Assembly (NCBI GenBank): GCA_973895155.1
Contig: OZ316891.1
Span: 3,950,018-4,014,017, forward strand
DNA: 64,000 bases
Reading direction: 5' to 3'
DNA from: Marsupella aquatica
Taxonomy: Eukaryota; Plantae; Marchantiophyta
Shown: positions 1 to 64,000 of the stretch, one piece after another
Layout: each line of letters opens with the position of its first letter
Position numbering within the stretch: position 1 is the first letter of the stretch
Translations under genes and position numbers: made by a program
The notes under the pieces: generated by a model
Seen by the model: only the letters and a program-made list of their open reading frames with translations
Database searches by the model: none
What the model was told of the DNA's origin: nothing

Positions 1-95
1 GACGTACAGTGTTATCTCGGACTTCGTACTTCCAAAAAGCCAACTTACTATTTGATTTACCGAACTTTTTTGCAGAGGAGAAACAAAAATCTTAC

Positions 96-693
96 CTTCT
101 TCCTCTTCGGCTGCCCGCAGTTGAGACAGATCTTCCTCAACAATCCAACAAGTTTTCCCACATGATGGGGATGATAGATAGGAGACGGGAGCTCACAGTG
201 GGCAAAATGTCCTGCAATGTTGCAATGTAGTAATGTCAGCCACCATGTATGAACTTGAGAGTAAGGATAACGATTCATGTCCAATCACGCATGTCTTATA
301 CATTCATTCGACCAGAAGTAGTTGGGAAAACCGCATTTCGCAGCAATAAAGGTCAAGGATACCCTGGCACTGATCGACTGTTTCGCCACGACACGTCCCA
401 CAAGGTCCATTTGCAATCGGGTGCCCGAGTTTAGGATCATTAAGCTCTTTCGTCTTCGTCAAAGGGTTGTTGGCCGGGAAAACCGAAAGCTTATACTGAG
501 ATACAATTCAAGAAAAAAAAACGTCTTTAGTTTAGTACGTAGCAGAGAGCAAAATTAGTGCAGGATCGAAGCGTAGCAAGAAAATGTCATACACGTCCCT
601 TACCATCTCGTCAGTTGTCATTAGCCCAAACTGAATGCCACATATGTTTGCCAGTGGCGGCTCTCCAGCAGTGGGTATGTTGTCTGTTTCCAT
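96..693 (-). CDS. NRPE1: RNA polymerase IV/V largest subunit, first three coding exons (693-604, 495-363, 211-96); gene continues off the left edge. NRPE1-like; NRPD1 not excluded
   Basis: GT-AG splicing gives METDNIPTAGEPPLANICGIQFGLMTTDEM/YKLSVFPANNPLTKTKELNDPKLGHPIANGPCGTCRGETVDQCQG/HFAHCELPSPIYHPHHVGKLVGLLRKICLNCGQPKRKK. This is the RPB1-family clamp zinc region (CxxC...CxGHF...CxxC). LPxPIYHPxHV matches what I recall of Pol V NRPE1. Intron phases (0,1,0) are consistent. Confidence 0.82.
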
Positions 694-2821
694 TTTGGAA
701 TGACCGCTTCAATGATGGCTTTTACTTGCTAGAGCTTCTACGATACGAGAAAACGGGTCAGCTTCGTGACCTTGCGAGTGAAGCCGAGCTGGAGAGTTCG
801 AAGAACACTGCATGAACAAAGCTTGGTCTCCTACTGTTCAAACACCACAAACAGTCTCCCACGCCCATGTTAAACCTCAGAAGAATCATAAATGAGAAAC
901 GTATACCCTGCAAGCCTCTCAATGCGGCGGCACACTTACTATGGCGAGGTACTCGTGACTGCGAGTTGAAATTATCTGAAGGATGGCACCAAAAGCAGAA
1001 TACTGCAGATATCTACGTGGTTGCGTCTGCTTTGAGCTCGCCTCGATTTTAAAAAACCTTAGAATTCTGATAACGCTTTTATCAGAAACCGGCTTCTACC
1101 ACATATGACCCTACCCTTACGTTAAAAGAAGTAACCTCTAGACTTAGCATTGGCGGCAGACAATGGATCATTAACATCCTTCTCCTATCTCTGCGTCCCA
1201 GATTTTATTTCAGTGTCTTCAAACACCCCGTGACCATTCTTGCCAGAGATTATCGTCCTAGTACAAAGTAGACGAATGGTAAAGAGATCGTACGAGATTC
1301 AATGCTACGGAATGGTGCTTCCTTGTCTAAGAGCTCTGTTACTGCCCGAATACAACACTCAAATGTAGTACCTCTTGAGTGTATGACAGCTCTTGGTTGT
1401 CATACGCCGAGTGCTGTCTTGTAGAAGTTCTCCACTGACGTGAACCAAACGACTGCATATATGACGCAGACTTTGAATCTCTACGTGCGCCTGCATCGGC
1501 AACCCGGTTTTCGACTTTAGCCAGAGTCGTCAACGTACAGCTGTAATCACCACACCAAACATCCGAGGAGTACATTGAGCGTGAACCGAGTAGTGACCGC
1601 GTAGGAGAATTGCAAACAACAGTCTCCAAGATTGAATCAAGTCCACAACTTTGAGCGGACGCCGGAATTTTTCCTCTCTGCCAGACGCTAGACCACTGAA
1701 GCTTGCATATACTGTACGCTCTAGATCCTCCAAACCGAATCTCTTCATTTCTCTGCTCCATGTATACCTTCTTTGAGCAATCGAAGGTCTACCAGATGGA
1801 GCAACTCGTAATGATTGCTCGAGGAGGCAATTTGGACTTCAGTGCAATTTTCCCTCCGAAGAAGCTTTTGACAGGTCCTCGACAAGTGCATCAAGACGAC
1901 AAGATCATGTCTCCAGACCGCGTCGTAACAGCAGCAGCGCTCAACTCTCTTTGCATTTCAACAAATTCTGACAGAAAAGGAGATTCTGACAAAATGCAGT
2001 GGAATAATTAATTAGTTTATAGAGAAATCAAACATCAAAGAAATTGAAAGCGGCTTCTCTGGAACGCTTTCCAGATGAGTCAGTTAAGCCATGAGTGTCA
2101 ATGCCTCATTTGATCTCGTAACAGACCCTCCGTCACCATTTTGAGGACTGTTAATTACTGATTGGAACGAGCTGGAGGTATTGCACAAAACAAGGCTCGC
2201 GTACGAGGGAATAAGAAGCCCAACTGTAATGTTTCAGACACTCATGTTCATTAATAGATCGAGCTTAGTGACATCGGTCTCGATTCAATCTAACTCGTCG
2301 TGTGCTGTCAGAATGCATCTCAAAGCTATATTCTACTCACTCGATCAGACCACTCAGACCACTTCGACCAATGCTCGATCTTATAATCTGATGATATGTC
2401 AGCTCTAAATGTATAGAGAGTCGGTGCTACGTCTGGTGACCTTCTGATCGAAGTTCCCAGAGCTAGGGATCTTAGTCAGTATTCTCGAACTCGTATGCTT
2501 CCGACATTCCATTCGTTCCTCAGGTTATGAGCAATTTGAAAAGACAAGCGTTCGCTGGTGCTTTCGATGGATTGAACTCTTAATTGCCAACATCCATTCT
2601 CAGCTGCGGGTCCATTCAAGCACAGGCGTACGTCACAAAAAACATTTGTTCCGGGAAACAAGTTACTACAATATAATTCGCCAAGCCATTCATTGCGGTT
2701 GGAAGAACTGAATGACCATAAACAAAACAAGCATGACCAGCGAGCCACTTCTGCGATTGGCGATCGATACAAGCATGAACAGCGTCACTGGTGCGATCGG
2801 CCGGCGGGCTGGTGGCTCCTG

Positions 2822-3026
2822 CTGAGCAATTTGTACCTGAGATCGGTGATGGTGTTTCTGAAAGCAACCAGGGACAATGTTGGATTTGCGACGGCAGGCT
2901 GTCTCCTGGTTCCCTCCGAATGAAGGCTCCACCTGAGCAATTTGTACCTGAGATCGGTGATGGTGCTTCTGAAAGCAGCCAGGGACAATGTTGGATTTGC
3001 GACGGCAGCCTGTCTCCTGGTTCCCT
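2822..3026. repeat. Tandem duplication, 111-bp unit, ~1.9 copies
   Basis: CTGAGCAATTTGTACCTGAGATCGGTGATGGTG... starts at 2822 and again at 2933 with few substitutions. Confidence 0.9.
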
Positions 3027-3119
3027 CTCAATCAAGATTTGTGCAGCCAGCTTGGCGGTAGCGCCTCCTGCACATGAGGCTTTTTCTGGTTCCAGTCGTA
3101 GCAGTGCGTCCTACTCGTT

Positions 3120-3273
3120 CCGGTCACTTTCACTCATCCCGCCCACTCACCCCGGTCACTTTCACTCATCCCGCTCACTCATCCCGGTCACTTTCATCTC
3201 ACCGGACTCCATCGCCACTCGCTTCGGTCACTTTCACCTCGGGTCCTTTCCTTTCACCCCCGGTCAATTTCAC
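3120..3273. repeat. Cluster of ~5 CGGTCACTTTCA motifs
   Basis: Motif recurs at ~3121, 3153, 3185, 3225 and 3261 (last copy CGGTCAATTTCA). Confidence 0.8.
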
Positions 3274-3559
3274 TTATTTCTCTCCTCGTTACGTCAGAGT
3301 CGTGTAGTCATCACGCTGCCCCGATCGCAAGAAGGGGATGGCGACGGGTGTACGGGACTGTGACATTCAACGCAATACAGGTACAGACCAAAAGTACATT
3401 GTATGTGACTGTATTTATACTATCGTGTAACTACTCGTACCCCAGTTCTGTTTTTTCAATTTAATTTAATTTTTAAAACTAGCCAAGGTGAACACTAGCT
3501 CCGGAAGAGGGCACAAGTGGAGACACTTGAAGTGCAGTTTTGGTGGAGATATCTACTTA

Positions 3560-5057
3560 GTGGACCTCCAAATGCAACTTTTTCTCTTTATGGACCAAAA
3601 GTTACACACGCCCTCCCAGTGGACCCCAACGTTTACATTCTCTCCCAATGGACCCCTAGGCCCACTCCGTACAAGCATGTTCTTCTGAAACACCTTACCA
3701 CACAGTTCAGGTCCACTACGTACCCTGTGGACATGATGGTTGGTCATGTGTAGTAGGCCATCAATAACGTCGCAGTCCACAAGCGTCGTAGCCCTGGCCG
3801 CAATCGAGCGCTGCAACATCGATCATGGCTTCCTAATTTTTGTGAATACAATATGTCTATTGTATTCAAACTACAATAGCCGCAATCTAGAACAATACAA
3901 CATGGTCAATGTATTCACTCTACGCATGCCCGTACGCATGCAATGACACGTACGCATCGATTCTAGGTTGCGTCTACTTTGGATACATAGTGGACATTGT
4001 ATTCAAAGATCGCACTTAAACAAAGGCAGGACTCCCCTGCCTTACATATAGGCAGCAAGGCTTGCTGTAATGAACAGAACCAAAACCTGTTCAACATAGA
4101 ACAATATATTTGTGTCTTGCATACAATATGCATGTTGTATGCACATTTTCCCCCGACTTTACCACAAAGACACCCCCCTGTCGAAGCCTTCCCAAAATTA
4201 ATGGACAAAACTTATCGTATTACAACACAAAAATATGATTTGTCATGTATACACTTTGCACGTTGTATTCGGATTTTCACACTTAGGAAAAAAAAATGTC
4301 CCTCCGACTTTATGAAGATGCCCCCCGCCAAAGCCTGCTCAAATGGACAAAACCTATTGTATTTCAACATAGAAATATGATTTGTCATTTATACACTTTG
4401 CACGCTGTATTTAGATTTCACAAATTAATTAGAAAAAAACTTTGTCCCTCTGACTTTACGAAGACGCCCCTCCAAAGCCTGCCCAAATGGACAAAACCTA
4501 TTGTATTACAACGTGTACATATATGATTTTTCATGTATATACTTTGCACGTTGCATTTGGATTTCACAATTAGAATTATTTTTTGTCCCTCCGACTGTAC
4601 GAAGACACCCCCCACCAAAGCCTGCCCAAATAATCAAAACCTTTTGTATTACAACACAGCGATATGATTTGTCATGTATACACTTTAAAAGTTGTATTCA
4701 GATTTCACACTTAGAAAAAAAATTTGTCCCTCCAACTTTACAAAACGCCCTCCCCCCCCCCCCGGCCAAAGTGACGGTTCATGTTTGTATGCATTGTGGT
4801 CAATGTATACATTGTGGGATACATGGATTCACTCGGAACTGCAATCGTAGTCGACCGAGTTCGGCGATGTGGTCGGACACTGAAAAACAGTAGAACATGC
4901 TGCGTTTTACAGTGACAATCTCGTCCTATAAGAACTGCACAATGTGTTAGAAGAACATCTCACACGAAATGGCACCTCTGGTGGGCCCGGAGGTCCATTG
5001 GGAGGGCGTGTGCAACTTTTGGTCCATTAAGAGAAAAAGTTGCATTTGGAGGTCCAC
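3560..5057. mobile_element. Non-autonomous TIR element (~1.5 kb), 66-bp TIRs, TA-flanked
   Basis: 3560-3625 (GTGGACCTCCAAATGCAAC...) is the reverse complement of 4992-5057 with 3 mismatches. TA lies at 3558-3559 and 5058-5059. No transposase ORF. Confidence 0.8.
4070..4770. repeat. Diverged tandem array, ~143-bp unit, ~5 copies, inside the TIR element
   Basis: AATGGACAAAAC-type anchor at ~4200, 4342, 4486 and 4629. GTCCCTCCGACTTTA and TATGATTTGTCATGTATACACTTT recur at the same period. Confidence 0.85.
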
Positions 5058-5337
5058 TAAACTGTATATCAAGCTCAGTTTTGGTGTTTTTATAGTCCAC
5101 AGGCCCAAAGTTGAAGTGGATTTTTGGTGTATTTGTAGTACAAAAGCCCAAAGCCTGTGCATTGCACAGAACACTACACAAACAAATGCAAACACTACAC
5201 AAACAAATGCAAGTGAAGCAAGAAATACATCTTATGTATAGTTGTCATCATGTTGTCATTAGGGTTGTGCAATCAATGCTGTGTTACACGATTGATCCTT
5301 GCAACCATGGTGCCCTTACGGCCATGTGGTCAAGGGA

Positions 5338-5598
5338 TATTGATGTCTACTAATATTCAATTTTGCACATGAGACTTGGGGTTTGGAATTTGGATGGCAG
5401 TACTGGCCAGCATATCGAAGGCTTGTGTAGTTAATTTTACTATAAAAGTGGGAACTAAGTCTACTCTTATTGATGTCTACTAAAATATCAAATTTGCATG
5501 TGAGACTTGGGGTGTGGAATTTGGATGGCAGTACTGGTCAGCATGTCGAAGGCTCGTGTAGTTAATTTTACTATAAAAGTGCGAATGAAGTCTACTCT
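5338..5598. repeat. Tandem duplication, 130-bp unit x2
   Basis: TATTGATGTCTACTAA...AAGTCTACTCT at 5338 and 5468. Confidence 0.9.
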
Positions 5599-6272
5599 AA
5601 AGGGTCTAGAGTGAAGCACTATGGACTGTCACTCAGTACAGACAAAACAAAAGTGATCATGAATCTAAATAAAGAAAAACTTGAAATGAGGATGGACAAG
5701 ATATTAACTTCAAATAAAGACAAAACTGAAATGGGAGTGGACAAAATACAAGGATGGGACAAAGATTAGCCAAATAGCATAGAAATATTATTGTGCAAAT
5801 TTATTTGTCTCCATATCTTTACACTCAAGGAAGGGTTAATCAGGCTAGTTTGTTTTAAAACAAATTAAAGATGTACAAGACAAACCTAGGAGAAAGGAGA
5901 CATAGAGAAAATGAATTAAAGGAGGACTGTATTTAGAGGTGAGGACCAGGCTTTATTAGAGAGACTTCAGATATGACATACTCCCGCTCCTCCTTGGCCA
6001 CAGTACGTGCACCTGGAGTAAGGCACCTCACCCTCTGTGGCGTGGTATAGTACGTCCTAGCTTGCCAACCATGCAGAAGGACATTACTCCTTGCCATCCA
6101 AGGCAAGGCGCAGGTTAAAAGCTAGGCGCAGTGTGGAGAGTGGCAAGCATGGATTTTGGCCGATTCACGGTAGGAAAAATTCCCTTTACATTGAACACTC
6201 GATTGAACAGTTGCAGTTAAATCGGCCCTATTCTCCCCAATACTGTGTGTAATGCTGTACATTAGTTAGAAA

Positions 6273-8388
6273 TGATGGAAATTTTATAAATTTTAAACTT
6301 TTTCTAACTCAAGGTACAATCTAGTTACCTTTTGTAGCAATTTAGATCAACCGAACACTTTACCTAATGTTATGCTTCATCGGAGGCTATTGTATTGGAC
6401 AAGGATCGCGAATATAAATCCTTGCTCTTTACATGCTACCAAGAAAGAAGACTGGACATCATTGGAGAAGCAATGCAGACTAGAAGATTCAAGAACCGGC
6501 CTCCAAAACACTTTTTCAACAAGAATGAGCTCTGTATACAATTATCACAATCAGCCGATCTCTGCTATTTTAGTTAAATAGCTATCATGGTCAGAAAAGT
6601 CTCATACTTTTTCAGGAGGTAGTAGTTGCGTAGTAGAATCATCCCTGCAAGTTTCATCTCAAACCGACATGTGTTTTGAAAGTTAGAATTAATTTAGTTT
6701 TACTATTTTTTGCATAGCCGCGACTTCGCCGACGCTTTGTGAAGCGTCCCTTGTATTTGTGGACGCTTCAGAAAGCGTCCACCCAAAGACCACGACGCTT
6801 TCTGAAGCGTCCACCACCCAACCAGTTGTACTTCGACGCTTTGCAATCCACATGAGGAGCGACGCCCACAGAAGCGTCCGCTAACCCCAAAGTCCGATGA
6901 GACGCTTTCTGAAGCGTCCACATGAGAAGTGACGCCTTGTGAAGCGTCCGACCGTGTTCGAAGACAAAGCAGAATCGACGCTTTCTGAAGCGTCCGCCAA
7001 GACAGACTTCGCCGCTTTCTGAAGCGTCGCACCCGAAGACCAGAAGACGGACGCCGCGACCAAACCTCAAAATTCAGCCGACGCTTTCTGAAGCGTCCAC
7101 AAAAGTCCTTTGTAGTTTTGGACGCTTTCTGAAGCGTCCACTATGTTCCCGACACTTAGAAAAATTTTCAGTTTTCGCACTTTTATAACACCGCGCCACT
7201 TTTACCGATTTATTTGAGACACTTAGAGATCTCAGAAAAGTCTGAAACTTTGTCAGCATAGAGATTATATGTAGTAGAGTACCCTAGAAAAGTTTCAACT
7301 CATTCCGACTCTTAGTTTAGAAGTCAAAATTAGATTAAAATCACTGTTTATTAGTTTTACCGCAAACACCGACGCTTTGCAAAGCGTCCGCTCAAACCTC
7401 GACGCTTTCTGAAGCGTCCCCTGCATTTTTGACACTTTCAGCAGTGTCCATTCACTTTTCAAGGATGACCGTCATTAAGTTTATTCAAGACCCTTTAGAT
7501 ATGAAAGGGCATGTCCTTTCAGTATCTCAGTCTCCTTGGGTTCTTGCTAGCCTATATGAAGTAGAATTTGTGTCATTTTCAAGTGTGAAGAAATAAAGTA
7601 GTGCCTGTGGCATGTGCTGCAGACTGGAATCACCTTTGCTTGCAAATACAAAGGAATTCTTCTCCCTTCCTTGGTCTGAATGATTGAGAGTTTAGATCAT
7701 TGAAGTAAAATTACTTGTATGAAGTTGAATCTCAGAAGTATGAGGGAATAGATTCCTTAAGTGGTGACAACCCATCTTCTTGAGTTCTTGATGCATAGTT
7801 TTTGGTATGACATTGCTTGTGCACGGATGCAAAGATTGTTACTCACCAATTACCTGTGACTTCAATTTGATCATGATGGTGTTTATTATTCGTGACTCAG
7901 TACCGACTGGATATCGAAGTGATTGATTACTAGTTTCTTCTGAGTACCTTTGGAAGGAAAAGTTGAGACGTGTTGACGGCATTTTAGTAATCATCCTAGT
8001 ACAGTAATCCATTCCAAAAATGTTCTTACGGATATACCACCCAAATCACATCAAATGAAGTATTGATGAGAAGTTACCTTGGTGTTTTCCAGACTCCCTC
8101 ATCATACCTCAAGATTTCATTGTGTTTTGTTATTTGTTTCCATTTTATTAATTGCATTTACAATGTTAAGCAAACATTCAAATCTATGCCTTGCTGAGCA
8201 ACCATAGTAAAAGGCTCAAACCTGTGTTTTTGTTACCTTAGTCATTCATAAGTGTTAAACGATAGAAAATCATTCCTTTCTTGTTCTTCCATGGGATCGA
8301 ATACCGAGTTTTGGACATTAAATGTTGATTTATGTCCTTAGTACAATACTACACTGTGTTTGATGGGTTGGGGTAATGCACATGATCA
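6273..8388. mobile_element. Probable Ty3/gypsy LTR-like segment (boundaries uncertain)
   Basis: Non-coding, possible TG...CA ends, an internal palindrome array, and a 3' end (CCATGGGATCGA...TACTACAC...ATGATCA) resembling plant gypsy LTR ends. No matching TSD found. Confidence 0.35.
6731..7448. repeat. Array of ~14 copies of the 18-bp palindrome GACGCTT-N4-AAGCGTC with variable spacers
   Basis: Copies at 6731, 6762, 6794, 6835 (partial), 6861, 6901, 6931, 6977, 7011, 7080, 7121, 7371, 7401, 7431. Confidence 0.92.
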
Positions 8389-9898
8389 ATAAGTAGAGTC
8401 AAATAAGTAGAAGGAACAACCACTTATAGAAGAAATTTTGGCTTATCATAATATGGAAAATCCATTCAACCTGCGGATACTTGCCCTTAATTAGTTTGCA
8501 ATTGCTTTTTGATGTGCAATTAATATTAGGCAGATTTGATGGTGGCCCAGGCAGATTTTTAGCCTAGTATCATTGGCATGTTACTTGATTGGTTAGTGTT
8601 TACCAAAAAAAAACAATGGCCCCAAGTGACAACGTTTTACAGTATTACACTTATCTCTGTTCAAACAAGGCAAGCCGTGAAAGGGTGAGACCATCAGAGT
8701 GTGATACTTTCAATTGTCATTCTAACAGGGGCCTCAAATTTTCAATAAGTTAAGACGGCAAAGTGTTTGAATGGTGTAGCTATATCTATATAACAGGGCC
8801 GGGTCTCAAAGTTCCAGAGTTTATATTGGCTAACTTTGTGATATAGCTACATTGTTCTAAGTAAATGTTTTTCAAAAAGTATTTTCCCTATTGACAGCAA
8901 TTAAGCGGGCAATTAAGTAGCAAATAACAAAACCCGTAACAAAACAGTAAATTAATAACAAACAATAAAAACCAAAACAGCAATGCAGGCACAAAACATG
9001 ACATAATTTTCCTCTATTTTTGTGATGATGGTGGGCCTCACAGTCATTTGTATAATCCTTAAAAAGGCATCATTTGATGGGAGCTAATACTATTGACATG
9101 TAAAAAATAAACGGTCAACAAATTGGGGTTACGTCAAACACATTAAAAAATCCTGGCCTGCTCGTGCAATAGATAAGCTCCGCAATGGCATGGGGAGGGG
9201 GCAGAGGGTGAGCAGAGATCATGGCTGGTTAACCCTGGCCACTCATGCCTTGCCACATGGCAACCGAACTGGAATTGAATTACTGCTAACCTATATACAA
9301 AATGGGGGGCAGGTAGACAATTAAATTCATTTTGGGACAGGATATTGGATTTGGGTACTCAGGGGGATAGGTTAGTCAAAAGTTGTTATCCTTATTTTGT
9401 ATTTTTTCCTGGGTTCACTTGTCGAGCTCTTAGCTTTAAATTGCTGGTTCTCGTCGTAGACTCTCGACTGAGCCGGCCATATACTTGCGAGGCATCTATG
9501 TAGTTTTTGTTTTCTCTAATGGGTGACCTTAGGTTAATCTCACTGTTTCATTTCTGTCTTTTGCCCTCATGACTCTATGTGTTTGGTTCCTGAGTGGTCG
9601 TTGGTCCATTGTCTGTTTTGGGTCTAGACAGCTATTCCTCGGTCCGAGTCAAGAAGCGCGCCTCTTTGTTCCGAGCCAAGGAGCGCGCTCAAGTCTTCGT
9701 AGAGAATCCAGAAGCTTAAAACTCTAAAGCTAACGCTCGATTACTCTCCTGCATCGAGCCCATAGAATGCTTAACTTCTTTTCGGGATATACTTAGTTAC
9801 CACTCGTCACACAAGACTTCAATACAAGAAAGGAAAGCTTTGGTTTGAATCTTTCCCAATTGGATAGTGCACTTTTCACACTTCCAAACCTAGGGACT

Positions 9899-11200
9899 AT
9901 GGTGATGCCCAACAATGGAAACAAGAAGATACACGATATGGCTGGAGAAGGGAGTGGCCCTGGGACTCTACAGCCAGGAGAAAGAAGCAGCCCAGGTCTA
10001 TCATCAGTAAACTCGATTTCGGCGATGGAGTCGTATTAATTGGCAGAAACTGGAGAGATACAAAGGGGGATAGCAGAAGCTCAAGCTGCATGTCATGGCC
10101 TGGCAAGTTCTCTTCATGCAAGGAAGAAACTAATGAAAGAAGTGGGCCTTGCACTTCATTACATGGAGGCTTCTATGGTGGCACTCGAAGGGAAAATGGA
10201 CAAATTAGGGGTGCTGGCAAGAGGATCAACGCTAATAGAGAAGAGTATGGTGAGCGGACTTGACAGCTTATGGGGCGATGAACAGTCTATAGTTATGAAG
10301 GTGGTAAGAGCTTGGCAGTCAGGGATGTTGCCTCGAGAAAGAATGTGTCAGATTGATCAGCAGATTTGATTTCGAGCGATACCAGAATCAAGCTGCTGAT
10401 TCCATGGAGGCTTCCATGGAAGCACTGCAGCAAGGATTGGAGAAGATGGACAATTATCCATTTTACTAGTACCTGTAAGATTTCTATGCATGCTGGCACT
10501 TCAGGAACAAAAGACTATTGAAGTGAACAAAGACGTTAATCGTCTAAGTGCCAGCATAGAAATCATCCTGAAGTTCGATATTAGCATTGTGCACACCGAT
10601 TCTGTAGGTGAACAGCAATGAGAGGCAAACAAGCGATCAATGCCAAGGTCTCTCTCTCTGTCTGCTTCACTTTCTTTCCTCGCCATGTTAATAAATGGCC
10701 GATTTTGTCCCCAGCTTTGCCCCTTCTGAAGTCCAGGAGCGGGGATACTTTGAGCACAGTTTATTGCTCTCTTGTGCGTGGCTGGTGATTTAGAAGGAGA
10801 ATGTCTTTTCTGTTGTAAACAATTATCGAGGAGGTTAAGTGTACCAAACACTTAACCCGGATCAGTTCACGGGGGTAAACCTAGCATGGGACCGTGAGTT
10901 GTCGACATGGAGTAGTAGCTACGGTCTCTCACCCATGATTGTCCTAGGGCTTTGATATATGTCAACTCCATAGATGCACAAGAACGTGGACACAAGAACG
11001 AGAGACTCAAAGAATATGCAGAAGTGTAAATTTCATAATGCTCGAAACAAAGCCGGAGCGGAATACATCCAAGACTCGGGTGTATCCCCGGTCCTGATCC
11101 CACCGTTGTCTCGAGGCAGCCATGTGGCAACGGTAAAAGACTAACAAAGCGGCTTACTGTAAGAATGTCACTAGTGTATGTAAACTGCGAACTAACCGAC
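9899..11200 (+). pseudogene. Degraded coding relic with a coiled-coil-like segment; possibly LINE ORF1-like
   Basis: ORF 10040-10369 is helical and heptad-like. Broken frames downstream (PRALIYVNSIDAQER...LKEYAEV) loosely resemble a LINE ORF1 RRM-like region. Many stops. Confidence 0.25.
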
Positions 11201-11312
11201 ACCTGGAGAAATGGGAAGAAGTTTTGACTAGCACAAACAGAAAGGGTAACTTTGACAATATATCTTGTTAGAGTGGCGACTTGAAAGGCGCTTTGAGTAG
11301 CTAGAATCTGTG

Positions 11313-11647
11313 TGTGGAAATTTCTGAATAAGCTTAATTAACCCACGAAGGGGAGGCGTAATATACACAAAGAGCACAGGTCCGTTGAGTACCTGAGAGA
11401 GGATGACTCAGAGGCCACGTAGGTCATGGAACTGCCAGGCAGGAGCGACAAGTGCCAACGGACGGTGAACGTCCTAAACAGATTTTGTCCTAAGTAACTA
11501 ATGGGCAACCATAAGTAGGTCAATCTACCAATATACTAAATGACTAATCGAACGGTAAATTAATTACATCTAAGTAGCGGCAACTAAAAGAGTTTAGCAT
11601 GATGACGGCCACAAATACTAACACCGTATGTCCCTGAACTTTCAACA
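11313..11647 (-). repeat. 3' LTR of copia 1
   Basis: Direct repeat of 16850-17184, with PPT (AAGAGGGGG on the minus strand) at 11648-11656. Confidence 0.97.
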
Positions 11648-11743
11648 CCCCCTCTTGACCGCATCTTGCAAACAAAGTTGAGAGTTGAGTCATATCAAGC
11701 GGAAGTAGACCATCGTTGTAGTAACAGCAAGTCGAGAGAAGAG

Positions 11744-12241
11744 ATGGCACAGACTGACATCTTAGTGCGCGATTCAGTGCTCTACCTAGTGCTAGCGATG
11801 TTGGGCTTTGTATCAGCCATAGCTCGTTTCCTCCAAGATTCAATACAGTGTGGACAGGACGCACAGGGAAGCCGAGAGAGAGATGGTCCCGTGCAGCCAA
11901 AGGAGAGGGCAAATGCGCTAGGATCATTAGCTGGGACTGGACCTCAAATTCGATCGGAGTCGAGTCCACCGGTATCAGTGCAGACGAGAGAGGAAGTGAA
12001 TGATGAATCAAGGGTGCCAGCCATGGGGTACCCGGTGGCATTGGAGTTGTCTGTTTTAGAGGGTCCTCCCCATCGATACTACGCAGTGGCACGGGGACGC
12101 CGTCCAGGGATATATACCACTTGGGAAGAGACTGAGCCATTGGTCAGTGGCTTTAGAGGGAATAAGTTCAAGTCCTTCAAGACTAGACAAGAGGCTGAGC
12201 TGTATGCGTACCGTAATGGACTTGGACCTAGTTTAGGATAA
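11744..12241 (+). CDS. Antisense extra ORF in copia 1 (165 aa): N-terminal hydrophobic helix + C-terminal RNase H1 hybrid-binding / Cauli_VI (viroplasmin) domain
   Basis: MAQTDILVRDSVLYLVLAMLGFVSAIARFL... ends in RYYAVARGRRPGIYTTWEETEPLVSGFRGNKFKSFKTRQEAELY, which fits the YYAVxxGrxxGIYxxWxexxxxVxGFxgxxfKsFxtxxEA consensus. Lies between the pol stop and the PPT. Confidence 0.88.
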   Translation: MAQTDILVRDSVLYLVLAMLGFVSAIARFLQDSIQCGQDAQGSRERDGPVQPKERANALGSLAGTGPQIRSESSPPVSVQTREEVNDESRVPAMGYPVALELSVLEGPPHRYYAVARGRRPGIYTTWEETEPLVSGFRGNKFKSFKTRQEAELYAYRNGLGPSLG

Positions 12242-12319
12242 GAGGCAGTAGAGGCGTTATCGCATAGCTTAGGAATGATGTACTTGTAAAGGACCGACTA
12301 AGGCTTTGGTCTGCTCGAT

Positions 12320-15300
12320 TTAAGCTAAAGATTTCATACCTAATTGATCTCTATTCTTGATGAATTTCACTTTTGAAAGTGCCTTGGTAAAGATGTCTGC
12401 GACTTGTTCTTCTGATTTCACATGTTGAACTGAGATTTCACCTTCGAGTATTCTCTCTCTAATGAAGTGATGATGGATCTCGAGGTGTTTGGTCCTTGCA
12501 TGAAACACTGGATTTTTTGCAAGTTTGATAGCGCTCATGTTAGTACAGTGCATGTGTAAGTCCTGAAGAGTCCGTTCCGATGAATTCACCAGGTCCCCCG
12601 AGATGTCAAGACTCTTGTGCTTGATGTTGCTTGGTGCAATCTTGCACTGCTGTAGTTCTTCGACTAGCCTCTTCAGGTACACGCCTTCTTGTGCCCCATC
12701 AGATAGAGCTCTGTATTCGGCTTTGGTGGTTGACCGTGAGACAGTGGGCTGGCGCTTGATGCTCCAGGCAATTGGTCCCATGGCTATCTTGTGCACATAT
12801 CCTCCCGTGGACCTGCGTGTGTCGGGACGTGAGTTTCCCCAATCTGCATCTGTGTATCCTTCAATCTTAAGGGATCCTCCCTTCGAATAGAACACGCCAT
12901 ATCCAGTTGTTCCTTTGACATATCTGACGATGTGCATGGCAGCGTCAAAGTGTGCTTGCTGAGGTATGCTCATGAATCTGCTTACTAAACCAACTGAGAA
13001 CGAGATGTCTGGCCTAGTATTAATGAGATATATAAGCTTGCCTACTAGCTTGCAATACGTGGTAATGTTAATGTCAGGAGTGTTGGACTCAGCTGATAGT
13101 TCCAATTCCTCTGGAAGGGGCATTGTAGCCGGCTGACAATTTTCCATTCCATACTCAAGAACTAATTGATTTGCGTAAAACTGTTGGTGCAAGAGTATGC
13201 CTTCAGTTGAGTTGTGGAAATCTACTCCCAAGTAGCGTTTGGCTGATCCAAGATCCTTCATTTCATACTTGGCTTGAAGTTGTTGCTTAAGTTCTGCAAT
13301 CAACTGTGTGTCGTCCCTTGTGATTAGCAGATCATCTACAAACAAGATAATGATTGCTGATTTGTTGTCTCGTACCTTAAAGTATAGGTTAGGGTCGAGT
13401 GAACTCCTTATACACCCGGATGAGCGAAGAAAGGCATCCAATGCTTCGTACCAGGTCCTGGGGCTTTGTTTGAGTCCGTAGATGGATCTGCGTAGCAGAC
13501 AGACAAGTTTTTCCTGACCAGGAATAACAAAGCCGGGAGGTTGCTTCATATAGAGGAGTTCCTTCATAGTGCTGTTGAGGAAGGCTGTTACTACATCCAT
13601 GTGAAGTAGAGGCCAGCCAAAGGCAACAGCAAGAGCTACAATGAGTCGAACGGTTGTCCATCTAACTACTGGAGCAAAGGTCTCATCGTAGTCGAGTCCT
13701 TCTCTCTGTTCATTGCCCCTTGCTACAACACGAGCTTTGAATTTAGTGTTGCCGGTCTGATCTATCTTCTCCCTTAATACCCATCTTGCAGATAGTGCTT
13801 TCTCCTCCGGGGGAAGAGAGACCAGATCCCAGGTACCGTTTTTCTCATGGGCCAGAAGCTCTTGTTGCATAGCAAGAACCCAACGAGAGTCATGAAGAGC
13901 TGCGCTAAGTTGAACGTCGTTGGTAGAGTCAGCAATGAGAGCAGTGATCTCGGCAGAGAGAGAGACATGGAAATCCTTATATTTTGAAGGAAATGATGTA
14001 AGACGGCCAGAAGGAGGCCGAGTGCGCTCGATAGGTCGGTGTCGGGCCCTACGAATCGGGGCAGGTGGTGAGGATGTTGGTTGGGCAGAGTTGGGTAAGT
14101 TTGCTACAGCTGGGACATCATCAATTGAAGTCAGAGAACCAGGTGCGGGATCAGGTGCAGCGGCTGCCGGAGGGGGAGTGTGGGAGTCATTGGTACCGAC
14201 TGAGATAATGTCAAACAAACTTTCTCTGTCGACGGGAGCCTCAGCTGAGTAATTTCCCGGAGTTGACTCATCGACCACTACATCCCGGGAAATGAGTATT
14301 TTCTTGGTGACAGGATCGATCAAAGCAACGGTAGGCTTTGCTTTGTGTATCATAGCCAATAAGAATGCACTTGCGAGACTTAGCACCTAGTTTGTTTCGT
14401 AATTCTTTAGGAATGTGAACATGGGCAGTGCTGCCAATGACTCGGAAGTGACTGACGTCCGGTTTGGTGTTGGTCAGACATTCGAATGGCGTGGATAGAT
14501 TGAGAGCGCGAGTGCTGCATTGATTGTTGATGTGGTTTGCGGTCTGCAAAAGTTCTTCCCAGAGAAATGCCGGAGCATTTGAGCCAAAGGCTAGAGACCT
14601 GACAATGTCCAGTAGAGTTCGATTTTTTCTTTCGGCGACTCCATTCTGATGAGGCGTTTGAGCTACTGTGAGTTGTCTAGCAATCCCGTGTGTCAAGCAA
14701 AAAATGCGGAATAGCTCGGATGTGTATTCTCCCCCTCTGTCACTCCATAAGGAAGCAATCTTGAGGCCGAAGGTTACCTCAACATTCTGTTTGAAGAATT
14801 TAAATGTGTCGAGAGCTTGGCTCTTATACTTCAAAGAATAAACCCAAGTGTACCACGAGTAATCATCAGTGAATGTAATAATGTACCTTGCACCAGAGAG
14901 TGAAGGGACCGGAAGTGGTCCATATAGGTCGGTCAAGGCCAACGGTCTTGTAGATCGAGAGACGGCTGCCTTGGGAATCTTGTGACGAGTCTGCTTGCCC
15001 TTCATGCAATCCTCGCATACGTGATGTTCGAGTGATAGCGTAGGTACTCCTACGATGAGATTGTGTCTAGTCATGTGACTAATACGTTGAGAACTAGAGT
15101 GACCCAGTCGTTGGTGCCAGAGTTGACTTGCAGAGATTGCCGGTTCAGTCAGAGGTTTTGTTGTTGGAGTTAGAGCGGGTGCCCGAGGCACAGTGAGGTG
15201 GCATTGAGCTGACACCTTGGGATGGAGCGTCATTCTCCTCTGCAGAGAGGTAGCAGGACTGACTACACACAAAGGAAGTTGGATTTTATATAATCTACTC

Positions 15301-16797
15301 AATGGATCACGTGTTCCCTTGAGACGTAGCGTATAGGGTTGCTGCTTATCGACTACATAGCAGTTCGAGGAGTTGAACACAACGGAATGCCCTTGGTCAG
15401 TAAGTTTACCAATAGAAAGCAGATTTTGGGTTATACTAGGAACGTACAGAACATCGGAAATTGCTTTATTGCTTGAGATGGGAACACAACCGGAACCAGA
15501 TACAGGCATCTTGGAACCGCTAGCACTGGACACACTGGAATTGGACGAAGTGCTGCAGAGAGTGGTGAAATTGTCCTTGTCGCGACTGATGTGCGCGGAT
15601 GCTCCACTATCAAGGATCCAGGTACGATTTTGGGATGATTCCCCTCGAACTCACTGAGCATTGCTTCAATGGAGAGAGCAGATTGGTGCTCGCTTGGAGC
15701 GCTGTTTCGCTCAGAGTCACTGTCACCAATGTCTCCCATGGTGGCCAGGTAGGACTTGGGTCCAAGCCCCTTGATGTCCTTGATGCTTTGAGTTAACTCC
15801 CGCATCTGAATCGGGGACATGGACTTGATCTCCGTGTGAGCTTGCTTCTCATAGCAGTCGGTCTCCCAGTGCCCCTTCTTCCCGCAATAGTTGCAGTTTG
15901 TGTCTCCCCGCACATCTCGCCTATCATGGAATGCCCTTGGGGGAGGGGGCCTGGGCCCCCACCGGTTGTTCCTCCCACGACCTCGTCCACGACCCACTCT
16001 GTTGTAGTCTCGTCGTGGCTTGTAGTGCTGAGGTGGTAGACGCTCTCGTCTCAGATCGCCACCAGCAGCAAGTAGAGAGTGTTCTCCACTGTCTCCACGT
16101 GGCTTTCTGCGGAACTCCTCCGCCTGTAGATATTCCTCAAGATCTGCAAAGGTAGCTGTTGTGTTTTTCGAATACAAGACTCCATAGGCAGATATGAAGG
16201 TCGACCAACTCTCAGGCAAATTACGTAGAACTATCTGAATGAGCTCCTTCTCGGGAATCTCTTCTCCTACGGATGCAAGCTCCATGACATGTTGATCGAT
16301 CTTCTTGAGATAATCCTCGATTGAAGCTCCCTCATGCATGCGAAGCTCAATGAGTGTTGACTTAAGATCTAGCTTGCGCTGAATCGCAGACAATTCGTAC
16401 TTCTTCTTGGTGTGACCCAGAGTTTAGCAGGGTCATTGCGCAGACGACTGATAATAGGAAAGATGGAAGCAGTGGAGGTTTTGGTAAATATTATAATTAC
16501 CCTCTCCTTGTCCTTCTGCTCCGTAGCTGAGGTTGTGGTGAGTTTGGTAGCGGTTGCGCTGCTGGTGGCTCCGCCAATGTTACCTCCAAACGTAGTTGAG
16601 TCTGAGCTTGTGGAGGCTTCTCCTCCGACTGTCGTAGGCTCACTACTGGCACGTTGTGCCTGGGGATCGACTATGTACCATAGCCCCTTCTCCCTAAGGA
16701 TCTGTTCGATGTGAAAGGCCCAAATGATGTAATTCAGGGCACCCACTAACTTGTCGCTATCAGAGAATGAGATCTTCATGGCATCGGAAGAAGACAT
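12320..16797 (-). pseudogene. Copia 1 gag-pol with three frameshifts (~16410, ~15640, ~14320)
   Basis: Zinc knuckle CNYCGKKGHWETDC; protease WILDSGA (frame upstream of 15533); integrase HQRLGH...CEDC, FTDDYS, SDRGGEY, QNGVAERKNR; RT KARVVARG, MDVVTAFLN, LFVDDLL; RNase H YTDADWG, HARTKH, ADIFTKAL. Confidence 0.95.
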
Positions 16798-16837
16798 GGT
16801 GAAATTCTAAGATAGGAAGAGTCTCAGAAGTCTGGTA

Positions 16838-16849
16838 GCTCTGATACCA
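16838..16849 (-). promoter_or_regulatory. Primer-binding site (tRNA-iMet) of copia 1
   Basis: TGGTATCAGAGC on the minus strand, directly abutting the 5' LTR. Confidence 0.95.
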
Positions 16850-17184
16850 TGTAGAAATTTCTGAATAAGCTTAATTAACCCACGAAGGGGAGGCGTAATA
16901 TACGCAGAGAGCACAGGTCCGTTGAGCACCTGAGAGAGGATGACTCAGAGGCCACGTAGGTCATGGAACTGCCAGGCAGGAGCGACAAGTGCCAACGGAC
17001 GGTGAATGTCCTAAACAGATTTTGTCCTAAGTAACTAATGGGCAACCATAAGTAGGTCAATCTACCAATATACTAAATGACTAATCGAACAGTAAATTAA
17101 TTACATCTAAGTAGCGGCAACTAAAAGAGTTTAGCATGATGACGGCCACAAATACTAACACCGTATGTCCCTGAACTTTCAACA
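16850..17184 (-). repeat. 5' LTR of copia 1
   Basis: Direct repeat of 11313-11647. Confidence 0.97.
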
Positions 17185-17279
17185 CTGTGGAGTAAACAAT
17201 AGCTCCTTCTGTTCGTCCATTGAACATTGCGATATGAGGTGTACGCATACGTTTGGTGCAATATTGATGGAGCTGGGAT

Positions 17280-17650
17280 TTCAGATCGCCATCCCCGGAT
17301 TGAGTGCGGAGCTCTAGGTTCTCAAGCCTGCCCTACATGTGGATCAGAATCGCCGTACCGGGATTGAGTATGGAGCTGTCTAGGTTCTCAAGCGGAGCTC
17401 TACGTTCTCGAGCATGCCCTATATGTAGATCAGAATGTAGAGTTTGAACGGGCCTTGCCTAAGTAGTTGTAGGTTAAAATAAAAGTAACAGATGCGCGAT
17501 GTAGCTGCAATTTTAATTAGCCTTTGGGGCATCAATTACGGGACTACATGCTGTTGGCAGCCTAAAATTATGGTAACAGATGTACAACGTAGCTCCACCG
17601 TTAATTAGCCTATGGCGCATCGATTACGGTAGTACATACTGTTGGTAGCA
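17280..17650. repeat. Two short diverged tandem duplications (~60-bp and ~87-bp units)
   Basis: CAGA(A)TCGCC...GGAGCTCTAGGTTCTCAAGC recurs within 17282-17436. GTAACAGATG...TTAATTAGCCT...CTGTTGG at ~17485 and ~17572. Confidence 0.7.
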
Positions 17651-18009
17651 ACTAGGAATCTATTTCTACATAGAACAATTAATGGCAGAGCGCGATATAA
17701 GTAGATCGCTAAATAGTCCACATAGAACATAGGAATAACAATGGCAATATTTGTTTATATGGCAAAAATAAAGATTAATGGGGATCAGCAGCATTCCATG
17801 TCCATCCTGTCTCATTGAAGTGGACTGATACGGGAGGGATAGCCCTTGCAAATTTTTTTTTGCCCAGATAGATAATCCCCCTCTTTATGATCTGTACTGG
17901 ACATTCTTGTAAAAGTTCTTTCCGGCTTAGAAGGACCAAACTAGGTAAATTGTGACTGTATGCCTTTCAACCATAATCCATGCTCAAATTCACAGTGACT
18001 CCAACTCCC

Positions 18010-18560
18010 CGAAGCGCAGCTGTACATAGCCATGGCTCAAACAGAACTGCAGGCGTTTCATCATTTGGCGAGAACTCATTCATTACTATAGGGTTAGACT
18101 CATGCAAAGACATTCACATGAATGTCTTCCGTTTGTAAACATCATTCTGAGTTTTTGAAATATTTATGAAAACTGTTTACTCAGTCTAGGGTTTTGGCAC
18201 CATTATATATTTAACCCTAAACCCTATATATAACTTCTGTTTACCAAGCTTCAGGGTTTACTTAGGGTTTTCTTTGTTTTAGGATCCTAAACCCTAACTC
18301 TAAATTGTAGAACCTTAACCTGAGCATCGAGACTAGTACTAGGGCTCTTTGGAGCCCTTACTAAGGCATCTAACATTGTAGATGGACAATTTAGTGAAAG
18401 ATAACAAAAATCAGTATGTGATGGCATTTTGCATTGAGCTTGTTAGCAAGGGTCAGGCAAGGGGTGTAACTTTGAAAATGTGCAAATGTATTCCTCATGG
18501 TTGGCCATACCCATGAAGATGTGGATGCATTATTTTCTCAAGTATCTAAACAAGTCCTAG
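18010..18560 (+). pseudogene. Transposase relic of the DUF7869 / Sola1-like DDD family
   Basis: 18370-18560 reads, with a stop and frameshifts, LTL*MDNLVKDNKNQYVMAFCIELVSKG...FENVQM.FLMVGHTHEDVDALFSQVSK, matching the LQxDNxxxeNKN...FLxVGHTHEDxDxxFS signature. Confidence 0.7.
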
Positions 18561-18627
18561 GGTTGATAAGTTTGGGAGTGTGAAAGCATTCATACCACAA
18601 TTCATTCAGGTGGTTGCATCTTATAAG

Positions 18628-19030
18628 TGTTGGGTATTTACTCTTACGTCTAGGTTAGGTATGACGTGGTTGGTACAACAACGTGGGTTGGTACAACTAC
18701 GTGGTTAGGTACAACTACATGATTAGGTACAACTATGTGGTTAGGTACAACTACGTGGTTAGGTACAACTAAGTTGCACACTATATCATAAGAGGCATGT
18801 GTGCTTGGAGAGGTAGAACCAAGGCTCATTGTTATGGAGCCACTTGAGAGATAGGGAGAGCTTACACTGTGGAGACTCGGTATAGCCGACGGGCTTAGAG
18901 TTCAGTAAAGCTCTCTTGTGTGTTCCCGTGGACGTAGCCTCAAGGAGGTGAACCACGTATCTCTTGTGTCGACTATTGTGCGTTGGATGGTTCATGGGCT
19001 TGCCGTTGCGATCATCGTCTATGCTCAACA
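18628..19030 (+). repeat. 5' LTR of copia 2, with an 18-bp tandem repeat (GTGGTTAGGTACAACTAC, ~6-7 copies, 18650-18772)
   Basis: TG...CA ends followed by the PBS; homologous to 47011-47355 in reverse orientation. Confidence 0.9.
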
Positions 19031-20184
19031 ATTGGTATCAGAGCATGCTTGGGAGGTGACGTGTGTTCGTGACGGGATTTTATGACGGTTTTTCCAGCGT
19101 TGAGTGTTGGTGGATTTTCTAGAGTTCCATCGCATGGAACTTGGAGTTTATGGGCTCAACGGATAGATCAGGGCAAGAGCTTTCTAACGGTATGAAGAAA
19201 TTGTTGAACGGAGCTCGTGGTGCAGAGAGATCTAAGTTTTCATCGTTCTGGATTTTGTGAAGAAAGTTGGCAATCGACTCGGAGGGAGAAGCGTCAAGTG
19301 TTTTGACTCAACGGAGAGATTGAGGCAAGACGATTGTTTTGAGTCCGAGATTAGCTCTTTGATGCAAAGAGGAAGGCTAAGCAAAAATCAATTACCTTGT
19401 TGGACTTGGTGACGGCACCAAGTGCAATTGATCAACATTCGTTGTTGACAAGGTACCATTTTTTTCTCTTTGAAAAACTGATTCGAAATTGGCTATGGCA
19501 ATTGAGAGAAATCTGTCATCTTTACCAATTTTTTTCTCTCTCGTTCTTTCCTCGTTTTGGGTGTTTCTTATATCGATCTTCACCGCCTCGGAGTCTAGTT
19601 TCCAAATTTGAAATCAGATCTTGATTTCGTCAAAACCCGAGTGAGATATCTTGCGTTTGGTGTCGAGGGGTACATTCTGCCATGTGTATTTTCTGCGCGC
19701 GCGACCAGATTTCGACGACGAAGGGTGGTAGGGGGTTTTGGGGGTTCGAGGACACGTGTCAGCCCCTCGATTATTCTTCCAAAATTCTCACAGGGCCTGT
19801 ACAAGGGTCATAGAATATTCCAAAAAACCAGAGAGCTATTTTTTGACCGTCCGATAAAGATTTCATCCACCGAACGGTAACTTTTTTGGTTATTTTTCGG
19901 CGAGGTCGTAGCCATTGAAGTTGGCAACGCGGCGCACCAATCACATCGCAATTCCGACAACGGGTTGTACTTGGTATTTTGGTTATTCCCTGAGGTGGTC
20001 AAAACGGGGGAGTTTCCCAAGGTTTTACCCACCTCGACCGAAATTTGAATAACTTTTCCGTCAAATTTCTATTTTGATTTCGGTTTTCAGTATTGGACTC
20101 CTAACTTTGTGGGCTACGCTGCGGTGTTGAGTTTTGAGTTTTTTGAGATGTTGTGAAAAACAACATTTTTTGTGATTTTCTCAT

Positions 20185-21225
20185 ATGAGTGATTCGGAGG
20201 TGTTTTTCGAAGATGTGGAACTTGAAGCACGAGGATCACCGCGGAGGTTTCAGGGACAGAGAGAGGAGCAAGAGGAAGAGCACGTGACACCGATACCATC
20301 ACCGGTGCGGCGTGTGGTGGAGGAAGCAATACTACTACCGGAGCTCACGGTAGTGCCAAAGAAGAAGATGGGGACTTTCAAGCTTGGGGGACCCAAGTAT
20401 GAAGTGACAAAGTATGATGGGCGCTCTGACTACTTGCTATGGGAGAAGCAGGTGAAGGGAGTGCTCTATGCGTCAGGGATGGGCCAACTGCTGAGCCCTC
20501 GTGAAGACGATGTTGATGAGAAACAATGGGACCGCATGCAGGAGCAGGGAGTGTGGTGTGTTACACTCTATCTCATGCCTCCCATCATCAAGCAGTTGGG
20601 TGCACATAAGGATTGCATGTCCTTGTTTGCGGAATTGCAGAGCAAGTATCACCGCAAGGAGTTGTCGAACCGGCTCTACACTTCCTACAAACTGATGAGT
20701 TTCAAGATGAAGGAATCCGGTACGAAGTTGCAAGACCATGTGGATGCTTTCAACGACATGGTCGTTGACTTGGAAAACCTTGGGGAGACTTTGAATGATG
20801 AGACGAAGGCTCTGCAGGTTCTTAGTTCATTGCCTCCATCTTACCAGTCCCTATCACGAGTGTTGTTGCATCGTGATAGGGATACCATTTCATACAATGA
20901 CGTGATAAGTTCTCTGCTTAGTGATGATCTTCAGCAGAAGATGCACATCACGTCACAGCCTTCATCATCTGGTGTTGCCCTCAATGTTAACCGTGGGAGG
21001 AGTATGCAGCGACCAACTGGAGACCGTAGAACCCAGTTTAGATCTAAATCCAGATCTAAGTCCAAGGGTAAATCCCCTCAGAGGAGGCAGGTGACATGTT
21101 GGAAGTGCAACCAAGTTGGACACTTCAAGCGAGACTGTAAGGGAAAGGCAGCGGAAACTTCATCGGCAAATGTGGCTAGGGCTGATGAAGAAGCTGATTT
21201 ACTCAATGATGAGTATGTTTTATGA
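20185..21225 (+). CDS. Copia 2 gag (346 aa)
   Basis: KYDGRSDYLLW, UBN2-type LSSLPPSY, zinc knuckle CWKCNQVGHFKRDC. Confidence 0.9.
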   Translation: MSDSEVFFEDVELEARGSPRRFQGQREEQEEEHVTPIPSPVRRVVEEAILLPELTVVPKKKMGTFKLGGPKYEVTKYDGRSDYLLWEKQVKGVLYASGMGQLLSPREDDVDEKQWDRMQEQGVWCVTLYLMPPIIKQLGAHKDCMSLFAELQSKYHRKELSNRLYTSYKLMSFKMKESGTKLQDHVDAFNDMVVDLENLGETLNDETKALQVLSSLPPSYQSLSRVLLHRDRDTISYNDVISSLLSDDLQQKMHITSQPSSSGVALNVNRGRSMQRPTGDRRTQFRSKSRSKSKGKSPQRRQVTCWKCNQVGHFKRDCKGKAAETSSANVARADEEADLLNDEYVL

Positions 21226-23410
21226 AGCCGGGAGTATGCCCTGTGCACGTCATCTAGGAGAGCAGATGATGTGTGGATTCTTGATTGTGCTTGCTCTTTT
21301 CATATTTGTTACATTCGTGAGTTTTTCAGTTCTTACTCTGTTTCAAACGGTTCAGTTCTGATGGGAAATGATCACTCCTGTCAAATTGAGGGAATTGGGT
21401 CTGTGAAGATTCAAATATTTGATGGCGCTGTGCGCACAGTGTCCGGAGTCAGGTATGTACCTGGCATGCGTAAGAATCTGATTTTACTCGGTGTGTTGGA
21501 TTCAAATGGTCATCAATGGAGCGTTATTGATGGTGAACTTCAAGTCAGGTCGGGAGAGACAGTGATTTTGAAGGGGAGTAGACAAAAGAATTTGTATATG
21601 TTACAGGGCAATACTGTATGTGGAGAGGCCAATGTAACCAAGTCTCACGAGGAGATGACTCAACTGTGGCATTCACGGCTAGGCCACATGAGTGAGAAGG
21701 GTTTGGCTATCTTACGGAAGAATGGACTCATTTCTGATTTGCAATCTTGTAAATTAGAGTTTTGTGAGCATTGCATTCTTGGAAAGCAACATCGTCGTGC
21801 TTTTGGTGTTGGAACTCATCATTCCAAAGCGGTTCTTGAGTACATACATAGTGAAGTGTGGGGTCCATCCCCGACTCCCTCACACTCTGGAAAGTTGTAC
21901 TATGTATCATTTATTGATGATTACTCAAGATTTGTGTGGATTTATTTCATGACGCATAAGTCTGATGTCTTGTCCATTTTTAAGAAGTGGAAGGCCCAGG
22001 TGGAGAATCAGACTGGAAACACGATCAAGTGTTTGGATACAAGGGTGAAGAGTCTGAGGTCAGACAACGGCGGGGAGTACACTTCAATGGAATTTGAAGA
22101 GTACTATTCATAACAGGGGATAACTCGCCATCTCACCACAGTTTATACTCCGCAGCAGAATGGTGTCGCTGAGAGGCTCAATCGGACACTGTGGAGCGGT
22201 CACGGAGTATGTTGAGCCAATCAGGTTTACCACAAGAATTTTGGGCAGAAGCTGTCAATACCGCAGCTTATTTGGTAAATCTTTCTCCTTCTAGTGCTAT
22301 CAATTTCAAAACGCCGTTTGAGATGCGCTATAAGCGGCAAGCAGACTATCATGGCTTGGTAATTTTTGGAAGTGATGCATATGCTCTCACACCGAAGCAG
22401 AATAGGACCAAGTTGGATCCTACCTCCAAGAAATGTGTTTTTCTTGGGTACCAGAGTGGTGTGAAAGCCTATAGGCTATGGGATCCTATTGCCTGTAAGC
22501 TCGTTGTCAGTAGGGATGTTTCCTTCAATGAATCCAGATTATTGAAGGAGGGGGAGAATACTCAGGTCTCCCGTACTGACAAAGGAAAATCTCCTATCCC
22601 GGATCTCATTGAGGGGGAGATTGGTTATGAGGTGCATGACCGGAGAGAAGGAGTTGCTCCAATTATGGAGCTGGTTCCTGTGCCAGAGGAACCAGAGGAG
22701 TTTGTTGATGCTGGTGAGCAGCAAGTGGATGCTGTTGAGCTTCAAATTGTACCAGCACATGCAGATCAACCGGAGTCATGGGCTAGAAGAACATCTGGTC
22801 GCACTGTACGCGCTCCACCAAGGTATGGACAGTGGGTTGATTCATCTCAACTGCAAGAGGATGATTTTACAGCTGATGATGAGGGTGATGCGTTAATTTT
22901 GGAAGAAGGGGAACCTTCTTCATTTCATGAGGCAAGTGCTTCAAAGGAGAAGCAGAAGTGGACTGCAGCAATGAAAACAGAGATGCAGTCACTAAAGGAC
23001 AACAAAACTTGGGAGCTTGTTAAGCTGCCTAAGGGTCAGCAAGTGGTGGACAGCAAGTGGATTTACAAGCTGAAGGATAATTCCATAGGAGGTGGATCGA
23101 AGGTCTACAAGGCTAGGTTGGTAGCAAAGGGATTCACACAAGAGAAAGGTGTGGATTACAATGAGGTCTTCTCACCAGTTGCTAAGTACTCTACAATACG
23201 ACTATTGTGTGTACTTGTTGTAATGTTTGGTCTGCTGCTAGATCAGATGGATGTTGTCACAACTTTCCTCTATGGCACATTGGAAGAGGTGATCTTCATG
23301 AGACAACCGCTAGGTTTTGTGAAGAGAGGACAGGAGGATTTGGTTTGCAGATTGCTGAAATCCTTGTATGGGTTGAAGCAGTCACCAAGACAGTGGAACA
23401 AGCGGTTTGC
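21226..23410 (+). pseudogene. Copia 2 pol (PR, INT, partial RT), with a stop at 22111-22113 and a frameshift near 22190
   Basis: WILDCACSFH, WHSRLGH...CEHC, FIDDYSR, SDNGGEY, QNGVAERLNR, KARLVAKGF, QMDVVTTFLYG, SLYGLKQSPRQW. Confidence 0.93.
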
Positions 23411-24619
23411 TGTTCTCCATGAGGGATAATGTGCCCGTATGTGTATCAAATGAAAATAAAGCACATATCAAGCAACTTTGGCTGTTGGCATTGGGGAGGT
23501 CCATTTGGAAAACTGATCCCATCACAAATGCACTCATTTTTCTTGGAAGGCCAACCATTTGCAAAACCTATATCTAGGAAGGTAGGAAAGAAGGCACCTC
23601 TACAGCATATCTCAAGAGATCTCCTTTGGTGACACATTGGGAGAAACTTGTGGAAGCACTATCCAAGGAACTTAATATAGAAGGGAAGGACGAGGGGAAG
23701 GGGGAAAGACAATTTCCATTGACAACTGAGTTTTGGCCAAAGACTAACCATGCCACAAGTTACAAGGTGATTTTGGGGACATCTCAACCTTCAAGTTAAC
23801 CTACTCAAAATCCAGAGATGATGGATCTTCAGAATTTGTACATGATTGGAAGAGATGGAAAATCAAATTACATCCTTTGGTGGTGCATGACAAGAGGGAG
23901 ACTTGCACCCTGGATTCCTCTGTACAAGATATTCAGGGTTTAGGGTTTTTAGGGTTTAGGAAAGAAGGCACCTGGTAGACAGAAATAAAGGGGTCGGATG
24001 TCAAGGAGCCTTTCATGGGGGAGAATTAAGTGTGTTCATATTTAAGAGGGGGGGGGGGGGTGATTTTTTGGAGACAGAAATCAAGGGGTGTGATGTAGAG
24101 GAGCCAAACAGGAATCAAGTGGTAGCTAATCAAAAAACGAATCTCAGCCACTGTCGTGTACGTCTAACAATCACATAGCTATAGTAATCAACTAAATCGC
24201 TCATCCACTTCTGAGAGTCCTTGTAGGGCAGTCAGGAAACCAGAATTGATAGTACTTTAGATGGTAAGTACTATAAGTCGTCTTAATAATGATTCGGGAT
24301 ATAATGATAATGATTGCGATAGTTTATTAGCTTGAAGCCAGTGGAGTGAAGGAGTGAAGATTCGAGAGTGAAGATAAAAGAGAGTGAAATGAACTAGATT
24401 AAGTTGTCCCACCGATGTATGTGAGTACTCATGCCCCAGGTCCATGCAGCTAGCTGATCGAGCTGGAGAGGAGCAGGAGAGGGGCAAGGTAGTCAGGCAG
24501 CTCTGCTTCTGTAGCGATCCACCAGAAACTCCAGAGCTTGAGTGGAAGCTTGCGGAGTTAAGGCACAATACGGGAGCTAGCGGACTAGTCATAGAGGTCT
24601 TGTTCTGTAGTCCTTGATC

Positions 24620-27406
24620 ATGAAGAGAAACGAAGAGCTTGAGCGAATGTTTGCAGGGATGTTTGGCAGTAACCGCAACATGCATATGGCCACATTCAGC
24701 ACAGCCAGGCAGGCAGAAGTAAATGCACGAGTGTGTAAGTTGGGGAAATTGATCACAGCAGCACAAGAGCTGGATCTCGCCTTCCTAGTTGACGTAACTT
24801 ACAGCATGCAGGTCTGTCTCGTACATTCTACTTTGATCGCATCGAAATGACGAAGAGTGTTAGCCTCCCTTATCAGCTTAAAGGATTCTTTGTCGTAGTT
24901 TCCTATATGCTGTGATATGTCGGTATCTTCGGATGCAATTTGGGTTCATATTTTACATCGCTTTCGAATAATGATTCTTCGTTAATTGCCAGCCATACAT
25001 CGACTCGGTAAAGGAGAAAGTTCAGAGCATTTCTGCTGAGGTCAAGGAGGCATGGCCCCAGCTGAAACTTCGAGTTGCCTTTGTCCCATACAGAGATTAT
25101 GAGGACAGTGCCATAGATAATGCCGACATGTGCGATTTTACGGATGATTTCAAGGGTTCATACAGCGTTTTTGTCGAAGCTCTTTCGAGAGTACGCGCAG
25201 GTTAGCTAGTATCATATTCTTCCCGGTATCGCCGTGGTGCATGTGACAAACGGCTTATGTTTCTCAATGGAGACTTCTGTGTGCATTGTACTGACGACAC
25301 AAACCTAGACGGCTTTGACGATCCTATCAGTTCAGTTTCTAGCAATCGTTACTATTTTCTTCTCCTTTTGAAAACTATCACATGAACCAGACTGCCTTCT
25401 GACTTCAAATCATCATGATTGCAATGTTCTAGTGGGGGGTGCTGATGAAGCTGAGGACGTCTTTTCTGGCCTCCATCGCGTTGCTTCTCTTAGCTGGAAG
25501 TCGAGGACTCGTGTGCTTGTGCACATTGGTGATGCACCATGCCATGGTGCGGAATTCCATGATAATGCTTGTGACCGATGCCCAGAAGGGGACTTGCTCG
25601 GCCGCAACATCATCACGCTTCTCAAGACTCTTCGAGACGATTGTCAGATCATTAGCTATCGTTTTTGTCATGTAAACAACAGCACTAAGAAGATGCTCAG
25701 TGTTTTCAAGAAGAAATGTGATAGTGGAAACTGGATCCAGGAGGAGGAGCTCAGCAACATAAATAAACTAGTCGATATCGTGGTCAATGTGTCGACCACC
25801 AGTATCTCACAGTCCATGCAAGTCAGTAACACCAACATTGTCGTCCGCAAGTTCGTGAACAAGCCTGTGGAACCTGAGATGCCTCTGTGGCGCACAATTC
25901 CACACAAACGAGCGACTCAGATAAGATACAAGTATGATTGTGTTCTTAAACTCCCTGTGGTGTATATATGGGTCCACCGAAACGACATATTCAGTTCTAG
26001 AGAAAGTTTCTTATCAATTATCTCTTTAGCCCAATTACGCAACGTCGGAATGGTACTGAGTTAGCTAGAATTTTTAGAAACAATTGTCCACTGGTCATTT
26101 TCTTGTTAGTACAGAATTCTGGCTCTGTAATAAACTAGAGAATCCCGTAGAGAATTATCTTTGAGTTTGTGAAAGTCATGGACTCGCAGGTTACCAGACA
26201 GTTTGGAAGATCTATTTCACACGCTGGCCACAAATGGCAAATAAGAGCTGACGGAAATGCCGGACTCTACGCTTCAGATTGCACATTATCCTTTCTCTGA
26301 CGAGGGAAGCCTAAGGTGGCCGTATCATGCAATGGTGAATCAGCCACCTTTTGCACCTAGGTATGATTCTGTGATTACGGAACCTATGATAGTCCCGATT
26401 AATCGTAGATGGGCGCAAAATCTGTTCCTTTTAGACGATTACTAATAATGTTTTTAATTTATATATCTTTACTCTAGGCACATGGTGGTGAAGAGATTCA
26501 AGGAAACTCTTGGGCAAGATGTGAACCGTATCCACGCAAAGGAGGCTTATTTTGAGCAGATGGAGGTACAGACTGTGGCAGCTAAAATGGCAGAGGAATT
26601 CAACAAGAAGATTCAGAGGTTAATCTCTATGCTAAATCAATCCCCTCGCACACTAATCTCAATTCTTTAGTGGTATGCACTCATGTCGCATAAAAGACGC
26701 TTAGTTATAGTTTTAGTTAAGTGAGGTTTTCCAGTACCTTGTCATCTGCAGCTGTACCATGATTCTTGGTCAGAGGTCACACCTGCTGTACGTGCTTCAG
26801 ATTTTGCATAATTGCTCTTAATTGAAGTCATCTTAAAAGTCCTTTGAATATTATGTTTGAGTGGAATGGAATGGTCGGATTAGTAAGGTATATTAAGTCC
26901 AATACCTTCACTTGCCAGCGGCAGTATCTGATTCATTTGCTCCTTTATGCAGCCTCTTGGTTAAAGATTACAAGACTATCCAATTCACGCTGGTGTCTGT
27001 ATTGAGAGTCGGTACAACATTCTACAACATGGAAAAATTTCTAGACGGTAAGTGGATCAGGTACTCCAACAATTTAAACTACGTGAATACGAAGGATCAT
27101 GCGGCAACCCTTCATGCCTTCTCACATTGGACATATTATCGCTCCCAAGGCTTGCTCGTTGTCAACGACTTACAGGGTGTCGAAATAGTGAGCATGACTG
27201 GGTCCAACGAATTCTGGTTGTGTGACCCTGCTGTTCATTGCAAGGATGCATTGCGTTACGAAAGGACAGGAACGAATTGGAGTGAACCGGGGATGAAGCT
27301 GTTTTTAGCAGCCCATCAGTGCAACTACATTTGCCAAATTCTCGGTCTACCTCTGACCAAGAATCATGGGTTCTCTCTGGATCCCCGGTACAGACGAATT
27401 TCCTGA
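24620..27406 (+). CDS. vWA-domain + alpha-kinase (VwkA-like) gene; exons 24620-24811, 24993-25200, 25433-25931, 26190-26360, 26478-26618, 26953-27406; in-frame TAA at 26242-26244, so possibly a recent pseudogene
   Basis: vWA: DLAFLVDVTYSM (MIDAS DxTxS), RVAFVPYRD, GGADEAEDVFSGL, VLVHIGDAPCHG. Alpha kinase: PFSDEGSLR, VVKRF, MEKFLDG.WIRYSNN, HAFSHWTY, VNDLQGV, LCDPAVHC, HQCNYICQILGL. All introns are GT-AG with consistent phases. An upstream exon is possible (AG at 24609-24610). Confidence 0.9.
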
Positions 27407-29652
27407 ATGACATTCAAAATTCTCTCTCGATGGTGGTACCTCATATATAGGTTGATGGCTTCAAAGACACCAGCTATATATATGTCTGCGAAGGCTCGAT
27501 CACTGACATCTTGAATAGATCTAGTCGGCGATGTTCGGAAAGCGTAATTCAGGAAAAGTTGAATGTATTGGTGACACAACTACAGTGTCCGGCGTGGATA
27601 ATTCGGGGGATAATTGGGTCCGCTTAGTTTTCTATGTTTGATGAGACTGAACAATTTTTGATCTATCTATGGCTGTTGTATTCTTCACATAGGGAGGACC
27701 TTGTTTTTTCAGCCATTGCCACTGTGAACCCTACGTAGGGATAAAGCATTTAAATTGGGACCATCTAGCAATGATAGTGTACTCATAAAAGCGTTACTCC
27801 CACTCTTACTGTAAATTGGGACCATCTAGCAACTAAGAGTGGGATCTAGTAACGCTTTTATGAGATTTTGAAGTAACAGTCGAAATATGAATAGTACAGG
27901 TGAAAATAAAGCAGTTTTTTGGGCTTTAATGAATGTTCTTACTTTGATTATATGAAAACGAACTCCGTAAGAGAAGTGAGCCCAAGAAGCCCTCAATCCT
28001 TGGAGACAGTACCTGAGATGGGTCTTATGCCTCTCAACAACGGACCCGCACAAAGTACAAAGACGAAGACTTAGCCATTGTATGGTCGTTTGTATTGTAC
28101 CTAGTAATGTGTAGCAAGAAACGAAGGTAGGGAAGAAGTATACGTTTGCCATCTCGTGCCTCTAGCTGCAGCATGTAGTGTAGTGGCGGTGAGCACCTCT
28201 CCCGAAGTTTATGGTTTACATATCGAAATCGAATTTCAACTGATTCAACTGCAAGGTCAGACCAAATCGAATTAATTGAAGGTAATAGGGTCGACATTTC
28301 AACAATGGTACGGTCGATCATTTGGCCACAATGCAGTAAATTCGTGAACAAGGACCAGTCGACACATGCCACAACCTCTGTGGCAAATTCCAAACCTTGA
28401 CTGTAGGACTTTATAGATTTTGCCATTGTGAGCAACCGCATTTATCATGCCCGGCCTTTTGGATCTTAGATGTAAATCAAACAAAGCGGTGAAACTTCAG
28501 CTTAGCAATAAACTGACGTTCTTTGTATCACTCAAATCTAGTCACCTTTGTGGTAACTTGTTAAAATATCAAATTTGATGGATGGATGGGTGGACACCAC
28601 CCAAATGGATGATTTGGTGGGGTCCTCCGAATACGCTAGGCAAGATGGTTCTGTATAATTCCCAGTGGTTGAGCTATTCATGAAAGTTTTGAAAGTTTGC
28701 ATCATTTGTATTAGTGCGTGATTTGACATCAAATTTACTTGACACGACCGATGGGTTGGACTCTCAGTTCCCTGTGGGCACGGCAGGCCTGTGCACTGGA
28801 AGTCAGAAACGCAATACTTTGTCCGATCACGGGAACAGCAGTTTCAAAGCAAGTTTCCAAGTTGTAAGTGAGAAGTACAGCTCCACTCGAGTTGGATTCT
28901 CTGTGAAAAATCGTAAATGCCCCATAAAAGCCTCAGAGTAAACGCTGTTAACAGTCCAATGAAGATGAGCAGACATGAGTACATTGAAAATAATCTCTCT
29001 GCTTTACTGAATGATGCAGGATCGAACATAGCCGGGCCTCTAATTTGCAGCCGATATCATCCCAGCGGAATAGTCGGGGATGAGTCCTAATCGATCGAAC
29101 CCGTAAATCTTCATTAGCTTTAAATCTAACGTCCCCTATATACAAGCAGAATAGCAGCCAATGGTGGACACAAGAAACAAGCATCGCACCATTGGATGCT
29201 GGATCCTAATACCCCTTCTGATCCGAAGTTGCGGAAGAGAGGGAGAGAAAGAAACACGAAGGATATGTTACGATTGTTGGTGCAGATGTTCTTTCTGCTC
29301 ATGATGTAGATATTGATTGTAAGAAGCAAGCTTGCAGGGTGCCTCCATGAACTGTTCGAAAGTTGCCTTTGTAGATTGAGCAGGTGTGTGAATCCACCAG
29401 CGAAAGAGGAGACAGTGGTAGTCGATAACAGCAATCTTCGGTCCGTCCACACGAGTGGGCATTTTCCCAAGAGTGGAAAACTACATTGAGAACCGATGGT
29501 GATGAATTGTGCAACAAGCTCCTCTGTAAACTTGGTGGTGAAGGGAGGCTATTCGCAAGTCAAGGGAAGGGAGTCAAATACCCCTTCTAGAGCAATACAA
29601 CGTGTGAAGGGACCACGACAACCACTGGTGCCAGTATCACAATATTTTACAG

Positions 29653-29746
29653 ATCCAACCACCCGAAAGGAAATACTACCCCGTGATCAGAGGATTTGTG
29701 CCTGGCATCTAATCATGGGAAGATTGTGAGCCTCATGTTCGAGGCT
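29653..29746 (+). pseudogene. 5' half of an RNase H1 hybrid-binding / Cauli_VI domain exon, split by the CACTA insertion
   Basis: IQPPERKYYPVIRGFVPGI*SWEDCEPHVRG joins in frame, through the GCT TSD, to the 3' half at 45963-46210. Confidence 0.8.
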
Positions 29747-31758
29747 CACAACTACATTATCTGCCTGATTAACGTAATTTAAGCAGACGTTAATTGCGAC
29801 GTTCAGCCGACGTGTGGAAAAGTCCCACCCAACGACGTTTAAGTAGCGACGTTACTAACGATGTACACCCGGACGTTCTTAACGTAGCATTACACGACGT
29901 ACTTAACATTGCCGACTGAGACATTCTCTACTTAACGTTGTATTAGACGACGTTAATATCAACGCGCCATTGTTGATAACATGGCCTATTGACGTGGCTA
30001 GAAATGACGTTAGACATTGTTTAACCAAGTTTGATACGTTGTACATTGCCATGTAAGACACCACGTTTAACGGGTACAATGTAGTTTAGTTGGTTACTTA
30101 GTGTGATGTTTCTTATGACATTTGGTACGGTCTACACAGTAAATAACATGGTTATTTGGTTCTGTATGCGGACATTGGGGAACGTAGTCCATCACGATGT
30201 TCGGAACAGTTAAGAGTGTAACACAACAGGACGTATACATGATTAGGCACGGTAGTACGTGATTAGGCACGGTAGTACGTGACTGGTTCGGGTTGTTGTT
30301 TTGGTTCAATATAGAATACATGCATTCATTATACACATTGTAACCTGGAATGATATGCCACCACAAATGGGTGTTTTGAATACAAATCCGAGATGTAACA
30401 TACAAAATTAGGCCTCCTAGCTAATGTAGTTGAGATTGCCTATCACGTCCTGACTATCCGCCTCGCCGGCGCAACTCGTTCCTCTGGTAATCCTGCTCTG
30501 AGGTACTACTATTTGGCTCCGGCGCAGCCTTGCTTCTTGTTGTTCTAGTGCTACGAGGTACCCTAGTGGAATGCCTCTCACCACTACTCTTCCTCCTCTC
30601 TCTATCTCTTCGTCTTTCTCTATCTCCCTCCTTGCGTCTCTCCCTCCCTCGTCCTCCTTCAGGGAAAAGATCATGAGAAGTCCCACGTACCATGCTGTCC
30701 GCATGGTACCGGGGCCTTCTCCTGGGTACCCTCCTCAAGCGGGACAGTGTCAGCATCCTCATCCTCTGCAATGGGTCGTGCTACTAAACCCTCTGGTGTA
30801 GTCCAATCCACCTGTATACAAGACACAGTTTCAGTCTAGGTTGGCACAAGATACGCTTTCACTCTACGTCTATGGAATGGTGTTAATACAATGTAGCCAA
30901 GGCATCACTACTTACTGGGAAGTCTTCGGGAGTTGAATCAAGCTTTGCCCATAGGGCTGCCGAGCCATATCGCTTGGAGTACAAGCGCTTTTGCTCACTT
31001 GGGTCGGCATCTCGGCCATACTTTCGCTTCTGCAACAAAAGTCACATTACGTCGTTCAAGAGGAGGTACTTTACACACCTCACTACTACGTTAAACCAAT
31101 TGCGTCGTCCCAAACAACGTTACATATTACTCGATGGCATTAACGTTGCAACGACGACATTAGGGATAGTGTAACATCGTCTCGTGAGATGTAAAGGGTG
31201 AAATACGATGATTTGAGCGACGTTCAATTAGGCAATGGAGACGTTAATCTAAAAGAACGACGTTAATTACTGTTTCACACCAAAGCAGCACCACAAGGCA
31301 TTGATTTGAATGATTGCGCAATGTGAAATGGAAGAGAACTTACATAGGTTGCAAGAAATCCTCCCCATCCTCCATGCCCCTAGAAATTCATCACCTTCTT
31401 GTGTGATGCCGTTGGTACGGCGAGTAATGAGTAATTCGGTCTAAACTGTGCTTAGCACGCGCGTTAGGGGTATCTTAGGCCGCTATTATTAGCATAACGA
31501 TAGTATTTAGGTAGCCATTATGAGTAGGAAATCATTAGTCAATAAGGGGAATTCATGTTCGGACTGGCGGCGTGTCGCCATTCGCACGCCCGGGTTGCGA
31601 GCGTGGAGGGCCCCCCCCTCGGGTCCGTATAACAAACTTAGGGAAGCGGCCACTGACACGCGCTGACTCAGACCATCGGAGTGGCCTGTACACTACAAGC
31701 TTGAACGGTCAGCCTATAAGCAATAAGGAGACGTCGGGTGATCGACGAGCCCTCAAGG

Positions 31759-31765
31759 TATAAAA
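31759..31765 (+). promoter_or_regulatory. Candidate TATA box for the LTR-internal ORF
   Basis: TATAAAA about 100 bp upstream of ATG 31867, followed by a pyrimidine-rich leader. Confidence 0.5.
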
Positions 31766-31866
31766 GAGGAGCCGACCCTTTGTAGTGCACCTGTCCATCA
31801 GTCCACGCGCCAGCTTCGACCCCAGCCCTCTCGTTCTCTCTTAGTCGCCACTGCTATCTCCTCTGA

Positions 31867-34515
31867 ATGTCGCACACGATCCTCTCCAGTTTGGCCATTC
31901 GATTCTGGACGCAGTTCCTATCTACCGGAAGACACTTGGCCGACTCATTGAAACACGCCAACCCGCGCCGATATGAAATCGAACGCGAGTACAAGAGAGC
32001 CATCCGCCTAGCAGGACGACACCACTATATCCTTAACTTTGACTACCCGTCTCAGAGCGAGCTTTACCGACCAGCAGAGGTATCTAGGTACTTCTTCAAT
32101 GGAGACAAATATATCGGTTTTTGGGAAGCATTGCTTCGGCTTCCGGATGAGGTCTTCAATATCCCGGGTATGATCGACTTGCAACGGCATCACTTTGACC
32201 ACATCCCTGCTCAGGTTCGGGCTATCATCAACAGCGGGTCCAGCACTACCCGTTCGACAAGGCCGTCTGCACTTGCTTCGGAGAACTTCTACCAGCACCT
32301 GCAGAGCTTCATGGGAACTAGACCCTCAACCGTCGGTGCCGGCCCAGTCGACCCCATACCCATACCCGCGCCAACGCAGACTCAAGCTCAGCCTCAGTCT
32401 CAGCCCTCGTCTCAGCCTCAGCCTAGCCAACCCCCACCGCGGATCGCCCCGCCAGTACAAGTATGCTCCGTCATCAACGCTGTGGACCTTAGCGACGACG
32501 ACGTGGCTACCCCACCCTTGCTCAGGCGGCCCAGAGGAGCGAACACTCAGGGGGCCGACACTACATCGTCCCCTCCCCATTTCCGGACCCAAGGAGCGGC
32601 TCCAACAGACAACATGGTGACCATGGCCGCCCCGGGCCCAATACTAACGGCGGTAGCACTACCTATGCCCGATCGAGAGGATGGGGAGGTGTCACCCTCC
32701 CCGAGCCAGTCACGGGGGAAGAAGAGGAAGGAACCCGCTGCTGCATCTGGGTTACCGATGGCCACGGTAGCCGCGGCCAAGGTGACAATGCACCGCATGG
32801 GGAAAAACATGCATAAAAACATCCTCCATCCCAAACATGCGGTGTACCTGAAAACTCAGGGATTTGAGCACCTCGCCTCTCTCCCCTGGAACACTTGCAG
32901 GTACTACAGGGAGGACATGACGGAATTCGTCAAGAATTATGATGACGCACGTCAACATACTCGGCTGCGGGGAAGGAATATGTCCCTCACGGAAGAACGG
33001 CTCAAGATGATCTTTGGGTTACCCAAAGGTGACCACCGAGTCGAATCACGGGCTCCCAGGGGCAAGGGAGCCAAGTACCAATCCTCGAGTTTTCCCTCCA
33101 AGGGATCAGTGGACAATGGGTTCGTGATGAGGACCTGCCTCATCCCCGAGATAGTTGAGCGACTGGAGTTCCAAAGGTACGCCCTCCACATGATGGAACC
33201 CCGGGGGGAGATCTCCGCTGCCCAGGTTATCCAGGTCGAGAACTATCAACCTAGGAAGTGGGCGTTGTACTTCGCTAAGAAATTCCATGAAGAGATGGAG
33301 CGGCGAAGAAAGACGCTATACATTGGCAGGAAGGCTTATTTCGCTAGCCACATTGAGATCATTCTCGAGTGGTACGCTCAGTTTGATCGACGAACCCTTC
33401 CCCGTATCAACGTAACAAAGCTGGTCCCAGCTAGGTGGGTTTTCCCGGCCTTGGAGAGACGGCCCCAACCCAAGGCCCGAAGTCCAGCGGCCACGCAGGC
33501 TTCACCCATCCCACCTCCACAAGTAGTTGTAGCCGTGGCCGAGGAGGTACCGGATGGGTCGGTAATCGCAACCGTAGATGCGATCAACCAGGCCGGGCCA
33601 AGTACAGAAGTCAGGACAGCGGAGGCCTTACTCGAGCCCTGGTCTCCCAAAGACCCACCGGTGGCTATTTTGGAGGACCAGACATTGCTAGAGGAGGACA
33701 CTCCAACCCCTTCCAACACTACGTCCCTAGGGCTGGATGTCACTGCCCCGGCCCCCGAGCGTGTTGACGTCTGCCCGTGCCCAACTCCGGATAGGCACAA
33801 CCTGGACCACCCAGAACTCTTCGTACCGGGTACATTTTTGAACGGGCTTCTAGGAGATTTCTCTCATCAAATTGCCCGGGATACCGGGGAGTTCATGGCC
33901 CGGAAGGTAGCCTGTTTCTTCAATCAGGAGTTGGTTGCCGTAGTAAAGGCAGGTCAGGCCCAGTCAAAGGCCCTTCATAGGATAGAGCGGTACCGGGTGG
34001 AGTCCGTATACTTAAAGAACAAAGTTGCGGCTCAAGAGGCTGAGCTTCTGCAACTACGACCCAAAGTTGCAACCGCCGATGAGTTGTTAGCGAAGGCGCA
34101 CGCCCTTACCGCCCTAGCCGAACAGGCCAAAGCTGGGAACGAGGCCGAGATTGCACGACTCTGGAACCAGATTGATAGTTTGAAGAATCAAACTGTCATC
34201 TGGTAGAAAGACCTGGAGGAGGCTGAAGAACGGGATCAGCGGGACACTGTGGAGATAGCCACGCTACAAGCCGAAGTGGCGCGGCTCCAAACCGAAGCCG
34301 AGAAGCAGGACCAGTTGGTGGGCAAGCTGACGAGTGACACCCAGCAGCTGGAGGAGGCATGCCAAGAGGCAGCGGAGGAGACGGACGCGGTGAAGCGAGA
34401 GAACGAATCTCTACTGGACCAGGTCCAGCTCCTCAAGGCGGACAACAACAGACTTCGTAAGCAGCGGGATGGCCGCTCCCACTCGGGCAGCTCTGGCAAG
34501 CGTGCCAGGCATTAG
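31867..34515 (+). CDS. LTR-internal protein (882 codons; single in-frame TAG at 34204-34206): N-terminal domain, P/Q-rich linker, NLS-like RGKKRK, central retrotransposon-accessory domain, C-terminal coiled coil
   Basis: ORFs 31867-34206 and 34249-34515 share a frame. The core (LPW...EFVKNY...RG..MSLT...IFGLPKG...DNGF...C...ERLEF) loosely resembles Transposase_32/ATHILA-ORF1-type domains. A homolog lies at 51237-53624. Confidence 0.8.
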
Positions 34516-35089
34516 CGGCAGAGTAGGAATAGAATAGGGTTAGGAATAGCTAAATCAGGCTATGGGGACAGGAACCTGCCCTAGTTAGAGCAGCACCGCC
34601 ATGCTGTCCAGCCTGCGTAGGTTAGGATTTCTAATAAGACACAACCCATTTTTGGACTGACAGTCAGATTAGTTAGGACCTAAGTCAGCGAATCTTCGGG
34701 CGGGAGGACACTCCGTTCCTCGACCCTTAGTATTTAGTGCACCCCTCGGTAGAGGCAGGGGGGTTTTTAGTCTCAGTGTTGGACGTCCGCGGTATGTGCG
34801 GGGAGTCCCGACCTCTGGGAGTGAAAGAGTACCAAGGGGAGGGTGTAAGACTAAGCTCGTTGGGCGAGTGTGGAGCCGGGCTCCATTGTAGTGTACACCC
34901 TCGGCCTCGGACCTGTTCACTCCAGAGCATTTGGGTCAACTAAGTGTACGCGTATGTCTCTTATGGAGTAAAATCCCTTCCCGTTATTTTCTTCATGTAA
35001 ATCGAGATTTTATGCTTGTGCGTATGTATGTGTGTGAATCTTGTGTATAGGTGCCAACGCTTGGCCGAACGCACTACCCAAGTAGTGCA

Positions 35090-35608
35090 CGGGGTGCAGC
35101 TTGCGTGTACCCCGGGTACGCAACTCTTGTATAATTGGCAGGGGTCTACATTTTTATATGGACTAAAAAGTTGGCTATACAAAATTATTAAAATTTGAAA
35201 AAACCTGGGTTTTCCACTTTTAAAAATTTTCAAGTCATATGAAAGGTTTGGTTCTCCTCTTTTTCCATATGAAATTAAAAAATATTCCTATACATGTTGT
35301 AGTTTCTATTAAAAGATTTTTAAAATTTTAATAAAAATCCTAAAAAGCTAGCTAGTTTGGCTGTAGACCCCTGTATTAAAAAAAAGTCATATAATTTGGT
35401 TTTGATCAACTTTTTATACATCAAAACATATTCGGAATTTTTTTTAAGTTACATTTTTGGATTCCTTGAGTTGAGAGGTACAAGACTTTAGTAAACTAAA
35501 ATGAAATCTAAGATGGTCTAAGGATATAGGGTCATTATAAGGAATTAAAAACTTGATTTATAAAAAGGGGAGTTGCATACCCGGGGCATGTACGTGGTTG
35601 CGAGCCCG
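35090..35608. mobile_element. MITE-like AT-rich element nested in giant LTR 1
   Basis: Imperfect TIR (CCCCGGGTACGCAACTC / GAGTTGCATACCCGGGG) around an AT-rich interior. Exact ends and TSD not resolved. Confidence 0.6.
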
Positions 35609-37529
35609 GGTTGAGCACCCATATCATCAAAATCCGGATCGAAGGCGGACAATACGAAGGCTTAGAAGCCCTTAAGCCAGGGTCGATCCTGCTATCGACT
35701 GAGGTACGGTCCGGCGGCGGAACACAAATCATACCTAGGAGGTGTCCGTATATGACGATAGGCGCACTTAGCGCTATTTTACGTAAGTTGGGTGCATTCC
35801 GTGCCTCCCTCCCTGCCCGAACCCTCATTTTGACAAAGGATGTGCCTGTTTAAGCCGAAGCCCGGAGTAAGGCCAAGGCTGACAACGTGACATCTTGCCA
35901 CTCGCTTTTCGAACAGCAGTGGCCTTGTCTCCCATACGCACTCGCTTTCCAACTGGGGTGTCCGGGGCTGCTTCGAGTTCACTAACAATCAACTTGAAGT
36001 CAGCTTCGCTCATGCCATCAGGTTTCTTATACTCCCCCGTCCTTATGCACCTGAGTTTGCGCACCTTTGCTCTCCACCTGAACCGTCGATCAGCGAGGTG
36101 ATTCACAATCTTCTTCCTGATGTGGCGGTAGTCAATCTCTCGCCCATTTCTGAATCCAGCCTGCACATCATTCAGGAGCACCTGGAACTTCTTTTCGTTA
36201 TGTACCAGCTCCTTCCAGGTCGTCCAACCGGGGCAGTGTTTAGTTACACAGGTCTGCACTCTGTTTGTGAGTGCTTTCTCATCCAGAACGTCTGGCCTTG
36301 CATCAAAAGCAGCAAGGGTGATGGTGGGGAGGTGCTCCTTGCTGGCAGGAGCTTGTTGAGGATGTGATCGCTGCTCTAAATGTGAGTGCTCCTTTCTCCT
36401 CTCTGCTCCATGATGTCGATCTCCCCTGCGTCTCTTTGACCTTGATGTCTTTGCATTGTGCTCATTGGTTCCTTTCCCCTTTCACCTTCTCCTTTCAGTG
36501 CTGCTATTTGACAAAGACTGAGATCGCCTCCTCCTCCTATGTGCTTGACGGTCCCTCCTCTCATCGTCTGCCCTGTATCTCTCATGTGCAATCCTCACTT
36601 GACTCTTGATAGGGGTTCGAGCAGTTGCCTGAGAATCTAGCTGGATCTCATAGAAGGTTGGATCGTCCCAACCATCGTCTGCTAGTGTTGGGAATGTAGG
36701 TAGCAGATCAATCGATGCCCCATCAAGCTCTCCAATGACATCTGGCGCTTCAACCTCGGCCACCTCCTCTTGGTCGGGAGCATTGGCCTCAATACTCTCC
36801 AGGTACTCTATAAACCTGGACTCCTTCGTTCCCTATCCTCCCATGAATTTCCAGCTATGGTTGAAGGCCTGAACTAGTGAATGTGTTGAACGTAGTGCTG
36901 CATGCACCTTCTCCATCTCCTCTAGATCCTCCATGGCCACCTTCACTGCATCAAAGTTCACACTGCATGGAAGGTAGCCTGGATGAGACATGGCGGGCAA
37001 TTTTGTGAGGTAGAGGAGACCAAGAGAGGTGAGGATTAGAGGTGCATTGGGGAATGTTGAATGTGACTCGCATTCGAACACGACCCCGATGTTTTCTGAA
37101 GGAAATGACCGGGGAAACGCTTAACCACGCGGGCTCGCCGTTTTGGGAAATTTACGTCATTTTAACGTCTCTTTAACGTCGCTTTAATGTCTCGTTTACG
37201 TCTCTTCCAAACGACGTTTCCTATGAGCACCTTGTCCTAAATGACGTTAAGTTTAGGAACGTTGTTCTGTAAGATGTAACCGACATCGGACGAGGTGTAA
37301 GCGGGACATTAAATGTTAGGGTTTTTGAAAAAAACGACGTTAAAACTAATATTAGGTTGTAATTTGTAGGGTTTTAAGGATGGGTTTTTGTGAGGGGTTT
37401 TGTATAGGTTTTTCTCAAATGAGAGATGGTTTTATTGGTTGCAAGACATGGTGATCTATGACTCTCTGTCCGATGACACAGATGATGGGGATACGATTGT
37501 TGGTCGCAGATACCGGGATCATGATAGGG

Positions 37530-37652
37530 ATAGGGATTATTCTCCTGATAGGAGGAGGGACTACTCGCCAGAGCGGAGGAGGGATGACTCGCCAAGAAGG
37601 AGGAGGGACTACTCTCAGGAGAGGAGGAGGGACTACTCGCCTGAGAGGAGGT
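37530..37652 (+). repeat. 24-bp coding tandem repeat x5 (RRRDYSPE)
   Basis: AGGAGGAGGGACTACTCGCC-type unit in the first TnpD exon. Confidence 0.85.
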
Positions 37653-40600
37653 CGAGACATCGTAGATCCCGACGTCATCGCCATCGAGTGAGGCAGGAAG
37701 ATAGGAGAGATAGGAGCCCCCATCGGCCATATGACGTTCATCATCATCCAGAGCCCCATGGTCACAGCTCACCTTCCTCTTTGGACGAGGGGTTTGGAGA
37801 GGCCATGGCTGCTCTTCATGGGATTGGACCAGTCCGGAAGATGCCTTGCCCTTGTAGACAATGCAAGGGTGTTGTATCTCACGAGAGGACTATTGTCGTT
37901 AGCCATTTAGGGATGCATGGTCGTCATGTACCACCAATACCCAAGGTGAGTTTCCTTCTTATTGCAAAACCATTTTGCTTAACTTTAACTATCACAAGGT
38001 TGGAGTACTTTGCCTTCAATCATGAATGCTCAAGTTTGCTGGCATGCTGAGATTTTCTTGCTTACATGTGGAACAGATTCTGGTTGTGCCGTCACCTCCT
38101 AAGGACAGCATGAGAGAGGTTGCACGTCGAGCTCTGACTGCACTGGTATTGCGTTTGATTATATATGACTTTGTATCAAATATTGAATTTCACAATTGTA
38201 GGATGGTGCATATGTTACTCCTACACCTCACCCATCCATGATGACAATGTCAGTGCGTGCCTTTCACCTACGTGCCACTCTAAATTTTGATGATGATGAA
38301 GATGATGACTTGGAGCCTAATGATTTGGATAGTGACCATGAGGAGTACCATGATGCATATGATGGAGAGTTTGATGAGGATGATGGAGATGAGGGGGATG
38401 CACCCATTCTTGAAGAGGATGCATTTTCCCACCTTGTGGACATTCACTTTGGACCACATGCACCTGAGGGCATGAGGCCTACCATGGAAGTAGACCAGGA
38501 TGATTGGGACTAGTTGAAAATGGAAGCCAAAACTCCACTCTTCTTGGATTCTCCATCATCACGGTAAGCTTCTTTTTTTCACAATATTAAATGAAATTAG
38601 GGTTTGATCTAGCCCAAGACTCTACTTATGAACTTGTACAGGCCACACTCAATGTCATACCTCAAACTAATTATCCCCTAGTTTCACGAATGCAGGTTGG
38701 GTGCCACTTTGCTGATGTTGAATTTGCAGGGAGTTTTCAACACTTCAGACGTCCATACAGATGCACTCTTCCAACTATTCCACCAAAAACTCTTGCCCCA
38801 ACCAAACACTCTTCCTGGTTGTGTGAGGGAAGCTAAGAAGTTGTTAACCTCAATTGGATTGGCTTTAGAGACTATCCATATGTGTCCAAGTGGATGCATC
38901 CTATACAGAGGGACATACTTGGACGACACAGAGTGCCCAGAGGCACAATGTAAGCTTCCACGATACCGGCCCAACACCATTGGCGAAAAAATTCTAGAGA
39001 AGGTGAGATAAGATCTCCTGCTATGATCGGAAGACATTTGTTACAAAATTAATGTAGGAGTCCATAGAGTTACGTTTCAAAAAATGTTGTTTAAATTGTC
39101 TAGTGCGGCTTTTTCCCATTTGACGTTGTCTAGGTTAACGTAACAAACTTTTACAACGTATATCAGGAGGTATCTTACGTATCATAGTATATACGACGTA
39201 CCTTACATCTTACTCAATGACATAAAATTATTATCGTCATTACTGACGAGGTTACTTTAAACCTGCCGACGTTATGAACGTCGTCTCAATTTACCTCGTG
39301 TATCACAAGGTATTTAAGGTAACACGATGATTTGTTCGACGTTTAATCTCAATTAACGTCGGAGGGTTCGTTGTGACTGTGGTTTTTGCAGGTCTTCAGG
39401 TATTTCCCGATCACACCCCGACTACAACATCTGTATCGACAGAAACATCTATCGGCACTCCAAACTTGGCATGTTGAGAACAAGTCCCCACCAGGGATTA
39501 TGCGGTATCACCACGACAGCCCAGCATGGAAGCATATTGACACCACTTGGCCTGATTTTTCTCTGGAGCCGCGGAATGTTTGATTGGGGTTGGCAATAGA
39601 TGGGGTAAACCCATACAAGCAACGACGCAAGCCTAAGTCCATATGGCCAGTTCTCTGATAAATCAGAATATCCCTCCATGGTTGGCGATGAAGAAAGGTC
39701 ATGTTCTTCTCCTCGCTATCATTCCTGGTCCTCAAGCCTGTAAGAATCCGGATATTTGTTTGGCTCCAGCTTATGAAGAATTGCAAAAGCTATGGGAGTT
39801 TGGGGCAGTGACCACAGATGTCACTCGTGCACCGGATAATGGGAGGACATTTCAGATGAGGGCGATGATCACCCACTGCACCACTGATGGTCCAGGTAAT
39901 GCTCAGTCACTGAAAATTTTTGACATGCATTGTGCAAGGTCCTATTGCATGGGTCAATGTTTATGGCCTAACAATTTTTTTCCATTCATTCACAGGTATG
40001 GCCACAATATCCGGGTTGAAGGTGGCTGGTTATTCTGCTTGCCCTTCATGTGGTCCCGAGTTGCATGGGAGATATTCTAACCACTTGCACAAAACCACAT
40101 ATGAGGGCAATAGGGTTCGATTACCAATGGATGATATCTTGCAACATAATACCACACATTGGGCTGAGACTGAGTTTAGGCCATGTCCCAATGGGCCCTC
40201 AGCTGAGGCCCAAATTCAGATGGCAGAGAAAGTGGAGGCAAAGTTACTTCAACCCAAGCACTCTGGTGTCAATAGGCGCTCAGCTTTATGGGACTTGCCA
40301 TATTGGAGGGTAAGTAAAATAAATTTACCTTCTTTTAAGTTAGTGACTTGTAGACTTATTTTCTTTATGAATTTCTTACTAACAAAACCTGATTCTCCAC
40401 TCATTTTGCAGATCCTCCAGATACGATGGTTGTTGGACCCCATGCATATTGAAGTAAATGTTGCCAAGAACCTGGTGAAGCACATTTATGACATGAATGA
40501 TACTCGTGGGGTCCGAGAGGATGCAAAGCAGGTTGGAGTGGTGAAGAGTTGTTGGATAACTCGAGATGGGGAGAAGCCACCTGCTCCTTGGGTTTTTCCA

Positions 40601-40957
40601 AGACAGATATTGAAGGAGATGAACGGGATGATATGTGAAATGAAGTTCCCTAGCCATTACGTAGCCGGCTTCCGTGGGTGCACTACAAGGGATGACCACA
40701 TACCCCCAATAGGCTTGAAGTCTCATGATTATCACAAGTTGATTTAGCATGTGTTACATGCTGTCTTGCATTGTTGCGATGATTCTAGAGAGCGACGCCT
40801 ACTCCGACATACAGTATATGAGTTGTGCTCCATTTTCAGGTGAGCATATTCTTGTTGGCATATATTTATGCTATGATCATTGCATATGTTTATCATACTA
40901 ATAATTTGATAAAATTTTGAGTACCCCATACAGGTGGGTATGCGCCAAGGAAATAAA

Positions 40958-42755
40958 AACACGATTTCGGACCGAACGAGAACTATTTCCTCTAAACGAG
41001 AAGTGTATTTTCATTTTCTGCCGAATCTCGCGAAATCGGCAGTTTTTTTCATCAAAAATACGTTTTTGGGGAAATAATGTAATTCGTATCAGAGTTCGGA
41101 TTGAAACAGCAAATTTAATAATGATCAAAACCAATGAAATTCATGCTAACAAACATTCATATTATCAAGGAACAATTAGATCCGAAAAACTTTCTCCTCA
41201 ACCTCATATTCACGCTCTCCGAAGATATATGAAAGGTCTTATCTATAAATCCATATCCACGTTTCGAGCCAAGTGCGATAACTGTATTGGACTCCGGATT
41301 TGAATGAGCCATGAAAGCTCTGACCCAATCTCAGTTTTCTCAATTTTCTCAGTTTTTGGATATTTACCAAAAATATTTTACATCACAGTCGATAAGAATT
41401 ACTTTCGTCAAACTTACCTTGCAGTTACCTCCGCAATTGACCAGTTACCTCCGCAAGTGACCATAGTCAACATGCCATTCTTTCAACAGCAATGCACAGT
41501 CCGATAAAATTATCACGAAAACTACGGGCGACAAAAATACTAGTCGACAATACTAAGATCCTTCGGTTCATCGGTTAAATTTCAAAATTCCTATCCATAT
41601 GAAGAAAACTCTTCGCAATACCAACATCAGATAAATTTATCGCTTCAATTTCAAAATTGCAACTTCCATATGAAGGAACCACTTTTGCAATACCAACATC
41701 AGATAAATTTATCGCTTCAATTTCAAATTGCAACTTCCATATGAAGGAACCACTTTTGCAATACCAACATAAGATAAATTTATCGCTTCAATTTCAAAAC
41801 TATATAATTTTGCCACGATGCACGTGTGAGAATGAAATTGGAAATCCAAGAAATATACCCTTTTCTGCTATTTTATCGTTTAGGGTGACAGCCAATCAAA
41901 AGTGGACATGTGGGCCAACCCCTCAACAGACACTATAAATGGGCCACTGCCGATAAGTTTTTCGCATAGGAGGATGCGATAAGTTTATTGCACTCCGCAT
42001 TCGAATTGAAAATATGACTTCCTCAGACACCTAAGCCCTAAATTCAATCTTTCACAAAAATGACAACTCCGATAAATTTATCAGATTCTCGATTACTCCT
42101 CTTTCCATGAAAGGAATGAAGACTCCGATAAATTTATCAGAATGAAGGCAACACCTCTCTAAACACTGGATCAAATGATTGCAATAGAGGAATGCAGAAT
42201 GCGATAAATTTATCGCAGTCCGCTCGGATCTGGACATTTTACACTAAATGACTAGTTAGTCTTACATGGAGAACTTGAACAGGAATGGCTGTTCCGATAA
42301 ATTTATCGGGTTTTTGGTAGAAAGAGTCGAATCGCTTGGGAGGAATGTAAGACTCGATGGGAGTTTGGTATTCGCTCTCAGTCAGGAGATATTTGCTCTG
42401 GCAAAAGCAAATGTTTTATGGGCAGCCCGCTCCTCTTTATATAGGAGACGCTCTAAACCATGGTTAATTTCCCCTTAACCATGGTTAAGTTTCCCCTTTA
42501 CCTGGGTTAGTGCGTGGTCATTCCTGGATTACGCGGTTCGGACCAAGTTACTCGCAGTTCGGACTTTTTCACTGACGGAATGTAAAACCCGATGCACGTA
42601 TCGCTCCCTCCATTCCCGCGGCGATGCAATGGAGGAAAGTGGCGTTTTGGAGAGTTTTTGCCAGTTTTATCGGTCATTGCATTGCCTTAGAAAAAAAACG
42701 GGATCGGGCTAAACGAGAACTCCGACACACTTCTTGGTCGGTCCGAAATCGTGTT
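40958..42755. mobile_element. 1.8-kb non-autonomous TIR element inserted in a TnpD exon
   Basis: Perfect TIR AACACGATTTCGGACCGA / TCGGTCCGAAATCGTGTT. TSD TAAA (or AA with a 19-bp TIR). Removal restores WVCAKEIKESEIP. Interior has ~72-bp repeats (41580-41800) and seven GATAAATTTATC palindromes. Confidence 0.9.
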
Positions 42756-43389
42756 TAAAGGAGAGTGAGATTCCCGAGATGAGGGAACGTTCTGCCCGTG
42801 TTATGTGCAATATGGAGAAGGTGTTTCCCCCATGTATTTTTGACATGCAGTTGCATTTGCTGTCATTTGGTGGACGAGGTAGCCATTGCTGGTCCAGTGC
42901 ATGCGCGGTGGATGTATTGGGTAGAGCGGTTCATGAAAGTGCTAAAGTCTTGGGTGCACCAACCCGCTTGACCAGAGGGAAGTATGGCAACAGGGTATAT
43001 CATGTCGGAGTGCCTGTTCTACTCAAGCGGGGTGATAGGGAGTTTGGACACACAAGCTCCCATAGCTTGGGAAGAGGCACAAGATGATGACAACGGTGGG
43101 TTGCGAGTGATGGGCGCGTCAAAGAAGAGATCATTACATGATGACATTTTTTGCCGACAAATCCACAATTATGTGTTAGAGAACCGCACGGAGATGTCAG
43201 ATTGGAGAGAGTTGTATAGGTAGGGACGTAATCCTTAATGTTGAGTCCTACTTAGATTTAAAATGTACATTCAAGGTTTAGGGTTTAGGGTGGTCAGTAA
43301 TGTATATGTGACCTAGTACTTGCAGGGCATGGGTGGAGCAGCAGCGGATAGGGGCAACACGAGAGCGTGTTCATGCATCATTTTGCATC

Positions 43390-43684
43390 TCGGGGGTCTC
43401 ACTATATGGGGACCTCCCCATCGCCTGCGACGTTTTTAGGCCTCGGACCCCCTAAAATGTAAGAATTTTTTTTAATTTTTTAACCCCTATAAAGTTGGAA
43501 TATTCTTGGAATATTCTAAAAATTAGATTAAAAAGACCCTAATGTTCTTATAAGTCTCAAAATTGAATTTAAAAGACCTTATTGTTCTTCTACAAAAATT
43601 CTTAAGTCTTCCCTTAGAACCAATAAAATGACCCTATCCTTCGTTGCACGTGATATGCCATTTTTGTGGAAGTGAAACCCCCGA
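43390..43684. mobile_element. 295-bp Mutator-like MITE in a TnpD exon
   Basis: TIR TCGGGGGTCTCACT / AGTGAAACCCCCGA. Flanks ATTTTGCATC and ATTTTGCATA (9-10 bp TSD). Removal restores HASFCIWALERMEG. Confidence 0.82.
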
Positions 43685-44876
43685 ATTTTGCATATGGGCC
43701 TTGGAGCGCATGGAGGGGCTCCTGGCAGTGCATGGCGCTACATTCATTCCCATTGATGTACAGAACATCATTAGGGGGCCTTCGATGTGGGCTATGACTC
43801 ATACTCACATGTATGAGTCAGGGCACCACTTTCGGACTTGGAGGACGGACCATATGAAGAAGAGTACTTGTAACTCTGGAATATATGGTGACCAATGTAG
43901 GTGATGTTGAGGTTCCTTATTGTGGCATAGTCTTGGATGTTTTGGATGTTAATTTTGGCTCGTTTACCACCACGGTGTTAGAGGTGAGGTGGCACAAGTC
44001 CATCATGTCACCTCCAGCAAGAGCTACCATGGTGAAGGATCGAGCTGATGAGTGTGGATTTTATCGTGTGGACACGACCCGTGTTGCACCAAGCGGGACT
44101 GAGTTTAGTGACACTATAGTTTTTCCTAGCCAAGTGGATCAATGCATTATGGTTCCGATGCAAACCATGGAAGGATGGTCCATTGTGATTCCCATATTCC
44201 CACGCCGTAGGAAGGGCTTCATGCCATCAGCTCTTGCAGACGATGAGGATTGACATGATAGACTCACTATCGCCATTTGTATTGACTATTGTCACTCCTG
44301 GCATATAAACACACATATTTCATGGCCTAGGCATCTGTGTATTTGGAGAGTGGAATGGGCTTGTGTTAATAACTTGGTAAAGAAACAAGTAACAACCATA
44401 CATTTATGCACATGATCCCTCGGCCTTCTGCTACAAGGGATACTTGTCATTAATGTCATCCTTGGAATTTTATGTCGATGCACAATTTTCTATGTCGTTT
44501 ATAGCTACGCCTCCTCGACGTAACATGATTCAATGTCGTGTACCGAACCATTATCCAACGTTATAACTCTCTTTAACGTCGTCCTATACTTCGAAACAAG
44601 GTAAAAATGACGTACTTAACGATGTATGTAGCGACAAAATTATATTACCACGAGTATAACGACGTTAGCAATTTACATACGACGTTTCATTCAACGTAAC
44701 AAATGATTTTTGACGTTAATCATAGGAAAAAGATACAACATTCAAACCACACAATTTTTGCGACAAATAACATTCATGGATGTGTTTATTGCTGCACATA
44801 GACCAAATAGAGATACACTATAGCTCTACCATCCTTTCTACTGCAAATGTAGCCTACATGAGTCATGGTCATCCCT

Positions 44877-45580
44877 CTACAACCTCCCTCCAGACTGATG
44901 TTGATTAAGGAGTTTGTTCTCCAGATCAGTAGTACTCCTCGTCCGCTTTCCTCTTGTTGTACGAAGCACGCCTTTGGCTGGCATTCCAATTCTTCTGGAC
45001 AATAGCTTCACCGGCCTGTAGCCTCTAAGCCTCCACCTCGGCTGCACAACTTTCCTTGTAATCAAACATAGCAATCTGAAGTTCAATGGGTGACAGCTCA
45101 CATTTAGACAAGGTGGGAGGGTAGGCCTCACCATCATCATCCTCGAGCGAATCTTCCAGACCACGATCAGTGCTCGGATGCAACAAGAACTCTCCTGGGT
45201 CCAGCTACTTGTTGGCAAGAATGGAGCACTCTACCCACCAAGTAGAGATGAAATGCAAGGTTTCAGCGAAATGCTCGATCAAGCCAGCATAGTCACTGAA
45301 GTGCTCCACAACCTGTTTCCACGTATTTGCAATCAAGAAATCGGTCTGTGAGGTACATAGCTTGTCAACAAGCCCTCCACGGCAAAAGAACCCTCAAACC
45401 ATCTTCTCCTCCTCACCAAGTGGGAGGAAACAACAATGCACATTTGTAAAGAACTTCCGCACCATAGCTGAACACTTTGCCTCCCACGGTTCAACTTCTC
45501 TACACTGAGGACCTTTGATGTCTTCACTCGGGAATGCTGGCTATGGTGAGCCTCCTGCCTATAGTTGAGTCTGTCCAACG
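44877..45580 (-). pseudogene. Possible third, degraded CACTA-internal ORF of unknown function
   Basis: One frame reads protein-like through scattered stops: EVEPWEAKCSAMVRKFF...TWKQVVEHFSDYAGLIEHFAETLHFISTWW...LEDSLEDDDGEAYPP...NWNASQRRASYNKRKADEEYY. Confidence 0.4.
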
Positions 45581-45962
45581 CTGATATGTGGAATTAACAT
45601 TATTTTTCCCGATGTACGTATGGTATTTTATGACCATGTATCTGCAGATACGTCATTCCAAATGCCTAAAATTATGGATGTCGTCCTATACATCGTTCTA
45701 ATTTACGTCTTTAGGAAACAGGTAAGTTACCTTGTCTAGGAAGACGTAATGAGAGGTACAACATATGATACGAGGTAACTTACCGTGTCTTAAAGGACGT
45801 AAACTTAACGTCATGACAATCGATGTTATCTGATCCCGTCGAATCTCCGGACGACATCCGACAACAGTCCGGAGATTAACGACGTATAGTCCAACTTTAA
45901 TGGAATGAACATCTTCTTGGGTTAGGTTACACCTGGTCCCAAAATGCAAAAATGTAGTTGTG

Positions 45963-46210
45963 GCTATAGTGGTCAGATTTACAACTCTTTTAAGTCTAGG
46001 GTAGAGGCGGAGCAGAATTCACAGAGTGGATTGAGGAAGGTGGAAGAGCATGTGCTCCAAGGGCTCCAGTATAAACAAGTAGGATTAGATGACTCTGGAA
46101 AGGAGATATATCCATGTGAGTACTGCCGAGAGATTTACAAGCACATTACATGTCCCAAGAAGCCTCCAAATCTCATTTATGGGCATAAGATTTTGTCACA
46201 TTCGTGCTAA
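45963..46210 (+). pseudogene. 3' half of the split hybrid-binding-domain exon, followed by a CxxC segment
   Basis: YSGQIYNSFKSRVEAEQ completes the domain, then ...EIYPCEYCREIYKH. Confidence 0.75.
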
Positions 46211-46243
46211 TTAAAGAGATTGAGCTCGAGGGCCTCAATCCAA

Positions 46244-46523
46244 GGGGTATCCCATATCAAGCTCGAAGTTTTGGGGGAATAAACACCCTAACAGTTAAGT
46301 CAATAAAGTTTGGAATTTTTTTACCCCTAATTTAATTGGATATTCCAAAAATATTCCCATATTTGATTTTAAAAAACCCTATGATTCTTATAATTCTCAA
46401 AATTGGATTAAAATAACCCTAATGTTCTTCAACAAAAATTTAAAACTATTTCACTAAACCCAATAAAAAAACCCTATACTTATTCGTGCGTGATGGGTCG
46501 GAAGAAAAGAAGTGAGGACCCCG
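46244..46523. mobile_element. Diverged relative of the 43390-43684 MITE
   Basis: Shares ACCCTAATGTTCTT, TTCTTATAA.TCTCAAAATTG, CAATAAAA..ACCCTAT and a GAAGTGA..ACCCC end. A further relative lies near 63370-63665. Confidence 0.6.
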
Positions 46524-47010
46524 GGAGATTGAGTCCCGGTTTGACCTTGCCCGTCAAATTGGGCAAAAAACACCCTTGACAGAATCGTCAAGCAGGCAAT
46601 CAGGTTAGGGAACAGTCCGGGCTAGGATTTGGGGAGGGTTGGGGGCCATTTGGGACAAGGGTCGGGGCTGTTCGAGAGCTGTTCAGGAGCTGTTCGGGAG
46701 CCGACACCCCCGGCCACTGTCCCCCAAACCCCGTCCACTTTCCCCCGACCGCCAACCCCCGACCGACAACCCCGGCCCCAGACCCGGCCCCGACCGGCTG
46801 TGACCCCAAACCGGGGTCTGGGGGAATCCGGGGGAGACGGGGGGAGTTCGGGAAGGGTCCGGGGGAGTCTGGGGGGAGTCCATGGGAGTCCGAGAGAATA
46901 TGAGGGAATCTACATCAACTGGTCATTTTGGGGCCATCATTTGACAATTTTACATTCCCGACAAGCCTCGTCCACTTAAATGACCAATGAAATCTCTTTG
47001 ATCACCGGCA

Positions 47011-47355
47011 TGTTGAGCATAGACGACAATTGCAACGGCAAGCCCATGAACCATCCAACGCACAAGAGTCGACACAGAGAGATACGTGGTTCACCTCCAC
47101 ATGAGGCTACATCCACGGGAACACACAAGAGCTTTACTGCACTCTAGGCCGACCGGCCATACCAAGCATCCATAGCACAAGCTCTCTCTATCTCTCAACT
47201 AGCACCGTAAGAATGAGCCTGAGTTCCACCTCTCCAAACAAACACCGCTTGGTTATAGAGTGTGCACAGCATGACTAACCTAACCAAGTCTGCAACTAAG
47301 GTTAGCCTTAACTACGGTATAGTCGTAACTCTAGATCTAAGAGTTTATCCTAACA
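47011..47355 (-). mobile_element. Solo LTR of the copia 2 family
   Basis: Reverse-complement homolog of 18628-19030 with TG...CA ends. Flanks CGGCA / TGGCA (5-bp TSD, one C>T). Confidence 0.9.
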
Positions 47356-48439
47356 TGGCATGGTTAAATGTTTCTTTAATTTGCGCACACACTTCAATTT
47401 GGTGCAACAAATATAATAAACAATTTAATAATACAAATAATGAAAAGACTGAATTGAAACCAACATAGCTTTGAGATAATTGCAAAAATAGTCAAACAAT
47501 TATTTTATTTTCATTCATCAAATAGTACATAATTGTGCATCCAAGAGCAAACTAAATCCCACTCCTCTCTAAATTAAGTTACTATCTACTAAGTATCAGC
47601 TCTAAATTTTGTTACATGATCTACCTTTCCCTTCCTTTGAAATACAGGACAAGATTTCCATTTCTTATTATTTGTCTCCCAAGCTACATGTAAAGACTCT
47701 AGGGACCAATCCGGATAATAGTCTTTAACATAATCCCACCAATTATCAAACTCATAAAATCAAGAAAGATAAGGAATAAGTTGAGTTCTCAAAAATATAT
47801 CATCTTCATTTCCATGATATGGGGAAGGATATAAAGATGACCAAAAAGGGTTGCAAAATATATTACTTGGCAAATCTAAAAGGGTCACATTTTCTCAAAT
47901 TATATGTGGCATCTTAAGGTACACAGTTTCAAGTAGTTTCAAATAAACAAAGTCCTGGTTCGCATCTAGACCTATTCTCGATAATTTTTCTTTCCCAAAG
48001 GAAAACTTTAGTGTACTCCTTTTCACCGTCGCTTAGTACTGCTGCCAAGTGTTTTGTCAGTATTTTTTTATACATCCGTGACCAAATTTTGGGCCAAATT
48101 CCTACACTAAAATGCTCAAATCAAAATTTCATAAACTGGTGAAAAAATGGTCTTGTACATATTGTAACATTGTCCATCCCGATAACTCTCGACTTGTTGC
48201 TCTTTGATGATACCTCACAAGGATAATAAAGAAATGCATCATTCCATATCAGTACAAACAATCTTGTATGTTTGAAATATTTCATCACCTGGACCAAATA
48301 AAACAAATCAATAAAATATTACTCACACAATTAACAACCCATATTTACAATCTAAATTTTATTAAACATTTCACTTCAAAATGTGTTCTAAAATGAAGTC
48401 TGATCCTAATAGCCTACCTAATACTTTTACGCATTAATT

Positions 48440-49730
48440 GGAGAACTACTTCACGTCGACTTTCTCTTCAACTACTCCAATGAGACAAATATGGTTTTCC
48501 TAAACATTCACAATAACCGAACATAATTACAAATATTCCGCAATTATAGGAATCCTCATGTTTTGGAATATCTTTTGGAAAGGATCGGGTCCAATCATTA
48601 ATGTAAAAAAAAAACAATTCCTTTATCTTTGCTTCGTCTAAACTATACCGCCACAAGTTGTCTAGTACTTTGGAATCTGCATTATGAAAGGAGTCTAAAT
48701 ATTGTTAGCTCTTTTCTTGAAGTCAATGACAGCAAGAGTCCAATGAGAGTTCTAGAGAATTGGTAGAAAAACTTTCTCACAATCACACAAGCTATATCCT
48801 AGTCTTGAGGACCATCTTGATATGCACGGACTGTAACAATATTCATTCTTTGTTAGTTTACCATAAAACCATGTATTGAAAAAATGACATAGACTTTGAA
48901 GATATCTCTCTTTCCTTTAGTAAAATGAAGTATCCATTAATAATATTTGAAGCCAACCAGTCCCTGGGCCCCCACTCCCAGTAAAAAATCTCTACCCCCT
49001 GTGAACGGTCCCCCCTCTAGTACCCCTTGTTATTATTTTTGAAAGAATAAAAATTTGCCTTGTTATTTAGAAAAAACACACATTTTGACAATACTTAATA
49101 TCCTTGAGATAATTATAAAATCCAGATTTGAGAATTTGTATATAGGCTTCATTAGTTACATTTTCATTGTTCAAAGATCTTCCCTCCCTCGGATCCAATG
49201 GGCAGGGATTTTCCCCATGTGTTTCCTCATAGGGCAGTTCAAAAAACCCATCCTAAACCCCTCAACATACCTACCCTAAACCCCACAACCCCGCCCACAA
49301 CTTACAACGGCATACCAAAAGGCATAGACACGTGTACCTATTAGATAATGTCATGTGTCCCACTAAGATGATGCCGTATGGCGGAGATGATTATATGCCC
49401 CCTTCCCAAAAACAAATGGGAGCGGAATATCAAGTGCCCTTCCTTATTTGGGAAGTGACATTTGTATAAAAGAGTGGGTTGCTTAGTTACAAGCCAATTC
49501 TAAAAATTACTTCAATATGAATTCAATCGACCCTTGAATCGTTCTCACGTCTGACCCGTTCTACCTAAGAGTGGGGGCCCAGTATCCGGACCATAGAGAC
49601 TTCATAACGTTATGAGTGGTGCCGATGTCATTGGTAGTGGTCAAAAACTCTCTATCATCCAAAGATAGACTGAGGCATTTGTCTATCAACCTCTCGCTAC
49701 TTTCAGATAATGTAAGAGGCATTATCATTC
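48440..49730 (-). pseudogene. Ulp1/SUMO protease (peptidase C48) relic, probably transposon-borne, split by a MITE
   Basis: NDIGTTHNVMKSLWSG / WLASNIINGYF...FNTWFYGKL...KVFLPI..NSHWTLAVIDF..YLDS...DIPKHEDSYNCGIFV. His, Asp and Cys motifs are present, with stops and frameshifts. Confidence 0.85.
48962..49579. mobile_element. MITE A (CCCTGGGCCCCCACTC TIR family), right end partly deleted
   Basis: Left TIR at 48962; right GAGTGGGGGCCC followed by CAGT, a remnant of the left flank CAACCAGT. Same family as 56073-57316, opposite orientation. Confidence 0.7.
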
Positions 49731-50674
49731 TGCAAAATCAAAGTTTATTTTAGCCACTTATTTGTTCCAGAATAGTTGAAACCATACGTCTAAAGCTTCA
49801 CTAAAATTACAGAAATTTTACCTTTGGAACTCGTGAAGAAGAAGACTTTGTTCTGGAGTTTATGGCTTTCAAATATGATGCCGACAATGTATCTTTTTCA
49901 GTCCCATGCAAACTCGAATCGATGTCCAAAATTGCAGTGGTCTTTGGCAGAATAGTGTTACGTGGCTTCATGAAGTCTTTATTAGAAGAATCATCAAAAG
50001 CAAGTCTTTTCTTTGTAGACTTGGATTTTGATAACTTCTATTTCTTCAACCATCATCCCCCAAACGGGAGTCTTAACTCCCTCAAAGTATCATTCCACAC
50101 ATTGCATGTCAGTAGCCATGTCCAAGCTCGTACTATTGTCAGTTGAGAAATGGATGAAGTCTTCTGCTTCATTGTTGAGCGGATCAGGCGATCACTCTCT
50201 ATCTTCTTTTTTCTTCCTTTCCATCTTGCTCTCTTCTTCATTATCAACCCTTTCTTTCTTCTCCCTCTCTTCTCTCTCTTCTGCTTCTCTCCTCTCCTTG
50301 TCTTGTTTCTAGCTCTTTTGCTGCTCTCCTCTCCCGCTCTGCTTCTTTCCTCTCCCTATGTTGTCTTTCCCTCTCTTCTCTCTTTTGCTTCTCTCCTCTC
50401 CTCATCTTGTTTCTCTTGTGCAACTCTCCTCTCCCTCACTGCTTCTTTCCTCTCTCTATCTTGTCTATCCCTCTCTTCTCTCTCTTCTGCTTCTCTCCTC
50501 TCCTCTCCTCTCCTCTCCTCTCCTCTCCTCTCCTCTCCTTGTCTTGTTTCTCTTGTGCAGCTCTCCTCTCCCTCTCTTCTGCTTCTCTTCTCTCCTCGTC
50601 TTGATTCTCTTGTGCAGCTCTCCTCTCCCTCTCTTCTACTTAAAACTTTCCTCTCCATATCTTGTCTTTTCTTC

Positions 50675-53600
50675 TGTGACACGGGTAACGTGTCACTTAA
50701 CCAAATGCAGGTCCTAGATTAGGACCTCGATTAGGACTTATACGGTCATTAGGACCATAACCGTAGCGTAGAATAGCACAAATAGCCATATTTTGCCATT
50801 ATGAATAGATTAGGATTAGGTTAGTTGACCGAATGATTACGAATTAAGGAAGAGGATTATTACGCTTGACTGACATACGGTGGCGGCGGCGGAGTAAAAC
50901 TCCGTTGGGAGATCACGCTTGGACCGAGACGCCAACTTCAGCTCATTAACGACCAAAACGGCCTTGCCCTCTCACGCTCGAGCTCACCCTGGCACCCCCC
51001 CTAAGAGCGGAGTCGATGGCGCTGTGGGCCATTTGCTCATTTCTACCTTTCGGAATTCGCGGATGCTGCCATTCACTCTCGCCTTTTGCTCGAATCAAGC
51101 TGACCTTTACGAGGAGATTATCAAGGGATAAGAGCGGATTGTGGCAAGATTTAGTCAGGGCGAGTAAGGCCTCCACCAGCAAGCGGACCGGCCGGGCGGG
51201 AACGCGGACTTGATGAACCAGACTACAAAGGTTAGTATGACCCTTACAGCCTTGGGATTTTGGACCTTGTTTGGCGAGGTGGGTGCTAAGCTCTCCAAGA
51301 CTTACTGGTACTCTTGCCCCGAGAAAGCCACTTACGAACAAAGATAAGCGAAGTTGGTGGCCAAGGTAGCACAGGTTAACTGTGAGAAGACAGCCATCAC
51401 CAGGGATTCTAGTTACAACAAGCTACGGGATTACATCACCGAGCTATATATCAGTGAGGAAGGGTTCAGATCGGTGGCAGAGGCAATTCTTGAAGTTCCC
51501 GCAAAGTTCTTTAGGTTGAGGGGCAGCCAGAGACTGACTCCAACGGAGTTTGACAAGATTCCAGGATACATCAACCAGCAGATTGCAGCCGAGAAGCGTG
51601 AAGAAGACATCAGCTGATAACGAGAAGCGACGCGTAACCTTACATTCCTCGGGGAAAGCTCCAACGCCTTCAACTGGGATATGGCTACCTCGACACCACC
51701 CCCAGCTCCTCAGCCGATGACCACCGACGTACCACCAAACCGGTCCCAAGTTTGTCCCATGAACAACACCGAGTGTTCTTCGGGTTCCGAGCGTGTTAGT
51801 CCACAGCTTGAGTAGCATTCTCAGAAGCGGGCAAGGATGATGTCGGCCCCCAAACCGACAACGCGAACCAACGTCGCCCCTGCACCTGCCCCAACAAACC
51901 CCTAACAAACCAGACCCAATGGCCCGCGGATAATCCAAAGTCTAATTTATTACAGGCAATCCGCGTCTCCGAGGTAGTCTGGATCGCAATCAAGAAACTT
52001 GACCACACGGACTATCTCAAGGAGCATCAATTGGAGCAGTTCGCTCACTTGCTATGGAGACTGTGCGCAGCCGGGCCAAATGAGATTTGTGAGTTCATCT
52101 CCAATTTTGACACTGATGCATCAATCACCAAGGTTTCAGGATAGACCTTTTCACTCACGAAGCATTGGCTGGGACAGATCTTCTGTCTGCCAACCGGGCC
52201 GGTGTCGGTTGAACTCCAAATTCGGGATAAGGAGTATACACCTCGGCACTTCAAACCCGAGGGTAAGATAGACAACGGATACAAGCAGAGGTCGTGCACC
52301 AACTTAATCAGACTTATGGAGCGGCTTAACTTCATACGGACTACCCTACACATAGTTGAGCCACGATCCGAGATCTCCCTCTGCACGATCATACAGATGG
52401 GAACAATACAAATGGCGGAACTAGGCCCAATTCTTTTACCGTAGGTTCTTGGGGGAGCTTAAGCGGGCTCAAGGAGGTATGGCTATTGGGGGGAAGACTT
52501 ACCTGGGAAGTCATATCGCCATCATCCTCGCCTGGTACAAGGCATGGCGGGAGGCCAGGGGAAAGAATATGGCCACCTCAGCCCCGACTAATGTCACCCC
52601 CGCTCTAGAGGAGGCTACCTCAAGCGAGCGGACTATCGTGCCTCGGGCAAACCCCGAGCCGGAGGCCTTGACTAATACTCCGTCATCTCCCCCGGTTGAA
52701 ATTCCACCGCCCCCTTCCGTCGAGCCTCCGCTACCCCCGGTACAACCACCTCCAATCCCTCCACCACATGAAGAAACCTTCCCATCCCCAGTGCAAACTA
52801 CGGAGGAGCTTGCCACCCCGCCTGAGGAACTGCCGATGCCTGAGAGGATGGAGGACTACCAAGTAGCCCTAGGGACCATGGCCTACGACCTGGTCCAGAA
52901 GTTTAGCCAGACTATGTCAGGGGAGCTGGCGACGTACATTGGGCAACAAGTCTTGGCGTACTTTCAACCAGCCTTCTTCATGTTGGAGCACCAACCACGG
53001 ATCATAAGCCACTTGGAGGAAGAACTCATGGCAAAGGGGAACGAGATCGTGCGCCTCCAAATGCTGGTAGAACACCTTGAGGAGGAGGCCACTACCCGCC
53101 GTGAGGAGTTAGTCCGCACTGTTGAACAACGGGACGGACTAACCAAGGAGTTGTGCAGGGTGTAAACGGATCTCAAGAAGCTGGATGACACCGTGCTTCA
53201 GTTGCGCTCAGAATCCTTGGCTCGGGTTACCAGCCTGACCGACCTTAACAACCAATTCCTGCAGGCAGCTCAGCAGGTGGTTAGTCTCTCTGCCGAATGG
53301 GATAAATTGCTGGCGCAGGACTAGACCCATTGTGACTCCATTAACCAGCTCAACCTAGAGGTAGCACGGCTCCAAGCAAAGGCCAATGAGGCGGCAAACG
53401 AGGTAGAGGAGGCGGTACAGGATAACAAGGCCTTGCAGGACCGTGTTACCCTACTCATCCTCCAGCGAGCAAGACCTGGGCCCGCCTCTGATCAAGGCGG
53501 CTTGAGGTCTTGCCCGACAGGGGGAAAAACCCTGGTCCGACCACAGCACGCACGTAAGGGGTGGTTAGCGAAGGGTGGGAGCAGACGCCGCGCGAGGCAG

Positions 53601-54526
53601 TTGAGTCAGCGGCATCTTTTTTAGGCTTAACGACAGAATAGCTATCATTAGGCACTGATTAGCGGCACAGTAGGAAGAGTTAGGATCAGCCAACATAGGA
53701 TAGAGTCCACAATGGACTAGATTTTGGTCGGTAGACTTAGCTGCTGCCACCCCGGTCAGCGTCCTTGCCGCCGACGGTCAACCGGTCAGAGCAGTGCGGC
53801 CGGTTAGTCAGAAGGTAGTTAGTCAGTAGGCATTACCCCGGAAGGTAGTATCTTTAGGTTCCTTTCCGCAACCATAGTATTTAGGCTTCCCCTTCCGTTG
53901 TGGGAGGGGGAGAAGGCTTAGTTATCTCAGTGCAAGAAAAGGCGAGGCACGGGGAGTCCCGGACTGAGCAGGGTCAGAGTGCACTAAGGAGTGAGAGCCA
54001 GAGTCGAGCTTGCTGGGCCAGCACGGGGCGGGGCCTCGTAGAGACTGGGCATCGACTGCCGTTGGGCCTACTGGCCCCCTTAGAAGTCAAGTCAACTATG
54101 TAAACTGATTCTTTGCTAAGTAAATGTAGTCTTTTCCCTCTGATTCTATTGCGTGTAGCTGGTGTTGTGTGTATGTTTTGTTTGGGCAAAGGCGCCATTT
54201 CAAGGGACGTACTGGGTGCGGACTAATGGTAGGGATTGCCACCCATTGCATACTACAAGGTTCTTTCGCGTCGATGGCTTGAAAGCCCCAAGCCGGGAGT
54301 TAGTCCGAGTCACTAACTGTGGGAATATTCCAGCGGTGGAAAACAAATATACCTATGACCAGTACGAGTTGCGTAAGTATTATACCAGCGAGTATATTGA
54401 CTTAGCCCGACTTAGGGCTAATCGAGGCCACTACACACCTCCTTGCCCAAACCCTCAACCCTACTGGTGGTCGAGGTCGCCCCATGGAACTAAACTGGAT
54501 TTAAGGCCCGGGTTAGGGGCGCGACA
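50675..54526 (+). mobile_element. Giant solo-LTR-like unit 2 (3852 bp), related to unit 1
   Basis: TGTGACACGG...GGGGCGCGACA termini like chromoviral gypsy LTRs. Flanks TCTTC / CCCTC (possible TSD with two C/T differences). Interrupts the CT repeat. Confidence 0.8.
51237..53624 (+). pseudogene. Degraded homolog of the LTR-internal protein
   Basis: LGFWTLF...EAILEVPAKFF..FDKIP; EFISNFD..QIFCLPTG..GKIDNGY..SC..LMERLNFIR..LHIVEPRSEIS; IGGKTYLGSHIAIILAWY; then P-rich and coiled-coil segments collinear with 31867-34515. Confidence 0.85.
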
Positions 54527-56072
54527 CCCTCTCTTCTCTTTCTTATGCTTCAGTCTCTCCTCTCCCTCACTTCTCTTTCCTTTCTTCTCTCTCTTCAACT
54601 TCTCTCCTCAGACCCTTATCTTGTCTTTCCCTCTCTTCTCTTTCTTATGCTTCAGTCTCGATCTCCTCTCCCTCACTTCTCTCTCCTTTCTTCTCTCTCT
54701 TCAGCTTCTCTCCTCAGACCCTTATCTTGTCTTTCCCACTCTTCTACTTCTTTCCTCTCCTTCGCTCCTCTCCCTCTCTTTCCTCTCCTTTTCTTCTCTC
54801 TATTCTGCTTCCGTCCTCTCAAGCTCTGCCCTCTCTTTTCTCTCCAACTCTTTCCTCTCCCTGTCTTCCTCTTCACTCTGTCCATCCTCTGCCTCTTGAC
54901 TCTCTCCCTCTTCTTTTTCTTTCCTCTCCTTCTTCTCTTCCTCTTCCTTCTCCTTATTTTTGTCGTCTTCCTTCCCCTCCTCTTCTCCTCTTTCCCTTCA
55001 TCTTGATCTTTGTCCTCTTTCTTCTTCCTCCGTTCTTCCTCCTCCTTCTCTTTCTCCTTTCTCTCCTCTTCCTCCTCCTTCTCTTTCTCCTTTCTCTCCT
55101 TCCTCTCTTCTTCCTCCTCCTTCTCTTTCTCCTTTCTCTCCTTCCTCTCTTCTTCCTCTCTTCTTCCTCCTCCTTCTCTTTCTCCTCTCTCTCCTTCCTC
55201 TCCCTTTCCTCTCTCTCCTTCCGCTCTTCTTCCTTGGCTTCTTTGCTATGGGAACCAATGATGAGTGGTCCCTCTTCTTTTCCACTTTGGGGATACATAT
55301 CTTCAAGCACATGGCAGCCTTGAGAAAGTGGGTGGCTGAATAGAAGGACATGAAGAAGAGACAATTTCCGATGCTGTTCATTCCAACTGACAAATCAAAC
55401 ATAACAATTATTGACTCAGGTGATCCGGAGTGGATGCGGTTAGACATCGTGGACAAAAACTCAGATACCCTTCAGAGGGGGACCTCTGCACTGCAACCAC
55501 TCTTGGTCAAAGAGGATCCCATTTTGATGACGTTCCAAGGCAGTGGCAGACCAATCAGTTGATACGCTTAGGTTTGAGACCTTAGATGTGGATTGTGGCA
55601 CTGGTGGAGAGAAGTCGACCCTAGTAGCTGGTTCCAAACATAGCGCAATAGAGAAAGGGGTATGACAAATAATCCTTGTTGTGTGCCTGTTATACGTGAT
55701 GTATGTTTGTTTTGTGTGATACCATGTATATCAATTTGCTTGTTTGAATTTTGTATGTTGTACTACAACCAGTATGGTCCCTTTGACAAAAATAAAGTGC
55801 AAACACAGTTAATATATTGTTCATGCATGAATGCTTCCGCAGTCCTTCTATCCTTTACCCCAAGATATTTTCAATGTGACAAACAAATCTGCTGTACGTT
55901 CTATTCCGGCCACTAGTCATGAGGACGCCCATATCGCCCACAAGGCAAACTTTAGAACTGTGAGGATCTGGTTTTCCACATACGAGACCAACAAGGAGAT
56001 CTACGAATACCTCAGTGCGGACTTCAAGTCTAACACAAAAATAAAGGAGAAGTGCAGATTGTATATTAGGAG

Positions 56073-57316
56073 CCCTGGGCCCCCACTCCTTTCTAATATG
56101 GGGAGGACTTGAGAACCATTCTGTAGTGAATTTTATAATTAAATTATAAGTAAGCAACCTCCACATATATTCTTGAACCTCCTTATAATTTTGCAATTTA
56201 CCCTTTTAAATGTTCTCATTTTTATTTCTATGGAAGGGGGAATCAATAGATAACAACACGCGGTATTACATTAGTGGTACACATGTCCATTCTTAATTGG
56301 TATATACAGTGACTGTCCATACATGTGTTTTGTCCATATATGTTTGCATATATCAAAATGTATATAATGCCCAAGGGAATGCCCAAATGGGTATCCTAAG
56401 CCAAAAGGACTTAGCTCGGGGGGTCACTTACACAATTTCGAGGTGTGCAACTGATTCATGATGTTGGTCCATTGTTGGGTCAGGTTTATTGGGGACTTTG
56501 ATATGACTATGGTGGGGGCAAGAGTGATGAAGAAGCTCTCTAGAGTGAGCTACAAGGTGAGCTAGAGTGGGACCAGGAGTGGACCTGGTATTGGATGTTT
56601 GACACCTGCGGCAGGGATCATGGTGGTTAATTCAAGAGTTAGAGATCGAAAGTGAAAGAGAGTTTTGGTGGTTGTGGTTAAATAAGAGTCCTAGCTAGAT
56701 GTTGTTGTTCCTGGCCTGGAGGCAGGTGTGGAGGGAATATAGAGTGTGGTCTCAGTTTGGAAATCATATGATCTGCTGGAGGACGTGCCTCTAGTTGAAC
56801 CCATCACATTTTTACGATCATATTTTTTGGCAATTCAAGCACAATGGCCAGTACTCTTACATGAGGCCCTAAATGAGGATGTACTTTTGATGGCAAAAAT
56901 CATGGGGGCCTCTAGACTCTTTAGGTCCAGAAGTTTTGTAGGTTTTTATCTAGATTCACATTGTAATAAACTTCTAATAGCCTTTATATATAGATGATTG
57001 GGTTTGTATGAGCCAAATAGACAAAGCTCTTCATTAGTAGAACATAAATAAAGATAGTTACACCCCTGTTATCACCACTTACATATTTTCTCCATCCTTA
57101 AATGAATGCACTAAAATTTGTAATCTATGTAGGGTAAATATTATTGCCCAAAACATTTTTTATAACATACTCAAGACACATGAAAAATAGCAAAAATGTA
57201 GTTTTTACAAAAGACAGGATTAATTTCAATGTGAGAAAAAATAACAAGTAGGGGTACTAGGGGAAGGGAGGCTCACAGGTATGTATGTATAATATACTAG
57301 GAGTGAGGGCCCAGGG
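56073..57316. mobile_element. Non-autonomous hAT-like element B (1244 bp)
   Basis: 18-bp TIR CCCTGGGCCCCCACTCCT / AGGAGTGAGGGCCCAGGG (1 mismatch). Perfect 8-bp TSD ATTAGGAG at 56065-56072 and 57317-57324. Confidence 0.9.
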
Positions 57317-58064
57317 ATTAGGAGTAGAATGCATCATGAACTTCTGCCTCTAAAATTTGTGTTTCCCGAAACAAGGGCTAAACATGAGATGCCTTGGCGA
57401 GGGACCTTTCTCTTTGAAGTGGTGAAGAACAGAAAGCAAGAATGGAGGAAAACAACCACCAGGAACAAGGAAGGTAATTTTATCAGTCTTGATTTCTGTT
57501 CTATTTGAGAGTTCATTGCATTAGTGTGTGTAAATACAGATCTCCAATTGCACGCACTTCCAATGCAGGTTCCCTAAGTACTGCTGCAAAATGCAGTGAG
57601 GGCAAAAAGAGGTGATGATGACTTCAAAAAAATGAGGGTATCGGCAGATGTAGATGAGGTTCTGGCCATTAAGTATGGACAGTCATACCCGAAGTATTTG
57701 CCTTGGTGGAACTTTGTGCTTATGCCTTCAAGCCCACTTTGGCAGAATTGCAAGTGAGAGATGCAGATAAATCGGTCAAATATAGGGGGCAGTATAGTGG
57801 GGAAGTGGTTGGTTGTGGAATACCAGAGAGCATCCCCCTTATTAAGAAGGTAAGGTGGTGGAAGCTGAAGTTCATGGAGGCCATGTCTGATGGTGTCTGT
57901 ATGTCTGTCAATTTGAATGAAGTAACCCCAAGTAACCCACAAATTTTTCCACGGATCCAACTCCCATGTACGCCTCCAATAACACTACATCCACGGAATA
58001 CCTTCAAAATATCTACACACAAGATCCATGGATGCCACACTGTGGACACCTGGATGCCTCAAAT

Positions 58065-58810
58065 TGGCGCACATCTGGAAAATACCATAAGAATACCCCA
58101 ACAATACCCCCTCACAAGTGGGATGTACACAATCCTCACTGGGAAAATTGGATGGTTGCGATGCACATCATCCTCCAATAGATCCACAGACATCACAGCG
58201 TACACCTGCACGCCTGCAATTGGAACACATGTGTTAGAATACCCTAGCAATACCCCTCCACAAGTAGGATGTTCACCATCCTCACAGGGGGAAATTGGAC
58301 AATTGCAATGCACATCATCCTCCAATAGATACATGGATGCCATAGCATACACCTGCACGCCTGCAATTGGATCACATCCGTCCGAAAACCCCAGCAATAA
58401 CCCCTCACAAGTAGGACGTTCACCATCCTCATGGGGGGAGATGGATGGTTGCAATGCACACAAGGATGCACATCATCCTCCAATAGATCCACGGATTTCA
58501 CAGCCTACACCTGCACGCTTGCAATTGGAGCACATTTGTCAGAAAACCCCAGCAATACCCCCTCACAAACTGTAGGATGTTCACCATCCTCACGAGGGGA
58601 AATTGGATGGTTGCAATGCACATCATCCGTCAATAGATCCACAAATGCCACATCCTACACCTGCACAAAAGCAATTGGAGCACATCCGTCAGAATAGCCC
58701 AACATTACCCCCTCACAAGTGGGATGTACACCATATATACTCAAATGGGGAAATTGGATGGTTGCAATGCACATCATCCGCCAATAGATCCACGGACGCC
58801 ATAGCAGATA
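58065..58810. repeat. Tandem array, ~147-bp unit, ~5 copies
   Basis: GGAAATTGGATGGTTGCAATGCACATCATCC anchor at ~58143, 58290, 58437, 58599, 58749. Confidence 0.88.
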
Positions 58811-59357
58811 CAATAAAACTAATACATTCAGAGTATGTAGGTTACCCCAACAATAACCCAACGTATGTAGGTTGACGACACTCTTCAGTGGGTGATAATG
58901 CTGGCAAAACACACCAAGGATCACCCCACAAAAGAGGGGTGATTGTACATAGGTAAATTACTCGGATACACATAGGGGAGAGGTCAAAATACACTAAGTG
59001 TGATATACCCTCGTATTTGTGGGGCTTACGTAGGTAATTTGAGTGCATTACCCCAAGATGGCCGGAATACCTACTTCTTTGTTACCAAAGAATGAATTCC
59101 CAGGGGAATGTTGGGAAATACCCTGCACCCATACATGCATATCCTCCCTCCTTGTGCCAGTCAACTTTCCTTTCACTTCTCCAATTACTAGCTCCTTCTG
59201 CATCATTGGTGTTTGTAGGGTCTGAAATGCTTGTACAAAGTGAAACATCTCATATATGCATGATCCGAGCCTGTCAATCAGGTACATTTTCTCTAGATGG
59301 AAAATTCAATGATATCTAGGCAATGAGATAGCAACACCATAAGTCTCCATAGATCCC

Positions 59358-59448
59358 GTCAAAGAAGACTAGACAGCAAACCAAATATACACACATAGGT
59401 GTTGTCAAAGAAGACTAGACAGCAAAGCAAATATACACACATAGGTGT
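59358..59448. repeat. 46-bp tandem duplication
   Basis: GTCAAAGAAGACTAGACAGCAAA.CAAATATACACACATAGGTGT x2. Confidence 0.9.
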
Positions 59449-59972
59449 CCTAAACACAGTTCGAATGCAAAACCAGTGAGAAAGGAAAGCATTCATATTC
59501 CGATTAAAATGCATAACCTAGGCGGATCAAGTAGAGAAAGTTTCCAGAGGGATATGAGGAATCACATGAGAAGTATGGAAACTACCTGCAGTGTTTTAGA
59601 TTTCGTAACACACTATGTGTCAACTAGACAACTGCCCACAAACCGTCAAGCTCAAGAGACACCTCAATTCGATCGGCAAACGTACCTCGATCTAAATGTA
59701 CATTATTGTTGCTCAACCAATGGAGTCCCCATTGACAAAGATGTGTCCAATACTTTCACTCATTCCTTCTATGAATCGCAGTTCCATTAATATGGCACCT
59801 AATTAAGATTGCGCCTTACACGTATTGTTGACTCAGCCATTTGTTCTACCCTGGAGGCTTTCTCAGAGGTAGACGTGAGATAGACCAAAACTGTGAAAAT
59901 TTCGAGGAGTCAACGAAAGGAAAACAAAAACATCCGTGAACACTTAGTTCGGTCTCTTTGTAGTCTTCTCTA

Positions 59973-62427
59973 CTATCGATTTGCCATGGCAGATCCCTCT
60001 TTGCGTATGTGCTTCTCCTCGTCATTACGCATTACACTTAACTGGTGCTCCAGCTGGATATTTTTCAGCTTCACTTGCATTAGCTCATCATCGAGATCTG
60101 AAATTCTATTCTGTAGATCTGCTACGTACTGGACTCTATATATCTGAAAACCGAAGTCGGAATCAGTGCTCTCTTCACTTGAGGTTCTTGAGAAAGCCCT
60201 GGACACGCCAGGGCTTGATCTTTGCCCATGAGAACCATCCGCTGCGCTGATGCTCGATGTGAGATCATTGATAACTCTATCATGATGGACAGCCTTAGGC
60301 TGCACAACATTCCTTCTTTGGGATAGTTCCATCGAGGTGGAAATTGACGGAGGGGATGGTGATGACTGCGGTACGAGTTCTTGCAGCTCTACATCTGCTT
60401 CTGATATTATTGAGAACCTTTCCCTCCTTTGTAGAAGCGGCCGCTTGACCTTATCCTCCCTGACGTCCATGTAGCTTGAAGATCTGCGCCCCAAGGGGAC
60501 ATCATTGATGGGGTCTGACAGACCTCGTTCAGCTAGAGCTCCTGAAGACGCAGCCAATTTTCTATCCCGGTAAAATTTGTTGCTTCGAGATACCTCGACG
60601 TCTGAAACCACACGGTGAAGTCGACCATAATCGTCCTTGTCTTTGTCTCGAATTCGCAACCCCTTAAGATCTGGACTCGCCAGATTCTTATCATGCAGTA
60701 GACGTCCCCCATGGTCTTCACGGCCATCGTCCGTCTGCTTCTCCAGATCCAGCTTCTCTCCCTTCTCCAATTTATGACTCTCTCTGTCGATTCTTTGGGC
60801 CTGGCCTTTGCCATCTTCAAGAGGCTGGTTTGAAATCCCAGCACCCGACTCGGATGTGATCAATTGTCCTGTGGGCTGTGAAACCGACGAAGATGCTACA
60901 GAGCGTTGTCTATTGTCCCTATGTGTTGCTTCGTCGCGCAATTCCTGAGTGGGTTCTGGCGAACCTTCAAGGTGGTCGTTCTTTGGACGTACAGCAGCGT
61001 TGCCAGCCGCCACAACATTGCAGAAGCTATCGACAGCACCGCACTTTGGTAGCTGATGCTTATCCATCACGCTCGATGGAGAGCAGTCATCCTCGGTTAG
61101 CAGAGCTGTTTCAGCTATCAGGTCTTCAACTTCGAAATTCCAGCAGCTTAGGCCGCGTTTGTACTCAGTCTGACTCTTTTCCTCTTTCTCTTCGGAAGGC
61201 ATCTTCATCTTAGCAAGCCGTGCGGCGTCTTTGAATTTCAGATTCTTCACCCGCTGGCCAAGAGGAGGGAGCCCTTCCAAGACACGCTTGGCAATGTAGT
61301 CACTCGATCTCGCATTCTTGAAGAACGAGTGTTTCAGCAGCTTCTCAGCAGTTGGCCTCTTCGTAGGATCCTTCACCAAGCACATTGCAATCATCTCCTT
61401 GAATGATTTCGAGAAGCGCTTGTCTCTTTGATCATCAAGTGTGGGTGGAGCTTCGTGTAGCGTCATCAGCAAAACCTGCATTGGTGGATATTTTGAGAAA
61501 GGAGCATGACCATGTGCAAGCTCCAACGCCGTTATTCCAAACGACCAGATATCAGCCTTGAAATTGTACCCGTGAATCTGCTCCATCACCTCCGGGGCCA
61601 TCCAGCATGGCGTTCCCACAAAAGTGTTCCGTGACCGCTGCCTATCACCGCTATCAAACATACATGCTGACACACCAAAGTCCCCCAGCTTAACTCCTCC
61701 CTGGCCATCCATCAGGATATTCCTGGTAACAAAATGACGCTTCATGAGTTTACTTTGTGCCTGCTTAGAAAGATGCTCGAGAACTAACATCAGATCGAGT
61801 TGAGATACAATGCCTATGGAATAACTTTTCTCTGGTGATATTATTATCTTTCATAGTTTTTATTACCACAAAAGGTATGGACCATGGCAAGAGAAAGTGG
61901 AACGTAGCGTCTATGAATGTAGACGCTTAGGAAGAATCAGAGAACTACCCAGCCTTGACATCTCGGTGTATGTGACCCTGCTTGTGGAGGTAGTCCAGAG
62001 CTTTGAGCGTCTCCTTCAACACAGTGGCGATGACGGGTTCGTCAAACCCATTTGGGTAACCTATTTTCATGATATTTAGGCAAGATCCGCCAGCGAAGTA
62101 GGGCATGACAATCCTCAGACTCTGATCCACCACAAACGAACAATATGCTCTCACGACGTTGGGATGGAGGATGAGCTGCATAGTGTTAGCCTCTCGCCGT
62201 ATATCATCCAGATTGCTGTTGCACCTCTCGAGATCCAGGCTCTTGATCGCCACCACCTCTTTGAACGGGATGCATAAGGCTCGGTACACTGTTGCGCCCG
62301 CCCCATGGCCGATCTCCTCCAGCAATTCGTAGTCCGCTGCACCCAACGGATAAATCTTCTTAGCCTCCTTCGCCTCCCCTTTCCTGAGTTCCGACAGTGA
62401 AGCGGACTTCTTCATTAGTTTATCCAT
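59973..62427 (-). CDS. STE20-family MAP4K (OSR1/SPAK/Fray/BLUS1-like) Ser/Thr kinase, 742 aa; exons 62427-61949 and 61722-59973
   Basis: EIGHGAGATVY, VAIK, HRDVKAG/NIL, DFGVSA, TFVGTPCWMAPEV, DIWSFGITALELAHGHAPFSKYPP, EYKRGLSCWNF, C-terminal coiled coil. The GT-AG intron 61948-61723 gives a 2229-nt open CDS. Confidence 0.95.
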
Positions 62428-63540
62428 CCCACCCGTCACTTCCTTGACAGCAACTCCAACGAGTGAACTGAACCACGAAAATCTCAGCAACAAAACAGCT
62501 TCTCTGATCTGACGCACTGGAGACCTCAAGCCGTCATTCACCAGCCGACAGCTCTCAATTTGCTCCGTCCACTGCTTCAGCTCAAAGCACTCACCGCCTT
62601 GTCCTCTTCGTAGCGTCTCAAACCCTCACGAATCAATCTAGCTCGAGACAGCAATCTATAATTCCCATCCAATCTCCAACCTCAGAACACCGATTCCTTC
62701 ACCAGAGCGATCGACCTACTGACACAGCAGCCCCCTTGATGAGAATGCCTCGTTGAAGAAGAACAAGATGGACTTCAATTACAGAATCCCGACTCCACCT
62801 CCTTGCATGGGCGAACTCTATACGGCTCGATCGATTGACCACTTCAGGGACATTCACACTAACTCATTCAGAGATTCAGGAAGACCGAATCGGTCTTATA
62901 ACCTCATCTCTCACCAGGGGCATCATGATACACTGACGAGCTACTAGAGCTACCTCGGTAGTCTGTTTTCTCGAAGATTGGCAGTCAGCTCTCCTTATTA
63001 AAATGCATGCGTCTGGTCCGGTTGTAGGGTTCGCGCTACCTCGGTTGCAAATAATAAACAAAGTGGCAAACCCTAGGTATACAAGAAAATTTAAGCCATT
63101 TTCCTTTCTTTTCTGGGTGGGGACACAGGGCCTGTGTTGAAGCAAAATTATAACTATTTTTATTTTTTTCACTCGGAAAGGTACCTAGCACAGTGCACTC
63201 ACAAAGCATTTTTCAATGAGAAAACCCTTATTTTCATTAACATATTAATAAGTACTTTTCTAGATATATGATTAAAATGACTTAGACTTTGTCGCACATG
63301 TGACACTTCAGTCTAAGTGAACCCCCCCCCCCCCCCCCCACCACCTGCGTCTTGGGGGGGGAGGGGGGGAGGAGGGTCATTAAATATATGGAGGGCCTTA
63401 CATCATGTGTGATGTTTTAGGGTTTGATCCCCCTAACTTATAAGAGAATTTTTATTTTTTGAATAATCAATTATTTTTTATCATTTTTTACTAAAAAATC
63501 CTACAATTAAATTGGCCTAAATGTTCTTTAAAGTTGACCA

Positions 63541-64000
63541 GTCGATAAAACACTTCATGTGTGTTCTTCCACCAAACTTTGGAAGTCTTCCGCCACACCC
63601 ATCTAAATGGGCCTATATGTAATCACACATGATGTGCCACTTTTGTGGAAGTGACACCCCCCCCCCCCCCCCCCCGCGGGAGACCTGCGTGAGTGTGTGC
63701 ATGACTTGGAATGATGGGAGAACCTATGGCAAGCAGGGATTAAAAGGACCAAAGACTGATGCTTAGGGACAACATAAGGGTCGATAAAACACTTCATGTG
63801 TGTTCTTCCACCAAACTTTGGAAGTCTTCCGCCACACCCATCTAAATGGGCCTATATGTAATCACACATGATGTGCCACTTTTGTGGAAGTGACACCCCC
63901 CCCCCCCCGGCGGGAGACCTGCGTGAGTGTGTGCATGACTTGGAATGATGGGAGAACCTATGGCAAGCAGGGATTAAAAGGACCAAAGACTGATGCTTAG
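63541..64000. repeat. Near-identical tandem duplication, ~239-bp unit, runs off the right edge
   Basis: GTCGATAAAACACTTCATGTG... at 63541 and 63780; the copies differ mainly in the poly-C tract. Confidence 0.9.

Follow-up and report, generated by a model that had tools for sequence, protein, structure and literature searches.

Does the open reading frame (ORF) that runs against the coding strand of a liverwort copia retrotransposon encode a real protein, and if so, what could this protein do for the element? The frame, 165 aa long, occupies 11744-12241 (+) of a 64,000-nucleotide stretch of the Marsupella aquatica genome, which we refer to in its entirety as the window, and it runs uninterrupted from the ATG at 11744 to the stop at 12241. 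A preliminary description of the locus had placed it on the opposite strand between the pol stop and the polypurine tract (PPT), 97 bp from the 3′ LTR, and our coordinates agree. The same description proposed that the frame is an accessory gene of the element.

The antisense ORF lies in a complete copia element

The host of the ORF is a complete Ty1/copia LTR retrotransposon on the minus strand, spanning 11313-17184. It is bounded by a 3′ LTR (11313-11647, −) and a 5′ LTR (16850-17184, −) of 335 bp each, which have TG...CA termini and are 98% alike, the 6 differences over 335 bp all being transitions. A 5-bp target site duplication, CTGTG, was identified in the sequence on both flanks, the right copy (17185-17189) matching the left copy (11308-11312) perfectly. 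Together with a primer-binding site of the Met-tRNA type (16838-16849, −) and a PPT (11648-11656, −), these features are those expected of a copia element, as is the domain order of gag, protease, integrase, RT (RVT_2) and RNase H that Pfam and comparison with an intact relative revealed at 12320-16797 (−). Against the intact relative, gag-pol falls into four frame segments, i.e., it carries three frameshifts. A contig from run X2, possibly the window's own sample, covers 11637-16510 with zero differences to the window, so the frameshifts are not errors peculiar to the window assembly. In a pol tree built without lineage references (Ale, Ivana, Bryco, Gymco and others), the window pol falls into one clade with elements of the liverwort Calypogeia fissa (support 98).

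The window holds several other features. A second, unrelated copia at 20185-23429 (+), with gag, integrase and RT, shows 28-36% to the first element's intact relative and is broken; no LTR pair for it was found within 18500-26000, nor does it carry a hybrid-binding ORF. By eye, fragments at 25432-27406 (+) resemble a vWA-type domain followed by an alpha-kinase, and a STE20-like kinase sequence at 59973-62541 (−), perhaps a retrocopy, spans two long frames and shows no evident introns. At 3557-5060, inverted repeats of 69 nt (96%) surround direct repeats of about 145 bp, like a small non-autonomous DNA transposon, and a tandem array with an 18-nt unit in about seven copies is located at 18654-18789.

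The antisense ORF has no intron and occupies the gap between pol and the PPT, a region of 0.66 kb. Its stop and the pol stop (12320) lie tail to tail with 78 nt between them. Its ATG is the first one past the LTR end, with a G at +4 and a purine at −3. This arrangement, with the antisense ORF placed between pol and the 3′ LTR, is known as aORF-3R. We ruled out a TTG start further upstream at 11666, because one sister contig has an insertion at 11724 that disrupts the extension and because the Met at 11744 is aligned in 7 of the 7 full-length homolog rows. A sense-strand frame of 198 aa at 11544-12140 was also rejected: it has no Pfam match and runs into the LTR, and we take it for a shadow of the real gene.

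When the region was shuffled 2000 times, a stop-free frame of at least 165 codons turned up in 23 cases. The preliminary description had set the intact ORF against the three frameshifts of gag-pol, and both are indeed observed. However, at the break rate of gag-pol the ORF would have escaped disruption with P = 0.72, so its intactness in the window copy alone is no evidence and the contrast is uninformative.

Helix and domain are constrained between sister copies

Sister copies are informative where the single copy is not. For this comparison we used contigs from two runs of a second organism (organism B), which come from one study, are unphased and were treated as one pooled comparison. Over 11660-12330, 39 substitutions are listed; 31 lie in the ORF, and the 2 that precede the ATG and the 6 that follow the stop were omitted. 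The boundaries of the parts compared, a helix, a linker, a domain and a tail, were fixed from Pfam and the alignment. The whole ORF has 14 silent and 17 replacing changes, and the resulting pN/pS of 0.58 is not significant (P = 0.095). For helix and domain together, 10 silent changes face only 4 replacing ones, yielding a pN/pS of 0.19 with P = 0.003 (0.002 by simulation). Taken singly, the helix has 4 silent and 2 replacing changes, and the domain 6 and 2 (pN/pS 0.15, P = 0.014). The linker has accumulated 4 silent and 9 replacing changes (pN/pS 1.1), and the last 11 codons, which form the tail, 0 silent and 4 replacing ones. The sole listed indel within the ORF is a 6-nt removal. That zero stops occur among the 31 changes is an outcome expected with P = 0.34. 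A dN/dS comparison had been suggested in the preliminary description; it bears out constraint on helix and domain but not on the ORF as a whole.

One relative may do without the ORF. On a 918-nt contig found in runs X2 and X3, with 79% to the window element in RNase H, alignment on 12329-12775 shows the end of pol joined to the PPT side, with 658 nt skipped, the side beyond the joint comprising only 28 letters. This relative therefore seems to have no ORF, and the ORF may be dispensable.

In organism B (runs X3 and X4; window 11660-12330), pieces identical to the window copy occur beside a sister about 6-8% different, with higher contig depth. A shared insertion in very close relatives would explain such a mixture, as would a hybrid.

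The predicted protein joins a hydrophobic helix to an RNase H1-type domain

The ORF product is predicted to consist of three parts. Hydropathy, AlphaFold2 and the alignment delineate an N-terminal helix at residues 7-41 (11762-11866, +), with a hydrophobic core at residues 12-30. A variable linker, predicted to be disordered, follows at about residues 42-109 (11867-12070, +). The third part, at residues 111-154 (12074-12205, +), is recognized by both Pfam and fold as the RNase H1 hybrid-binding domain PF01693. The preliminary description had read an RNase H1 N-terminal/Cauli_VI domain without a catalytic RNase H from this ORF, and the profile check agrees: PF01693 matches over model positions 1-44 of 44 with E = 1.7e-19 and 70 bits (cut-off 21), whereas neither a catalytic RNase H family nor an env-like family has a Pfam match in the product, whose chain stops 11 residues past PF01693. 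An RNase H1 enzyme would carry the catalytic domain in the same chain, and the ORF product does not.

The hydrophobic stretch of ~18 aa noted in the same description was recovered as well, with the top 19-residue Kyte-Doolittle mean, 2.21, at residues 12-30. AlphaFold2 models of six sequences consistently show one long helix (7-41; pLDDT about 91 at residues 11-30), a disordered linker and the domain. The helix is hydrophobic on all sides, like an anchor, and bears a stripe of small residues (A18, G21, S24/A25). The charges that flank it show no bias consistent across 7 homologs, so that they establish neither that the helix inserts into a membrane nor that the domain is cytosolic. We considered a cleaved signal peptide and judged it unlikely, as the AxA site after residue 27 is missing in 4 of the 7 homologs.

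The predicted domain superposes on the human hybrid-binding domain (3bsu) with an rmsd of 0.5-1.0 Å over 46-48 residues. In human RNase H1, W43, F58 and K59 belong to the hybrid-binding surface, W43A or loss of FKK abolishes hybrid binding, and changes of the lysines lower binding about tenfold, as described in PMC6846478. Equivalents of W43, F58 and K59 are all present in the window domain and are retained in most family members. The position of K60 is occupied by Ser; a rough count over 388 domain stretches also puts Ser first at this position, with 124 against 99 for Lys. Two human basic residues, R32 and R52, are missing from the domain, and R33/R35 are also gone in three homologs. The ORF domain thus shares sequence (family profile E = 2.5e-11), fold and three key residues with the hybrid-binding domains of RNase H1 (human 3bsu, yeast 1qhk), but differs from RNase H1 in its C-terminal position, in the chain's having no catalytic part, in the change of K60 to Ser and in the added N-terminal hydrophobic helix. 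On these grounds, the domain probably binds duplexes without being able to cut them.

The same build recurs in a family of distant homologs

Six further clusters at 90% (P0001/P0013, P0003, P0051, P0063, P0100 and P0125) share the build of a start Met, a helix, a free linker and a terminal domain with the window protein, at 33-48% identity, and the small-residue stripe of the helix is kept across all six. One of them, P0125, is CAM6101554.1 from C. fissa, where it is annotated as an ordinary gene. A profile of the helix found P0125, which had been left out of profile building, at E = 1.3e-8, and yielded zero matches outside the family among 336 proteins. P0002 and P0140 have the family's domain without the helix. 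Constraint on helix and domain across 33-48% identity argues for a real gene. Together with the sister comparison, it supports the proposal of the preliminary description that the ORF is an accessory gene under selection and not a chance frame.

In a tree of the domain with 210 rows, from which P0012 and P0013 were excluded as duplicates of P0001, the 9 family rows lie on one side of a branch and the 201 others on the other, at a modest SH-aLRT of 83-85. Among the members of the nearest outside group (support 93) are four short proteins in which the domain is followed by a C-terminal hydrophobic tail. Fourteen of the 210 domain-bearing proteins reach a 19-residue hydropathy mean of at least 1.8, among them 6 rows of family members and 4 short tail-anchored proteins. 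These neighbours and the family show that an anchor plus the domain without a nuclease occurs in two arrangements. The membrane tether suggested in the preliminary description accordingly gains from the conserved helix and from sister proteins in which the domain is coupled to a hydrophobic tail, but is not helped by the inconsistent flanking charges.

P0193, P0195, P0201, P0202 and P0211 (77-107 aa), which belong to this nearest outside group, combine the same domain and the same FRGN motif with a C-terminal hydrophobic tail, a mirror image of the window ORF. In the ESM Atlas, the nearest clusters are small basidiomycete PF01693 proteins (0.93), and the helix region of P0125 had no usable match. 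Metagenome contigs gave no confirmed locus with either the family profile or the pol end. Viral contigs gave no locus with the single protein as query; the profile found 70 domain-only loci there, 0 of the 70 with the helix or a copia RT.

The window itself contains a decayed second copy of the domain family at 29656-29745 (+), which matches P0063 at 61% over 31 aa (E = 3e-9), contains a stop and breaks off near 29747. About 100 codons upstream, 29290-29365 holds a weak helix-like remnant (E above 0.05), and a short sequence resembling the element's PPT lies at about 29211. No pol remnant was found near the decayed copy in the window. It is possibly the wreck of a second ORF-bearing element.

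Do the distant homologs reside in copia elements?

The best match to the RT-RNase H end of the window element (77%) is P0213, whose contig, at 2904 nt, is exactly as long as the longest one of P0002. By a rough reckoning, not a computation, such a coincidence for the best match has a chance of about 1 in 1000. The nearest named pols among the matches listed are three from C. fissa, at 58-60%, so that this species has both a member of the ORF family and the nearest named pols, on different contigs. The contigs of P0001, P0013 and P0051 (5467, 2061 and 5180 nt) have no counterpart of equal length among the best 120 of 737 pol matches. Residence of the distant relatives in copia elements is thus only indirectly supported.

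Comparison with known systems

The closest precedent is the aORF-3R of plant Ty3/gypsy elements (maize Grande gene23, rice RIRE2, Silene Retand TRP28 and PvRetro13) and of the fungal element Boty. Those ORFs share with ours the position between pol and the 3′ LTR, the antisense orientation, the conservation among copies and a presumed promoter of their own, according to PMC7264820 and PMC11963269. Unlike them, the window ORF has a copia host, is short, in a region of 0.66 kb as against 2.9-6.6 kb in Retand, and encodes PF01693 and a hydrophobic helix where the gypsy ORFs have TRP28 or SMC-like domains.

The preliminary description had turned to the sense env-like ORFs of Sireviruses as the known comparison, and the antisense 3′ ORFs of Grande, RIRE2 and Retand are closer. 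Sireviruses have multiple PPT octamers upstream of the 3′ LTR; of this motif there are 0 copies between the pol stop and the LTR. The env-like ORFs of Sireviruses and Athila are likewise extra 3′ ORFs with a hydrophobic stretch, and in one sunflower Athila an antisense ORF is predicted to encode a single TM helix (PMC11728184). However, env-like ORFs are in sense orientation, as outlined in PMC7264820, and the ORF here is antisense and has a nucleic-acid-binding domain.

Caulimovirus P6/TAV (viroplasmin) offers a second likeness: there, too, a reverse-transcribing element has this domain in an additional gene, and no nuclease accompanies it. P6/TAV proteins are 400-530 aa long and encoded in sense orientation, and their likeness to the ORF product is limited to the 45-residue domain. 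With an rmsd of 16-36 Å for fold matches outside the domain, and with its copia context, the ORF product does not belong to P6/TAV. P6 also starts with a helix, which drives self-association. Its domain binds TOR, eL18 and eL13 and is dispensable for RNAi suppression, according to a review (PMC5902531).

Domain gains of gypsy elements (an AlkB m6A demethylase in orchids, PMD, G-patch and AIR1) likewise put an RNA-related domain into an extra ORF that is kept across subfamilies (PMC9289625). The same screen, of 121 angiosperm genomes and 4,811 copia consensuses, is described there as finding domain gains in gypsy only and none in copia, bryophytes lying outside its scope.

Proposed function and alternatives

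We tentatively propose that the ORF product is an adaptor without cutting activity, which would collect the duplex intermediates of the element at an internal membrane and shield them there, a reading that we rank first while rating its chances somewhat below even. Transcription would start in the 3′ LTR, the putative source of antisense transcription, or in the adjacent 96 bp. The hydrophobic helix would anchor or cluster the protein, probably on an internal membrane, and at the membrane the RNase H1-type domain would grip RNA:DNA or RNA:RNA duplexes of the element. One human domain alone is diffuse in cells and three in tandem form foci, as reported in PMC10639055, which implies that a lone domain needs clustering, and the conserved helix is the obvious means. 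Whether by membrane insertion or by self-association of the helix, clustering would compensate for the low affinity expected of one domain alone. In the most conjectural step, the protein would do its job where particles assemble and reverse-transcribe, as a small counterpart of a viroplasm protein. Points against the adaptor include the shortness of the hydrophobic core of the helix, only about 16-17 residues, and the formation of hybrids within particles, to whose interior a membrane protein may have no access. Doubtful, though conceivable, is the wider proposal that a liverwort copia lineage carries an antisense 'mini-viroplasmin', a captured RNase H1 domain plus a membrane anchor, across species, and that it builds a protected replication site, converging on caulimovirus P6.

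Could the protein instead suppress silencing, by coating the element's dsRNA, including duplexes with its own antisense transcript, against Dicer-like enzymes? An antisense gene predicts sense-antisense duplexes (PMC7264820), the CaMV P6 version of the domain binds both hybrids and dsRNA in vitro (PMC5902531), and extra ORFs of Tekay gypsy elements have been proposed as dsRNA-binding silencing modulators from structural likeness (PMC11728184). Yet that P6 version, by the same review, binds TOR and ribosomal proteins and can be dispensed with in RNAi suppression, which weakens the P6 analogy drawn in the preliminary description. A single small domain binds weakly (PMC10639055), and sequestration needs no conserved hydrophobic helix. 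We consider suppression unlikely.

Decidedly unlikely, in our judgement, is that the ORF is recent cargo of one copia family, its distant homologs being host genes or parts of another mobile element, and the selection reflecting a short-term function or the donor. Such an origin would fit the annotation of P0125 as an ordinary C. fissa gene, off the contigs of the C. fissa pols found, as well as the relative that seems to lack the ORF and the decayed copy at 29656-29745 without pol in the window; the same domain is moreover helitron cargo in the fungus Pleurotus, according to PMC4289320. It fits poorly with selection on helix and domain between sister elements, with the 2904-nt contigs of both P0002 and the best pol match P0213, and with an intronless gene that fills the gap between pol and the PPT. 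In addition, C. fissa, the only named species found with a member of the ORF family, also has the nearest named pols among the matches listed.

Two further readings we regard as very unlikely. In the first, the product is a trans-acting subunit of the element's RT-RNase H, with the helix binding Gag or Pol and the domain supplying the grip on hybrids that cellular RNase H1 unites with its nuclease in a single chain. The order of helix, linker and domain does recall the domain-linker-catalytic build of RNase H1 (10.1101/572842), and Pfam finds no hybrid-binding domain in the element's pol. But the helix is hydrophobic all round, as an anchor would be, antisense expression separates the product from Gag-Pol, and close relatives seem to manage without the ORF. 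The second, equally improbable, holds that the element limits its own copy number through the antisense RNA together with a hybrid binder that does not cut and that rivals RNase H for hybrids. Regulatory antisense transcripts have been discussed for several retrotransposons (PMC7264820), and RNase H would face competition from a lone binding domain, but a brake leaves the conserved helix unexplained.

Least probable of all is that the domain is a protein-binding surface through which the product would adjust translation or stress signalling to the element's benefit, as P6 binds TOR and 60S proteins (PMC5902531): family members differ at several basic positions of the human surface and the best viral fold matches include caulimovirus P6 proteins, but the equivalents of W43, F58 and K59 are kept in most members, the P6 matches are confined to the domain and do not exceed the identities seen with phage or cellular RNase H1, and PMC13308828 reports that a search of seven bryophyte genomes found no endogenous caulimovirids. 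With similarity limited to the domain and with that negative result, a caulimoviral donor of the domain is not favoured either.

Implications

The layout itself is already known from the antisense ORFs that gypsy elements carry between pol and the 3′ LTR. In the open-licence literature, as covered by titles and the beginnings of abstracts, we found no report of an LTR element with PF01693, and none of this domain in a plant copia. Additional antisense ORFs in plant retrotransposons were recognized decades ago but still lack an assigned function, mainly because the encoded proteins look like nothing that could be tested (PMC7264820). The ORF domain, by comparison, comprises 45 residues with a solved structure and known inactivating mutations, which makes binding, localisation and effects on silencing directly testable. 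The finding also runs against the picture of no domain gain in plant copia drawn from the 121 angiosperm genomes (PMC9289625), and it marks bryophyte elements as an unsurveyed source of such gains. If the adaptor model is true, copia elements and caulimoviruses would have independently placed the same non-cutting domain in an accessory gene.

Follow-up and report, generated by a model that had tools for sequence, protein, structure and literature searches.

A likely solo LTR in the liverwort Marsupella aquatica carries an accessory gene with a predicted VANC21/PMD-like core domain

Background

Sequence-specific anti-silencing has been established for DNA transposons, through the proteins VANC and TnpA. 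VANC21, from the Mutator-like element VANDAL21 of Arabidopsis (PMC5735166), is represented by the structures PDB 9LNJ and 9LNK, and VANC is described as a structural homolog of the PMD of MAIN and MAIL1 (PMC5735166; PMC5418596). PMD-A clades are reported to be encoded by gypsy elements (bioRxiv 2024.09.27.615353), and host PMD proteins have, in the accounts consulted, been linked to silencing and also to anti-silencing. Among plant LTR elements, 93.4% have 5-bp duplications, and the LTRs reach up to ~5 kb. Here, we describe a unit in the contig OZ316891.1 of Marsupella aquatica, located within an analyzed stretch of 64,000 nucleotides (hereafter, the window).

Insertion, ends, and boundaries

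Two related units, U1 and U2, were delimited in the window, along with the duplicated target site and a nested element.

31402..35892, plus strand: U1, a TG...CA unit and likely solo LTR (from its ends, the empty site, contigs, and the terminal-repeat test)
31397..31401, no strand: left TSD, TCTTG (sequence; single TCTTG at the empty site)
35893..35897, no strand: right TSD, TCTTG (sequence)
~35105-35589, no strand: AT-rich MITE of ~485 bp, ends approximate (17-bp inverted arms; absent from other copies)
50675..54526, plus strand: U2, a diverged, decayed homolog of 3852 bp, TGTGACAC...GGGGCGCGACA, with a broken gene copy (alignment to U1)

U1 spans 4491 bp, opening with TGTGATG and closing with CGTGACA, and TCTTG flanks both ends. 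A first-pass annotation, made from the letters alone, had described a TG...CA unit with a perfect 5-bp TSD, and this was confirmed by the sequence, by the empty site, and by copies that end at 35892. Specifically, the flanks were joined without U1 in contigs from three of four public runs, and the left flank led to a single TCTTG in contigs that lacked the unit. In all four runs, other copies stopped at exactly 35892 and gave way to heterogeneous sequence (5, 5, 7, and 6 records past this point per run, with an agreement of 0.49-0.55), and the 5′ end among copies was visible in the contigs of public runs only as a rise in depth. Contigs from these runs covered U1 end to end, and their summed depth in X1/X2 was ~1e4-4e5 for U1 versus ~3e2-5e3 for the flanks, values that do not represent copy number.

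The ends of U1 held no direct or inverted repeat pair (local scores of 21 and 24; shuffles averaged 20 and reached 26 at most). Scans of ORFs and Pfam exposed no gag/pol frame within U1, in agreement with the annotation, and no transposase frame. Nor was a ribozyme evident in U1 (0 Rfam matches at E<=1), a tRNA gene present in the 64-kb window, or a PBS readable in the mixed consensus of 23-31 contigs per run at the U1 3′ end. A DNA-context search of viral contigs (one stretch confirmed) and metagenome contigs returned 0 loci.

The size first given to the unit, 4.5 kb, was too large for the family: the nested ~485-bp MITE was skipped by contigs in 4/4 runs, and because other copies lack it, the family unit is ~4.0 kb. 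Similarly, the statement that U1 had no internal repeat needs qualifying in view of the MITE, which has 17-bp inverted arms and a second, inner inverted pair at 35139-35373. The frame that U1 interrupts lies on the minus strand, comprises 194+7 codons across the insertion site, and belongs to a host sequence that is itself repeated; a tnp2 gene (Transposase_21, E 9e-15) is located at 37.4-43.2 kb in divergent orientation. Removal of U1 had been thought to restore a CACTA gene, a view supported only in part: the frame runs across the site but had no Pfam match, and termini of a CACTA element could not be distinguished.

U2 was colinear with U1, including the 3′ noncoding part (scores of 105 vs 27±5 and 57 vs 23±3), and had no terminal repeats. 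Its flanks, TCTTC and CCCTC, match at three of five positions, with two mismatches.

Compared with what is expected of solo LTRs, namely TG...CA ends with a TSD of 4-6 bp, U1 has a perfect duplication with an empty site and U2 one matching at 3/5. Terminal repeats and an internal gag-pol are both lacking, and independent insertions have a common end at the 3′ side in 4/4 runs. The ends of U1 also resemble TGTCACACCC-GGGCGTGACA, the LTR ends of Retrosat2/RIRE8. Because of the common end points, the empty site, the colinear U2, the lack of terminal repeats, and the Retrosat2/RIRE8-like ends, a solo LTR is the best fit to the sequence of U1. The solo-LTR proposal of the annotation is thus supported in part. 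We infer the terms "gypsy" and "inside the LTR" for this family, since neither a PPT nor a pair of copies around gag-pol was seen in the contigs and sequence collections searched. No linked pol gene emerged either, and the pointers to gypsy are the Retrosat2-like ends and the occurrence of PMD in gypsy elements.

The accessory gene and its homologs

Most of U1 upstream of the MITE is taken up by a gene with three recognizable regions.

31867..34515, plus strand: ORF of 882 codons with one premature TAG (codon 780, 34204-34206; sequence)
31867..32241, plus strand: N-terminal helical domain, aa ~1-125 (conserved among homologs; model pLDDT 57)
32764..33450, plus strand: core domain (aa 300-528) whose fold is predicted to be VANC21/PMD-like (model and structure matches)
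33960..34512, plus strand: C-terminal predicted coiled coil, start approximate, broken by the premature stop (periodicity, weak Pfam)

The 882-codon frame with one stop agrees with the earlier description, as do the NLS-like motif, RGKKRKE, which precedes the core domain, and the coiled coil, which is predicted from weak coiled-coil Pfam matches below the cut-off and a periodicity that is strongest at 3.5. No Pfam family matched the ORF product, for which we recovered 41 database matches at E<=0.001, the named ones all being from the liverwort Calypogeia fissa. Among the matches, P0028 has a repetitive sequence, is probably spurious, and was excluded from alignments. The homolog P0043 is intact, with 906 aa, the same architecture, an unbroken coiled coil, and 30% identity over 805 columns. 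Across the protein family, the basic residues R395, R432, and R446 were conserved. PMD, DUF1985, ATHILA, and Transposase_32 had no Pfam match in the ORF or in the 37 of 41 homologs scanned. Word-based protein searches retrieved 0/518 candidates with the single ORF and only two matches, both already known, with the family alignment; long fused forms (1587-4530 aa) numbered 0 among 3270 candidates in the word-based search, which is weak evidence. The pairs P0049/P0011 and P0050/P0048, each 98-99% alike, had been considered as an LTR pair; they are neighboring Calypogeia gene models numbered in opposite order, and therefore no LTR pair is shown by them.

Between U1 and U2, identity by codon position was 0.46/0.54/0.34 over 279 codons placed by protein-guided alignment, with four-fold sites matching at 9/32, dN of 0.82, and dS of 2.4, the synonymous sites being saturated. 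From these sequence comparisons, the 882-codon gene behaves like a gene under selection, and the U1 copy, with its premature stop, is probably decaying.

Predicted fold of the core domain

We modeled aa 300-528 with a pLDDT of 90.1 and pTM of 0.88. The structure search proposed for this region yielded a single stand-out match, the VANC21-DNA crystal structure. In Foldseek, 9lnj_A was recovered with a probability of 0.96, a TM of 0.53, and an E of 0.032, which falls short of 0.001, followed by a next match at E 1.8. In VIA, 9lnk_A aligned over 212/229 residues at Z 8.1 and an rmsd of 4.4 Å, near the best Z of 7-8 that models lacking a clear match usually reach, and the next of 48,161 chains was at Z 2.2. 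The rmsd to VANC21 was 4.4-5.6 Å at 9-10% identity, and the core domain had no match among PDB sequences. Overall, the core domain is predicted to share the VANC21/PMD fold, as a moderate match.

The corresponding search with aa 1-125 was less productive, in that the model was poor (pLDDT 57) and matched generic helical hairpins only (best Z 6.8). None of the families suggested for the ORF, PF20167, PF03078, and PF10536, matched in sequence, and the first two emerged only as weak Atlas leads (Transposase_32 and ATHILA, both 0.77). The N-terminal domain gave a weak Atlas lead (0.79) to Transposase_28, a domain of the Retand antisense ORF.

Noncoding regions and candidate motifs

The gene is bordered by two noncoding parts.

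31402..31866, plus strand: 5′ noncoding, rich in TTAG; contains TAGTATTTAG (31501) and TATAAA (31759) (candidate ORF promoter)
34516..35892, plus strand: 3′ noncoding, with TAGTATTTAG at 34728 and a hairpin at 34810-34930, candidate R/U5 (kept in U2; R/U5 assignment putative)

TTAG, the best among all 4-mers tested, occurred 18 times against 7.6 expected and 22 times against 9.8 in the noncoding parts of the two units, exceeding all 300 shuffles in both. Tandem TTAG arrays, as often found in VANC targets, were present in neither unit. TAGTATTTAG has seven letters in common with the VANC21 motif YAGTATTAY, and is counted only as a lead because YAGTATT occurs 20 times in the 64-kb window. The TATA box reported earlier is present in U1 but lacks an equivalent in the 5′ portion of U2. 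The hairpin was rated stable, and of four plus-strand pieces, two were more stable than their shuffled versions (z of -4.5 for U1 and -3.2 for U2); the counterparts of both in the other unit did no better than shuffles, rendering the hairpin evidence mixed.

Interpretation and alternatives

We judge it somewhat more probable than otherwise that U1 represents an abundant, gypsy-type solo LTR of ~4 kb, with an accessory gene of predicted VANC21/PMD fold whose product likely binds the family's own motifs against silencing. Taking the structural model into account, the best reading is that a gypsy-type LTR absorbed a VANC/PMD-fold gene, likely a DNA-binding self-activator. In this scenario, integrase would have made the insertion at TCTTG, and recombination between two LTRs would have taken out gag-pol and left U1. 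An extra ORF at the 3′ side may have joined U3 as the plus-strand priming site shifted to its far side, and an ORF in U3 would give two gene copies per element and one per solo LTR. The core domain would bind short motifs in the element's noncoding DNA, thereby keeping family copies active against host silencing, with the coiled coil as a likely means of oligomerization and the protein presumably working in trans on its own family. The chromatin or anti-silencing role put forward in the annotation gains independent, model-based support from the VANC21 fold match, and the role itself stays predicted. The complete expression cassette that each solo LTR would leave, according to the annotation, is likewise putative, the gene in U1 having its premature stop.

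An unlikely, though serious, alternative is that the gene inside the solo LTR serves a purpose other than anti-silencing, its protein for example steering integration, organizing the pre-integration complex, or handling the RNA of the element. All of the structural solo-LTR evidence applies to it equally, and the literature consulted on gypsy extra ORFs gives them no established function. The VANC21 match is distant, the N-terminal domain matched no fold beyond helical hairpins, and a fold alone gives no function for the core domain. However, the sole relative with a solved structure is an anti-silencing factor that recognizes specific sequences and is bound to DNA, and both the conservation of R395/R432/R446 and the enrichment of motifs in the noncoding parts speak for the preferred reading.

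We regard as improbable that U1 is a non-autonomous DNA transposon without long TIRs, either VANDAL-like or integrase-type, having a VANC-like gene only. Mutator duplications are ~9 bp and Ginger-type elements have long inverted repeats; U1 has neither, and its 5-bp TSD, seen at the empty site, together with TG...CA and ends like those of known LTRs, forms an LTR signature. The TSD length and the lack of a MuDR transposase frame in U1 separate it from Mutator-like (VANDAL) elements, although VANC has been described in Mutator-like DNA transposons, the whole unit is present at many places, and a gag-pol link was not found in the contigs and proteins searched.

Least credible, and very improbable, is a deletion derivative of a short-LTR element with a once-internal ORF, as in Retand, Grande, Athila, and Retrosat2, for while plant extra ORFs in the literature consulted are all internal and the N-terminal domain has its weak lead to Transposase_28, the direct repeat expected at the ends is lacking in U1 and U2, as are the two LTRs around an internal region of a LARD/TRIM or internal deletion, and two subfamilies with saturated synonymous sites have the same layout end to end, so that a derivative would need the identical deletion twice or an LTR-less amplifying derivative.

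Returning to the proposal of an LTR that absorbed a VANC/PMD-fold gene, its broadest form is less probable than not, namely that a liverwort LTR has a VANC-type, sequence-specific anti-silencing gene and the motifs bound by its product, that its solo LTRs are self-activating, and that the fold predates angiosperm PMD and eudicot VANC. If so, solo LTRs could go on reactivating the family in trans once gag-pol is gone, and the VANC/PMD fold would have long served retrotransposons. If the gene lies in the LTR, recombination that removes gag-pol would leave a regulator behind, changing the view of solo LTRs. For gypsy extra ORFs, a gene with the VANC fold inside an LTR-like unit would also suggest a function that can be tested and motifs as candidate targets, and its occurrence in a bryophyte bears on whether PMD originated in retrotransposons or host genes. 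It has been put forward that transposon PMD proteins oppose Polycomb; since H3K27me3 marks transposons as well as genes in Marchantia, the U1 family could test this idea.

Comparison with known systems

In MMTV, the sag protein gene lies inside U3, is copied to both ends, and is kept in solo LTRs. U1 would be alike in having its ORF in U3, a placement that is putative here, and differs from this retroviral LTR ORF in its unrelated protein and host and its much greater ORF length.

Plant Ty3/gypsy elements have extra ORFs, including Retand TRP28, Grande gene23, the Athila ORF, and ORF0 of Retrosat2/RIRE3/RIRE8, which are likewise family-wide accessory ORFs with nuclear or DNA-binding predictions and coiled-coil regions (PMC7264820; PMC11963269; PMC3485330; PMC6317226). 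Retrosat2 additionally resembles U1 in its ends, has LTRs of >3.2 kb, and is present as many solo LTRs. The accounts drawn on here place gypsy extra ORFs upstream or downstream of gag-pol and not in the LTR, whereas the U1 ORF is inside an LTR-like unit. Being internal, those ORFs are lost from solo LTRs, while in U1 the gene makes up two thirds of the unit.

PMD (PF10536) is akin to the U1 protein in that it has the VANC fold and, as PMD-A, occurs as gypsy extra ORFs in the sources consulted (PMC5418596; bioRxiv 2024.09.27.615353). It differs in being described, in the source used, from angiosperms, including host MAIN/MAIL1/MAIL2 (PMC5418596), and in that the U1 protein and its scanned homologs have no PF10536 sequence match.

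VANC21 belongs to a DNA transposon and is described as dicot-specific in the account cited (PMC5735166), unlike the LTR-like, liverwort U1, whose protein has 9-10% identity to VANC21, an additional N-terminal domain, and a motif that is not in tandem arrays. The two are nevertheless alike in their predicted core fold (Z 8.1, TM 0.53), in the short motifs enriched in the element's noncoding DNA, and in being accessory genes borne by a transposon with a coiled coil outside the domain, as described for VANC21 (PMC5735166).

The unit and its insertion site

Features of the insertion and of a related unit (window coordinates)
31402-35892: U1, a TG...CA unit of 4491 bp, starting TGTGATG and ending CGTGACA, with TCTTG on either flank
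31867-34515: 882-codon ORF of U1, broken once, by an internal TAG at codon 780
~35105-35589: AT-rich MITE nested in U1, with 17-bp inverted arms
35139-35373: inner inverted pair of the MITE, CAGGGGTCTACA...TGTAGACCCCTG
35894-37120, minus strand: divergent frame interrupted by U1, family unassigned
37394-43220, plus strand: decayed CACTA tnp2 gene (Transpos_assoc, Transposase_21, and DUF4218 matches)
50675-54526: U2, a decayed homolog of U1, 3852 bp, ends TGTGACAC...GGGGCGCGACA, flanks TCTTC and CCCTC

U1 has the TG...CA ends and perfect 5-bp duplication described in the first-pass annotation, as well as the 882-codon frame with a single stop. No direct or inverted repeat joined its ends: the scores, 21 and 24, stayed within the range of shuffles (mean 20, maximum 26). 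Part of U1 was present in five of the six public sequencing runs listed, and contigs of four were compared with it. Contigs joined both flanks without U1 in three of these four, and in three of the four the left flank led into a single TCTTG; the duplication therefore arose on insertion. Other copies ended at 35892 and continued into unlike sequence in all four runs (5/23, 5/29, 7/28, and 6/31 records; agreement 0.49-0.55). Summed contig depth was far higher across the whole of U1 than in its flanks, a depth that does not represent copy number. The 4.5 kb originally given as the unit's size was inflated by the nested MITE, which contigs of all four runs skip, so that the family unit is ~4.0 kb. 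Some contigs, up to 2.9 kb, matched U1 in the MITE part alone; the MITE is thus also present elsewhere by itself.

The interrupted minus-strand frame is open for 194 + 7 codons across the insertion site. It had been called a CACTA gene, which is plausible because the plus-strand tnp2 gene adjoins it, but the frame itself had no Pfam match. An RS-rich 24-bp repeat lies close to the start of the tnp2 gene.

Other elements in the window
11313-17149, minus strand: Ty1/copia element, 300-bp LTRs 98% alike, gag-pol in three long frames
20176-23429, plus strand: second copia gag-pol, stop-broken
18798-19030 and 47011-47244: inverted similarity, may be related LTR pieces
59973-62625, minus strand: long frames, introns not evident, possibly a retrocopy; from reading the translation, we take them to be a STE20-like protein kinase
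4200-4757 and 58085-58882: tandem arrays of ~146-150-bp units, the former enclosed by an inverted pair (3557-3665/4981-5060)

A second unit with the same layout

A decayed homolog of the ORF was located at 52.0-53.5 kb (tblastn; 36% over 139 columns, E 1e-19), within U2, where the gene copy has several stops and frame changes. No terminal repeats were found in U2, an older unit of the U1 lineage that sits in a CT-rich repeat. Between U1 and U2, the 3′ non-coding parts aligned far above shuffles (105 vs 27±5; 57 vs 23±3), while the 5′ parts did so barely (33 vs 25±3, maximum 32). A 12-base word, CGGGGAGTCCCG, is identical at 34799-34810 in U1 and 53950-53961 in U2, with no further occurrence in the window. 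By these alignments, U1 and U2 are two old subfamilies with a single layout of ends plus gene, as expected of solo LTRs and unlike the outcome of a chance deletion.

The protein family and its predicted fold

Judged from its sequence, the ORF encodes a protein family under selection. Identity between U1 and U2 by codon position was 0.46, 0.54, and 0.34 (279 aligned codons, in a protein-guided alignment, which qualifies these values) and 9 of 32 four-fold sites matched, indicating that synonymous sites are saturated and the protein is kept. Among the 12 indels listed, of 24, two fell in the ORF (one in frame), four in the MITE, and six in other non-coding parts; the scarcity of listed indels in the ORF relative to other non-coding parts (p 0.02, MITE left out) is a weak hint of selection.

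A search of 1.84 billion representatives returned 41 matches to the core (aa 300-528) with E≤0.001. An organism was named for eight of the 20 clusters looked up, each Calypogeia fissa, as it is for the homolog P0036. Going by these names, the host of U1 is probably a liverwort. An intact relative of 906 aa, P0043, retains the part order of the U1 protein (N-domain, low-complexity linker, basic motif, core, linker, coiled coil) and, in a tree that took in 28 of the 29 aligned core sequences, was nearest to the U1 core (97/91). The U1 protein is predicted to carry an NLS-like motif and a coiled coil. PF20167, PF03078, and PF10536, suggested earlier, did not come up in Pfam scans, which covered 37 of the 41 database matches as well as the ORF and returned no relevant family.

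The AlphaFold2 model of the core (29-sequence alignment) reached pLDDT 90.1 and pTM 0.88. Foldseek, which the first-pass annotation had proposed running on aa ~315-505, placed the core closest to 9lnj_A, VANC21 bound to its DNA (E 0.032, prob 0.96, TM 0.53, rmsd 5.6; second match E 1.8, prob 0.02). VIA-align against 48,161 chains gave 9lnk_A (Z 8.1, rmsd 4.4, 212/229 residues; next Z 2.2), although Z of 7-8 is frequent for models lacking a clear match. The VANC21 fold is favored because the two methods agree on an isolated match covering the whole domain, and weakened by a Foldseek E above 0.001, an identity of 9-10%, and how common such Z values are. On balance, the modeled core is quite likely homologous in fold to VANC/PMD. 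VANC and the plant mobile domain of MAIN/MAIL1 are described as structural homologs (PMC13547354; bioRxiv 2024.09.27.615353), and PMD-A clades as encoded by gypsy elements (PMC5418596), so this fold would suit a gypsy accessory gene. The N-domain gave a poor model (pLDDT 57), from which no fold was assigned.

VANC21 is reported to bind a nine-base motif in its own element's non-coding parts and to cause methylation loss there (PMC5735166). TTAG was the top enriched 4-mer common to the non-coding parts of U1 and U2 (18 where 7.6 were expected and 22 where 9.8 were, exceeding all 300 shuffles, mostly on the plus strand), and TAGTATTTAG occurs three times in the window, two of them flanking the U1 ORF and one in U2. 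Both are candidate targets of the ORF protein, and are leads because the 4-mer was chosen as the best of all and tandem arrays are absent.

LTR status, orientation, and proposed mechanism

The solo-LTR reading proposed at first has on its side the duplication, the shared 3′ end, and the layout of U2, but no unit copy beside a PBS or PPT appeared in the mixed loose ends of run contigs, for which reason we infer LTR status, gypsy label, and orientation. Scans of viral and metagenome contig collections returned no locus. Plant LTRs are reported to reach about 5 kb, with 5-bp duplications in 93.4% of elements (PMC6317226), and U1 is probably a solo LTR. The ORF may lie antisense in its element, as in Retand; a plus-oriented element whose U3 holds the ORF is favored, since the conserved part is the 3′ 0.9 kb.

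In the proposed mechanism, a 3′ extra ORF would have been captured into U3, integrase would have inserted the element, and LTR-LTR recombination would then have left the solo LTR. The ORF protein would bind family motifs, opposing methylation or Polycomb silencing, the latter reported to mark transposons in Marchantia (PMC11982613). An anti-silencing or chromatin role had been guessed before; the VANC21-like prediction for the core by Foldseek and VIA-align speaks for it, but the role itself is one that we infer. Taken whole, a gypsy-type solo LTR with a VANC/PMD-fold gene acting on family motifs has somewhat better than an even chance of being correct.

In the literature searched (few subscription papers, no supplements), on ORFs inside plant LTRs, Calypogeia retrotransposons, and VANC-like retrotransposon proteins, this arrangement was undescribed, and bioRxiv 2026.08.24.746577, as far as its available text goes, treats anti-silencing for DNA transposons alone. 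The ends of U1 and U2 resemble those described for Retrosat2 and RIRE8 (PMC3485330). Plant extra ORFs, as described in the accessible parts of PMC7264820, PMC11963269, PMC3485330, and PMC6317226, sit between the LTRs, whereas that of U1 lies inside the LTR-like unit; U1 is a real feature that varies known kinds in a new way.
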